From the NCBI RefSeq assembly GCF_964204645.1, contig NC_134026.1, forward strand, positions 15,224,150-15,288,149: DNA of 64,000 nt, in the 5' to 3' direction. The position numbers and the translations under genes are program-made. The DNA is from Tubulanus polymorphus (Eukaryota > Animalia > Nemertea). Position 1 is the stretch's first letter, and each line of letters opens with the position of its first letter. Positions 1-64,000 of this stretch are shown one piece after another. The notes below the pieces were generated by a model. That model had not been told where the DNA came from, ran no database searches, and worked only from the letters and a program-made list of their open reading frames with translations.

Positions 1-1553
1 CTGTTAACTATTATTAATGCTGTCTGATGTAACTTTTATTCAGCTCCTTGCATATGTATTTATGATAATTTTCTTTACCCCTAGGTATAATATAAAAGAC
101 AAAAAAGACCTGTTCATAGGGGATGAGGCTCGGAAATTGGTGGACACAGTCACTGACGAAACCAAGAAGAAATTCTATCAGGATGTTGTGAAGTTTTATT
201 CAGCTGCCTGCACCTACCTGAAGGAGAAGGTGAATCCAAAAGACCAGCCTCTTTGGAGTCATGCTGAGGTAATATTCATTGAATTTGAGAACTCAAAAGG
301 GTATTTATTCTTCCGTAATTGTATTGTTTCATAGACTAATCAACTTTTGTGTAACGATTGATAATCAAATTTTTGTAGGTAGCTGATCCACTGATGCGTA
401 AGGTTAGATCGTTCCAGTCAGTGATATACTTCATGGACAGATTCCCTGTAATTCTCGGAGATAGCATTGATGATTTTCCATCTGGTTTCCATCATCCACC
501 AGCAAGGGTCGATGAAAAATCAAAAAGTGACTGTTGAAACACAATGGAAAATCATACATAAGATGTTGGATGATGCTGGGTCGATACGTTTCAGACTGCT
601 GCCAAGGGTGATGTGTCATATATTGCTTGTACCAGTCAGAAATGCTGGCTGCGAAAGAATTTTTAGTTTCGTAAGGAAGAACCATACGGATTCAAGAGCA
701 GCTTTGGGTCAGAAGACCTTGCAGTCACTGATGGTTATGAAAACATCCACACAATGCAAAGACTTTCGACCATCCTCAGATTTGCTTAAGAAAGTGAAAA
801 GTGCGACATATAATGCTTCGAATAATATTGATACAAACTAGATAATCTGAATGGTGACTCATGTCTATAATGACTGACTCTAGTCTCTGAAAAAAATGTG
901 AAAATCTCAAATTAGTAGAGTTATCAGTATTCTGGAGTTGAATCTAAATTAGATTTCAATAATAATAGTTGATTTGAATATTTTTTTATTTTAGCAAGAT
1001 GAAAACAGTTAAGAGTTGAAATTTGACCCATGACTGTAGTTGTATTTAAGTTAGGCAATATATGTACAGTATGCCAGGACAGTATTTCCATTTTAAGGGT
1101 TTATATTGCAATCTGTCTCATGACAGCTGTATAGTGTTATGTAATTCGTTTGACAATTTATGCCAGTTTTATGTTCTTATTTTTTAGTCTATTTCAATTT
1201 TTGATAAACACTTGATTTTTATCTTTCATAAAATAATAAAGAAAAAATATATTCTGTAGAATTTGCTGTTTTTTTATTTTGCTAATAGATAATTCCATCT
1301 TTCATAAAATAATAAAGAAAAAATACATTCTGCAGAACTTGCTTATTTTTTATTTTGCTGCTAGATAATTCCATATTTTCATATCCAGCTTTCATATATT
1401 ACACGTGAAGGTATTCCTAAATGAAAGCAAAGTATTCCTACTGGGAAAAGTCACAATTTCTTCGGTTTCGATATATTCCTATTGAAACCTTCAATATTCC
1501 TAATTAATCTGCCATTCATCCCTAAATGGAATTTTGAAAGGTTGGCAGCCCTG
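1..1553 (+). mobile_element. 3' part of an intron-containing hAT-type DNA transposon; degenerate transposase C-terminus at ~85-841; 5' end lies outside the window
   Basis: ORF 467-841 resembles the hAT C-terminal dimerisation region (QW...LLVPVRNAGCERIFSFVRKNHTDSRAAL). A GT-AG intron at 269-378 joins SHAE|VADP. Ends in TIR GGTTGGCAGCCCTG (1540-1553). The 3' ~430 bp match the 3' end of the MITE at 46921-48125. Confidence 0.8.
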
Positions 1554-2290
1554 CTGGTGAGGATGTAATTATTTCACACATCCGCCATAGGTATTGATTC
1601 ATTTTAATACCCGGTGATTGTTTTGATTGACATTGAAGTGTAAGCGAACATTCACTTACACGAGGCCTCCACCTGTGCGCGCAGAGTGCTACACGACATA
1701 CAAGCTCGTACAGTACACTACTCAAGGTGATGCTGTAACGTGTGTGCGTTTGACATGAAAATAGGCTGAATAATCGTAGCAGAAGATGAGCGCTGTGTTT
1801 TTCTGTTTGATAGAATTTGTAATAAATTGTAATTTCGTGTGAGCTGAAAATATTAAGCAGCAAACTAAAAGTATAGGTTGAGGTCTGAATATTGTAGTCG
1901 TAAATTCCAGGTTTTAAAACGATCTAATAACCGATTTCTTCTGTACCGGTATTTTAACTGCCGCGGCCAACATTGGAAGAGGTTTCCATGACCCAATATT
2001 CAGCCACCCTCTGATATGTGACATCATATGAATTATAAGCCATCCCATAGTAATGGTCTGTTTGCCGTAACCTGACCGACCCGACTTCAAAGGTACCGAG
2101 TGAAAACTTTTTCTGGGATTCATTATATTACGTATTATATATGTTTGAATTCAAGTGTGCATCGTGTGAAAACATGCCTTGTCAATGTGGCCTAATTTAA
2201 GTTTTCCAGGAAACTGGCAGTGTTCCGATAAGCTGCCATTCATTCCTATAGTGATTATATCAAAGCTGGTAACGTAAAACCGCGCACGTA

Positions 2291-2760
2291 CCGTATTTTC
2301 TGGCCAATAAGCCGATTTTCTAGCCTCAGATTTTTACCCAAAATATCGTGATCGGCTTATTGGGCGGATACGATCTGACATAAAAAATCACTTCCCGATC
2401 TATGCCACTCCAATGCTCTCAATGATCGTCAAAATCAAGAAAAGTGGTCGATATTTATTTGAGGTCATTATTTACTACCAATTATAATCTATTTTGAACT
2501 ATTTTATTTTTACTTTGATTGTTCCATCACCGCACAGCGGCAATGGTATACAACGCGCGAGTTCATCGTACTACCACGTGTCAGTTCATACATTAGTATA
2601 TATGCAAATCAGCAGTGAGCCGCGTACTGCGTGTATGGCTGTGTGTATAGTAATCAGCTGAGTGAGTCTATATATAGCACAGTCACTCGGCGATGATAGT
2701 ATACACAGCACTCTCACACATCGGCGGGCGCTTCTGTCAGCCTCTTAAATCGTCAATTAA
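2291..2760 (+). mobile_element. Tc1/mariner-pogo-like MITE, left part, interrupted at TTAA by a piggyBac
   Basis: TA followed by TIR CCGTATTTTCTGGCCAATAAGCCGA, which matches the inverted TIR at 6429-6453 at 23/25 positions (also followed by TA). 2356-2760 is directly repeated at 5913-6323. Confidence 0.65.
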
Positions 2761-4613
2761 CACTTTCACTGCTGCATTGCATAGCATTGTTGCCTAGCTA
2801 TGCTGGGCCCGTTTCGGGAAAAATAGGAAATTATTATATTCTGAGAATAAATGAATATAGAAGCATATTAGCCTACCTTTACTTGTTTTATTCACTTATC
2901 TCCAATATTGAGCTTTTGTGTGATACATTCTGAAGCAGTTTGGGTTTGCAATGTGTAGTGGTACCCCACATTCTTTGCACATGTAACAAGTGTCTTTACG
3001 GATTCCTTTTTTCGCACAAACCCGACAGCGTCTTTGAGCATTTGTTTTCTTGTCAGTAGCTGGTATTGTGACAATTGTATGTCTTCTCATGGCAGGGCTA
3101 ATTCTAGTAGGTGGGTCACTTGTACACCTAGGCACTGGAGGGCGCACAGCAGGAGCAGGATCATCTGCATCGGAATCAGCATCGTCATTCAGCGTATTTC
3201 CATGTACAACCATTGCTTTGATCACCGAGGTCAAAAAGTCCAACAGCTCCTCAGAGGCCTTGCGATACTTCTTGAACAGAATATGAGCATTTAGGAGTCC
3301 AAGATGAATCAAGTAATAAACCAATTTTTTGGGCCACTTCACGGTTTTTCGAGTGCACGGGTAATATTTGCCCATTTGATCAAGATGATCGACACCGGAC
3401 ATATATCTATTGTAATCCAAAATGCATTTTGGTTTTTGCACCTGATGTCCACCAGCATTCACATGATCTGCCTTTGAAGCATCATGTAGAGTAGTAATCA
3501 TCTTCACAACCCTTTTATCTTTCCACATAAGAAACAGAATTTGTCCTTTGCGGCGAAATGCGACATCACCAACGCCAAGTTGATTTTCCTGATCTCTCAA
3601 TGATTTTGGCATTCCCCTATTTACTCTGACAGTTCCACAGGTGTGGGTTTTCTTGGAAAACAGGTGGGTGGATACAGTGAGACTATTATGAAAATTATCC
3701 ATATACACCTTATAGTTTTTTTGATACAAAGATGTCAGTAAATCATCACAGATTTGTACATTGGACCGACCGAGACCACAGTATAAGCTATAGCCGTACA
3801 CATATCCACTTTCAGATTCACAGAGAATATAACCCTTCATCCCGTATTTGATGGGTTTCTTGGGATTATAAACACGAAACAGCAAGCGGCCGCGCCACTT
3901 GAGCATGCCTTCATCCAGTGCGAGATGCTCAGTTGGTACATATATTGACATGAACTTCTGTATGAAAAAATCATAGACTGGCCGCACTTTATATAATCGG
4001 TCATTATCATTTGCTGGCCTAGCATCATTATCATGAAAATGAAGAAACTTGCATATCAACAAAAATCTGTCTCTAGACATCACTGTTCCAAAGAAAGGTG
4101 TAGCAAACATGACATCGGTTGACCAGTACATATTTAGTGTTGGCTTTTTGATAATGCCGGTAAGAAAAAGCAGTGCGAGAAAGTGCACATCTCTTTCTCG
4201 GTGACATCTTTCCAGCTGTGTACTCTAGATTTATCTTTCAGCTCAGTGTCCCTAATGTACTGTTCAGCGTACAAATTAGTTTCACGCACAAGAATGTCAA
4301 TAAGTTCATCGGTAAAAAAAAGTCGAAAATAATCGAAAGGAGTCGCATCGACACCTATCTGAACCTGCATACCTGGCGTACCGGTAAATGGGTCAACATT
4401 TGGTTGTGTATCAACATCACTCCATCCTACATCTGAAGGATGCATGCCTCCAGGGGCATTTACAACATTAGCAGCACCTCTGCCCCTACCTCTCCCGCGT
4501 CCACGGCCCCGTGCACGGCCGCGAGGACCTCCACGTCCACGATTATTTTGTACAGCGACTGGGGCAGGTGGTTGAAAATTATCGTCATTATTTTTTTTTA
4601 TATTGTGAAACAT
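2761..4613 (-). mobile_element. piggyBac transposon, 5'-truncated
   Basis: Terminus CACTTTCACTGC begins immediately after TTAA (2757-2760). Contains the transposase listed next. No matching second end was found. Confidence 0.8.
2896..4613 (-). pseudogene. piggyBac (PGBD4-like) transposase with one frameshift near 4185
   Basis: Catalytic motifs LALDEGM, YMDNFH and YNRYMSGVDHLDQ; C-terminal Cys-rich domain CRVC..CKEC..H..C. The N-terminal part (PFDYFRLFFTDELIDILVRETNLYA..W) is in ORF 4134-4613; a 1-bp deletion in a T run links the two frames. Confidence 0.9.
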
Positions 4614-4965
4614 TTTTTTTTGAAAATATAAAATAATTTCGCTGCCACATCTACCTGTACCCTACAAACTTTTTGACGTGGACCGTAACCAAATGTATAT
4701 CTTTGGTCTTATTTGACTACAAATGGTCAGATAAAATACAATAATATAGCTGCAAAGCAGCGATATTGGGTTTTCTGGATGCATGTGATCGAAAGGAAAA
4801 ATTAATTACCGGGTATTCGATGGAAAAAATAAAATGAGATGATTTGGATATTATCGGAGCAATCCTCTTTTTGGTTGAATGGTCTAACCCCAGTATAGTC
4901 CCCCGTGATTTGGAAATTCTCGGAGCCCTCCTTTATTTACTTACTAAATGACGTCACAAACTGTT

Positions 4966-5104
4966 CAATTCAATTCAATATTTATTTCACGGAAAAGCAG
5001 AACAATCAAATAAGAAAGCTAAACAAATTTTCAAAAAAATTCACAAATGTTATAGCGCGCTTTCCCATGTGGGCCTTGCAAAGCCTTAAAGGCCGCTAAC
5101 GCAG
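4966..5104 (-). repeat. 3' tail fragment of a non-LTR retroelement with an (ATTGA)n tail
   Basis: Inverted copy of 32684-32852, which has AATAAA followed by TTGAA repeats. Confidence 0.55.
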
Positions 5105-5671
5105 GCACCCAATCGGCGGAAAATATATAATAAATATTCCCTCCTTTATTTACTTACTAAATGACGTCACAAACTGTTATTTCGCTGGTGCTTGTTGTCT
5201 AACAATTCAATTCTTTATTTACAGTAACCTAATAAGTAATTTTAAGTTTCATATAGGATGGAAAGTACATTCAGACAATTTGTTGGTTCAGAGAGACCGT
5301 TATTACAGTTTCAATTTATACATTTCGTTTCGAAGCTGTCAGTTGCCGAATCTGAATGAAGATGAATTTTATTTGACGAAATCGGTGGAAAATATATAAT
5401 AATAATAATAATCAACAGAATTTCAAGAGGGTTTTCGACGAAAGTCAGAAAAAACCCTAATAAACTTGTGGAACTTTGAAGTCACGAATTAAAAAGATTT
5501 TTCAAGCAATGCCCTTACTCCAAACAACCTCTAGCTTTCAAGGTAAACCACACTTTGCCCATGGGCAATTTATTTGAAATTTTCGTCTGAGCAGACAGCT
5601 TTATAAGCCAGACTTTTCATTTGTGTTTTTTCATCGTAAATGAAACTGGTATTTCATTAATTCCTAATGAC

Positions 5672-6947
5672 TAAAGCCGGGCGTAGGTCGGCCTTGCGAC
5701 AGCTTGCGACTCACGCGATGATTGCAAGCCTGTAAATAATTTTTTGCCAGTGCCTGCCACATGTCAGGCACCAACTATAATGCTGCCTGACATTAATGAG
5801 TTGGTGCCTGCTATTTACATGGCAGGCACCAACTGTATGGTGCCTGACATAAATGATTTTGGTGCCTGCCATTTAGCAAAGTACTACTGTTTTATAGAGA
5901 ATTTCCTAATTCCTTATTGGGCGGATACGATCTGACATAAAAAATCACTCCCTGATCTATGCCACTCTAATGCTCTCTATGATCGTCAAAATCAAGAAAA
6001 GTGGTCGATATTTATTTGAGGTCATTATTTACTACCAATTATAGTCTATTTTGAACTATTTTATTTTTACTTTGATTGTTCCATCGCCGCACAGCGGCAA
6101 TGGTATACATTTATATAACGCGCGCGAGTTCATCGTACTACCACGTGTCAGTTCATACATTAGTATGCAAATCAGCAGTGAGCCGCGTACTGCGTGTATG
6201 GCTGTGTGTATAGTAGTCAGCTGAGTGAGTCTATATATAGCACAGTCGCTCGGTGATGATAGTATACACAGCACTCTCACACATCGGCGGGCGCTATTGT
6301 CAGCCTCTTAAATCATCAATTAAGACGAACTAATTGACAAATCAGTGAATTAAAATCTCTGATGAAGGGCCTCGGCTTATCGGGCAAAGCTTTATGAAAT
6401 CCATGTATTTTAGGCTTAAAAACTGCCCTCGGCTTATTGGCTGGAAAATACGGTAGCGCGATTTCACCGCAATAAGCAACGGAATTGATCAGAAGACAAC
6501 TGGCGCGATTTATCGCAATAAACATCGGAATTAATTGATCGGTGATAGGAAACGGCGCTATTTATTTTCATATCGGTTCAAAAAAGCTAAAACTATTAGA
6601 ACCATGAAAATTTTGTGCCGGTCAGCGTGACAGGCAGGAGCGATTTTGCAACGGACATCGTAGCGTTTTGAGCCGGCCAATGTCCGTGACCGGCCGCTTA
6701 TTTACAGCCTTGGATTGTGTCGCAACGACTCATCGACCTACGCTCCCTTGCAACGGGTTGCGACTGTCAGCAACGTCAGTCTCAAGGAGTCGCAAGTGTT
6801 CTACTTTCTGCGACGCGACACGACTGTCACAACCAACCTACGCGCTCCTGCGACTGGCAGAATCTAGTCGTATCACAACCGACTTGCACCAAAATTTGTG
6901 AAGCTACGTGAGGATCGCGTCGCAAGGCTGACCTACGTCTGGCTTTA
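5672..6947. mobile_element. Non-autonomous DNA element, PIF/Harbinger-like ends
   Basis: Imperfect inverted ends TAAAGCCGGGCGTAGGTCGGCCTTGCGAC / GTCGCAAGGCTGACCTACGTCTGGCTTTA. TSD is ambiguous (TA or TWA). Confidence 0.6.
5913..6453 (+). mobile_element. Second, 5'-truncated copy of the mariner/pogo-like MITE, with right TIR
   Basis: Direct repeat of 2356-2760 with the TTAA site empty; ends TCGGCTTATTGGCTGGAAAATACGG followed by TA. Confidence 0.65.
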
Positions 6948-7824
6948 AGGTTCTGCGGAGCCCAATAAATATCTTTTTTTTTCGTTCAAAAGACTTTTCG
7001 AAAATTCTTTCGTCAGAACAAATTTTTTTTTGTTCGAACCAATAATATTCGGTTCGATTGAACCGATTTGAAAAATCGTTAGAACAAAGTTGAACAAACT
7101 TTTTTTGTCCAAACGAAAGGTCTTTCGTTGGAACAATCTTTTAAACGAACAGAATCGTTTTAATTTGAACAGAGTTTTCTTGTCAGAACATTAAGTTTTT
7201 TCGTTCGAACAAGTATATTGTTGAAAGTTTTTTCTCCGAATCAAAAGGGTTAAGTATTTCGATCAATCGAACAGAATTGTTTTCATTCAAACATTCGTTC
7301 GAAACAAATAGTTTTCTTTCAACCAAATTTTTTTGCCAGGACAAAAAGTTTTTCATTTCAACAATAACATAACTCTTTATTCGAACACATTCTTTTGCCA
7401 GAATGAAGAAAGGTTTTGGTTCAACAAAAACGGTATTGTTCAATCAAACAATCGTTTTCATTCGAACAAAATTTTCTTGTCGGAACATTAAGTTTTTAGT
7501 TCGAACAGATATATTGTTTGATCGAAGCGTTTTTCGTTTGAAAGAGCAAAATGCTGGTGGAACTAAATAGTCTTTTCTTTACGATGAGTAATCTTAATTC
7601 GAACAAAATAATCTTCTCATTCGAACACAAATGTATAATCTGAACCTGGGTTTACTTTTTATCCGATATCCATATTATCCCTTTCAGGTTGAAGCCCATC
7701 TTCCATGTTTCTGACCATGAACAGAACACAGCTTGTTTAGGTCGTTTGGAAATATACTCTGTCGGGTACATTTTAGATTAGGTCGTTTTGGAAATATACT
7801 CTGTCCAGTACATTTTGAATTACT

Positions 7825-8100
7825 CTGTATATCATCTATCAGGAGAGCGAAGAGAAGACGACTGAGGATACTACCTTGCGTGACTCCAGTAGTTAGACCG
7901 ATTTATTCCAAGATGAGACAGTTTTGTTGAATTCGGCCGCCTGTTTTGTTCAGAGAAATATGCTAAGCCATTTAAGCGACCCATCATTGATACCGTTTCT
8001 GAATAGCTTATTTAGTAATCGCTGATGTTGGACCTTATCAAATGCTTTTTTTGAAATCCATAAAGATTAATTGAGGCCTAACAGTCCATTTTCCAGAGTC
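7825..8100 (-). pseudogene. LINE reverse-transcriptase fragment
   Basis: Minus-strand translation gives MDFKK..AFDKV (~8030-8065, frameshifted) and TTGVTQGSILSRLLFALLIDD (~7830-7890). Confidence 0.7.
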
Positions 8101-8309
8101 AAATAACCATCTGGTCCAGTCATCCATGGTTTCAAAGTAGGCCTCATTGACTGTTTGTCAACTACCTTTTATAAAACCATTTTGACAGTTGAACAGGATT
8201 CTAACTTCCTTTCGATTTCCTGCATCAGCTTACACACGATCGTCGACACAATATTCGGACAAGATCAAGAATACGAACGAGGATGTGCAGAAAACCCGTT
8301 ATCGCTGCT

Positions 8310-9235
8310 TCGCAGCTATATTTGGTTTCAAAATTACTTAAAAGGTTGCAAACAGGTAGTCCAGATTAAAGATACTAATTCTACGGCTTTAGATATTGAT
8401 ATTGGAGTACCACAGGGCTCTTTTAGGTCCATTACTTTTTATATTATACATAAACTACTGTAGGCCTACTGCATCTGATATCCTAAAGTTGATTTTATTT
8501 GCTGATGACACGAATGCTTTCTATAGTGATCATCTCATTGACAGCCTAATAGATACGATCAATACTGAACTTTCGAAACTTGTTGTTTGGTTTTGTGCCA
8601 ACAAGTTATCAATTAATATTAGTAAAACTTATTATATTGTATTTAGTAAAACTTTTGTTGGTAATACAAAGATTTATATCGATGATCGTGACATTGAACA
8701 TGTCCACACTACCAATTTTTTGGGGGTTTTAATAGATGAAAAACTGTCATGGGATGATCACATAAAATCTATATGTAAAAAAGTGTCACGTTGTGTTGGC
8801 GTTCTTCATCGTGTCAAACACAAGTTGTATTCCAATTATTTACATACCTTGTATTTATCCTTAATAGAGCCATATCTTCAATATTGTAACATTGGGGAAG
8901 AACGTCTGATTATAAACTGCATCCATTAACAATTCTACAGAAATGTGCTGTCCGTTTGGTCAGCAAATCCCATTATTTAGAACTCGCTGATCCTATACAT
9001 TCTATACAAACCTATGTTAATGTGTAATATGTGAAACATTTTTTGTTTCTTTTCGCCTGTTAATTACTTGTGTGCATGATGTATGAGTGGGGTGTGGATG
9101 CTTCTGGGTGATACGGCTTAGATAGACTGTTTCAGTCTCTCCGTGTAGCCCCATTATCCTGTTACATTTTTCTTCGTTTTTTCATACTTATTATATCGTC
9201 CAATAATGTAACATCGTAATGAAAATAAATCTAAA
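8310..9235 (+). pseudogene. LINE (CR1/L2-group) reverse-transcriptase fragment and 3' UTR
   Basis: WFQNYL..Q.V, IGVPQGS/LGPLLFILYIN, LFADDT, WFCANKLSINISKT, FLGVLIDEKLSWDDHI; frameshifted. Confidence 0.85.
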
Positions 9236-10152
9236 TTTCAATATATTCCAGCTGCGACTAGTCTGAATACCAGTCGTTCTTACTGGTTCCCTACAACGTC
9301 TGACGCTAAAGTATCATATAGAGGTTAACTCCTGTTAATTGCAATGCAACAACTGATTTTAGTGTCAAACCTTTGTACTCAAATAAATGAATTAGTTATC
9401 TTGTTGACTTTGAAAAGGTGTTTTGTAGGCTAATAATATTTTGATGATTTAAATCGCCAACAGGAGAATTTATTGATTATTGAATTGAATTGATTGCCAC
9501 AATTGGGATTTCCAATACGGGCTAAATTAATAAAATGTGAAAATTCAATACGACTCTCTAGAATTACTCTAAATGTTATTTTTTGTTGATAAAACGCGTA
9601 AATTTTGGTCAATTTTACCTTTAGAATTTGAAACAAGAATAGGCCTAATATCTGCATTAGCATCAATGTCAGTCTAAGTTCAGGTCCGAATCCGTAATTT
9701 ACCATATTTATTAGATTTTGGGTCCTGTTCATCCAAGGTCAAACTCAAAAATGGTTTAAGATAACTTACTGAAATTCTATGGATGGGTTATCCTAGGGAC
9801 CGAGGGTAACCGATAAGATTTCAGGTCGTGTTGGTCAAAGGTCAAGGTTACTAGAGCCTTATGTATTTTTCATTTCTGAGCTCTATCTCATAGATGGTTT
9901 AAGATAATTTGGTGACATTTTTTGGATGGGTTATTCTAAAGACCTGTAATCCTAAACTGATTACATTTCAGGTCAGGTCAAGGGTCAAGATCAGTGGAAG
10001 CCGTTTTGTATTTTTCATTTCCTGCCTTCAGAAATAGATCGAAATACACTCGGCGTGTATTTTACACTCAGGCCTTTCACCTGTTGTGGGAGGCAGTTGT
10101 CTTCAGCAACATTCTAGTTAGAATTTCTTTCTTGTTCCAATTTTAGGATAGA

Positions 10153-10272
10153 ATGTCTATGAAACGGAAAAATGCAGGTGCATCAGGACCAGAAGCCAAG
10201 AGGCCAAGAAGTGACGATGAAGAGGCAGATCTCTCTCAGACTCCAGATTTCATCTATCAACCAACAATGGGA
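10153..10272 (+). CDS. SMC6: SMC6 first coding exon (MSMKRKNAGASGPEAKRPRSDDEEADLSQTPDFIYQPTMG)
   Basis: Acceptor TTTTAG ends at 10146; donor GTAAGT at 10273; phase 0 joins the next exon. The KRK...AKRPR motif resembles the N-terminus of vertebrate SMC6. Confidence 0.8.
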
Positions 10273-11156
10273 GTAAGTGAAACTTAGCCCTCGAACTAGC
10301 ACTGTACAGTATTGGGTCGGGACAAAACCTAGTATAGTATGCTCATGAAATTATTACTTAAAGCCGGGCGCACATTAGGCGTTTTTTAGTCGCCAATAAG
10401 AAGATTTTAAAACGTCGGCAATTTTTATGGAATCGCCGTCCGTCGTCAGCGACCACACAGACAATTTTTATCACCGAATCGCTGGCATCCTCACTTGCCA
10501 GGGCTTCATTACCGCCCGCTAAAGCTCACGTCAACACAAACCCTGGCCGCAAACCCTTCATGTGGTCTATTACATTGGCCACTTCTTGGGCGGACAGCGT
10601 CCACCAGTCTTTATTTCATTCCACCAATCAGATGTGCGGTAATTTTGTAGAACAAACCTGCCAGGAAAAAACGATGCATATGTTTGGCTAGATATATAGA
10701 CTGGTGGGCCTTGAGCGGTAACCTGTCGGTCCAAGCAATCTTGGGCTATGTAGACCATTATTCAGGGAAATCCGCGGACAAGGGCCCATTTTTATCATTC
10801 TTGAAATCAGTGCAAATCCGTTGAGAAATGGGGGGGGGTGGTGGACTCTGTGACATTCTCTCTGAATCAGACATCGTTAGCGATAACATAGGCCTACCGA
10901 ACCGAACCGTAAAAGCGTTCTATTTTTATATCGCTAAGATGTACGATCAGATTGTGTGTGTAAAAAGAATCAATAATCTAACGTGAAAACTATTAGCGTG
11001 CGCGTATCACCGCGTCTACCTGTCTGTCTATTGCATTAAGCTTCCCGCGCCATAGTTTTGTTTTGAATGCTGGGGTGCTATTAGCAGTTTGTTCGTCATA
11101 GATCGTTTAGATCATAGACAGGTGCTCTTCTGTAGACCCATCAGGGGGGGTTGATA

Positions 11157-13500
11157 AAGGATTAAAAAATCCGTGGAAATGGAATTGGTTAGAGACCGTT
11201 ATCGAGGATGTTCCCCTCGCTGAATGTATAAGAAAAATCAGCATTGCTGGAAGAGCATTATGCATCTGGTGCAACAGCGAAATAAACTATGGTGCACGGG
11301 GAAAGGTTGCTATTACTGATCACGTAAAAGCAAAAGAACACAAAGATATAGATAAAGACAGAAGAAGTAATTACAAACTACCAGGTATGCCTCCTTTGTT
11401 TTTGAACCAAAAATTTTACCCAAAAACGTCGTAGTAGCCTAAAGTCTCTACAAGGTTGAGCTTTAACTTTCCTTTCCTTTATTAATGGAAGTTGGATCAT
11501 CTGTAGGTAATTTTTTGTCTCTAAATTTCTTTAATTGTACGACGGAAAGACAGAAATGCCCTGTCGCACTTACAAATGTCCAGAGTTACAGCATCGTACA
11601 AAATGAAACATGGCTTGGCCAAGACATTTTCAGATCAGTTAAATGAAGAACTAAATGAGAACTTCTTTTCTCTCCACATCGATGAAGCAACAAGTTTAAG
11701 TCTGAAAAAAGTTCTTTCTATTCTCGCCAGTTTTTATTCACCCGTCGAGAAAAAAATCGTGTTTCGTCATGTCTCTTCACTTGGGGTCATCTCGGCTAAA
11801 TGTGAAAGTATTTTTAACGAGGTCATTGGTGAGTTGGACCGTCGGCAGATATCTTATGATTATTTAATGTCCATTCTTGTTGATTCATGTAATGTCATGC
11901 GTGGCTGCAGATCCGGGTTCGAGACCAGGTTGCGTGATAAGGTCCCTCACCTTCTAAACATCGATGGCGACTCGGCGCACCACGTACACAATTCGTCAAA
12001 ACAGTTTACCAATTGTTTTGATAAAGTGATCGAAAAGCTAATTACAGATCTGTACAATGATTTGAAATGGTCACCTGACTTGCGCGATGATTACCTTCGT
12101 AAAATATGTTCTTTGTTAGGATTTAACTTCACGATGTCCGAAAGATATGTTGTTACCAGGTGGCTGTCTTTGCACGATGCCGCTGTTGATTTAGAACGTA
12201 AGTTAGAAGCCTACACAGTGTTCTACTTCGGTTTTTTAATTCAGGTAATCGCGTTATATATCTAGCCCGTTAATCGACGCTTGGGTATTTCAGAACCTGC
12301 ACGAGATCGCATTAAAGAGATACAGTCAGCTGTAAAAAACAAGAAACTTACTGAGGACGGCAAAGCAAGAAAAAAATCGAATTACCGATCGATTGTTTGT
12401 CGACCGAAAACGGACAGTTATGTACCTGAATTTCCTGATTTCAGTTTTGCCTGTTCTGAAAAAATACGTTCTGAAAGTTCAAAAGCGAGAGCCGTTGATA
12501 CATAAGCTTATTGATGAACAAGTCAGTGTATTCCGGGAATTTCTCTGTTGCTTTATTCGGCCTGACAAGATCCCTGCCGATGATCGAAAATTAGTTAGTG
12601 TCGATATTGATCTTTGTACGATGAAACCGAGTGAAATGTTTGTTGGAGACAAAGCCTCAAAACTTATCAGTGAGAATCCAAAAGATCCACTTGTCAATGA
12701 ATTTTACGACAAAGTCAGAAAGGCCTACATCTCTTGTGCTAAATATTTGGCAAAGAAACTACCGCTTAACAGTAAGACACTGTTACGTATAGCTGCAATT
12801 GATCCAGCATGTCGCGGTCATACCTTGACCTTGAAATATCTAAAGGATTTGCCAAATATAGCAACACATGTTCTGAATTCAGATGAGGTTGATAGCTATC
12901 AACTTGAGGTACACCGTTACACGGCTGACAAGACGCTCCCAGAAGCTATTTCTGATGAGTCAATACCGGTGCCTATAGACGAATGGTGGTCGCACGTGGC
13001 TAAAGCATATCCTAATCTTTCAAAAATGGTATTTGCGCTCCTAAGTTGCTTCACATGCCCACTAGTTGAAAGTTCATTCAGCAAAATGTCGAATATTGTG
13101 GATACTACATCCAACCGGTTGAATATATCAACATGCAGTGCCTTACAGACAGTGAAGTATTCGTTGGCTGGAAAGTCGGCTGTGGATTTTTTCAATAGAA
13201 ATGACATTCGCCGCGATCCCATCCATCCCACGGGTTTGAACATAATGGCTTCAGCTGCACAAGTTTATAAGCAAGAACTCGAAGAAACAAAAGAAAAGCG
13301 GGAATCTCATTTAAAAGCTATCCAAGCATGGAAAACTGAAACAATCTCAAAAACGAAAAGCAAGAGAAACGAATATCGAGATGGCGAAAAGAGCTAGGAT
13401 CGTTTATGCTTCAGCTGCCCAGGCCAAAGCCAAAAGGGCCGATCGAAATGAGATTTTACAGAAATTAGCAGAGAAGCGTCGGCGGTACAGTAGAAATTGA
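11157..13500 (+). pseudogene. hAT-like transposase (zinc-finger exon plus DDE core), disrupted
   Basis: Exon ~11157-11384 encodes KNPWKWNWL...CIWC...HVKAKEH and ends at donor GTATG. Core motifs FSLHIDEAT, LVDSCNVMRG, DGDSAHHVHN, RWLS, DEWW and VESSFSKM lie in ORFs 11576-12265 and 12393-13397, separated by a stop and frameshifts. Confidence 0.85.
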
Positions 13501-13943
13501 ATTTTTGCTCGGCTTATATTCTTTTTCCTTAACCTGTAATTCATGGCTATAATTCGTGTTTGTTTTGTTAGAACTATCATTTTCCGTTGTAAGTGAAAAT
13601 AGTTTCAGAACGAGAGATGGTTAAACTGGACTCTTAAACAAGTTTAATCTAAATTGTTTGAAAGTTTACGGTTAAACTGATTCCTGCGTGATCTGGATCC
13701 CGTGTGATTGTAATCCTGTATAATATGGCAAATTAAATAGTTTAATATCACTTCTTGTGTGTTGAAATAAAAAAACTCAAAAAGATACCCTTATCGGATT
13801 ATCATTGTGTTATTGGTTTGTGTCCAGGAGTGAATTTCAGAATCCGTTACTTAATAATTCAAAGGCCCCCGTTTCTTAGCCGAGGAAATGAGAATCGTTA
13901 TCCTATTAGCAATGGACCGCACCGGCGTTGAAATAAGAATTCC

Positions 13944-14078
13944 CGAGTACCGACTTCTAGCGCCACTGTGTTCGCTTGCCTTAACATATCATGCCTCAGT
14001 ACCGACTGCTAGTGCCACTGTGTTCACATACCTTATCATAATGATGCCTCAGTACCGACTGCTAGCGCCACTGCGTTC
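13944..14078 (+). repeat. Three tandem copies of AGTACCGACTGCTAGCGCCACTGTGTTC (~52-bp period) in the hAT subterminal region
   Basis: Directly visible repeats with minor variation. Confidence 0.75.
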
Positions 14079-15537
14079 CGTACGGCGATCGCTTTTCAAT
14101 TAGGAATAATATATTGTCAGTGAATTATTAAATGTTTTCCAGTAGGTTATATAGTGTAAAGGTAAATTCATAATGTTTCAAAATTTCCGCGGATTTCAAA
14201 ACCTCCTGTTTTCATCCCTGATTATTATGAAGGGTTGCGGCCAGGGTTTGTGTTGATGTGAGATCCCCTACGGGTGGCAATCTAACCCTGGCAAGTGATG
14301 ATGAATCACAGCCCGTGAAATGGTGCCACATGATCACAAAATGGCTGCATTTCATTTTCGGCTGTGGGTGTCGCCATTGTGTCAATGCACATGATTTCTA
14401 TATTGGCGCTGATGGCTGTTTTTAATTGGATTCGAAGCTATGTGTCGCTGGTAGCTGCACACTAGGTGATTTACACTAGATACTGAGCGATCTTGTCGCA
14501 AGCGATGATTTGTCGGCCGACAATGGTCGCCAGTGACTGCATTAATTTTCATGATGTTAGATCGTAGCGTACAAAGAACAGACCGTAGAAGCGTCTCATA
14601 AAACCGGTGCTACAATCTCTGAAATCTTTTGTACAACATCATTGCGAAAAACCGCTGTTGTCTAGAACCACTGTGCAGATCAATAATATATATATATACA
14701 TGCAATAGCGCTGCGCGGGAAATCTATATTTAGAATCTGCGGTCGCACGCTTCAATTCATCAAACAAAGCATAGCCTAAGTGCTCAATATAAGTAGTCAA
14801 TTGTTTTTTACCCTCATACCTCAGGGATGAAAACAGTGACGTTTAAAAAACGCGGAAAAATTTGAAAAAGTAATAGAGGCTAAGTAGCAGCTGCCCCCCT
14901 TATGGGGGGTTTGGGAGACCTCCCCCAAGAAAATTTTGAAATCTCAAGGAGTTTTTGGGCGCATCTGAGGCCCATTTACCAATGACAAAATAAGACTGCT
15001 GCCACGCGGTTGATCGTTCGTTGTTTATGTCTAGAGTACATGAAAAGGATGTCTCGACGTTATCCAAATCACTAGAACATGTTCATAATACTTAAATGAA
15101 CTTGTCAATAAATTAAGAGTTGCAAGAGGAGCCCCTATCTATAACTTTCCAATCTATCACTTAAGCCAAGGGTATCGCGCCTGAATTAAAACAATGGCTC
15201 AACCGAGATATCTGGGACAATTAGGTCCTTGGGCAATGCACATGTTTATATTATTACGCTCAACAAGTTACTCATAGTTTTACAGTTCTATAGTTAATGA
15301 GTTCGATGATTCGACAGTAAATAAGTTCATTATAGTTTTCAATTTGATGATTTGACTGTTTGACGTTTGGCCTAGAGTAAGTTTTCTCAAGAAACTGCAA
15401 ATGAATCTAGAAACTCGGCGCACAACAAGACTTCCAGTTTATGCAGTGGTAGATACTAAATTGCAAGCGCGTAAATCTTATAACTAATGAGTAGGCCAAT
15501 AATGAAATCTTTTGAATTATAAATGGTCATAGGGTTA

Positions 15538-15698
15538 GGGGTCATTCATTTATTACGTATTAGGGGAGGGGGAGGGGGTCAGTGCAATTGCGTACTGTAA
15601 TGCTTAATGTATATGAAAAAATGGCCGATTTCGCGTACAGAGGGGGAGGGGGGTTGAAAATTTCAAATTTTATGCGTACGTGTTAAATGAATGATCCC
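15538..15698. mobile_element. PIF/Harbinger (Tourist-like) MITE, 161 bp
   Basis: TIR GGGGTCATTCATTT / AAATGAATGATCCC; TTA TSD at 15535-15537 and 15699-15701. Confidence 0.8.
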
Positions 15699-16504
15699 TT
15701 ATGAATTTATTAGATGAAAATATTTCAATTGATAGTCCCCACTTCAAAGTTATGCACTAGATGAAATAAGTGGTTGTCCAGACCTGCCAACTGTTACGAT
15801 TTTCTCGTATTCGTTACGGATTGACAGTACACATTACGGTGTTATGAGCGCGTGTTCAAAAATACGATTTTAGTCTATTTTCATTACGTTTAACGGAATA
15901 CGCTAGCGTTGTTACGATTCTTTACAAATATTTCGTGAAAGAAGTTTAAACGTGAGTCCTATAGCGCACGCTGCGCGTTCTGCTAGTTGATAACCTATAT
16001 TCGCCAAGCATCCAATCAATAGCACTGTGTTTACACAGACTGCTGGCATACATGCGTCTCCCCTGGGCCTGCACGCACTCAATACAGCACATTTATCAGC
16101 TGGCGGTCACTTGGGAAACCTACTACTATTGATCTATTGTATATACCGGTACTCTCTCGTATGCCTTTTAAAGATACAGCACATGCTGCTGTATCTTTAG
16201 CAATAAATGGCTACACACCGCCGGGGCATTGTCAAAATCGTTGAAAATTAGCGTTAATTTGCGGAATCTTTGGTGAATGAACGTAGTAGTAGAACGCTTC
16301 CGGGTATGCCTGTGACGAGGACTTCTCAGAATGATGTCATCAATATCGACGCGCAACCGCGAGCGTCCTGTTGCTAGGGCCGTTGCTACGGGCTTTTCTC
16401 GGGATTGGATAATGATATTTAATTTTTTTTTCCACGAAACTACTATAGACACATATGGTAATCATTTTATACAAAAAAAATTAGATTAAAATTCTTTTCC
16501 TAAA

Positions 16505-16571
16505 CCTCTTCATGACCCCTTTAAGAAAGATAAAATAGTATTTTATCTTTCTTAAAGGGGTCATGAAGAGG
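16505..16571. repeat. Perfect palindrome, 33-bp arms and 1-nt loop
   Basis: CCTCTTCATGACCCCTTTAAGAAAGATAAAATA-G-TATTTTATCTTTCTTAAAGGGGTCATGAAGAGG. Confidence 0.95.
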
Positions 16572-19500
16572 AAGACAATATAAACTTCTAGAACTTTGAA
16601 GTCACGAATTAAAAAGATTTTTCAAGCAATGCCCTTACTCCAAACAACCTCTAGCTTACCACACTTTGCCCATGGGCAATTTATTTTAAACATTTCCCTA
16701 AATTATTAGAAAATGCCGATAGTAAGACCGTGGAAAAGTTTTTATGGTTGAATGGGCGAATCACGGCGGCAGAGTGCACCTGTGGAAGAGTGCACCGGCG
16801 GAAATAGTTCCATGTTAACTTTTTTCAATTATAGTGCTGCTATTTTCCCAATCAAATTGCTAGATTTCGATCGTTTCTCAGAAATCAACACTAGTAATTC
16901 AAGTGTGATTTTGATGTGTGTAGAGATACATCGTGACTAGCGTATTGAATGGCGCCATGTAAAAGCTACGCGTCGATCCTTGAATAGTGGAATTATAGGG
17001 TTGAATTATCTTGATTGTATCAACAAATGGTTAGTGTCAACAAATGGTCCATTACAGTCCTCTAATTTATGTGGAGAGACGCTCTTAACCGGCAAAACGG
17101 TGGTCAGTTTCGTGTTATCGTTGGCCTACGTGACTGACCTTGCTTGAGCGTTCGCTGCCGGCTACAACAAATTAACCCTTAAAGAAAGGTACCTAGTGTC
17201 TGACATTCTACTGAAAAATTCCAGATTGATTCACTGCATAGTTTTTTCATAGCGGGCATTTTAGTATATGAATCAATTAAGATGATTGACTGATGCGGGT
17301 ACGGTTGTATCAGCTGTTGAAGACGTTCGATGTATACAATAATTTTAACCACTTGCGCGATGAAAATAGGGACATCAAAGGGGTGGCCATCTTGAATTTC
17401 TTGTTTGCACGATGCAGCCTGCAATTCTTGATGGATTATCACAAAATTTAGTGTGAGGATCAGGGTAGGTAAGCTGTCCATGCCTTTAGTATTTGGAGGT
17501 CATAGGCTTTCAAAGATGGCTGCCAGGTCAGCCATCTTGAATTTCTAGCACGAAACGGCAATTCTTGATGCATTTTCATGATACTAGGTGTGTGAATTTT
17601 GGTAGGTGAAATGTCTACCCCTTATTGAAAATTGAGTTCAAGTATGGCCACCAGGATTGCCATCCATCTTGGATTTCTTTTCAGCATGATGCCTACACCA
17701 ATTCTTGATGCATTTTTTCATGTAGTGTGATCTTCGGGGCAGCTAAGATGGGCTTGTCTTTTCGTGTAAGGATATATTTACAGAAAATGAACATTATCGC
17801 CACATAGCCTATACTATCTTAACTATTTTAAAACTTGTTACATCGTTACAATGTCAATCTTTCTGTAAAACTTTGAATACTGAATCTTCTTCGACTGTGT
17901 CATGAAGGTATAAGGCCTGTGGGCCTCTTGTTTGGAAGTAACCTGCCTTAAGTTAATTTATTTGTATATGAATCCATGATTCTGCGTTATTTATTTATTC
18001 TAAATGAAAAATAGATTAGAAAAAAACATTGGTTAACAATTACCTCCCACTGCCAACCAGTCGCATCGGTTCTCTGCTGTTATCAGTAATCAATGTGTTT
18101 AGGTTAAAAATAGTGGCAGCGAGGCGACCAGGATTGTGACGATTTAATGGATTTAGGCGTCATTTCATCCGATATAATTGATGAACCTAATCAATAATGG
18201 GAAGGAAACCCATTGTTTTAAAGATGTAACTTGGTTATGTTTCCTTTCCTTGTTTCCTTGTTTGTTAGAAACCTCACGCTCAGTTTTTAGGACGACGGTA
18301 CGTTGTACACGTCCTATTGTTATCGTGAAATCCGTCACGTCAAACGATGACATCTGTTCAACGCCATGTACGCGTCTGGAACTTTCACAGTCGCTTAGAT
18401 ATGAAACATAGTAGGTTGAGTTCATATATGGTGAATTTTTGTTATTTGGTTAATTAAATATTGCCGAAATAAAAAAATTGAAACTCTAAAGTAGCGCCAC
18501 CCCTGTCTAGAAGTAAAACTGTATTAGTCCGCGCTTAAAATAGTGCCACGCATACTTTTTTGAAAGAGCACTTTACATAGGCCTATTCCATGATATAGCC
18601 TAGTTGTTTATTTCCGTATCGTCGTTTATTGCCTGAAATTTCCGTATTTTCTTTGTGTGTGTGTCAGCGGATTAATTGAAAGTTTACTCATTGGTGATAT
18701 GGACTCGGCGAGTACACGTGCTACATCGATTCAACATTAGCTGCTGTTGAATCGATACTCATACGTCGAGCAACGCTGAAAACTATCTTACTATTACTAG
18801 TAAAATGATTTATCGTCATTAATTCTTTTGGACTTTAGCGTCAGCAATCCGTTTTTAGAGCCCGATTATGTGTATCTAGTTTGCGGCACAGTGATAGGAG
18901 CGCGCGTCGATAACATTAGTTACAGTCCCGTAGGCAATATCGCCTTATATACGCGGCGATCACCGTGTATGTATCAGTAATAGATAATGCGCGTTACGGA
19001 GTGGGTCGCACGTAGGCTACAATCCACACGCTCGTTATATCAAAAAGGTCTTGAATTAGCAGAAGAAATATTATTCACGATAACTTTTACTATAAAAAAT
19101 TCCTTTTATGACACCATTAAAACCTTTAAGTTGGTAACTTAATTTCGTCAGTAACTAGTTTTAATTTCGACTGTAGCCATATTAGTTTCACGTTCGGATA
19201 TTTTCACAAATATCCCATCCGATTATAAAAGCTTTAACCACCTATGATTAGGTAACTTCTCGTCAGTAACCGGCCTACACCCTCATCGTAGTTGTTTTGT
19301 ATCATTCTCCTTGATCTATCAAACATTTTTCAAGTGAAAGAATCCCATGATCAATCTTTAAGATATCATGTAAGAATTCTAATGAGACTGCTGGTAAATA
19401 TTCATTCTGTTCCACTTGGTCGATCATTTGACAAGCTCCAGGGCCTAAGGGTACAGATAGCAGTTGGCCTATGGTTCAGTCTGTGAACAGCTTCAAATAA

Positions 19501-20159
19501 CTGTGTTAACAAATGGATGTGAAGCTTGTACCCCATGGACTGCATGGTCATTGGACTATGTCATGGGTTCTTGGCGATTGTGCCGAGAGCAGACTGTATC
19601 GGGTGGTCATGGTAAGTATAACTTTGATTAAACATGCACCGATGGCTAAAATGATACCTTCGTTTCTCAACCCCTCTAATTGTATATAAGGCAATATCAA
19701 TCCATACCGACAACGATTTTGTTGATCGAGCTTACAATATTTCGAGCCTCAGGACCTTTTTCCCTCTAGTTTTCAAACTTGCAGGGATGCTAACTGCTCC
19801 GTTTTGCCTTAAATCTCTGTAATACCTTAAACTTGCATTATATGTTCAACTCTTTGTGTAACAGTGGAACTTCGTTTGGATCTGACTAGCAAATGTGTTT
19901 GAAAAGCACTACGGTGTGTAAGCCTTAGCAACCAACCTCACTCGTCTTCACCCTGAGTTCCACTTTTAATTTCTATTCTCTGTCGTCGTCCTATTAAAAA
20001 GTTTCTTTCTAGTTGTAGTGGCAAGTATTATAGTGTGTGGAGTTGACAATTATAATCTACACATCTTGACTTATGCCGGTAGGCCTGTTACAAAGGTACA
20101 ACATCACATTGACAATTGAAACGTAAAGACACGAGCAAAATCAAGTCAAATTCTAGGGT

Positions 20160-20919
20160 TTTTAGCCCACTTGGGACTTAAGTCCCTGCGGGCTATTGCG
20201 TTCAATTTTCGTCCGTTCGTCCGTAGAAGGAATCCAGTTATTTTGGGAAGTTTTGAAGACGCTTCAATGTAATGTCTTGATGTTTGGGTTACGCATGTAT
20301 CTACCCAAGACACATCTTCAGCCCAAAAACTGGCCCTGTCAGAATCAAGATGGCCGACTGGCAGCCATTGTTTTTCGCCAAAATTAGCACTTTTTACACA
20401 TTTTTGAACTTTTTGAGGGAAATTTTGAAGACGCTTTGATCAATTACTTTGATCAATTACCTTACCGTTCTTATAAATTTTTTCTTTCCTTTTTATTTTC
20501 TTCATTCATCATCATCATTCCTTAGATCAGTGTAAATCTCCTTAAGACGGTTTTTGGCGGTAGTTAGCACAATTGTGGAGTCGGAGAAACCAATATGTCT
20601 CATTGGAAAAGCGGCTCTAATTCGGAATATTTTCCGACTTTTTCAATATGGGCCGTATTCATCCCTGGAATATGGTCACCAGGGCGCGTTGAATAGTTGA
20701 ATAACTTAGTATTTCCATGTTAAATAGATAACGAGGCGTATTTTGTTGTCATAATCAATTACAAAATCTTAGCTGCTGACATGTTCTATGATTGTGGTGA
20801 GTTTCAAGGTCATTGGTATTTGTAAATTGTCAGCAGGGGGCGTTGAATATTGAAATTGATAGATTGTTGAGCATTTGAAACCACTTCCCAAGTGGGCATG
20901 TTGTCCCTGGACCCCTAGT
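20160..20919 (+). mobile_element. Helentron-associated (HINE/DINE-1-like) non-autonomous element, copy 1
   Basis: T-rich 5' flank, subterminal inverted repeat GCCCACTTGGGA / TCCCAAGTGGGC, 5' palindrome GGGACTTAAGTCCC, (CGTC)n microsatellite, short 3' stem-loop ending CTAGT. Confidence 0.7.
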
Positions 20920-22783
20920 TTCAATTCCGCGTCATTTTATATAAATTACATGCTTGTTACTGAAAAACTTCAGATCTTACTGAAAATTTCTGATTTGGTC
21001 AGACACGAGGTTGGCAGGTCTGGTTGTCATCCAATTTACTATTTAGGATCTCGATTGGGCGCTACAGTTCATTCAATAAAGCATAGTATAATATTCTTAC
21101 CATCCATTGTACAGGCATGCTGCAGATATATGGATATGGGGAACAAGCCTGGAGACTGCACCAAGCACGCACTAGGAGTTATTAGGGTTTCTGCTGCCTC
21201 GGCAGAAACCCTATTGGATTCCTGCTGATTATTATTTTAACATTTTCCACTGAGTTTCGTCACATAAAAATCATCTTCTATTAAATTTGACTACTAACAA
21301 CTTTGAAACGAAATGTTAAACTCTGATAATAATATAACAGTCTCTTTCTGCGCGTAGTTTCTATGGATGTACTGTGCTTCCTATTTTAAACTTGAAGTTA
21401 TTTAAAGATAACACCGGTGGAAATAGCAATCATCAATCATGGCGCGCATACTGGCACGAATCTGGAAGTTTGTGACGTCATTTCATAAATAAATAAAGAA
21501 GGAAGGCTCCGAGAATATCCAAATCACAGGTTACTGTGAATAACTGGGGTTCGACCATTCACATGTTAAAAATGTACTTCCTTGTTAGTGAAGTAAGTTT
21601 ATTCATACTGTTATTAAAAGCAGTTCCTTTTAAACATTCTATAATAGTATAGTTTTGTTCGTGGATATCAATACTCCGAAAAATCAACAGCGGTTTATTC
21701 ATTTATTGTACCGGTACACGTTTTCTTAATTGAATTGAATTGGACTGGTCCAAAAAGCGGGTCATACTAGTTAGCGTCAGAAAATGTCAGCGTCGGTGAT
21801 ACCTTGTTACCGTCGATATTAGATGGTCTAAAGTCAGTATATGTACATCACATCGTGACGCAGCGGCGATGGTAATGTCATAAAAGAACAAAGTCAGTTG
21901 AAAATATCTACCCACTGCACCGATAAAGAATGATTGCTAGCCAGAGACCAGGACAGTCAGTAATGGGGAGTGATGGTACCGTTCATGATTATGTTTTTAT
22001 AATAGTTATTGGACGTCAATTTCATATGTGAATTGTAGTCCCCATCTGATCGCTTGACTTGTCAGACTAACTTGTCACTTCTCTACTAATAGTACTAACA
22101 CTATAAAAGGCCTTCCCTCCTGCATAGTTTACCCTATAGGCCAAATTTGTGCTTTGGGCCAAATTCGGTTTTCTTATCTAGTCGACTTTTTTTCTGAACT
22201 AATAATAACCGAATATGCGCTTAAACTGTCACTAGGGAATGGTAAACCCACCGTAGCTTCGTTCTTCTCGATGTTATTTCCCCCAAAACCTGGCACATTA
22301 GTACTTTGTGCGTAGTAGCACATGTGGGTCAACATATCCATGTTGTGAGTTGACCCCTAGGTGGCATTCTTTCAAAAAACGGAATGTAATGAACTGGTTT
22401 CGGGTGAAATCTTTGCTCGCATCCCTGAACGACATTCTATCCAGAAAGGCAGAAACCCACTTGCAACTATTTTTAGGGTTTTCTGACTTTCGTCGAAAAC
22501 CCTTTTGTAATTCTGTCGATTGTTATTATTATTATTTACATATTTTCCACTTTTTTTTCGCACATAAAATTCATCTTCTATCAGATTCGACAACTAACTA
22601 CTTCTAATTGAAATGTAGAATTCTGATAGTAATATAACACGCATTCGCTCCGCGTAGATTATACCTATGCACTCTCCGTCCTATTTTAAACTTAGAATTA
22701 TTTACTGAAAGATAACACCGGATGATAGTAGCAATCGCGACTCGCCCTGTACGGTACTCCCACTAACGATAAAAACAGCATCC

Positions 22784-22856
22784 TGTCCTGTGGCATGGTG
22801 GATAAGGTGTTTGACTCCCAACTGAGAGGTTGAGGGTTCGAATCCTAGTGAAACCA
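22784..22856 (+). repeat. tRNA-derived SINE head or tRNA pseudogene
   Basis: Box A-like TGGCATGGTGG (22791) and box B GGTTCGAATCC (22835-22845); acceptor stem pairs poorly. Confidence 0.6.
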
Positions 22857-24320
22857 TGCGTTATCACAGTACAGCGCCGGCGCAACAATTGTTTTATTAA
22901 TGAAACAACATGGTGGATGGTTGAAATCATTTTCGGCTTAAATTTATCGCGAGTTTTAGGACTTTAATGAATTTCACGAAACCATGATTTCTAAAATGAG
23001 TCAATTGATTAATTCTATTCGTAAATCAATTTACGTTGGCTACATTTCCTGAAGATTTCGGGGTCAAATCAACGTGATATGGACAGAAATTGTAGGAATT
23101 TTACTTCCGCGTTCAGTTGACGACTCGTATCGATGACAACGACAGCGGAGTTTATGTATTCATAGAACTATAACGGATATTCTGTTAGTTCTATGATGTA
23201 TTTTAAGGTGAGAATCCGTTAACCAGGGAATGTATTAAATGATTTCTTTAATAATATGAGTAATGCTAGCAAATGAGTAGGCCTACTCGGTGAAGCAATG
23301 ATCATTGTTGGCTACTTACTTAATGCCTAGCTTTTTTGGGGGATGCGCCTAGAATAGATTTAGGCCCTAAATATAATGGCTAGAGCCAGTCAGTGGAATG
23401 CCTTAATAGCAGCTAGTTATGGCCTGGTTTACACTGAATGTGCATGACAATTTATTTTGATTACTTTCTTTCCAGCTATTATTCGTGGAATGAACTGGGC
23501 ACTACGGTCTTCAATTCCTTTGCGGATTCTTGCAGGAATATTAAACCACAGTGCGCAAATGTATGTTTAAAATTAGGCTTTTTCGACATTGCCAGCCAAA
23601 GACGTAACTTAACAGGCTAACTTAAGCGCAACTGTCTCAGATACTGTAAGTACTTGACGTTTTGCGTAATTTTTTTTTTTGTAATGCAATATTTGGATTA
23701 GTAATCAGTCGTGCTAACGTACATGCAGAATTGGATTCATTGTAATTATGGGATGATAATTCATGGGCGTCACGAGTCCTGCAACATACCCTTGATATGA
23801 AGCTTTTTTAATGTTAATCATTGACTTGTTTTGGAGTAAACTGAATAGCCCTTAAAGTACCAATGCCACGTGGCTTGGTGTCTATGCTCTACGAGACTGT
23901 AGTAATAGATTTTCACAACAAACTCATGATTTCAAATAGTCTCCTAAGATATCTATGTATTATTTCGCTCCTTACCTGAGTAATTCTTACATTTGATTGC
24001 TTAATTACAGATGGAAAGAGGTCAGATGGCATGAAAATCGACTGTGGCTGACTAATTGGCACGAGTAACCAAAATGCTTCAATCATCAGGGGTAGACAAA
24101 TTAGCCGAAGATGAATGAAAACTTCACCTTGATGATCATCAGTTGATTTTGCTATAATTATTTGCCTGGATATATCCTTCATTTCAAAATCTGTCTTCAG
24201 TAGAATTTCTTTCAATAAAATATTTTGAAGATTGAATTTGAATTGATCTTAAAACCAGAGAAAGCATTCAGAAATTTAGAAAATCCTTGACTCATAATCA
24301 AATTCTGTGAAGTCAGTTAA

Positions 24321-24608
24321 CCCTTTCAGTGCCTCTACACCGCAGTGCGGTGTATAAATCAGTGATGGATTTTGCTAGTACACCGCACTGCGGTGTATTG
24401 ATGTAATTAGTAATTAGTAATTATCTCTATCGAAAAATGGCAGAAAGTGTCAAACATAGTGAAATACTAGTAACTAACGATACACCGCACTGCGGTGTAG
24501 ACGCACTATAGTGGTATTCCCATTGTTCAACACACTAGGGTGGAATTTTTTAGACTTTTCAAATTTTCTCCAGCACTATAGGGTATTAATTAGTCAGCAC
24601 TGAAAGGG
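24321..24608. mobile_element. piggyBac MITE, 288 bp
   Basis: TTAA on both sides; TIR CCCTTTCAGTGC / GCACTGAAAGGG; three internal palindromes TACACCGCA(G/C)TGCGGTGTA. Confidence 0.9.
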
Positions 24609-27600
24609 TTAAGGTCTTTTTGGTCGAATCAAGCCGAGGGCTCAGGTGGCTAAAACTCAATACCTCACTGTCTTATAATGCCGAGTATGACGGAGTTTAC
24701 ACACTGAAACACGTTGGGCTGTGTAAGTGTAATTTGGATAAGTCCACAATATAATGACCGCCCTGCCCCGCTGCATCTGAGACGTCAACAAGTTAGACTG
24801 TATTGCTTCGATGACAAACTGACTCCTACGCAAGATGACCATCCAATTCAAATGTAAATTAAGAAAGAAAACAACAAAACTAGTTGCGTTGATCAACAAA
24901 AATAAATCAATAGTTTATTACAATACTTCAATTTCAAAATAAGGATAGGAAAAAATTGAACAATAAGTGTGTTTGCCATGCGTCTTTAAATATTTCCCAA
25001 GAATATGTCTTTTTCTGGCCACCACCTGCCTCGACGTCAGACTTTTTCGAGATTTTCGCTAAAAATACGAAACAAGACAAAATTGATTGATGGGAATCAT
25101 ACATGCTACATTCACTTTTACTGCGAACATTGGAATGAGCTAAAGCAATTTTCTAGGAGTCAAATGATGTTTCAAAATCTGGACGGGAAAAGTTTTACTG
25201 AATTGTATGGCTAATGGCAAATACATGTTTATATTAATAAGGTAAATATCTGTATAAAAGGTATAGCAACTTGAATTGAAGGATTAATGCAATAGGTCTC
25301 TTATTCTAAAAGATGAGTGAGCCATACTTACTAGATTGGTCATGTGAATCAACATCAAATTTAGAACTATCATCCATTTTTAGTTTTCAATCAAAGACTA
25401 ACCTATGAAATAAAGTACATATTTTTCTGATAACAACCTGGAATAAATTAAAATAAATCTGAGGAATTCACCAAATTTCTGTATCGAACCCCTAATAGGG
25501 CCTATATAACCTATAGATTGATACTTACATACGACAAATTGATGAAGAAACTTCATTTGACAGTATACAAACTCGCGGACAAACTCCCAAAATGAATCAT
25601 GTCCTATTCACCTAGAATCAAACAAAATACAACTAAAAAATTCACAATACAGATTTCGGTTTCGAATCCTTCAAATAGCTGTTTACTTACATGAAACGAA
25701 TTATCAAACTACTTCTGCCGACAGCATACCAACTCGCTGACAAACCCCCAAAATGAAACGTGTCATGATAAACATCTGGAATTAAACGTAATAAAGCTAC
25801 AAAATTTACAAAATGACGGTTTCGAATCCCTCAAATAGCCTTACACTTACAAATGATGGATTATCAAACAACTATGAACTCCCACAACGCCACATGTCTT
25901 TGATAATCTACAGTGAAAACCTGGAATTAAATGAAATAAATCTTAAAATTCTGATTTGAACCCAACGTAGGCCCTCTCTCTACTTGTAGGCCTAAGATCT
26001 TGAAATAGGATAAATAATGTTATGATGAAAAAGGCATAATGGTTCGGAAAAAATTGAATTCAATTTGGCTCTTGGCCCGGCAAAGTTTGCTTTTGAAATA
26101 TCCTTTTGATTAGGCCTAGTTACACATTTTAAAAGCAAATATCATTTTGCATCAAACTAAAAGCGGCTTTGTTGAGGAAAACTAAAAGCGGCTTTGTTGA
26201 GGAAAAGATTCGTTTGAGTCGTAAAATTTATAGCCTAGAACCAATTTCTTCGTCAAAGCGTGATGCGCAATTTTGACTGGGTCTTATTTCCACGTGGTAG
26301 TGGACAGAAAATTTGAATAGGCCTAAATAATAGAATAATCTTTCTTAGGTTTCATGATAAAGATGCAGCATTAACATAGATTAATGCTTATCTTTTACAA
26401 TTAGGCTTATGTTTCAAAGGAAAACGCCCACAGTTGGTCGAACAGGGGTTAGGCATTGATGGTAGAGGGGCTGTGTGTGTGAAACAGAGAGATAAAAATG
26501 CACGGGAACGAGTTTGTCGAGTGGAGCTTATTATTCCATCAGGGATAGTGTAGTGATTAGTGTACTATAGTCATGTTATATATCAAAATGTTCCTTATTA
26601 GTTCCGCTGCATCGCTAAAAACAAATTGAGATAGGTTTCCCTGCATTTTTTTACATATTACATCACTTACAACGATAAACGTCCGTCGCCGACTGAAAAA
26701 TTCACAAAAACTTCCGCATTGAGAGCGCCACCGCACCAATTCAAATTGGATCGGAAACCCTCCAGCGATGCACTCTATGATCTTTAGAACCTGTCTTTGC
26801 TGACTGGGAATAAGATATTTCTCAGCGCGAAGGGGGTGGGGCGCAGCGTCACCAGGTCCCGCTCCGCGAGGAAGCTAGATTTTCAAAGAAATGAGTGCAC
26901 GCGACGGCCGTGACCACTTGTTAGTGACGTCATCAAGAATGATGGCTCCGAGGATCCCCACATCACAGGTTACTGTGAATAAATGGAATTCGACCATTCA
27001 AAAGTTCAAAATGTACTTTCTTGTTTTGTAAAACAAGTTTATTCATGTCGTTATATAAAGCATTTTGATTGAAACATTCTTTAATAATGTTTGTTGAGTT
27101 TAAAGCCAATTGTCGTTGTGTAATTCGATACTAGTCACTGACATCAAAGTTTTAGTTTCTGTTCACATGTTTCGACTTATAAATATCCAACTTGTATGTT
27201 CTATCTTTTAATACAGGCCATGTGATTAATTGCGTATCACTCCATTAGTTTAAAAAGAGAGCACATATTTCGATATTGTTAAATAATTAACTACATTTTT
27301 TTCTGTCACACGTTGATTTTTACCCATCACCTATAAAATTCAAATGTACGTGATGTATTCTGTAAGCTATGTAAGCTTGTTCTTAAAAATACACTATGAA
27401 TTTTCAATTTGTACTGACCATAATAGTTTATTTTTCGTAAATAAAATTTATATTTTAATTAAATAATTTCAAAATCTTTTCTATGCCCTCTGCAACAGAA
27501 AGTTACTAAGGACTATTACATATTCAGATGTACGTTGATAATTGATTTCAATCCTCCCTTCAAATAATTGAACATTATTTCGGTAGATGCAGGTGGCGCA

Positions 27601-27892
27601 CAATCATAATACATACAACTCATCAAGCTGACAAGTCGTTTCCGTGACCAATGTTACAGACGGGTAACCAATCTACTCGACTCCGCAGACAATAAACAAC
27701 CCGAGTAACCCCCAATTTGACTATAACTATAAATTATGTTATGTTAAACCGCATTGGTGTGACTTGACATGTCAAATGCGTATCCCTTATTGATATATTT
27801 CTATTATCCACTTTTCAAACTATGAATAGCACGCCTGCTCAGAAAACCAGTTATCGCTGCTTTGCAGCTATATTTTTTTTTTGTTTTTCTTT

Positions 27893-28465
27893 TTTAGCCC
27901 ACTTGGGACTTGAGTCCCAGCAGGCTGTTGCGCTCACTTTTCGTCCGTCATCAGTCTGTCCTTTCGTCCATAGACGGAATCCAGTTATTTCTGGAAGGTT
28001 TGAAGACGCTTCAAGTTAATGTCTTGATATTTGGGTTACACATGTATCTTTCCTAGACACATCTTCAGCCCAAAAACTGGCCCTGTCAGAATCAAGATGG
28101 TCCACTGGCAGCTATTGTTATTCGCCAAATTCAGCATTTTTCCACGTTTTTTTTAAACTTTTTGAGGGAAATTTTGAAGATGCTTTGATCAATTACCTTA
28201 GTCTATCGTATATATTTGAATCCCCCAAGGGCCCATCAGCATAACAAAAATTGGGTCGATCGGACTCAAGATGACCGTCCTATGACCTTTGAGTACTGTA
28301 GCTTCCTACTGGTTTGCCATTTCTCATTGCAATTGCTGATGGGTATTCTTTGGAAAGGGATGTTTTATACCTCAAGGTTTTGCATATGGTCACCAGGGGG
28401 CATTGAAATTGTTAGATGGAACATATTGAAATTGTTAGATGGTTGAGCATTTGAAACCACTTCAA
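27893..28465 (+). mobile_element. HINE-like element, copy 2 (internally deleted)
   Basis: Same 5' end and body as 20160-20919 and 37511-38828. Confidence 0.7.
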
Positions 28466-30386
28466 TGCCCCCTGGTCATTCCTCAAACAAAGTATTGTTT
28501 AGAATCAGATCATGGATTTATCAGATTTTCATATAATACATTTACCACCGTAGGATGCTTGGTAAGTAATATTTTGAAGTAGAAAAATACGTTTAAAAAG
28601 TTATTTTTAACGTATTGTAAATGAGCTGAATTGCTGGGAAAACGCATATTAGAACCACAAAAAACCACAAATTTTTCGGGGGAAAACCCCTGACCTTGAT
28701 ACAGGAATGGCCGTACCACTAAAAAATTGCTTCCGTCGGCCTTGCCATTCTCCAATGCCTATGGAGCTGAATTTTAAAAGAGAGCCTCGTTTAAATTTAT
28801 ATGAGCTATTTCGCGAAAGCCTGATCGCAAAATATCTGTTTTAAAACGCCAATCAGAAAGCAAAGATTCCTCTATGATTGGCTTAGCCGCAGAGATCAGC
28901 AAGCGTTCACCGTTTTACTTTCGGGTTTTATTTTAAGATCTAAAATTGAATTTCAATATCGATTTCTGTGAAATCTTTAGTTGATTTGGTTTTTGGGAGC
29001 AATATCTTTATTTGCACTACAGAAAATATCATTGACAATCGTGCAAAGTCCGGGAAAAATAGCTCAATTTAGCCCACAGAATGCATCATTTGCTATCTTA
29101 TGAAAAGCTGACAGGCTGGCCATGGTGCCCCTTGGGGCTTTTGTATTATTCAAACCAATCGTTACATTGGAATAAACTAAAGTAAGAACATTATAATGTC
29201 TTTCCAGAACAAATAATGTATTTTCACAATTCCCCAAAGGATTTTTCCGGATTTTCTAAAATGGACCATTTTTGGCTGGGGGAAAATGTCCGTTTAACGC
29301 CAATGGTAAGAAAAAAACAGCCCTGGAAACCCTGGAAATGTGAATTTGTTTTCACTGATAAAACTAACATCTCATGCATCCACTTACTAATATTTAGTCA
29401 ATTTTAAAAACTCCCTATGACCTTATTGTCCTCTTGTTAGGATCAACTGTGTTGATCCTTATAGAATGGTCCTGAGAGTAATTTTCTGTTAGCTCTTGGT
29501 GGCACAAATAGTAACCACTGGATATACACAGCTGATTTTTTGTCAATAGGTGGAAAATAGATGGTGAAATTGATATGGCCGGTTTCGTCCATCAGCTCTA
29601 AGTCGTTTAGAAGTAATAGGAGAAAAAGTGCAAAATTTCAATAAATTTTTTCCCATTCTACTAATCGATGCTTGACCTAGTTTTATGACATCACAGGGAA
29701 AGCCCTTCAGAAGAGCATCACTCGGAAATCCCTCTAGAAGGGCTTTCCCGGTGACATCATTATAGAGAACTGTTCTACCACATACTTGTGACTCATAGGG
29801 AAAACCCATTACCATGTATATCAACTAAGTTGAACATGCTTACTACACAGTGCACCATGATGATTTCATCTTAATCAGCAGTTTATACGTCAATGCAAAT
29901 CCAAGAACAAATCAATTTTTGTGCTCAAAAATAAAACGTCCTCAGTAGATCCTACTGGACCCATGGTCCTTTATTTCAAGCATGGCGTATCTTTTATTTG
30001 CATGGCGGTAAAATACTATAGCACGGCGGGCCGGCGTGCTAAAACCCCTCTCATTGAGGCTCAATGAGAACACTGGTTATGGGCCAAAAGTTAATTAGTA
30101 TCAAACAATGGCAATTTTCTTATTTCATTCGCATATTTTGATTTGAACAACTTCACATTATGTCATTATGCGTCACCATCTATCAGTGATATTTGGTCTT
30201 GGATGAATGCGTAAGTGGCTCAGCAAGGACTAAATACTATATTGCAATAATGCATGAATGGCACCGAACGAGTTTGATGAATATTTTAGTAAGACTTATA
30301 AAAAATCGAAAGGAACTTGTAAAATATGCTAACTAATATGCAGTGATGCTGTACTTTAATTCACTAATATTGATTGTATATTTTAG

Positions 30387-30501
30387 TCTGAAGCAGAAAG
30401 TGGTATCATTGAACAAGTACGGTTGAAGAATTTCATGTGCCACGATTACCTTGAGTTTACCTTTGGACCTCATGTGAATTTTGTCGTTGGAAGAAATGGT
30501 A
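30387..30501 (+). CDS. SMC6: SMC6 exon ([39 protein letters not shown])
   Basis: SMC N-terminal motif GII..v.LKNFMCH and the first half of Walker A; AG/GT boundaries; ends in phase 1. Confidence 0.95.
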
Positions 30502-32447
30502 GTAAGTTGAATTGTAGATGGTGATTGTGGAGGTGGCTCATTGGTTTTGAGAAATCCACTTTGCAGGCAGAACTTGTTCTGACCCTACAGTCAAAACATT
30601 TCGACTGATTTTCTTTTACCTTTGTATTTGGGTTTGTGGAAATAGGATGAACCCTAATATGACTTAAATATGACTCATATCACCCTGAAATCAATTAATA
30701 AATAAGTCCAATCGGGCTTGAAATTTGTCGCGCTTTCCTGAGTTAGGGGAGGGTGACCTTATTTTGGCAACGTACCCGAATTCGGCACAGATATAAACAA
30801 GTCAATTGACGCGATACCTAATATGGCAAATCGTATATCAATGGTTGAGGTCAAAGGCCATATTCTTGACACCCGAATGTTGAAAAAATTTCATTGGTTG
30901 TGGGAGGAGCTTATGTTAATTGCGCCTTTTATGTGTCGCTGTTTTTGCTCGGATTTGACCTAGTTTCGTATTATTTTTGGCTTCATCCACGATCGTTAAT
31001 ATAAATTGAAGGTACATAGTACAATCTTAAGTGATAAAAAATAGCTTTAATTATCGACTTTATGCTTCAAAGATTGATTAGCAGCCGATAATATACTTGT
31101 TTTACTACTTTTACCCGAATTCGGCACTCAGTTTCAAAAATATACAGCTGAATTCGGCATTCCGAATTCCGTTACATTGACTGCTGAAATGATGTTCCTA
31201 TCTCACTTCCATACTGGTAGCATACTCAATTCAATAAATTTTTTCACTTACCACGCATCAACACCATCTAAAATGACTATGTATCCAATCCATTATTCTC
31301 AAATCAAGCAGACAGCATAAACTAATGATTTACAACTTAAGACATACGACATCAAAGTTGAAAACTTTTTTTAATGAAACGATGAATAAATTCAATTCAA
31401 TTTGTACTTTATTGATCCAATTATGAGAAAATATTAGAAAAAAATAATTTTATTTCTTGAAATGTGCATTCTAAGTTCAAAGGCCTCCATCAATATTATT
31501 TGAAGCTATATAAAGTGACAGTTTCTGCAAGGAATGGAAGAAGTTATCTATTGCAGTGTTTTCAATAAGAGCCGGGTCCCGGGTCCTAGACCCGTCTGTC
31601 GTTGGTAAAGGACCCGTCTGTTTTTTTCCCCAACGCGCTTTCGTTTTTGGGACCGCGATCGGTTTCTTGCGATTCTTAGTACATCCAGTAAAATGACATC
31701 GGTTCCTGGCGGTTCTTAGTACAACCGGTACTTGGAATTTTACAACAGCGTCGCTCATTGGCCAATATCGGCTTTGACATATTACAACGAATCAGCGTCG
31801 CTCTCTCTCATGGAAAGAATGCGGAAATAACTGGCTGCTTAGTGATTAACATTATACCCAAAAAAACAGCAAAACAGGCCGAAAAACGCAGTCACGATGA
31901 AGCGGAGCTAAGGTCCGGCCACTGGATTGTTAAAATATTTCAAACGTACGTACATATGAATGAGTGCTTGTTCGCCAGGCGAGGGGTAGTAGAAAAATTA
32001 ACTTTGCAAAGTCAATGTTGTCAATTCATTTCGGACTTTATAGTTAGGCCTAAATTTCTATCAATGGGCCTTCCCTAGACAAGGCCTCTGACATCTAATA
32101 TTAATGTATGGCTTGAAAAAAAAGGCGCGCAGGAAACTGCCAAGATCTGTAAGCAATAAAGTTACCCCCTCTACCTCTGCTGGGATGACATCGTCCATAA
32201 GTGTTCAAACTGAAGATCTTTCAGTTGGAATATCAACTGTTGGTGCATCAAGTCTCGATTCAACAACAGTTCACATTCCATATGAATTCAGTGAAGTATC
32301 TGAATCTGAATCTGAATCTGAATCATCAGATTCATATCAAATGGTTTTGATGGAACACAAACGGCTTTTGGTCGGTGTTTAGAACCATCGGTTTTCATTA
32401 GATTTTGAATCTGATGATTCAGATTTTGAAGGATTTGAATCTTTTTA

Positions 32448-33841
32448 CAGGGTTCGTAGCGATCATGGAAAGTGCTTAATAGTGCTTGAATCACAAAATG
32501 CATTTTCAAGGCCTTGAAAATGCTTGAATTTTCAAAATTTCAGTAAAAATCATTGGAAGTCCTTGAATTTTTAATGTTGTCCAAATTTTGTCAATTAGTT
32601 TGTTGTATTGACTTCAATACGCCCGCGCACTGCCAACCACGTGTGAGAGTGCTGTGATTCTGTACTGTCAGCGTGCTATAGACTGCGTTAGCGGCCTTTA
32701 AGGCTTTGCAAGGCCCACATGGAAAAGCGCGCTATAACATTTGTAAATTTTTTTTATTTTCTCCTCTTTTTTAAATTTGTTTAGCTTTCTTATGATTTTT
32801 GATTGTTCTGCTTTTCCGTGAAATAAATATTGAATTGAATTGAATTGAATTGACTCGTATACACTGCTGACATGTGTATATATACAGTACAAATGTATTA
32901 GGCATGTGGCTCACTGCTGACAATGCGTATACAAATCTATTAGTAGACACGTGGCGGCACTACCGCTATCGCGCGCCGCGTACATACAAATGCCGTTGTG
33001 ATGAAATAAACAAACAAAATACTTCAAGATAATTCTAAATAGATTATTGGTAGTAAATAATGACCTCACATTAATATAAAGACCGTTCTTGATTTTGACG
33101 ATCTTTGGAGCATTAACTATCGAAAAGTGATTTTTTATGGCAGGGTATCCCGAGCTGATCATGATTAAGCGTTCAGCTGTTATCATTTAGACGTTTAAGC
33201 CGGTCATCGAAATTTGTTGGATTCAAAATTAGATAGGCCAGTATGGGAAAGTGCCATTTCTCTGACGCCTGGTTGGTGCATGAATCATACAAAAGTTGGA
33301 TTCAACGCAGACCAATTTCAACAGAAGCTAGGTGCAAGATATGCGCCAAAACCATTGACATATCTTCGATGGGAGAAGCGGCTCTAAAGAGCTAATTTCA
33401 GCCATCGAAACTCAAAAGGAGCAAATTAATCGATTGTAAATAGGTCGATAAGCTGTAATTTAATTTTGTATAATTTTGTTATTTTTTGCTTTCGATAGTA
33501 TGGCTTTTTGATGGCGAGGTCTACTTGTAGTTCCGTTGAAAGGCCCACAGATTTCTTGTTTTAAAGTAAAAAATTTCTGATACATGTAGTAAATCTTTCT
33601 TAAAATAAAGCTGAAAGATTCCAAAGTTATCAAGTACTCTGCTACGCGTGGATGTTTCTTTATGATGATTTGCGTTTGTACTTTTAAATTTCTGCAATAA
33701 AGGAATTTTCATTGCAATAAATTCGCCTTAAATGCTGTTAAGTGTTTATATGGTATTTTTCAGAAAATAGTACTTGAATTTTGTTGAAATAGGTCATTGA
33801 AAGTACTTGAATTAAGTTGGGCCTGGAGGCTATGAACCCTG
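32448..33841 (+). mobile_element. Internally deleted hAT element with 5-bp TSD (TTTTA), hAT5-like
   Basis: TIR CAGGGTTCGTAGC / GCTATGAACCCTG; subterminal CTTGAA repeats; transposase N-terminal zinc-finger remnant MGKCHFSDAW...CKICAKTIDISSMGEAALKS at ~33243-33392. Confidence 0.8.
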
Positions 33842-34173
33842 TTTTAAGATGTTATTCCACAGACGGCAGGGGAGAGCAGTATCATTGATTTTATTTTCTT
33901 CTATTCTTCAACAAGAGGTTTCGCCCAAGTCTCTTCTGGACTTGAACTGTGAGTGCTACTGGGACTCACAAAAAAAACCAAAAAGCTTCTAGGGATAAAA
34001 GAGACACCCCCTCATACACCAGACGCTTCAATCGGCTTTCTGACTGACTTCCACACCTCAATGGGGATGCAGGCCTTCGTTTCAGGCTCATCTTTTTTGT
34101 CTGCGGCAAATTACGGGACCCTCCTGTTTTTCAAAGGGACCTGGCTTGTCAAATTATTATTGAAAACACGGTA

Positions 34174-35115
34174 TTGAGATTAAACTTTATTTTTATATAT
34201 AAAGGGGCGCGCGATGAAAATACCCCTAATGTTGGGTACCAAGTTGTGACCGATCTCACTGATATTGCATCTCCAGGACAGGCCGTATTTTGTGACAATT
34301 TCTTTACATCCTGTAAACTTTTGGCAGATTTGAAAGCTTGTGGTATTGGTTGTTGTGGAACTGTCAAATGTAATCGGGAAGGTAACCCTGATGAATTGAA
34401 GATATTCAAAAAATCTACGCGGAAAGCCGTTCTCGTCGAGAAATCATCCTTATTCATGTGGAACGACACCACCAACATATTGGCGGTTGGATGGTTTGAC
34501 AAGCGCCCTGTGTGTTTGCTGTCCAGCGTTGATGCATCTACAACTATTGTCAAGAGAATTCGGGCAAGAAATGGGGAAAATGGATATCGGGAGATCATCA
34601 AACCCACTGCGATCGACAACTAAAACACGTATATGGGAGGTGTTGACAAGTCTGACCAGTTCAATTCATATTTCATGTTATTGCATCGATCGTGCAAATG
34701 GTGGAGGAAGGTATTCTTCCATTTACTTGTTACTGCAGTTACCAATTCTTATGTTTTACATAAGGTCTCAGACCCAAATGCAAATAAGAGACTAACTGTA
34801 AGAGAATTCCGCCTCTAACTTTGTGATGAACTTCTGGAAAACCATCAGCCTTCATCATCCACCCCCGGACACCGCGTTGCTGACCCCCCACTGCGCCTGA
34901 ATGGTCTTGCCCACTTAATGGAGAAGACTAATGGAAGACCTGATTGTGCAGTTTGTACGATAAGAACTGGCAAAAAATATGCATACCGTAAACAAACACA
35001 GAAACAATGTAAGACATGTGTGCCCCATGCCCCATTATGTGATATTCCATGCCATGAGATCTACCACACGGTTTCAGACTACAAAAGATACTACAGGGAG
35101 AATTATCACCATTAA
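34174..35115 (+). pseudogene. piggyBac transposase C-terminal fragment with stops
   Basis: VFCDNFFTS, CGTV, WFDKRPV, MGGVDKSDQ, KWWRKVFFHL and a Cys-rich end CAVC..CKTC..LC..PCH..YH. Confidence 0.85.
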
Positions 35116-37510
35116 ATGTAAATAAGACTTCATTTCTTATTGTAGTGTTTATTTCAGCATAAAAAACAATGAAAAATAAATTTTTCTGAGGTATTCATTG
35201 AAAATCTCTGGAATGGAATTGAATTGGACACAGTTATTCGCCTGTAATTTGCGATGAATCTTTTCGAAAATTAGCTTGAAGATTGGGTCTGGCGAGGTTT
35301 CCACCCCTATTGTAAAAAAATGTAATTGGTGATCAAATATGGCTGCCATTGGGGTGGCCATCTTGAATTTCTTGTTTGCACGATGCAGCCCACAATTCTT
35401 GATGGATTTCCACAAAATTTGGTGTGAGGATCAGGGTAGGTAAGCTCCGAGCTATAAAATACACCCACTTTGTGTTTTGCGTTGTTGCAAACTGCTCATG
35501 CATACATTATTCTTGCTCATGCGAGCAGATGTTACTGCTCATGCGAATATCTTAAAATCATATTGCAATGAAGGCATGAGCTTAAATTCTTGCTCGTGCA
35601 TGTCAAAGTACATGTCGAAAAGGTTCATTAGAAACATTGCACCTACGGCCAGTGGTACTGTCAAAAGGCCGAAAAAAGCGTAGTTTAACCACTCAACGGA
35701 AGAAGAAAATAATCGGAAATGTTTGCCTATCGCCAATAATGCTAATTGTAATAACAGTACACCTTTGACAACAACAACAACAACAAACCACAACAGCAAC
35801 AACATGGTAGTTTGTTTCTCGCGTTCATATTCTATCCTTGCTCCCCAATCAATCGTTGATTATTATCTGACTGAAGTTCTAATATAGATTCTGGAGTTAT
35901 ATTATAGCCTTTTTTCCCACTGGTCAGAACTGGTTTGAGCTGGAATTTCGTGTAACTTGCTCGCAAAGTTGCTCCAGCTATTGTTTTAAAACCAGTATAA
36001 ACTGGATTTGATTGCAAACTGCTTACAAATGGGCTCGGGTTATTGTTTTAAAAACCAGTATAAACTGGATTTAATTGTAAACTACCCACAAATTGGCTCG
36101 AGTCTATCAATTTTATTAACACATATAGATCTTCAAATGTACAACAGTTTGAAATCCTCAACAAGAATTACATATCATTAATGGAGAAAATCATATAAAG
36201 TTTTTAAGTAAATGCACAGTTACTTCAATGATTACGTCAAATTTAAGAAGATTTCAAATTTATGATACAAATAATTAAATCAAAGTACTTGTAGAGCCAT
36301 TATTTGTTGTAAAAATGTTAAAATTGTTATTGAAATGTATTACGAAATTTGTTCTCTGGTTTTATTATGATGTGAAATTAACTACATCACAAACTTAATT
36401 GGTACATTTTTTCCCTGGGAGAAAAAAGAACAGTCAAAGAACAATTTTGGAATTGAACTTGGAACTGGCCACATCATTGTTTGGAAAATTCATCCATTTT
36501 TAGCAGTTCTAGTAGATACTGCTCTATTTGGGTGTTCACATGTAGATTTGGCCAATATTTTCTCGAGATCAGTTGCTAAATATGGGCTGCAATTTATCAG
36601 AAGATGCATGTATATATGTGCAGATTTTCATATTCTAACTCAACTACTAAACCGCCACAATTAGGGGTATTTCTCCAATTATTGTGTTTCAGAAATATCA
36701 GTTCAAATTAGTGGCATTAATTCGTTAAGTCTATGGTTAACATTAAACTGAATGTCCATTGCCATTTGGTAAGTCTTTTTTTAATAGCTTGGTTTATGGA
36801 AACCGCCTCCCGAAATTTGAACAATTGTTATTTTTATTCCTGTCTGTGGAAGGAATTCAGTGAAAAGATGAGCAAAAAAAAAGATTTTTAACCTATTGTA
36901 GCCTCGCGAACAAATTTTTTTAAATATCGTTATCCAAACTGGAGAAAAGCCTGTAGCAATGGCCCTAGCAACGGGACGCTCGCGTTTGTGCAGTGATGTT
37001 GATGATGTCATTCTGAGAACATGTCGCTTACGGCATACTCAGAAGCGTTTTAATACAATGCTCATTTTCGTCAAATATTGCGCTAATTATACCGTCTTCT
37101 GAATACCTTGGCTGTGTGTAGTTATGAACTGTTCCCACAAAGGCAGCGACAAATTTTAGTGGCCAAACCACATATTTGGCCCTAACATGTCCTTGATGGA
37201 CCGCAAGGAGGCAAGAGGAACATCCAGCCTAGTGTAAACTAGCTTCGCACTTTAGAGAAGGATTCTCGCAAATATGACGGAACATATAAACTTTGATACA
37301 CAAAGCTTATGTTTTCATGGGCTTGCATGCTTGCAAGCCCATATTGCTATCAAACGGATTGATAACTTGCTTGGGGAGTCTATAACTTTCGTTAGAAACT
37401 TTCTTGGGCTCTGATATTTACACACATTTAATGCAGTTATAAAATCTAGGTTCCTTTCGTATATTAGCTATATCGGTAGTTTTCATTGTTTGATGATTTC
37501 GTTTAATCGT

Positions 37511-38828
37511 TTTTAGCCCACTTGGGACTTGAGTCCCAGCGGGCTATTGCTTCCACTTTTCGTCCGTCGTCCGTCCGTCCGAAGACGGAATCCAGTTATT
37601 TTGGGAAGTTTTGAAGACGCTTCAAGGTTATGTCTTGATATTTGGTTTATACATGTATCTACCCTAGACACATCTTCAGCCCAAAAACTGGCCCTGTCAG
37701 ATTCAAGATGGCTGACTGGCAGCCATTGTTGTTCGCTAAAATCAGCACTTTTTACACATTTTCCAAAATTTCGAGGGAAATTTTGGAGACGCTTTGATCA
37801 ATTCCCTTGATCTTTGGTTTATATTTGAATCAACCAAGGGCCATATCAGCATAAGAAAAATTGGGTCGACCTGACAATTTGTGATGGGTATTCTTTGGAA
37901 AGGGATGTTTTATACCTGAGACAGGTATTTTTGATCAGCCAATTATGACACAATTGGCGGCCATCTTGGTGTCATCAGTACTCACTTGAAGGTGGGAAAA
38001 AGTTTTTCCACATTAAATTCATGCCTAAGCATATTGTGTTACTATATTCAATTGGGAAGTTGTAGCCCATAACGTGTTTTATGATTTTGGTGAGTTTCAA
38101 GGTCATTGGTTTTTGTATGTGGCCACCAGGGGGCGTTGAATAATACAATAACTTAGTATTTCTATATTATATTTGTACCTATGCATATTTTGTTACCACA
38201 ATCAATTGCAAAGTTTTAAGTCATGACATCTTCCATGATTTTGGTGACGTTTAAGGACATTAGTTATTCTATATGGTCACCAGGGGTGTTGAATAGTAGA
38301 ATAACTTAGTATTTCCTTATTAGATTGGTACCTAGGCATATTTTATTACCATGGTCAATTGCAAAGTTGTAGTTCATGACATCGTCTATGATTGTGGTGA
38401 GTTTTTAAGGACATTAGTTATTCCATATAGTCACCAGGGGGCGTTGAATAGTAGAAAAGCTTAGTATTTCCTTATTAGATTGGTACCTAGGCATATTTTG
38501 TTACCATGGTCAATTGCAAAGTTGTATTCCATGACATGTCCTACGACTGTGGTGAGTTTTAAGGTCATTGGGTTTTGCATATGGTCACCAGGGAGCGTTG
38601 AATAGTAGAATAACTTAGTATTTTCCATATTAAATTGGTAACGAGGCATATTTTGTTATCACAATCAATTACAAAATCATAGCTGCTGACATGTTCTATG
38701 ATTGTGGTGGATTTCAAGGTCATTGGTTTTGTTTGTGGTCTCTAGGGGGCGTGATGTATTGAAATTGTTAGATTGTTGAGCATTTGAAACCACTTCCCAA
38801 GTGGGCATGGTGTCCCTGGACCCCTAGT
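37511..38828 (+). mobile_element. HINE-like element, copy 3, with ~5 internal 154-bp tandem units
   Basis: Both subterminal inverted repeats present; the CACCAGGG unit recurs at 38124, 38278, 38432 and 38586, with a degenerate copy at ~38740. Confidence 0.75.
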
Positions 38829-41800
38829 ATTTATTTCAGCAGCGCATACCAACCTTTGTTGAGCGTGCGTGATTGGTCTTGAAATTGGTATTCATGCGAG
38901 GCATAGTGCTGCCGACAATTCAATTCATTCTTTATTGACACAAAATTTCACAATATAACATTAACTTTCACATTTAAAAAAAATTCTTTTAATTTTCTTT
39001 TACTTTCATTGAGTGCTTGCGTTAGTGGCCATTTGAAAAGTATGAACATTTATATTTTTCAGTTTTAATATCTTATAAAACTTAAAACCGCTTTTCCGTA
39101 AAATAAATTCTGAATTGAATTGAAGACTGGTTCCCTTTCTCTTCAAAGAGCCAGGGGGCGGTAGTTTTTGGTGGCAATAAACTTTATCCGATGATCGTAG
39201 TGGATTGTCATTTGAAGGAAATGCAACTTATTCTTGCTTAATGTCTTTATTATTTTAAAAAGAAAAATCGTGGCTCCTTTCTATTTTCATGACCCACATC
39301 ACTGTTAATGTGTACGACGTACTGGCTGGCTACGTTTATGCAGCACACATTACTATTGTACGGGATGGCGCAGGCTGGTGTCGGATACTACATGAACAAG
39401 TTTATGGTTTCAGGACGATTTTGTGGTCCAGTACTGGACAAAACTATCTCTGCCCACATAGATATTCGTGATGTATATATCAGTCCTTATATATCATCCC
39501 CTTGTGGTTAACAATAGAGGGAATGACTTTTAAATAAGGATGAATGCTTGCTTCACGACCTAGAAATATGCTGTACTCTATAGTCACAAATTCCTTCGTT
39601 CTGAGGCGTCTGGTCCAAATTAAATGGAATAATTTCGACTGTTTATTAATAATAACTGTTGGCTTCCTAAACATCGGATGTTTGATTGGAATCTGATGTA
39701 TTTGAGTCACTATTTTGCACTTTAATCGCTGTTAGTATCACTGGTTTCTATACACTACACCATGTTGTTTTTGTCTGGGTTCTCAGAATGACGTCACACT
39801 TCTGGGTTGGGAATGAATCAGCACGGCCGATCAAAAGTTTCGCTTTAACAGTAATTGAAGAATGGAAAATCAATTTCTTCAAATGAATAGGTTATAATTG
39901 ATGATGAAAAATACTTTTTAAAACCTCAAAAATCTAAATAAACCTCTTCATGACCCCGTTAAGTATAAAACCTAAATGAAATGTATAAATCAGTTGACTG
40001 ACAACAGTAAACATGTATTGTAAAATTCCATCGGTTCGGCCATTCTCTAAGATAAGTTTTCACTTTAAGATGCCATTCCTGCATTCTGGGTACTCGAGGT
40101 GGTAGCAGCACCTTACACACTCGGCAGATAGATTCGATTTGTAAATGCACGCCGGGAAAAATAGCTTTTATTATCTTTTTCATGCGTTGAACACCAAAAC
40201 AGTGATCGAATTTCGTCGTAAATTGCAATATTGCAATGGTTTTTTGCCGCTGCTGTAGTTATTTGGAATTGAATGGAGCGGCCTCAGTAGCTCAGTGTCA
40301 GTGAGATGTTGCATCCACTATCAAGTGCTGATTGGGTTTGAGAACCTGCTGGCTCGTAGAGTGTGGGGGCAACACTTCAAGGGCCGTTCCATTGTGAGGT
40401 TAAATTTAATGAACAATCCAATAGGGTTAGTCTTGGAAAAGCAAGATCCAAACGACGTATAGCCAAACAAACAATTATCAGCCGGCCTCAGTGATACCAA
40501 CACTGGTATCGCTTCTCTGCAATGTTTTGATTTTTGCATGCGTATGTTCTACTGGTTGATCTACATATTATGCATCAGAGGATTTTGCAGTTGCATTTAG
40601 AAAAATCGTTCCGTTTTTGTTTTCATTATTCAGTAGGGCCTAACAGTTCATGCGAAAAAACTGGGGTTTTGTATCCAAATCCTGTTTGATATAAATATCT
40701 TGGCTGGAACATGAAGGAAACATCAGATAAAACTAGTTTCGTCTTTTTACAGAATCGCAATAATGAGGTTTAACAATACAAATAGGCTAAATTGTTCGGA
40801 GAAAAGAAATTCATTTTTCAGCGTGAATAAAAGTCGTACTGGATAAATTTAACCTTTAAGTCTGTAGACCTCTGTAAGTCTGTGTAAAGCATTAACCACT
40901 TAATACCTTACCACAGTATAATCTCCCAATGCTTCAAGGCGCATGGCCCTCTTGTTATGCATGTTGCTTCCTTAAAGTCGCAGAAAAATGTTATTATCAT
41001 GCACATAGCTTGGTAAAAGTCACAGATTATCCAAGGTAACATTGTGAAAAACACCACAGAAAATTTGCAATTTTCAAAAACTATTCAAGTTTCAAAAATA
41101 AGAATATTGAAGTATTTTATCACATTATGCTATGAAATCAAATTTGGGGGATTTTTTTTTCGGGGGATCGTTACCCAATCCTATATGGATCAACGCAAGC
41201 ACCAGCTGTGTATGACTACTCATTGAGAGCATATATGTCAGTGTGTTTAGCGACAACGCGTTGTGGGGGGCATACTGTATTTACTTCATCGTCCGTCTGT
41301 CCGCAGTGGTTTCTGTGCCCTAGCACCTAAACCTTTTGACAGATTTTCTTCAAATTCAACAGTTATGATATGAGGTTAGTAACTGCTTAGATTTCGGGTC
41401 CTGTAGGTCCAAGGTCAAGGTCGCAGGAAGTCATTTTGTAAATTTCCAGGGATGAAAATCTTGGTTGTAGGTCATTTTTATCTTTCTTGAGATTGATGTA
41501 GATCCGTTGAGTAATTGATATGGTTTGATTGTTAGATCGTAGCATACTTAAAGAACAGACCATAAAATCGTCTCATAAAACCATTGCTACGATCTCTGAA
41601 ATCTTTTTTTACAACATCATTGCAAAACACCGCTGTTGTCTAGAACCACTGTGCAGATCCGCGCAGTGCGGCAAATCTATATTTGGAATCTGCAATTCAT
41701 CCAACAAAGCATAGCCTACGTGCTCAATAAAAGTGGCTTTAGTGGTAGATTGGAAGATTATAGATAGGGGCTCCTCAGGGACTCTACTATTCATTGACAA

Positions 41801-41963
41801 GTTCATTTAAGTATGAACATGTTCTAGTGATTTTTATATCGTCGGAGCCATACGAACGATCAACCGCGTGGCAGCAGTCCCTCGTCAACAATATCCTGCA
41901 ATCCATTTATGACCTATAGTGGGCAATAAACTTGAAAATTGAACTGCTGTATTGTATTTCTAG

Positions 41964-42069
41964 GTGGCAAAAGTGCTGTTTTGACAGCTCTAGTTGTTGG
42001 TTTAGGTGGAAAAGCATCTGCAACTAGTCGAGGATCTGCAGTGAAAGGGTTCATTAAATTTCACAAGCA
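41964..42069 (+). CDS. SMC6: SMC6 exon ([34 protein letters not shown])
   Basis: Completes Walker A GRNGSGKS; contains the SMC6-typical GLGGKAxxTxRG; phases 1/2 match the neighbouring exons. Confidence 0.95.
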
Positions 42070-42269
42070 GTAAGTATGTGACAAGGAACGTTAAGTCGAA
42101 TCATGGTGCACAGAATGTTTATTGGATTATTTAGAGGTGTCCGTGGACAAGAAGTTAAATAGATGTCAACATGCCAAATGAGCAATCTTTTTCTGGCACC
42201 CTCTTGTGTGGGTGCCCTAAAGTGGTCACCTTGTCAGTTGGTCTAATTACATTTCCGGATGATTACCAT

Positions 42270-43100
42270 TTTAGCCCCTTTGGGACTTAAGTCCCAGCGG
42301 GCTATTGCGTTCACTCCAGTTATTTTGGGAAGTTTATAAGACGCTTCAATGTAAATTCTTGATATCTTGGTTACACATGTATCTACCCCAGACACATCTT
42401 CAGCCTCAAAACTAGCCCTGTCAGAATCAAGATGGCCGACTGGCAGCCATTGTTGTTCGCCAAAATCTGCACACTTCACATATTTTTGAACTTCTCGATG
42501 GAAATTTTGAAGACACTTTCATCAGTTTCCTTGATATTTCACGACCGTTGCCGAGATAGGAACTCTGCCAACAATTGGATTAGTTCTTTTCGCCGTGGAT
42601 TTCTGGCGCACCGATCGCGCTTAATGCTTATGCATTAGACCAGACACCTGATACGGGTGTATCGATAGGGCGACGTACATGCGAAGGATTCGAATCTAAA
42701 TTTTTCTAAAATCAATATAAGCCACAACTGAACAAAACCACATTTTGATTGGTCGAATTCCTGCCGCTACGTATCCTGGGAAATTGCTCAAACCAGGAAG
42801 TGAAATGTTTTTGTGAATTTTCCGGTCATTAGTTTTTGCATATGGCCACACGAGGCTTTGAATAATACAATAACCTAGTATTTCTATATTACAGTTGTAC
42901 CTTAGCATATTTTGTTACCAGAATCAATTGCCAAGTTGTAGCTCATGACATCATCCATGATTTTGGTGAGTTTAAGGATAGTAGTTATTCCATAATGGTC
43001 ACCAGGGGGCGTTGAGCATAACTTAGTATTCCTTTATTATATTCGTACCTAGGCATATTTTGTTACCATGATCAATTGCAAAGTTGTAGATCATGACATC
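42270..43100 (+). mobile_element. HINE-like element, copy 4 (rearranged)
   Basis: Same 5' end and 154-bp units as the other copies, with an unrelated insert at ~42530-42830. Confidence 0.6.
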
Positions 43101-43377
43101 ATGAGACAAGAAGATAAGAGTAAAATAATGATAGCTGGAAAACAATAGTAAAGTAAGCAAAGATATAGATTGAAATAACTTAAAACTAGACCCCTACTTT
43201 AAATGAGTGTTTGTTTCATTGGTATTCAGCTTAAATGAAGTACAATTGATGCGATCGAAGACATTCGAAACCTCTTGTCGATTACATGGTTGGCTTAGTT
43301 AAAATTCCCGGAAAAAACTGTTTTTGCTCTTAGTTTGGCATACACATTGCAATGACCTTGTTTTGGGGTGCGTCTCT

Positions 43378-43636
43378 CAGGCGCAGATCCAGGATTTTTT
43401 CCAGGAGGGGTTTATAATGAGTCTTAATGTTAAATTGCCGACTAAAATTTCTGATTGGGGGCCTATGTATACGGAATATTGTTTGGCCAAAAATAAGATG
43501 ATATGGTACCGATTATGTAGTACAGTTCGCCCGCTTTGTCGTGGGTACATTCCTTTAAGAAAACCATCTAAAATTTTTTTGGTAGCCGAGCAGGGGGGTC
43601 ACGACCCCTGAAATCCCCTCATTGGACCCGCGCCTG
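43378..43636. mobile_element. Small non-autonomous DNA element
   Basis: Inverted ends CAGGCGCAGATCCA / TGGACCCGCGCCTG; no exact TSD. Confidence 0.55.
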
Positions 43637-44435
43637 ACTCTACAAGCGAATGATACGGATGCAGCGATATTAATGATAATTATGTCATCCTGGTAGCGCA
43701 TGTTGACATTCTCACTCGGCATTCTTATCACTCAGTGTGCGTCATTAGTGCTCACACTATTATGTACAAATTTGGTAGCTATAATGAGGTTAGTTCACAG
43801 ATGAAACCTATGAAATACTAACTTTCTCGGTCATCCAATATGGCTCCAATGATGGACATTTTGAATTTCTTGTTAGGGCCCTACATACATCTGATAAGGT
43901 GCGCTTTCTTTTAATCTTGGTTTATGTATTAGGGTAGGTCCATGGATGAAATCCATTGACAATTAGCCTTCTTAGTCTTCCAATATGGCTGCCACAGTGG
44001 ACATATTGAATATCTTGTTAGCGCTCTACACCCATCTGATAATGTGCGATATCTTTTAACTTTGGTTTTATGAAATGGGGTAAGTCTGTCCAGAGTTATT
44101 AGTCTGGTATTCTTGTTATGTTCGCTTTAATGCCTGGGAAGGTGTGCTTGTTGTTTAGTCATGTATGTTGTCGAATAAAGTCAGTTTTAGTTGAGTATAT
44201 GTAAGCGTACAGTCCTCTTTACTGCTTTTCTGTCCAATTTGACAAGGTCCATGGCTGAAGCCTATCAAAATTTAGTTCTCTTAATCATCCAATATGGCTG
44301 CCACATATGGACTCATACTGGTTCGTAGGTACTCATGACCTAGAAATGAAAATGGCCCATTGCTGCCGGAAATCAGTTAAACCTTTTTACAAGTATTTGA
44401 TTTAAATGACATTTCATGAAAATATTTCATTATAG

Positions 44436-44572
44436 AATGGCAGAGGTTACTGTAAAACTAAGAAACCGTGGTCCCGATGCCTACAAACATGGCGAATATG
44501 GCGATACAATCAGTGTGGAACGACGGTTTAATACTGATGGATCAAGTCAATATAAGATAAGATCCTATGATG
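44436..44572 (+). CDS. SMC6: SMC6 exon (MAEVTVKLRNRGPDAYKHGEYGDTISVERRFNTDGSSQYKIRSYD)
   Basis: L.N.G.DAY....YG..I.VERR motif; AG/GT boundaries; phases 2/1 match. Confidence 0.93.
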
Positions 44573-45521
44573 GTAATGTATTACAAATGATAATAATAGA
44601 ATTTCGTAAAATTCTTAGCTGTACCATATGAGTACCTACGTATATTTGATTATAATTATCATCTCGTACTGTGTCTAAAATTCCATGTTGATGCCCGTGG
44701 TAGTTTGCAATATTTGCTTTACTGCGGAGCTGTGATTATAGCACCCTCGAGTGTGGGCTGTGAAAAGTGTAAATTATTGTCGTTTCACTGAAAGGTTTTC
44801 ATCATAGCATGTCATTAGTCGGTAGATGGCATTTCTGTCAATAATTTTCAGTAAAAATCTTTTATGGTTGCAATTCATTGTTTTTGTGCAATTTTGAGTC
44901 AAAATTTTACAGTTTTTTCGAAATAAATAAGGTAAGGTAAAATGAATACAGATCAAGTTTCATCATTAATCTTTGCTGATGATGAGTTAGGAGACGATGA
45001 TTTAGAGCTAATAGACAGTGAATCCAGCGGATTTATAAAACAGTTCAGATGATATTTATGATATAGGCGACGCAAATGAAACCCTTTTTAAGCCAAGTCC
45101 TTGCCATGCTCTGATGAATCCGACAAAAACTTACCAATGCTATGTACCTAAAATACTCAAACCTGGTATCATATGAAAGGTCCTGATATTGTCTACAAAC
45201 TTTTCTCTCACTGGTAAGCTATAGGACTGATGGCTTTGAACTAAATGACTTCAAATATAAGTTGTTGAAAAGCGCAACAATGGCTGAAAATAATTAAATT
45301 TCTAGGGTACTTGCAGTGTAAAAAACTTGAACTTAATAGGGTTAAAAAACATGCAGGTGGACCAATATTGTGAAGTATTTATGAATTCAATTCCAGCTTT
45401 CAATATGGCTTGCTAGCAATGATCCTCACTCCTAGCAATGATCCTCACTCCTCGCAATGATCATTCTCTGGAAAGGGATGTTTTATACCTGAGACAGGTA
45501 TTTTTGATCAGCCAATTATGA

Positions 45522-46794
45522 TGCTATTGCGTTCACTTTTCGTCTGTCCGTCCGTTGTAGCATTCGTCCGTCCGTTGTAGCATTCGTCCGTCCGTCCGTC
45601 CGTAGACGGAATCCAGTTATTTTGGGAAGTTTTGAAGACGCTTCAAGGTAACGTCTTGATATTTGGGTTACACATGTATCTACCCTAGACACATCTTCAG
45701 CCCAAAAACTGGCCCTGTCAGAATCAAGATGGCCAACTAGCAGCCATTGTTGTTCGCCAAAATCAGCACTTTTTACACATTTTTGAACTTTTTGAGGGAA
45801 ATTTTGAAGACGCTTTGATCAATTAGCTTGATCTTTCGGATATATGTGAATCCCCCCAGGGCCCATTAACATAACAAAAATTGGGTCGGTCGGACTCAAG
45901 ATGGCCGTCCTATGACCTTTTTAGTGCCCAAAAATGTTAATTTTGGCCCGAATTCTGAGTCCTGTAGCTTCCTACTGGTTTGCCATTTCTCATTGCAATT
46001 TGTGATGGGTATTCTTTGGAAAGGGATGTTTTATACCTGAGACAGGTATTTTTCATCGGCCAATTATGACGCAATTGGCGGCCATCTTTGTGTCACCAGT
46101 ACTCATTCGTAAGTGGGAAAAAGTTTTTCCACATTATATTGATACCTAAGCGTTTTTTGCAACCACAATCAATTAGAAAGTTGTAGCTCATAACGTGTTC
46201 TATGATTGTGGTGAGTTTCAAGGTAATTGGATTTCGTATATGGCCACCAGGGGGTGTTGAATAATACAATATCTTAGCATTTCTTTATTATATTCGTACC
46301 TATGCATATTTTGTAACCACAATCGATTGCATAGTTGTAGCTCATGACATCATCTATGATTGTTGCGAGTTTTAAGGACATTAGTTTTTCTATATGGTCA
46401 CCAGGGGGCGTTGAATAGTAGAATAACTTAGTATTTCCTTATTATATTGGTACCTAGGCATATTTTGTTACCATGATCAATTGCAAAGTTGTAGTTCATG
46501 ACATGTTCTATGATTGTGGTGAGTTTCGAGGTCATTGGGTTTTGAATATGGTCACCAGGGGGCGTTGAATAGTAGAATGACTTAGTATTGCCATATTAAA
46601 TTGGTAACGAGGCATATTTTGTCATCACAATCAATTACAAAATCGTAGCTGCTGACATGTTCTATGATTGTGGTGAGTTTCAAGGTCGTTGGTTTTTGTA
46701 AATGGTCACCAGGGGGCGTTGAATATTGAAATTGTTAGATTGTTGAGCATTTGAAACCACTTCACAAGTGGGCATGGCGTCCCTGGACCCCTAG
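45522..46794 (+). mobile_element. HINE-like element, copy 5, followed by a further partial copy (46797-48244) interrupted by a MITE
   Basis: (CGTC)n microsatellite; 154-bp units at 46245, 46399, 46553 and ~46707; 3' end CAAGTGGGCATGGCGTCCCTGGACCCCTAGT. Confidence 0.7.
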
Positions 46795-46920
46795 TATATA
46801 TGGCCACCAGGGTCGTTGAATAATATAATATCTTAGTATTTCTATATTATATTTGTACCAATACATATTTTGTTACCACAATCAATTGCAAAGTTGTAGC
46901 TCATTACATCGTCTATGATT

Positions 46921-48125
46921 CAGGGCTGCCAACCCTCCCGAATTATTCGGAATCCTCCCGATTTGCGTGAAGAAATTCCGACGATACGATCGGGTATACA
47001 AAATTCCGACTTTTTTTTCTTTTTCGGCGATGTCCGATTTTCCACCCGCCAGCGCGTTGTAACACAATATGATGATTTGGTAGAACAGAATTGAATAGGT
47101 GGGGAATTTATATGCACGCCCGTGGTGGATGAGTGCGTGGCTATATACTGTGTACGTGGGTCAGGCGATAAACAGCGCTTACTAGCGCGCGCGTGCGTGC
47201 GTGTGTGTGTATGAGAGTAGCTGTGTTATTGATTTTATCTACGCATGGCGTACGATTATTTCGTAGTAGGAGAGCAGCTTTTTAATTTGTTTCAAGAATA
47301 AAAATAAAGTTCATTCGTTTTAAAATACGTTGTTTTCAATCATTTTTGTGAAAATATTATGACATGTGGCTAAATGTGATTGTTATTGTCAAATTGCTCC
47401 GCATCGTTTCGGAGAAGAATCGGTTTACTGCGGTAATTAGCTCGTTTTCGCAGCGCGATTAGCATTCGAAGATCCGGGTTAGATTTCAACGTATGGACTC
47501 TTTGAAATGTTTCGGTAAGCAATTGCTTTGCTAGTTTGAACCTTAATGTTGTCACTCTTGTGTTAGTTTGATTTAAAAAGATAATTTAAGATGCTTTTGA
47601 GCAGTGCATCTCAAAGTAAACTTTTAGTTCGCATATTTGGCAGATGGCAGCACCACCGAGTAGCATGTAGATTTAGAGACTTTTTACTGTTTGTATCTTT
47701 CAGTTCTGTACGTGGAGTCTCTCTTGGACAGTATCGTGGAATTGATGCTGGAAATGGATATATTCGCATGACAGCTGTATAGTGTTATGTAATTCGTTTG
47801 ACAATTTATGCCAGTTTTATGTTCTTATTTTTTAGTCTATTGTATATTTTTGATAAACACTGTTGATTTTTATCTTTCATAAAATAATAAAGAAAAAATA
47901 CATTCTGTAGAATTTGCTGATTTTTTATTTTGCTAATAATTCCATATTTTCATATCCAGCTTTCATATATTACACGTGAAAGGTATTCCTAATTGAAAGC
48001 AAAATATTCCTACTTGGAAAAGTCACAATTTCTTCGGTTTCGATATATTCCTATTGAAACCTTCAATATTCCTAATTAATCTGCCATTCATCCCTAAATG
48101 GAATTTTGAAAGGTTGGCAGCCCTG
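46921..48125 (+). mobile_element. Non-autonomous hAT-type element (1,205 bp) with 6-bp TSD ATGATT
   Basis: 14-bp TIR CAGGGCTGCCAACC; ATGATT at 46915-46920 and 48126-48131. The empty site TCTATGATTGTGGTGAG is present in sister repeat units (e.g. ~38384). Confidence 0.9.
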
Positions 48126-48963
48126 ATGATTGTGGTGAGTTTTAAGGAAATTAGTTATTCAAGGGGCATTGAATATTGAATTCTTAGATTGTTGAGCATT
48201 TGAAACCATATCCCACGTATGCATTGTGTCCGTAGACCTCTAGTGCTAATTGATGCTTGACCTTGTTTCTTGATAATGATGTCAATATGAGAACCCTTTA
48301 GCATTCAAGTTCATTATACAGAGAACAGACATTATATTGATTGTTCTGCCATTTGCCTGGGGAGAACCTATTACAGTGCTTCATCAGTAATAGGGGTAAT
48401 GGGCTTTCAGATCAAAGGTCGAACGGTCGAGCTCATTAAAAAACAAAACATTAAAAGTAATTTAAAACTATAATATATTTTCATAACCGTGTGCATTTTA
48501 TATTAAAACTAAATATTTATTCTAAGATATCAATAATTTAAAAAGCATATTGTATTAAATCAATTGGTCGCTCCACTTCGCTACCGCTCCGCTCCGCGAA
48601 TAACATATAAATTGATAGATTATTCAATATAAAAGTGTTATTAAAGTGTGAGTAAAAAAGTAACGAGTAATTAACGAGCTCTTTTAAATAGATATATAGA
48701 TATATTTTAAACATATTTCAATATTTATATTTGTATGAGTTAGATTTTTAAACATAAAAAGTGTGAGTAAAGTGTGAGTGAAATAATTCATATTTAAATC
48801 ATTGAATATTTATATTTATATGTGTTAAATTCTTATTTTCAGTATAAAAGTAACGAGTAATTAATGAGTGAGATAATTCATATTTAAAACAGTGAATATT
48901 TATATTTATGTGCGTTAAATTCTTATTTTTTAACATAAAAAGTAACGAGTAATTAACGAGTTG

Positions 48964-49572
48964 ATGAAAATATCAATTTTAATAACAAAATTACTTATAA
49001 ATATGAATGAACAGATACTACAGTTCAAAGATATCGATTTAAATGAATTAGAAAAATATTTTACAATTAAAAATTTCATTCCTATTAAAGATTTGATTAA
49101 AACTGCGCGTCTTCGTTTTCAAGTGAAAAATATTACTGAATTAGTGTTTAAAAATCACTATCTGATAATAGAGTTATCGAATGATAAAGATAAAATCTTA
49201 TTCAATACAATAATTCCAAAATTCACAACATTTGATGGAATAGATAAACATTTAATAATTACAGATGAAATGCAATCACTTTTTAATGATGAAAGTACAT
49301 TATTAAATCATAAAACATTATTTTTACACTTACGTTATTGCCCATTCAGAGAATGCTATGTTATGTTTTTCAGATTACAAGAAAAGAGATTTATCCCTGA
49401 CATTCCAAATGAAAAATCATATAAAGATGTTGGAATTCAATGTAATTTAGATAATGAAATTGTTGCGCCTAAATATAATCCTAATGAAAGCGTTTTATGT
49501 AATTGTGGAAAATATTATACTCGAAGCAATAAATCACACCATCTTAAATCAAAATATCATAACACATATTAA
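48964..49572 (+). CDS. Hypothetical protein with C-terminal zinc finger, left TIR copy (alternative ATG at 49003)
   Basis: Open ~200 codons in very AT-rich DNA; ends CNCGKYYTRSNKSHHLKSKYH. Confidence 0.65.
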   Translation: MKISILITKLLINMNEQILQFKDIDLNELEKYFTIKNFIPIKDLIKTARLRFQVKNITELVFKNHYLIIELSNDKDKILFNTIIPKFTTFDGIDKHLIITDEMQSLFNDESTLLNHKTLFLHLRYCPFRECYVMFFRLQEKRFIPDIPNEKSYKDVGIQCNLDNEIVAPKYNPNESVLCNCGKYYTRSNKSHHLKSKYHNTY

Positions 49573-49667
49573 AGATAAAAACTAATAACATAACCGATGA
49601 TTTAAAAACATTAAAACATCATTTTGATTTCAGTAACTATCCTAAAGATCATGAATTGTTTAGCATG

Positions 49668-50150
49668 AAATGATAAATTGTTTGACAGTTGAAGTGATAA
49701 ATTGTTTGACAGTTGAGATGATAAATTGTTTGGCAGTTGAAATGATAAATTGTTTGACAGTTGAAATGATAAATTGTTTGACAGTTGAAATGATAAATTG
49801 TTCGACAGTTGAAGTGATAAATTGTTTGACAGTTGAAATGATAAATTGTTCGACAGTTGAAATGATAAATTGTTGGACAGTTGAAATGATAAATTGTTGG
49901 ACAGTTGAAATGATAAATTGTTTGACAGTTGAAATGATAAATTGTTTGACAGTTGAAATGATAAATTGTTTGACAGTTGAAATGATAAATTGTTTGACAG
50001 TTGAAATGATAAATTGTTTGACAGTTGAAATGATAAATTGTTCGACTGTTGAAATGATAAGACAGTTGAAATGATAAATTTTTTGACAGTTGAAATGATA
50101 AATTGTTCGACAGTTGAAATGATTAGACAGTTGAAATGATAAATTGTTTG
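49668..50150 (+). repeat. 24-bp minisatellite ATAAATTGTTTGACAGTTGAAATG, ~20 units
   Basis: Directly visible tandem array at the inner end of the left TIR. Confidence 0.95.
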
Positions 50151-50272
50151 AATGTCGAAATGTTAAATTGTTTGGTTGTAAATTTAATTGTTATTCGATT
50201 TGAAACATATAAAAGTTAAATATTTCTAAAATATCAAATATTTATCAATTTAATAATTTTTTTCTTAAATAA

Positions 50273-50491
50273 ATGGATGGTTTCATTCCAACTGGGAAAA
50301 GTGATTTGAAACATTATTTAGTTGCTGGAGGTTTAATATTAGCAGCATTATATTTTTACTATGAGAATATTTCAGAAGATTTGATGAATGAAAATAATAA
50401 ATTGAGTAAAAAATTAAAGAAGTTAAATGGAAACAATCACAGAAATAGAAAGAATAAAAAAGTTAATTTAGAAAATGATTTAGAGGATTAA
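50273..50491 (+). CDS. Small hypothetical protein (72 aa) with predicted transmembrane helix and basic tail
   Basis: Hydrophobic stretch YLVAGGLILAALYFYY; ATG in TAAATAAATG context. Confidence 0.5.
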   Translation: MDGFIPTGKSDLKHYLVAGGLILAALYFYYENISEDLMNENNKLSKKLKKLNGNNHRNRKNKKVNLENDLED

Positions 50492-50529
50492 AACAGCATC
50501 TTTTAATTTCATATATTTTGACTATAAAA

Positions 50530-50832
50530 ATGAGTGAAAATATATTAAACTTATTACATCTAATATATAAAAATCAACAGAATATTAAATCAATTATTAT
50601 GCTTACAGGTTTATTTTCTTTTTCAATTTATAGTATAAAACAGTTGTTAGAATTCTATGATTGCTGTAAAATTAGATACACTGAATTAATAGAAAATATA
50701 AATTATATTTCAGATAGATTGAATAATATTAAATGCTGTGAAGTATGTAATAAAAGATATAAAAATTTAAAGAGTTTAAAAACTCATAAATATATTCATG
50801 AACTTGATGAAAAATTATATGATTCAAAATAA
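50530..50832 (+). CDS. Small hypothetical protein (100 aa) with hydrophobic helix and C2H2 zinc finger
   Basis: IIMLTGLFSFSIYSI; canonical C2H2 CEVCNKRYKNLKSLKTHKYIH. Confidence 0.6.
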   Translation: MSENILNLLHLIYKNQQNIKSIIMLTGLFSFSIYSIKQLLEFYDCCKIRYTELIENINYISDRLNNIKCCEVCNKRYKNLKSLKTHKYIHELDEKLYDSK

Positions 50833-50874
50833 GAAATCGACTGTTAAATTAGCTGAAAATATAAAATATATTAA

Positions 50875-50930
50875 AAAAAAACAATAAGTTAAATAAGTTA
50901 GTATTAGATAAAGTAACTTATTGTTTTTTT
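50875..50930 (+). terminator. AT-rich hairpin (17-bp perfect arms, 22-nt loop) downstream of the core ORFs; terminator role is inferred
   Basis: AAAAAAACAATAAGTTA (50875-50891) / TAACTTATTGTTTTTTT (50914-50930). Confidence 0.3.
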
Positions 50931-51147
50931 ATTTAAATCTTTTTGATTTCTATTCGCGCTATTGGTTAACAAGAATTGACTAGAATTCAAATAGATTTAA
51001 CAAGAAATTCAATAACTTTAACTGTTAGTATCACTCTTGTATTATTTCATTGTTTTTATTGAATAAGCCAACTAACTAATATCACTCTTGTATTATCCTA
51101 GTCAAATGTAAAGAATTTACAATATCATACTTGAATGAATTAAAACA

Positions 51148-51981
51148 TATCATTTCAACTGTCAAACAATTTATCATTTCAACTGTCAAACAATTTATCA
51201 TTTCAACTGCCAAACAATTTATCATTTCAACTGTCAAACAATTTATCATTTCAACAGTCAAACAATTTATCATTTCAACAGTCAAACAATTTATCATTTC
51301 AACTGTCAAACAATTTATCATTTCAACTGTCAAACAATTTATCATTTCAACTGTCTTATCATTTCAACCGTCAAACAATTTATCATTTCAACTGTCAAAC
51401 AATTTATCATTTCAACTGCCAAACAATTTATCATTTCAACTGTCAAACAATTTATCATTTCAACAGTCAAACAATTTATCATTTCAACAGTCAAACAATT
51501 TATCATTTCAACTGTCAAACAATTTATCATTTCAACTGTCTTATCATTTCAACTGTCAAACAATTTATCATTTCAACTGTCAAACAATTTATCATTTCAA
51601 CTGTCAAAAAATTTATCATTTCAACTGTCAAACAATTTATCATTTCAACTGTCAAACAATTTATCATTTCAACTGTCAAACAATTTATCATTTCAACTGT
51701 CAAACAATTTATCATTTCAACTGTCAAACAATTTATCATTTCAACTGTCAAACAATTTATCATTTCAACTGCCAAACAATTTATCATTTCAACTGTCGAA
51801 CAATTTATCATTTCAACTGCCAAACAATTTATCATTTCAACTGTCGAACAATTTATCATTTCAACTGTCGAACAATTTATCATTTCAACTGTCAAACAAT
51901 TTATCACTTCAACTGTCAAACAATTTATCATTTCAACTGTCAAACAATTTATCACTTCAACTGTCAAACAATTTATCATTT
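51148..51981 (-). repeat. 24-bp minisatellite, inverted copy, ~35 units
   Basis: Tandem array of CATTTCAACTGTCAAACAATTTAT. Confidence 0.95.
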
Positions 51982-52079
51982 CATGCTAAACAATTCATGA
52001 TCTTTAGGATAGTTACTGAAATCAAAATGATGTTTTAATGTTTTTAAATCATCGGTTATGTTATTAGTTTTTTTCATCT

Positions 52080-52688
52080 TTAATATGTGTTATGATATTT
52101 TGATTTAAGATGGTGTGATTTATTGCTTCGAGTATAATATTTTCCACAATTACATAAAACGCTTTCATTAGGATTATATTTAGGCGCAACAATTTCATTA
52201 TCTAAATTACATTGAATTCCAACATCTTTATATGATTTTTCATTTGGAATGTCAGGGATAAATCTCTTTTCTTGTAATCTGAAAAACATAACATAGCATT
52301 CTCTGAATGGGCAATAACTTAAGTGTAAAAATAATGTTTTATGATTTAATAATGTACTTTCATCATTAAAAAGTGATTGCATTTCATCTGTAATTATTAA
52401 ATGTTTATCTATTCCATCAAATGTTGTGAATTTTGGAATTATTGTATTGAATAAGATTTTATCTTTATCATTCGATAACTCTATTATCAGATAGTGATTT
52501 TCAAACACTAATTCAGTAATATTTTTCACTTGAAAACGAAGACGCGCAGTTTTAATCAAATCTTTAATAGGAATGAAATTTTTAATTGTAAAATATTTTT
52601 CTAATTCATTTAAATCGATATCTTTGAACTGTAGTATCTGTTCATTCATATTTATAAGTAATTTTGTTATTAAAATTGATATTTTCAT
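52080..52688 (-). CDS. Right-TIR copy of the zinc-finger hypothetical protein
   Basis: Identical to the protein at 48964-49572 except for two residues (K/E in LVF[K/E]NH, R/S in HL[R/S]YCP). Confidence 0.65.
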   Translation of the reverse strand: MKISILITKLLINMNEQILQFKDIDLNELEKYFTIKNFIPIKDLIKTARLRFQVKNITELVFENHYLIIELSNDKDKILFNTIIPKFTTFDGIDKHLIITDEMQSLFNDESTLLNHKTLFLHLSYCPFRECYVMFFRLQEKRFIPDIPNEKSYKDVGIQCNLDNEIVAPKYNPNESVLCNCGKYYTRSNKSHHLKSKYHNTY

Positions 52689-54515
52689 CAACTCGTTAAT
52701 TACTCGTTACTTTTTATGTTAAAAAATAAGAATTTAACGCACATAAATATAAATATTCACTGTTTTAAATATGAATTATCTCACTTGTTAATTACTCGTT
52801 ACTTTTATACTGAAAATAAGAATTTAACACATATAAATATAATATTCAATGATTTAAATATGAATTATTTCACTCACACTTTACTCACACTTTTTATGTT
52901 TAAAAATCTAACTCATACAAATATAAATATTGAAATATGTTTAAAATATATCTATATATCTATTTAAAAGAGCTCGTTAATTACTCGTTACTTTTTTACT
53001 CACACTTTAATAACACTTTTATATTGAATAATCTATCAATTTATATGTTATTCGCGGAGCGGAGCGGTAGCGAAGTGGAGCGACCAATTGATTTAATACA
53101 ATATGCTTTTTAAATTATTGATATCTTAGAATAAATATTTAGTTTTAATATAAAATGCACACGGTTATGAAAATATATAGTTTTAAATTACTTTTAATGT
53201 TTTGTTTTTTAATTAGCTCGACCGTTCGACCTTTGATCTGAAAGCCCATTACCCCTATTACTTTCATCTAGCCAAAAATAGAGAGACGGCAATGAAATGT
53301 CTCGTATGATATCAACGATAGTAGCTCATGTGATCAGTGGTTATATTCAAATGTACTGCAGTCAGTGTGCATCGTGTGAAAACGTGCCTCAGATACGTGG
53401 CCTAGTTTAAGTTTCCAGGAAATTGGCTGACTTCCAAACTACTGCCAATCATTCTAGCGACTGCCGTTGTAAAGCTGGTAGTGTATATTCGATGCATTGT
53501 TTCGTTTTGAACACATCGTGATGCTCTGGATCTTTTTATCTAGACTATTAGACAAATTTTATATATACAAGGTGAAAAACTTTGTTTGGTGAACTCACAG
53601 AGAGACTCGCAGAGACAATTAGTTTGAGTAGCCTAATAGCAATAATGTTTTCTTAAACTGGCTGCTTACCAATTATCAACAGTTACTTGCCAATCACTAA
53701 CACTATCAATTCAAATAAATTAATTTGATATTTCTAAGATTAAGAATATGCAATTTCATGTAGGCCGATACACTATTGCTGACTCTTTTTCGCTGTATCA
53801 TTTGCTTTTTGAGATTGATTTTTTCTGCTATTTTTGTATGCAACTGGTTGTCCAAATCATTTTGAATGCCCTTTCTATCATATTATTGATTAACTTATGT
53901 TCATTGACAGGCATAGGTATAAGGATGTACTGTGGTCAAGTGTGTCTGTCACTCATGGCAAAATCAGACTTAAAGATAGTTTCTACTCCTCAATCGTAGT
54001 AGGGGGTACCTCGATTCTATGCATTAGGGAACATTGCAGTTTTCCCCCTAAAACAGACGTGAGTGCGTTATTATGTGCCCTTGCTCCGATGGAATCACGC
54101 ACAAAAATGCCCTTATTTGAAATCAGCACCCTGCCCTTTTTAATGCTAGATGAAGCACTGTATTACTATATTGTTTATCATCATAGCTGAACCTGCAGAT
54201 TACAGTCATGTTATGCACCAAGATTTTATCGTTTTATGTGAAGCTATTGAGAATATCACAACAAATCAATTTTCGTGATGAAAAAAAAGAACATATATAG
54301 TACAGCTAAGATTGCATTGGCATTCAGGCACATTCCGAATGCACGTGTTGTGCATTTCAAAGTTTACGATACACATGAACATAACATGTTCAGTTCAACA
54401 CACAAACCTTGTGTAATTAAATGTTAGCATATCAATAAATGCTAGGTTTTGTATATGGTTAAGGCCAAAATGTAGAGGCCATACAAAATGAATCAATGGG
54501 CTAAGCTATGTTTTA

Positions 54516-55037
54516 CAGGGATGATAATTTTCCGCCGTTCGGCGGATTTCAGCCTTTTCGATCAATTTTTATCATTTCTCAGATCGATGCATATCTGTTG
54601 AAAAAAATGGGTGGAGGGTAGGTGACCATAAAAGCTTATCCCGATCTATTTTTAAATACATTATTGATTTTTTTACCGAGTGTTGCTCGCATGTAGTGCT
54701 GAAAAACTGCTTTTGCGGCTCTTTACGTGGCGCTGCCTACATTGTTTTTCTTATGCAAATGAATAGATGATGAGCATCTTGACTCGTCTTGGAACTAGCA
54801 GTGTGTTAATGGTAAAACATAGGACGATGTTGGTTGATTCTCTGAGTGAAATTTCAATGTTAAAACTGCTGAAAAACGATACAATGAGAAAAATCAAAAT
54901 TTGTTACTTCACAATTCATTACTTTGCACCTTCGGCACTCGTGACTGGCAGCTGAAGCCTACGGCGTTTGTTATTTTTAAGTTATTACAAGATTCAATAT
55001 TTTCCACCTTTTTAGTGATGCCCTGTTATCATCCCTG
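54516..55037. mobile_element. hAT-type MITE (522 bp) with 6-bp TSD GTTTTA
   Basis: TIR CAGGGATGATAA / TTATCATCCCTG; GTTTTA at 54510-54515 and 55038-55043. Confidence 0.85.
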
Positions 55038-55158
55038 GTTTTAACCTGACGCCTAGTTATCATAGTATTCAAATAATTTGTTGGGAAAGAGGTTTTCAAA
55101 AATATTTAACAGGAAATTACTTTGTTCCTACTTTAACCTGATTGAATCTTGATTTTAG

Positions 55159-55301
55159 GGAGAATAATCAGTAATAAAAGGGAAGAATTGACCCATATAC
55201 TTGATCAGTTTAACATTCAAGTCGAGAATCCAGTTGCTGTTTTAAATCAGGAAACAAGTCGAAATTTTCTTCATAATTCAAATCCAAATCAAAAATATAA
55301 G
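55159..55301 (+). CDS. SMC6: SMC6 exon ([47 protein letters not shown])
   Basis: SMC5/6 Q-loop region FNIQV.NP...L.QE.SR.FL; phases 1/0 match. Confidence 0.95.
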
Positions 55302-56300
55302 GTGAGTTCCATCACAGTTTGTTTTTGCCAACATTACAATCATACTTGTCCCATTTGGTTTTCTGTTGAGTTAAAAGGGCCAAGTTTTCTGGAGCTCCAA
55401 AAACTCACGGGTACCCGAGATTAACCCTAAGGAAGGCCACATCTCAATAGTAATTCTGCAAACACTTGATTCATTATTGAGATTTTACCTTAAGGCTGGC
55501 TTATGTCGATAAGTGACGTGATGCCTACCAACTTTACCAACGCAACTGAGAGTGACCGCGATTGCAGTCCAGCTTACGTCTGCGCTCTGATTCCCAGCAA
55601 CTGAGGCTGACTAGCGGGATATGAGATCCTCCTAGTTGCTTCCCTGCTTATATCAGTTGTGATTACTGGCAACTACAACGGCTCAGATAGTCACGTGATA
55701 AGCATTTTGAGAATAAATTTAAACTATTTTGGATTATAGGGAAATATATTTTTAGTTGAAATGCTATTTCTTTAAGATCTTCATCTTTCTGATTCTGTTT
55801 GAATACCATGTGCTAGTGACATCATATAGAGAAGGCCGCTTAGACCATAATTCTACCAATTTCGATTCTAGATCATTGGTCCAGCTACTTGCCGTTCTGA
55901 ATTTTGTTTGCGTATGAAACTACTTGAATTTGAGAGTTTGCGACAGAATACTAATAATGCAAACTATCGGACAAAATTTGTACATGTAATATTTTGTCTA
56001 TGATTGTCTGGAATTCCGGCGATCAGTTCCGTGCCGTCACAGATGAGCTTATGTCAGTTGCGATTAAAAGTAACTATCCGCCTACCGTAGGCCGGAGTAG
56101 AACATTGGCAACTAGCCGGATACGGCTTGCGACGAGTCAACTTTTACACGACACGGACTATTACGCGAAAATATATATCGGATCTTCACAAGCTTGGGTC
56201 TCGTCTATTTTTCAGACCCAACAAGTGTTAACTGTTTTTGTTAATGACCATGTGTGGAGCTTTAAGGCTATTGTTCTTCCGTTTTTATTTCTCGTCACAG

Positions 56301-56402
56301 TTCTTCCTGAAAGCCACCCAGCTTGAACAGATGAAACTGGATTATACCTATGCCAATGAGCAGAAGGATATTACTTTGGACATTATTTCTAACAAAGAAA
56401 AG
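56301..56402 (+). CDS. SMC6: SMC6 exon (FFLKATQLEQMKLDYTYANEQKDITLDIISNKEK); the gene continues beyond the window
   Basis: KY.FF.KATQLEQM motif across the splice junction; CAG/GT boundaries; phase 0. Confidence 0.93.
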
Positions 56403-56607
56403 GTATGGCAACAAAATATGTGTATTGCACACATGAGTGAATTGTATGGGTTAAACATTTCATCTTTTTAGCATTGGTTGAGGCCGATGCTTCTTATTTT
56501 CGTAGTAAATTGAAATTGAAATACCGTTAAGTAAATCATTCGGCAGAGCTGAAAATGTCTCAAACGTAATGTTTCTATTATTCCCTGCAACATAGCGTCG
56601 CCAGAGA

Positions 56608-57141
56608 TGGAATCCAGTTATTTTGGGAAGTTTTGAAGACGCTTCAATGAAATGTCTTGATATTAGGGTTACACATGTATCTACCCTAGACACATCTTCA
56701 GCCTAAAATGAGAGAAATTTTGAAGACGTTTTGATCAATTACCTTGATCTTTCGTGTATATTTGTATCACCCAATTGCCCATCAACATAACAAAAATTGG
56801 GTCGACGGGACTCAAGGTGGCCGTCCTATGAACTTTTTAGTGCCCAAAAATGTAAATTTTGGCCTAAATTCCGAGTCCTGTAGCTTCCTACTGGTTTGCC
56901 ATTTCTCATTGCAATTTGTGATGGGTATTCTTTGGAAAGGGATGTTTTATACCTGAAACAGGTATTTTTGATCAGCCAATTATTGCGCAATATGTGGCCA
57001 TCTTGGTGTCATCAGTACTCATTCGTAGGTCGGAAAAAGTTTTTCCACATCATATTGATACCTAAGCACATTGTGTATCACTATCAATTGGAAAGTTATA
57101 GCTCATAACATGTTCTTTTTGGTGAGTTTTAAGGTCATTGG
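56608..57141 (+). mobile_element. HINE-like element, copy 6, cut by the DIRS insertion
   Basis: Homologous to the other copies up to AAGGTCATTGG. Confidence 0.65.
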
Positions 57142-57479
57142 TATTTCCGTCGAGTACTGTACCCTTTCCTATGGTTTTTGCCAATATTTTCTAAATTTGG
57201 ATTTATCGCCATTGGTTTTTCTATACGACCCGGCCCTGCGATATTGCATTTAGCCACCGGCGAAATCCGCCATCTTTTTTCTTGGCGTTCTCGCAGTAGA
57301 ACGCGTTGGATTTTTTCGCCGTAAAAATCTGGGAATTAGGATATTAGGGAGTTTTCACTCTCATAACGGTGAGTCCGTTCGGTTTGGGGGTTATCCCTGG
57401 TTTCTTTTTTTCCGTAAGAATTTTATTTACAAATATAATTTGATTGAATTGAATTGTTTTGATTTGTAACAGGATAATT

Positions 57480-59710
57480 ATGCCACCCCCTCCTAAGGGT
57501 CAGCATCGTGGCGGGGAGGGATGCGGGCATTTGTTTGGCGCCTGGGACAACCACGATTCATGTGCGTCGTGCAGGCGCAAATCCGGTCATATATGTGCAA
57601 GGAGCAATCCTTGCAATATTTGCGTCGTGTGGTCCGAGGACCTTTGGCTTCGGGCCGATAAGGCTCTTAAACTAAGAGATCGTCATCGAGTTAGCAGGGA
57701 TTCGTCGGTTTCGGCCGATGTGCCAACCGACGTTTCTAATCCTGTTTCTTATCGTAAAGCGGAGCGGTCGCCGGTCGTTCAGGTACGATCGGCTTCCCAA
57801 CTCCGTTCACCGGGGAGGAACGCTGGTTCACCGGCACCGGTGGCCGGTCATTCACCGGTCTCTGGTCGTTCACCGGTTCGGCCGTTTCGGCCGGTTCAGA
57901 CTACATGTTCGGAACCGAGCGCGCGCCGCAGTAGTCGCGAACGGCCCGCACCGGTTCGGTCGGTACCGGTCCAGTCCGGCATCGGTCCGGTTCGGCCACC
58001 GGTCCGGTCCAGACGTCGTCCGGTTTAAAACATCCGGTACATTCATCGTCTGATTCTGATCGTCGCTCCGGGGATAGAGCTCGCTCTCCCACTAGATTTA
58101 GACGCCGTGAGCGTAATAAACGAGCAAGATCTCCTTCTCGCAGATCAAGGTTTGATCGCGAGAGGGACTACGATCGTTATTGTCGGAAGTTTCGCCGTCG
58201 GTCTTCTCATCCTTCGTCGACGTCGGGTAGCGATGAAAGCGATTCTTCTAGTAGGTCGCGATCCCGTTCGAGGGACCGTCACCGAAGTCGGCATGATCGT
58301 CGGGATACTGGAAAATACCTGACTCAGAAGGATTTCCATGTATTTGAGGAGAAAATTTTAAACTTGTTATCTTCGTCGCAACAAGTCGCTGCAACTTCTA
58401 CAACAGGTAAGCCTATTCCTGATTGTCCGGTTAGAAGTTCGCCAGCCCACTCAGTTTTTCGGAATTCTGACTCTGAATTCCTGGATGCTGCGGTAGGGTC
58501 TGATTTCAATGAGGATCCAGTCCCAGAAGCGGCAATTCCTTCTGGGGTCGTTCCTGTCGCAAGCAATTGTGGGTTGCCCCAGACGATGGGGGCTTCCCTG
58601 GCTCGCAATGTATCTCCGTCCCGTTCAGTTTTATCCGAACCAGCGGGGGACATGCCATTTAGAGCGATGATAAGTGAGTTCTTTGTCAAGCACGGGGCAA
58701 CTCGCGCTAAGCCCACAGCAGCTCCTCTGGTCGGTGAGTCAATGGAAACTTATCGCCCTCCGGACTCCGATCTTAACGTTTTACGGGAATCGTCAGCGGT
58801 TTCGAGAGAATGGGCTCGATTGGATACGCAATTATGGGGTGAATGTCGGCCTGGAACATTTTCATTTCCCCCTCCAGAACGGGGAATGAAATCTGGGAAA
58901 TATTTTAGTTCAACCGATCCACCTATAGGCGCATTTCGCTCGGCGTATTACGCGACTCCAGGTGCTGTGGATCACAGTCATAACTGCCTGGATGCTGATT
59001 ATACTTTGATCAGCCCGGATACTGTTACAGCACAGTCGGGTATTCGTTTGCCTAAGTCCGGTTTGGTGGCCATGACGTCAATCCTGGACAATCTTACCAG
59101 GGTTGGTTCGTTTCAAGATATGGCACTTAAGGTGTTGACGGGTGAGCTTCGCGAGACTCACGCCGCCGTTCATGCGGGCTCCGACCCAGAGTCAGTTGCC
59201 CTAAAACTGGAGGGAATGGACCGGATTATCCAATCTTTGGCTCGGTCTGTTTCGCATGTAATTCCGTTGTCGGTTCGGGGTCAGGCTAATCTGGTATTAG
59301 CCTCCCGTCAGTCAGTGATGGACTCCAGTTCCAAAACTCGTCTACCGGATATGGTGTCCAATGCTTTGCTGAGAGCCCCATTGGGGACGTCTTCACGTCT
59401 CTTCTCCGGTTGGTGCGCTCCGGTTTCCGCAGAGCTGAGGAAGATTCGGGAGGTTCAGGCCAAGTCCAACCCCCGAACTCCGTGGAAAAAGCGTTCTGGT
59501 CCGACGCCGGCGCAAGGTTCGGCACGGACGCAAACAGGACCATCTCAAACTTCAGCGCTTTCTCAGGCGGCTTCGGATGCCGGTTGGAGAACTAGCGCGC
59601 AACTTCAACAATCGTGTCAAGCCTCGTCCGGTCGTAACAGTTCCGGTTCGTATCGAGGCAAGGGGAAGGCTCCAAAAAGGGGCTCTTCCTTTCGGAAAAA
59701 CTCGAAATGA
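57480..59710 (+). pseudogene. DIRS ORF1 (gag-like): Cys/His-rich N-terminus and RS-rich region; one frameshift at or before ~58028
   Basis: CGH..DNHDSCASCR..HIC..PCNIC..W. The frame of ORF 58364-59710 is open back through the SR-rich stretch to at least ~58030. Confidence 0.8.
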
Positions 59711-61748
59711 ATTCTTGGGACCAGTGGGAGGTTGTCTGCAGCAGGCAGCAACCCACTGGTCCGACCTCTTTGGAGACGGTTTGCCCTCCCGCGTCGTCTC
59801 TCGTGGCTACCGTCTCCGTTTCCTAAGGCGACCGCGCCTGATGAGGTCACCTCCCGACATGCGGCCAAAACCAGGTCAGGAGGCCTTAATCTCTCCGGCT
59901 CTCAAGGAACTGGCAGAGAAGGGAGCGATAGAACCAGTTTGCAACGAAACTTCTCCCGGCTGGTTTTCTCGAATATTCATGGTACCAAAGGCCACAGGGG
60001 GTCAACGGACAGTGATAGATCTGTCATCCCTCAATCGGCACCTAGACATCCCAAGGTTCCGGATGACCAAGCCCAAGGACGTGATTCAAGGGCTCCGTCC
60101 GGGTCAATGGGCGGCTTCATTGGACCTGAAAGATGCTTATTTTCAGGTTCCAATTCACCCAAAATCTCGGCGATTTCTCAGGATAAAGTGGAAAGGCCGC
60201 CAGTTCCAATTCAGGTCTCTTCCATTTGGCCTCAGTACGGCCCCGTGGGTTTTCACCAAGTTGGTCAAGTCAGTTCAGAAGGTACTTCAGTCAAGGGGTG
60301 TTCGACTGTTCGTTTACCTCGACGACTGGTTAATAGTCGCGAATTCGGCTCAGGAATGTCGGGAGGCAATGACCTCAGTCTTGGACTTAGTCCATCAGCT
60401 AGGGTTCCGCGTAAACAGGGAAAAATCTCAGTTGACGCCGGCCCAACAGTTCACTTATCTCGGCATGGACTTCGATCTCCGAATCGGCAAAGTCTTTCCG
60501 TCTATGGCTCGAGTAGCCAAACTTCAAGAAGCTGTAGCGGGAGTGTCCACAACCCCGAGAACAGCTCGTTACTGGTCACGGCTTCTAGGCTCCATCAGCT
60601 CCATGGGTCTGGTGGTGCCCTTAGGCCGCCTCAGAAGCAGGCGCTTGCAACAATATTGGAAGGGCTTCTGGTCTCAGTCGAAGGGCAACTGGGAGGCCTT
60701 GATTCCCGTACCTCCAACCGATCTAAGTCCGGATCTTCAGTGGTGGGCGGCAACTACGAATCTTCGGCTCGGGTTGTCACTAGCCCCATTAGAGGCTCCA
60801 GTTCGTGTATTCACGGATGCCAGTCACCAAGGATGGGGGGCACATCTGGAGAACCGAGTCAAAGCCGGGAGATGGTCTCGCTACGAGGCCACCAACCACA
60901 TAAATTTCCTAGAAATGCTGGCCGTGTGGAAGGCCCTGAAGTTCTTTCACAGGAGAGTGGAGGGCCACCACGTTTGGTTAGCCACAGACAATTCAACAGT
61001 GAGGGCTTACCTTCAGAACCAAGGGGGCACTCACTCAGAAACCCTCACAGGTCTGTCGGCCAAAATTCTTCTTTGGTGCCAGACAAAGGGCGTGTTCCTG
61101 ACTGTGGCACATTTAGCAGGGAAAAGGAACGTGATGGCCGATGCTCTGTCTCGTCGAGGTCAGGCTATTGCGACAGAATGGGTTCTCCACCAAGAAGTAG
61201 CCGATCGGGTTCGGGGCATTTTTGGCAATCCGCTGCTGGATCTGTTTGCCACCCGGTTCAATCGGAGGTGTCCTCTGTTTGTGTCCCCGTTTCCAGATGC
61301 GGAAGCGTGGGGGGTCGATGCCTTCTCTCTGGACTGGTCGGGGATGCATGCGTATGCGTTCCCGCCCACACCAGTCCTGCCGCGCTTACTGGATCAAATA
61401 GAGAGATCAGTCAATTGCAACATAGTTCTGGTAGCACCATGTTGGCCGGCTCAGAAATGTTTCCTACCACTTTTCAACCTACTGTGCGACAACCCCAGGA
61501 TTCTTCCGAATTTCCCATCGCTTCTGTCTCAGGGGAACTTTCGGCATCATCCAAACAGCCAGTGGTTAAATCTGCTCGCCTGGCCATTGTCCAGCGATCG
61601 TTGTCAGCTTCAGGCTTTTCAGAACAGGCTGCCTCCTTTATCGCAGGATCTAAGCGGCCATCAACAAGTACCATTTACGATGCCAAATGGAGTCATTTTG
61701 CGGATTGGTGTGCTGCAGGGGAAATTGATCCATGCTCACCCTCTGTAG
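59577..61748 (+). CDS. DIRS reverse transcriptase - RNase H - DNA methyltransferase-like domain
   Basis: LDLKDAYFQ, LPFGLSTAP, YLDDWL, FTDAS.GWG, HINFLE, TDNSTV, NVMADALSR, DLFAT, YAFPP. Confidence 0.93.
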   Translation: MPVGELARNFNNRVKPRPVVTVPVRIEARGRLQKGALPFGKTRNEFLGPVGGCLQQAATHWSDLFGDGLPSRVVSRGYRLRFLRRPRLMRSPPDMRPKPGQEALISPALKELAEKGAIEPVCNETSPGWFSRIFMVPKATGGQRTVIDLSSLNRHLDIPRFRMTKPKDVIQGLRPGQWAASLDLKDAYFQVPIHPKSRRFLRIKWKGRQFQFRSLPFGLSTAPWVFTKLVKSVQKVLQSRGVRLFVYLDDWLIVANSAQECREAMTSVLDLVHQLGFRVNREKSQLTPAQQFTYLGMDFDLRIGKVFPSMARVAKLQEAVAGVSTTPRTARYWSRLLGSISSMGLVVPLGRLRSRRLQQYWKGFWSQSKGNWEALIPVPPTDLSPDLQWWAATTNLRLGLSLAPLEAPVRVFTDASHQGWGAHLENRVKAGRWSRYEATNHINFLEMLAVWKALKFFHRRVEGHHVWLATDNSTVRAYLQNQGGTHSETLTGLSAKILLWCQTKGVFLTVAHLAGKRNVMADALSRRGQAIATEWVLHQEVADRVRGIFGNPLLDLFATRFNRRCPLFVSPFPDAEAWGVDAFSLDWSGMHAYAFPPTPVLPRLLDQIERSVNCNIVLVAPCWPAQKCFLPLFNLLCDNPRILPNFPSLLSQGNFRHHPNSQWLNLLAWPLSSDRCQLQAFQNRLPPLSQDLSGHQQVPFTMPNGVILRIGVLQGKLIHAHPL

Positions 61749-62658
61749 CTCAATTGGCAGATTTTTTACTGCACCTATTTGTAGTAAAAGGTTTGCAGGT
61801 CATAACTATTAAAGGTTACCGCTCCGCGATTCTCATACATTGCGTGCTTCTGGATGGCCAAATGTAGCAGGGGATCATCGGATATCCCAGCTGGTTGCAG
61901 GGTTTTCTTTTTCCCGGCATCGGGTAACAAGAACAGTTCCACCATGGGATCTGTCTGTAATTTTGAAGAAGTTAATGGAGGCTCCATTTGAACCTCTTTC
62001 GGCAGCGTCATTTGCAAATTTGTCAAAAAAGACTGTATTTTTGCTGTTCTTGGCTTGCTCGGCCCGTCGCTCTGAGATTCATGCGCTTTCAGTTCGACAA
62101 GGTCATATTGTCTTTGGGCCAGCGAATGAATTTGTTTCGCTGCGGCCTGCTTTGGAATTTTTGGCAAAAAACCAACGACCAGGCTCGGTTGGGCGTCAAT
62201 GGCGAATTGAAGCCCTAAAACATCGAGTGGAACCGGGCATCCCGGACAGGACTTTATGTCCGGTGCGGGCATTGTGTTTCTACTTAGATCGCTCTGCTTC
62301 ACGGAGGGGTTCACGGGAGCGGTTATTTATTCCGCTGCTGGATCACCTAAAGGGGGATATTTTGCGGGACACAGTAGCCCGATGGGTCTCTTCAATGATC
62401 AAGGACATTTTATTGAAGGAGAATCTTTCCTCGGAGGGAGTCGTTTCTCATCAAGTGAGGTCTATGGCTACTTCCTGCGCAGCCTTTTCGGGTGCTCCGT
62501 TGGAGGAGGTCTGTCGGGCCGCCTTTTGGAATTCACCGTCGACATTCACGTCATTTTATTTACGGGATGTTTCAGGTCAGTTAGGCTCATTAGCTTCACT
62601 TGGTCCTGTTGTCATGGCTCAAGGTGTCCGTTCTTTCCGATCGGACCCTTTAGTGTAG
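59732..62658 (+). pseudogene. DIRS tyrosine recombinase ORF overlapping RT; 1-bp frameshift near 61831
   Basis: N-terminal core-binding region ST..IY..KW..F..WC in ORF 59732-61867; catalytic R (SARRSEI), HxxR (HQVR) and Y (FTSFY) in ORF 61840-62658. Confidence 0.88.
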
Positions 62659-64000
62659 AATATTTATGTTGCATTATCAGGATCACAGGGGGTGTATCCT
62701 TGTACATAGTTTGGGCTCATATCTGCAAGTATTAATTTCGCAAAATTCTGGGGGGGGCCCCTGAGCTGGACGGACTCACTGTGGCCAACCGGTCTTCCCT
62801 GTGCTACAGTGCTCCATTCCGTGCTTGGGTAAGTGCTCTCTTTTTCCCTCTTACCTTGCGTTTGAGCGGTGATTTTTCTATCTACCTTTCCCACCATCCT
62901 TGTGCTAGGCTAGTCTAGCAAAAACCATAGGAAAGGGTTCAGTACTCGACGGAAATATTACAATTTTTGGAACTAAAATTTGTATTTCCGAGTAGTACTT
63001 ACCCTTTCCTATGGTGGGAATCCCGCCCACCTGCCCCGCATAGCTGTTTTTTTTGGTCTGCTATGACGTAAAAAGATGGCGGATTTCGCCGGTGGCTAAA
63101 TGCAATACCGCAGGGCCGGGTCGTATAGAAAAACCATTGGCGATAAATCCAAATTTAGAAAATATTGGCAAAAACCATAGGAAAGGGTAAGTACTACTCG
63201 GAAATACAAATTTTAGTTCCAAAAATTGTAATTTTACCCACTATTGCTAGCTATGCGAAAAACGTGCCTTGATGCACGTGGTCTACTTAAAGTTTTCCAA
63301 GAAACTATGTTCCAATCAGCTGCCGGTGACATTGATAGTGTTGCGCATGACCATGCTGTTGATACAGGGTTGGTAGCGGGCCTTAATCATTGAATTATCA
63401 AAAGGGAAATTAAGTTCATTATTATGGTCGAAGACGATATAGCCATCGTCGCTAGTAACAATCCTGCCATTCACCGAATAACACCCGTAGTATCTCTACT
63501 ACCAGGATATAGTCCCATAATTCTTAATCATGTAGAACTGATAAAAAAATGTCAGTAACGCATCAATTTGCCTGTATCCATGATCCTAGCTATGACTATC
63601 ATAGCCTCTTGAGATTCCCAAAATCGTGATGAATTATGGAAAGGTTAGAGGCGCATGATGGGCCTACCTGTCAGTGAATTGTCTATATCAGTTTTACCCG
63701 GCAATAAAGTGATATCCTCATCACTATCTTCACAGACGCTCACGCACTGATACAATCGTAAGAAGTTATATAAACTGCGTGGTTTTTGGTTTACACTGAC
63801 TGGGAGAGGATTGGTAGGGTTGTCTCTGCAGGGTTTGTCAGTCGCTAGCCCGGATTTGATAGAATCTTGAAAGCACTGCGAGTGAGGGATTTTCTTCATG
63901 GAAATTACCAGTAATGCCAACCGGTATCACATGTATCTTCACACACTACGCCATTCAAAGATGCTCTTGGAAAAACCCCGAGTTAGTACATGTAGCAGAC

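What the first reader, a model, noticed from the sequence alone, without database searches (positions are those of the whole stretch)
48386..53262. Gene-carrying 'mini-Polinton': Polinton ends, ~80% inverted repeat, no core genes
Seen: a 4,877-bp element with AG...CT termini, an exact 6-bp TSD (TTCATC), TIRs plus minisatellites making up about four-fifths of its length, very few differences between the TIRs, and four uninterrupted ORFs. Established: 5'-AG/CT-3' ends, long TIRs and 6-bp TSDs characterise Polintons/Mavericks, which normally encode pPolB, a retroviral-type integrase, a packaging ATPase, a protease and capsid proteins; non-autonomous derivatives are known. Inference: none of those genes or their remnants is recognisable here, yet small virus-style ORFs remain intact. 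This may be a recently inserted satellite, a linear plasmid-like parasite mobilised in trans by a helper Polinton or virus and conceptually similar to transpovirons, rather than a decayed copy.
Basis: partly seen in the sequence, partly recalled or inferred. Interest (0 to 1): 0.85.

Follow-up and report, generated by a model that had tools for sequence, protein, structure and literature searches.

The report
Shrunken Polinton with giant inverted arms
This 4.9-kb insertion has Polinton-type ends, two mirror-image arms that each carry a scrap of a viral-type DNA polymerase gene, and two small genes between them; it is likely a cut-down copy of a longer, multi-copy virus-like transposon of this animal, not a new kind of plasmid-like parasite.

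Summary
The anatomy is real: 4,877 bp, AGTAAT…ATTACT ends, exact TTCATC duplication, arms making up 80%, four open ORFs (three distinct). One claim is wrong: each arm holds a 34-codon relic that is 88% identical to a 1,319-aa protein with all six protein-primed polymerase motifs, starting just after the catalytic DTDS. In raw reads of another sample of the species, ORF202 lies at about 19x and the core at about 10x single-copy depth. But 31 reads leave the window sequence at 51149 for one other sequence, and at most 5 run on into the right minisatellite. So this layout is a rare shortened form of a longer family whose missing part I could not see. Variants in ORF72 are mostly synonymous (7 of 11), so the small genes were under selection somewhere in the family. 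No transpoviron helicase. Verdict: a non-autonomous Polinton derivative with unusually long, gene-carrying arms. The scan noted similar long-armed Polinton derivatives on other DNA (unchecked notes). A helper-dependent mini-Polinton family remains possible (about 20%).

The parts
48380..48385 (.). Left target-site duplication TTCATC
48386..49665 (+). Left arm (terminal inverted repeat, non-minisatellite part, 1,280 bp), beginning AGTAAT
   Evidence: 12 differing columns of 1,283 against the right arm
48744..48961 (.). About 2.4 copies of a 90-bp subterminal repeat (mirror at 52691-52897)
48964..49572 (+). ORF202, left copy. Residues 160-202 are a CxC...H...H zinc-finger-like module; the first 160 residues have no relative. 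The true start may be the second Met at 49003 (inference from context).
   Evidence: no Pfam, PHROG or NCBIfam hit
49563..49664 (+). 34-codon relic of a Polinton-type protein-primed DNA polymerase, from just after the catalytic DTDS motif
   Evidence: 30 of 34 identical to P0003 residues 1166-1199
49666..50174 (.). Left 24-bp minisatellite, 21.8 copies, starting where the polymerase relic stops
50175..51147 (.). Unpaired core, 973 bp, 20% GC
   Evidence: read depth median 10x single copy
50273..50491 (+). ORF72: one hydrophobic stretch, then a basic Lys/Asn-rich tail; no relative found
   Evidence: 7 of 11 listed read variants synonymous
50530..50832 (+). ORF100: hydrophobic stretch and a C-terminal C2H2 zinc finger (below Pfam cut-off)
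   Evidence: zf-C2H2_6, E 7e-4; 7 of 19 listed variants synonymous
51149..51150 (.). Junction at which most related molecules leave the window sequence; inferred deletion breakpoint of this copy
51148..51983 (.). Right 24-bp minisatellite, 35.4 copies, inverted to the left array
51985..52089 (-). Mirror copy of the polymerase relic (one extra codon)
52080..52688 (-). ORF202, right copy (2 residues differ from the left copy)
51984..53262 (-). Right arm (1,279 bp), ending ATTACT
53263..53268 (.). Right target-site duplication TTCATC

Best explanation
This is an integrated Polinton-ended element with no intact polymerase, integrase or capsid gene, likely made by an internal deletion of a longer multi-copy Polinton family of this animal and likely inserted by a Polinton integrase. 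Shown: the ends, the 6-bp duplication, a polymerase relic in both arms, a multi-copy core and arms, and a junction at 51149 that few related molecules share. Inferred step 1: an ancestor rearranged so that a subterminal gene (ORF202) abutted a scrap of the polymerase gene, and a 24-bp minisatellite grew at the edge of the scrap. Inferred step 2: this whole end was copied to the other end, probably by fold-back (panhandle) copying during strand-displacement replication, giving arms of about 1.8-2.1 kb that the longer family already had. Inferred step 3: a deletion joined the ORF72/ORF100 block directly to the right minisatellite. Inferred step 4: the intact ends let a helper Polinton copy and integrate it; alternatively the longer form inserted here first and was shortened in place. 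The small ORFs would be accessory genes inherited from the parent, still open because the copy is young.
For: Relic: 30 of 34 residues identical to P0003, directly after YFDTDS; best tblastn E 1e-12 against the window, with the next unrelated hit at E 0.24. P0003 and P0004 carry Exo I-III and Pol A-C motifs in order and an endonuclease-VII-like insert, as described for Polinton pPolB2 (10.1101/2023.08.22.554363, section 5). End motif is one base from (AGT)2 and the duplication is 6 bp, as in PMC8097293. Run X6: single-copy depth 6.95; ORF202 19x; core median 10x, i.e. about two arms per core; about 300 ends with mixed flanks (1,708 + 404 loose-end reads, agreement 0.35-0.36). At 51149, 31 X6 reads run on into one other sequence (agreement 0.96) and at most 4.9 reads can continue as in the window; in X1, X2 and X4 the last-bin depth is fully explained by contigs that stop at 51149. 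Arms differ by 0.4% in substitutions, so the copy is young or homogenised.
Against: The sequence beyond 51149 in the longer form was seen only as loose ends (median 68 letters in X6), so the parent may be only slightly longer and itself lack core genes. No autonomous helper was seen: no genome is held. No library named P0003 a polymerase and the fold failed (pLDDT 37), so its class rests on motifs. X6 is a different sample from X1, X2 and X4 and differs from the window at single-copy sites; a short contig across the junction might not have been laid in X1, X2 or X4. Copy numbers disagree: about 10 per genome from X6 reads, 37-51 from X1 contig depth. The panhandle step rests on recall of adenovirus replication and was not tested.
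Confidence: 0.68

Rival explanations
1. A helper-dependent mini-Polinton family (a true satellite): the family of about 10 or more copies is itself only 5-8 kb long, lacks polymerase and integrase, and keeps its small genes under selection; the window copy is a slightly shortened member.
For: Arm-to-core depth is about 2:1 (19x and 10x). A family whose two arms both hold a broken polymerase scrap looks more like a derivative than an autonomous element. ORF72 variants are 7 of 11 synonymous against 17% expected (p 8e-4), ORF100 7 of 19 (p 0.03); listed ORF100 indels keep the frame in combination (table 4).
Against: The divergent ORF72 and ORF100 reads are deeper (up to 22x) than the non-coding core (8.6x) and many leave the window at 50254, 50528 and 50873, so the selection signal may come from other, possibly autonomous, Polintons. 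Both differences between the two ORF202 copies change a residue (n = 2). No RNA holder could be tested.
Confidence: 0.2
2. An independent linear plasmid-like parasite, like a transpoviron, that merely borrowed Polinton ends.
For: Linear layout with long inverted repeats, small zinc-finger ORFs and low GC; transpovirons also carry a zinc-ribbon gene (PMC5499653, passages).
Against: No SF1 helicase or any ORF over 202 aa outside the repeats; a Polinton-type polymerase relic in both arms; integrated with a 6-bp duplication; no relative in viral contigs.
Confidence: 0.04
3. The short layout is an assembly collapse of a longer element: the assembler jumped from the core into the right minisatellite.
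For: No listed contig of X1, X2 or X4 crosses 51149 as the window does, and at most 5 X6 reads do.
Against: The arms are not identical (5 substitutions, 3 indels) and the arrays differ in unit order and number; the duplication is exact; the jump is from unique core into the array, with no shared repeat on the core side that I could find; a single heterozygous or private insertion predicts the same low count.
Confidence: 0.08

Closest known systems
Polinton/Maverick elements (autonomous; adintoviruses), pPolB2 or Beta-polymerase type
   Same: 6-bp duplication, AGT-type ends, long TIRs, low GC, small accessory ORFs with zinc fingers; a relic 88% identical to a polymerase with an endonuclease insert and no PF03175 match.
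   Different: 4.9 kb instead of 15-25 kb (PMC6431247); no intact polymerase, integrase, ATPase, protease or capsid; arms of 1.8-2.1 kb, against 584 bp in the anole element (PMC3014272) and 744 bp in C. elegans.
Non-autonomous Polintons such as Polinton-1N1_DR
   Same: Polinton ends without the core genes; dependence on a helper. The name was seen in PMC9341505; that N marks non-autonomous Repbase families, and their anatomy, is recalled.
   Different: Carries open ORFs, one duplicated inside the TIRs, with a polymerase relic and an inverted minisatellite pair; this exact layout seems to be about one copy.
Transpovirons
   Same: Small, linear, terminal inverted repeats, a zinc-binding small gene, no capsid (PMC5499653, passages).
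   Different: No SF1 helicase with an inactivated polymerase domain; integrated in an animal chromosome with a Polinton duplication; no giant-virus link shown.
Copy-back or internal-deletion defective genomes of linear viruses (recalled)
   Same: Keeps both replication ends, loses the interior, has enlarged complementary ends.
   Different: Chromosomally integrated; interference with a helper not shown.

Membership tests
Autonomous Polinton/Maverick | 6-bp target-site duplication | tested here: met
   TTCATC on both sides
Autonomous Polinton/Maverick | (AG)3 or (AGT)2 end motif | tested here: inconclusive
   AGTAAT...ATTACT, one base from (AGT)2//(ACT)2 of PMC8097293
Autonomous Polinton/Maverick | Long terminal inverted repeats | tested here: met
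   1.28 kb plus inverted minisatellites
Autonomous Polinton/Maverick | Intact protein-primed DNA polymerase gene | tested here: not met
   Only a 34-codon relic in each arm; no other tblastn hit below E 0.1
Autonomous Polinton/Maverick | Intact integrase, packaging ATPase, protease and capsid genes | tested here: not met
   No ORF large enough and no family hit. Short relics of these genes were not searched with Polinton queries.
Non-autonomous Polinton derivative | Polinton ends and duplication without intact core genes | tested here: met
Non-autonomous Polinton derivative | Sequence descended from a Polinton | tested here: met
   Polymerase relic; the class of the polymerase rests on motifs
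Non-autonomous Polinton derivative | Ends shared with an autonomous element in the same genome | not testable with these tools
   No genome held; about 300 related ends in reads, their interiors unseen
Non-autonomous Polinton derivative | Transposed as a unit: several copies of the same layout | tested here: inconclusive
   At most 5 reads with the window junction at single-copy depth 7, in a different sample; arms and core themselves are multi-copy
Transpoviron | Tlr1-like SF1 helicase gene | tested here: not met
   No such ORF or domain
Transpoviron | Carried in giant-virus particles as a free linear molecule | not testable with these tools
   No places with many molecule ends were listed, which cannot exclude rare free forms
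MITE | Short and non-coding | tested here: not met
   4.9 kb with ORFs beyond chance length

The most novel reading that the evidence does not exclude
The longer family behind this copy is itself a small, polymerase-less satellite of an animal Polinton: giant gene-carrying arms built by fold-back copying, a few small genes kept by selection, copied and perhaps packaged by a helper Polinton, with copy number differing several-fold between individuals. It would be a defective-interfering-like or satellite layer on endogenous polintoviruses, sitting in a nested series that runs down to a 0.4-kb palindromic miniature.
Probability: 0.2. Interest if true: 0.65.

Novelty: new variant of a known kind. 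Interest (0 to 1): 0.33.

Why it matters
The cis-requirements and replication route of Polintons have hardly been tested. A genome with a graded series of derivatives sharing one end (about 210, 520 and 670 bp shared, then 1.8-2.1-kb arms) would map which part of the end is needed, and arms that have swallowed a gene and a polymerase scrap are what fold-back copying predicts. If the longer family lacks core genes yet keeps selected ORFs, it would be a satellite of an animal Polinton, which my searches did not find described. If it is a plain deletion of an autonomous element, it is a curation item.

Tried and rejected
No whole genome is held, so the copy count by BLAST could not be run. ORF202: no homologue of 111-354 aa among 72 candidates; Atlas hits all under 0.9, leads only; single-sequence fold pLDDT 37.6, not searched further; 11 representative hits, all confined to residues 160-202, unnamed, 0 of 11 with a Pfam family. 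ORF72: 0 of 1 candidate; the PHROG hit at E 0.0016 is a hydrophobic-stretch match to a family of unknown function, not used. Viral-contig scans found nothing for ORF202, ORF100, P0003, alignment A1 or two relic patterns. The one metagenome match to the terminal 20-mer (L001) is a chance 21-bp hit inside a bacterial gene. 0 of 6 exact ORF look-ups were in the protein collection. P0003 and P0004 got no polymerase label from Pfam, PHROGs, NCBIfam, PDB sequences or phage genomes; the fold of P0005 failed; the Atlas did not answer for them. Motif searches in the one held supplement of PMC8502044 (about 4 million characters, possibly cut) found nothing. No RNA holder listed. The marine-metagenome run X5 gave only 4 laid contigs at 90-95%, no evidence of habitat. 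The open frames on one strand of the minisatellite were rejected as genes: they follow from a 24-bp unit with no stop on that strand. The terminal 255 nt fold no better than shuffles (z 0.5). Kapitonov and Jurka 2006 is not held.
Full report
1. Observation. The element spans 48386-53262 (4,877 bp), begins AGTAAT, ends ATTACT and is flanked by an exact TTCATC duplication (chance about 3e-4). The non-minisatellite arms are 1,280 and 1,279 bp and differ in 12 of 1,283 columns: 5 substitutions and 3 indels. Inside each arm lies a 24-bp minisatellite, 21.8 copies on the left and 35.4 on the right; the arrays share variant units, including a 17-bp short unit, in different order. Arms and arrays make up 80%; the unpaired core is 973 bp; GC is 23.7% against about 38% in the host DNA. 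The four ORFs are ORF202 in each arm and ORF72 and ORF100 in the core. In 1,000 simulated sequences each, no arm reached 202 codons, 3 cores reached 100 and 23 reached 72. The rest of the window holds eukaryotic transposon remains, which fits an animal genome.

2. 49563-49664, and its mirror 51985-52089, translate to a 34-35-residue stretch. A 40-residue query holding it found 3 of 3 candidates at E 1.5e-11 to 4.4e-8. It is 30 of 34 identical to residues 1166-1199 of P0003, a 1,319-aa protein, starting directly after YFDTDS. P0003 and P0004 carry Exo I, II, III and Pol A, B, C motifs in order (the motif patterns are recalled) and a weak endonuclease VII match between Exo I and Exo II. An HNH-type insert marks Polinton pPolB2, which is reported in annelids, brachiopods, echinoderms, molluscs and nematodes (10.1101/2023.08.22.554363, passages and section 5), and 'Beta' Polinton polymerases are under 30% identical to the PF03175 type (PMC8502044, section 3.1), which fits the missing Pfam hit. 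No library labelled P0003 and the fold failed, so 'Polinton-type pPolB' rests on motifs, and the subclass is inference. tblastn of three polymerases found only the two relics in the window (E 1e-12 to 2e-8; next hit E 0.24). The minisatellite starts where the relic stops, and its unit matches the last bases of the relic at 17 of 23 columns, a score reached by 13 of 2,000 shuffles; this suggests, but does not show, that the array grew from the relic.

3. The small proteins. ORF202 has no family hit and no near homologue. Among 1.84 billion representatives, 11 proteins match, all only at residues 160-202, a CxC...H...H zinc-finger-like module; none has a Pfam family or an informative name. ORF100 ends in a sub-threshold C2H2 finger. 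ORF72 has a hydrophobic stretch and a basic tail and no relative. Of the 40 variant rows shown (160 more were not shown), 30 fall in the two core ORFs. In ORF72, 7 of 11 are synonymous against 17% expected (p 8e-4); in ORF100, 7 of 19 (p 0.03; one row scored as a stop only because two adjacent changes were scored apart). The rows are chosen by support and are not independent events. The listed ORF100 indels keep the frame in combination. Against selection on this copy: both differences between the two ORF202 copies change a residue.

4. Family structure from reads. No genome is held, so I laid public runs of the same species label on the right arm with its flank and on the core, at 90% likeness. 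In raw reads of X6, six low flank bins chosen by eye out of 30 give a single-copy depth of 6.95. Relative to this, the outer 210 bp lie at about 208x, the next 300 bp at 73-78x, ORF202 (3 bins) at 19x, the bin with the polymerase relic at 47x, and the core (29 of 30 bins, the edge bin dropped) at a median of 10x, range 6-22x. 1,708 and 404 reads run off the terminus into mixed flanks (agreement 0.35-0.36), i.e. some 300 ends at many sites. Two arms per core fits the 19:10 ratio. X1 contig depth gives a higher core number, 37-51x; contig depth is a poor measure and AT-rich DNA may be under-read in X6, so copy number is uncertain several-fold.

5. The junction at 51149. Thirty-one X6 reads leave the window at 51149 and run on into one other sequence (agreement 0.96). 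They account for 434 of the 557.5 read-bases in the last bin, leaving at most 4.9 reads that continue into the right minisatellite, against a single-copy depth of about 7. In X1, X2 and X4 the last-bin depth equals 14/25 of the depth just before the break (873.2 against 873.2; 18.1 against 18.2; 8.68 against 8.69), so all contigs laid there stop at 51149; a short contig across the window junction might not have been laid. On the left, by contrast, the core starts at about 60 reads with minisatellite-like joints. So most relatives share left array and core but are longer on the right, and the 4.9-kb layout is about one copy or fewer in X6. How much longer the relatives are, and whether they hold core genes, I could not see.

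6. Mechanism. Shown: Polinton-type ends and duplication, no intact core gene, a polymerase relic, multi-copy arms and core, a rare junction. Inferred: an ancestral rearrangement put ORF202 next to a polymerase scrap; fold-back copying during protein-primed strand-displacement replication (recalled from adenovirus; one search showed only a reference title) duplicated this end into arms of 1.8-2.1 kb; a later deletion joined the core to the right array; a Polinton integrase made the 6-bp duplication, either for the short form with a helper in trans or for a longer form that shrank in place. I give this 0.68, a coreless satellite family 0.2, assembly collapse 0.08 and a transpoviron-like plasmid 0.04.

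7. Comparison with what is known. Autonomous Polintons are 15-25 kb with polymerase, integrase, protease, ATPase and often capsids (PMC6431247, passages), with 6-bp duplications and (AG)3 or (AGT)2 ends; 96% of vertebrate copies are defective (PMC8097293, passages). The element fails membership as an autonomous Polinton and as a transpoviron (SF1 helicase; PMC5499653, passages), and meets the tested features of a non-autonomous derivative. Such families exist by name (Polinton-1N1_DR, one passage in PMC9341505); their first description (Kapitonov and Jurka 2006) is recalled, not read. Eight searches (listings and abstract starts) showed no paper on ORF-carrying mini-Polintons with arms of this size; the library lacks Repbase Reports and most subscription journals, and supplements of the bioRxiv papers were not seen. 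Other papers opened: PMC3014272, 10.1101/2024.01.15.575659, PMC11296320 and PMC11161782 (passages only). Unchecked notes of this scan describe long-armed gene-less and capsid-only Polinton derivatives in other genomes; none matched this sequence.

8. Verdict. A real, young, non-autonomous Polinton derivative with unusually long gene-carrying arms: a new variant of a known kind, interest 0.33. The satellite reading stays open at about 0.2 and can be settled by describing the other copies in the host assembly.

Noticed in passing
window 53052-53262 (reads of X6): 682 reads leave the arm at 53052 into one sequence (agreement 0.97) and 177 join 53052 to 53153 on the opposite strand, while depth rises from 78x to 208x there. 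This points to a palindromic miniature of about 0.4 kb with the same ends, at roughly 100 or more copies: a likely Polinton MITE.
   Followed up: partly
window 53053 and 53262 (table 5): 227 X6 reads and one X5 contig join the terminus to an internal arm position on the opposite strand, suggesting an amplified nested or composite form with one end inside another arm.
   Followed up: no
window 51990-52140: The bin with the polymerase relic is at 47x against 19x for ORF202; the surplus may come from intact polymerase genes of helper elements or from other derivatives.
   Followed up: no
window 52714-53015 (table 5): Related arms skip 48, 77, 137 or 141 bases in the subterminal repeat region, so several subfamilies share these ends.
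   Followed up: no
window 57935-62658: GC-rich retrotransposon with overlapping ORFs: reverse transcriptase and RNase H (Pfam E 7e-24, 3e-7) and a weak tyrosine-recombinase match (E 0.06), DIRS/Ngaro-like layout (name recalled).
   Followed up: partly
window 2896-4661 (-) and 34048-34623 (+): piggyBac-like transposase remains (PF13843, E 2e-74 and 8e-13).
   Followed up: partly
window 452-841 and 11525-13397: hAT-like transposase remains (PF05699, E 3e-6 and 1e-8).
   Followed up: partly
window 38001-38830, 42808-43100, 46122-46920, 20668-20919, 57038-57146: A dispersed repeat family with an internal 154-155-bp tandem unit, present at least five times in the window; a piece lies just left of the element at 48126-48244.
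   Followed up: no
window 53285-54250: The right flank is itself a repeat at about 20-115x depth in X6, beginning 22 bases after the duplication (388 reads with another sequence before 53285).
   Followed up: no
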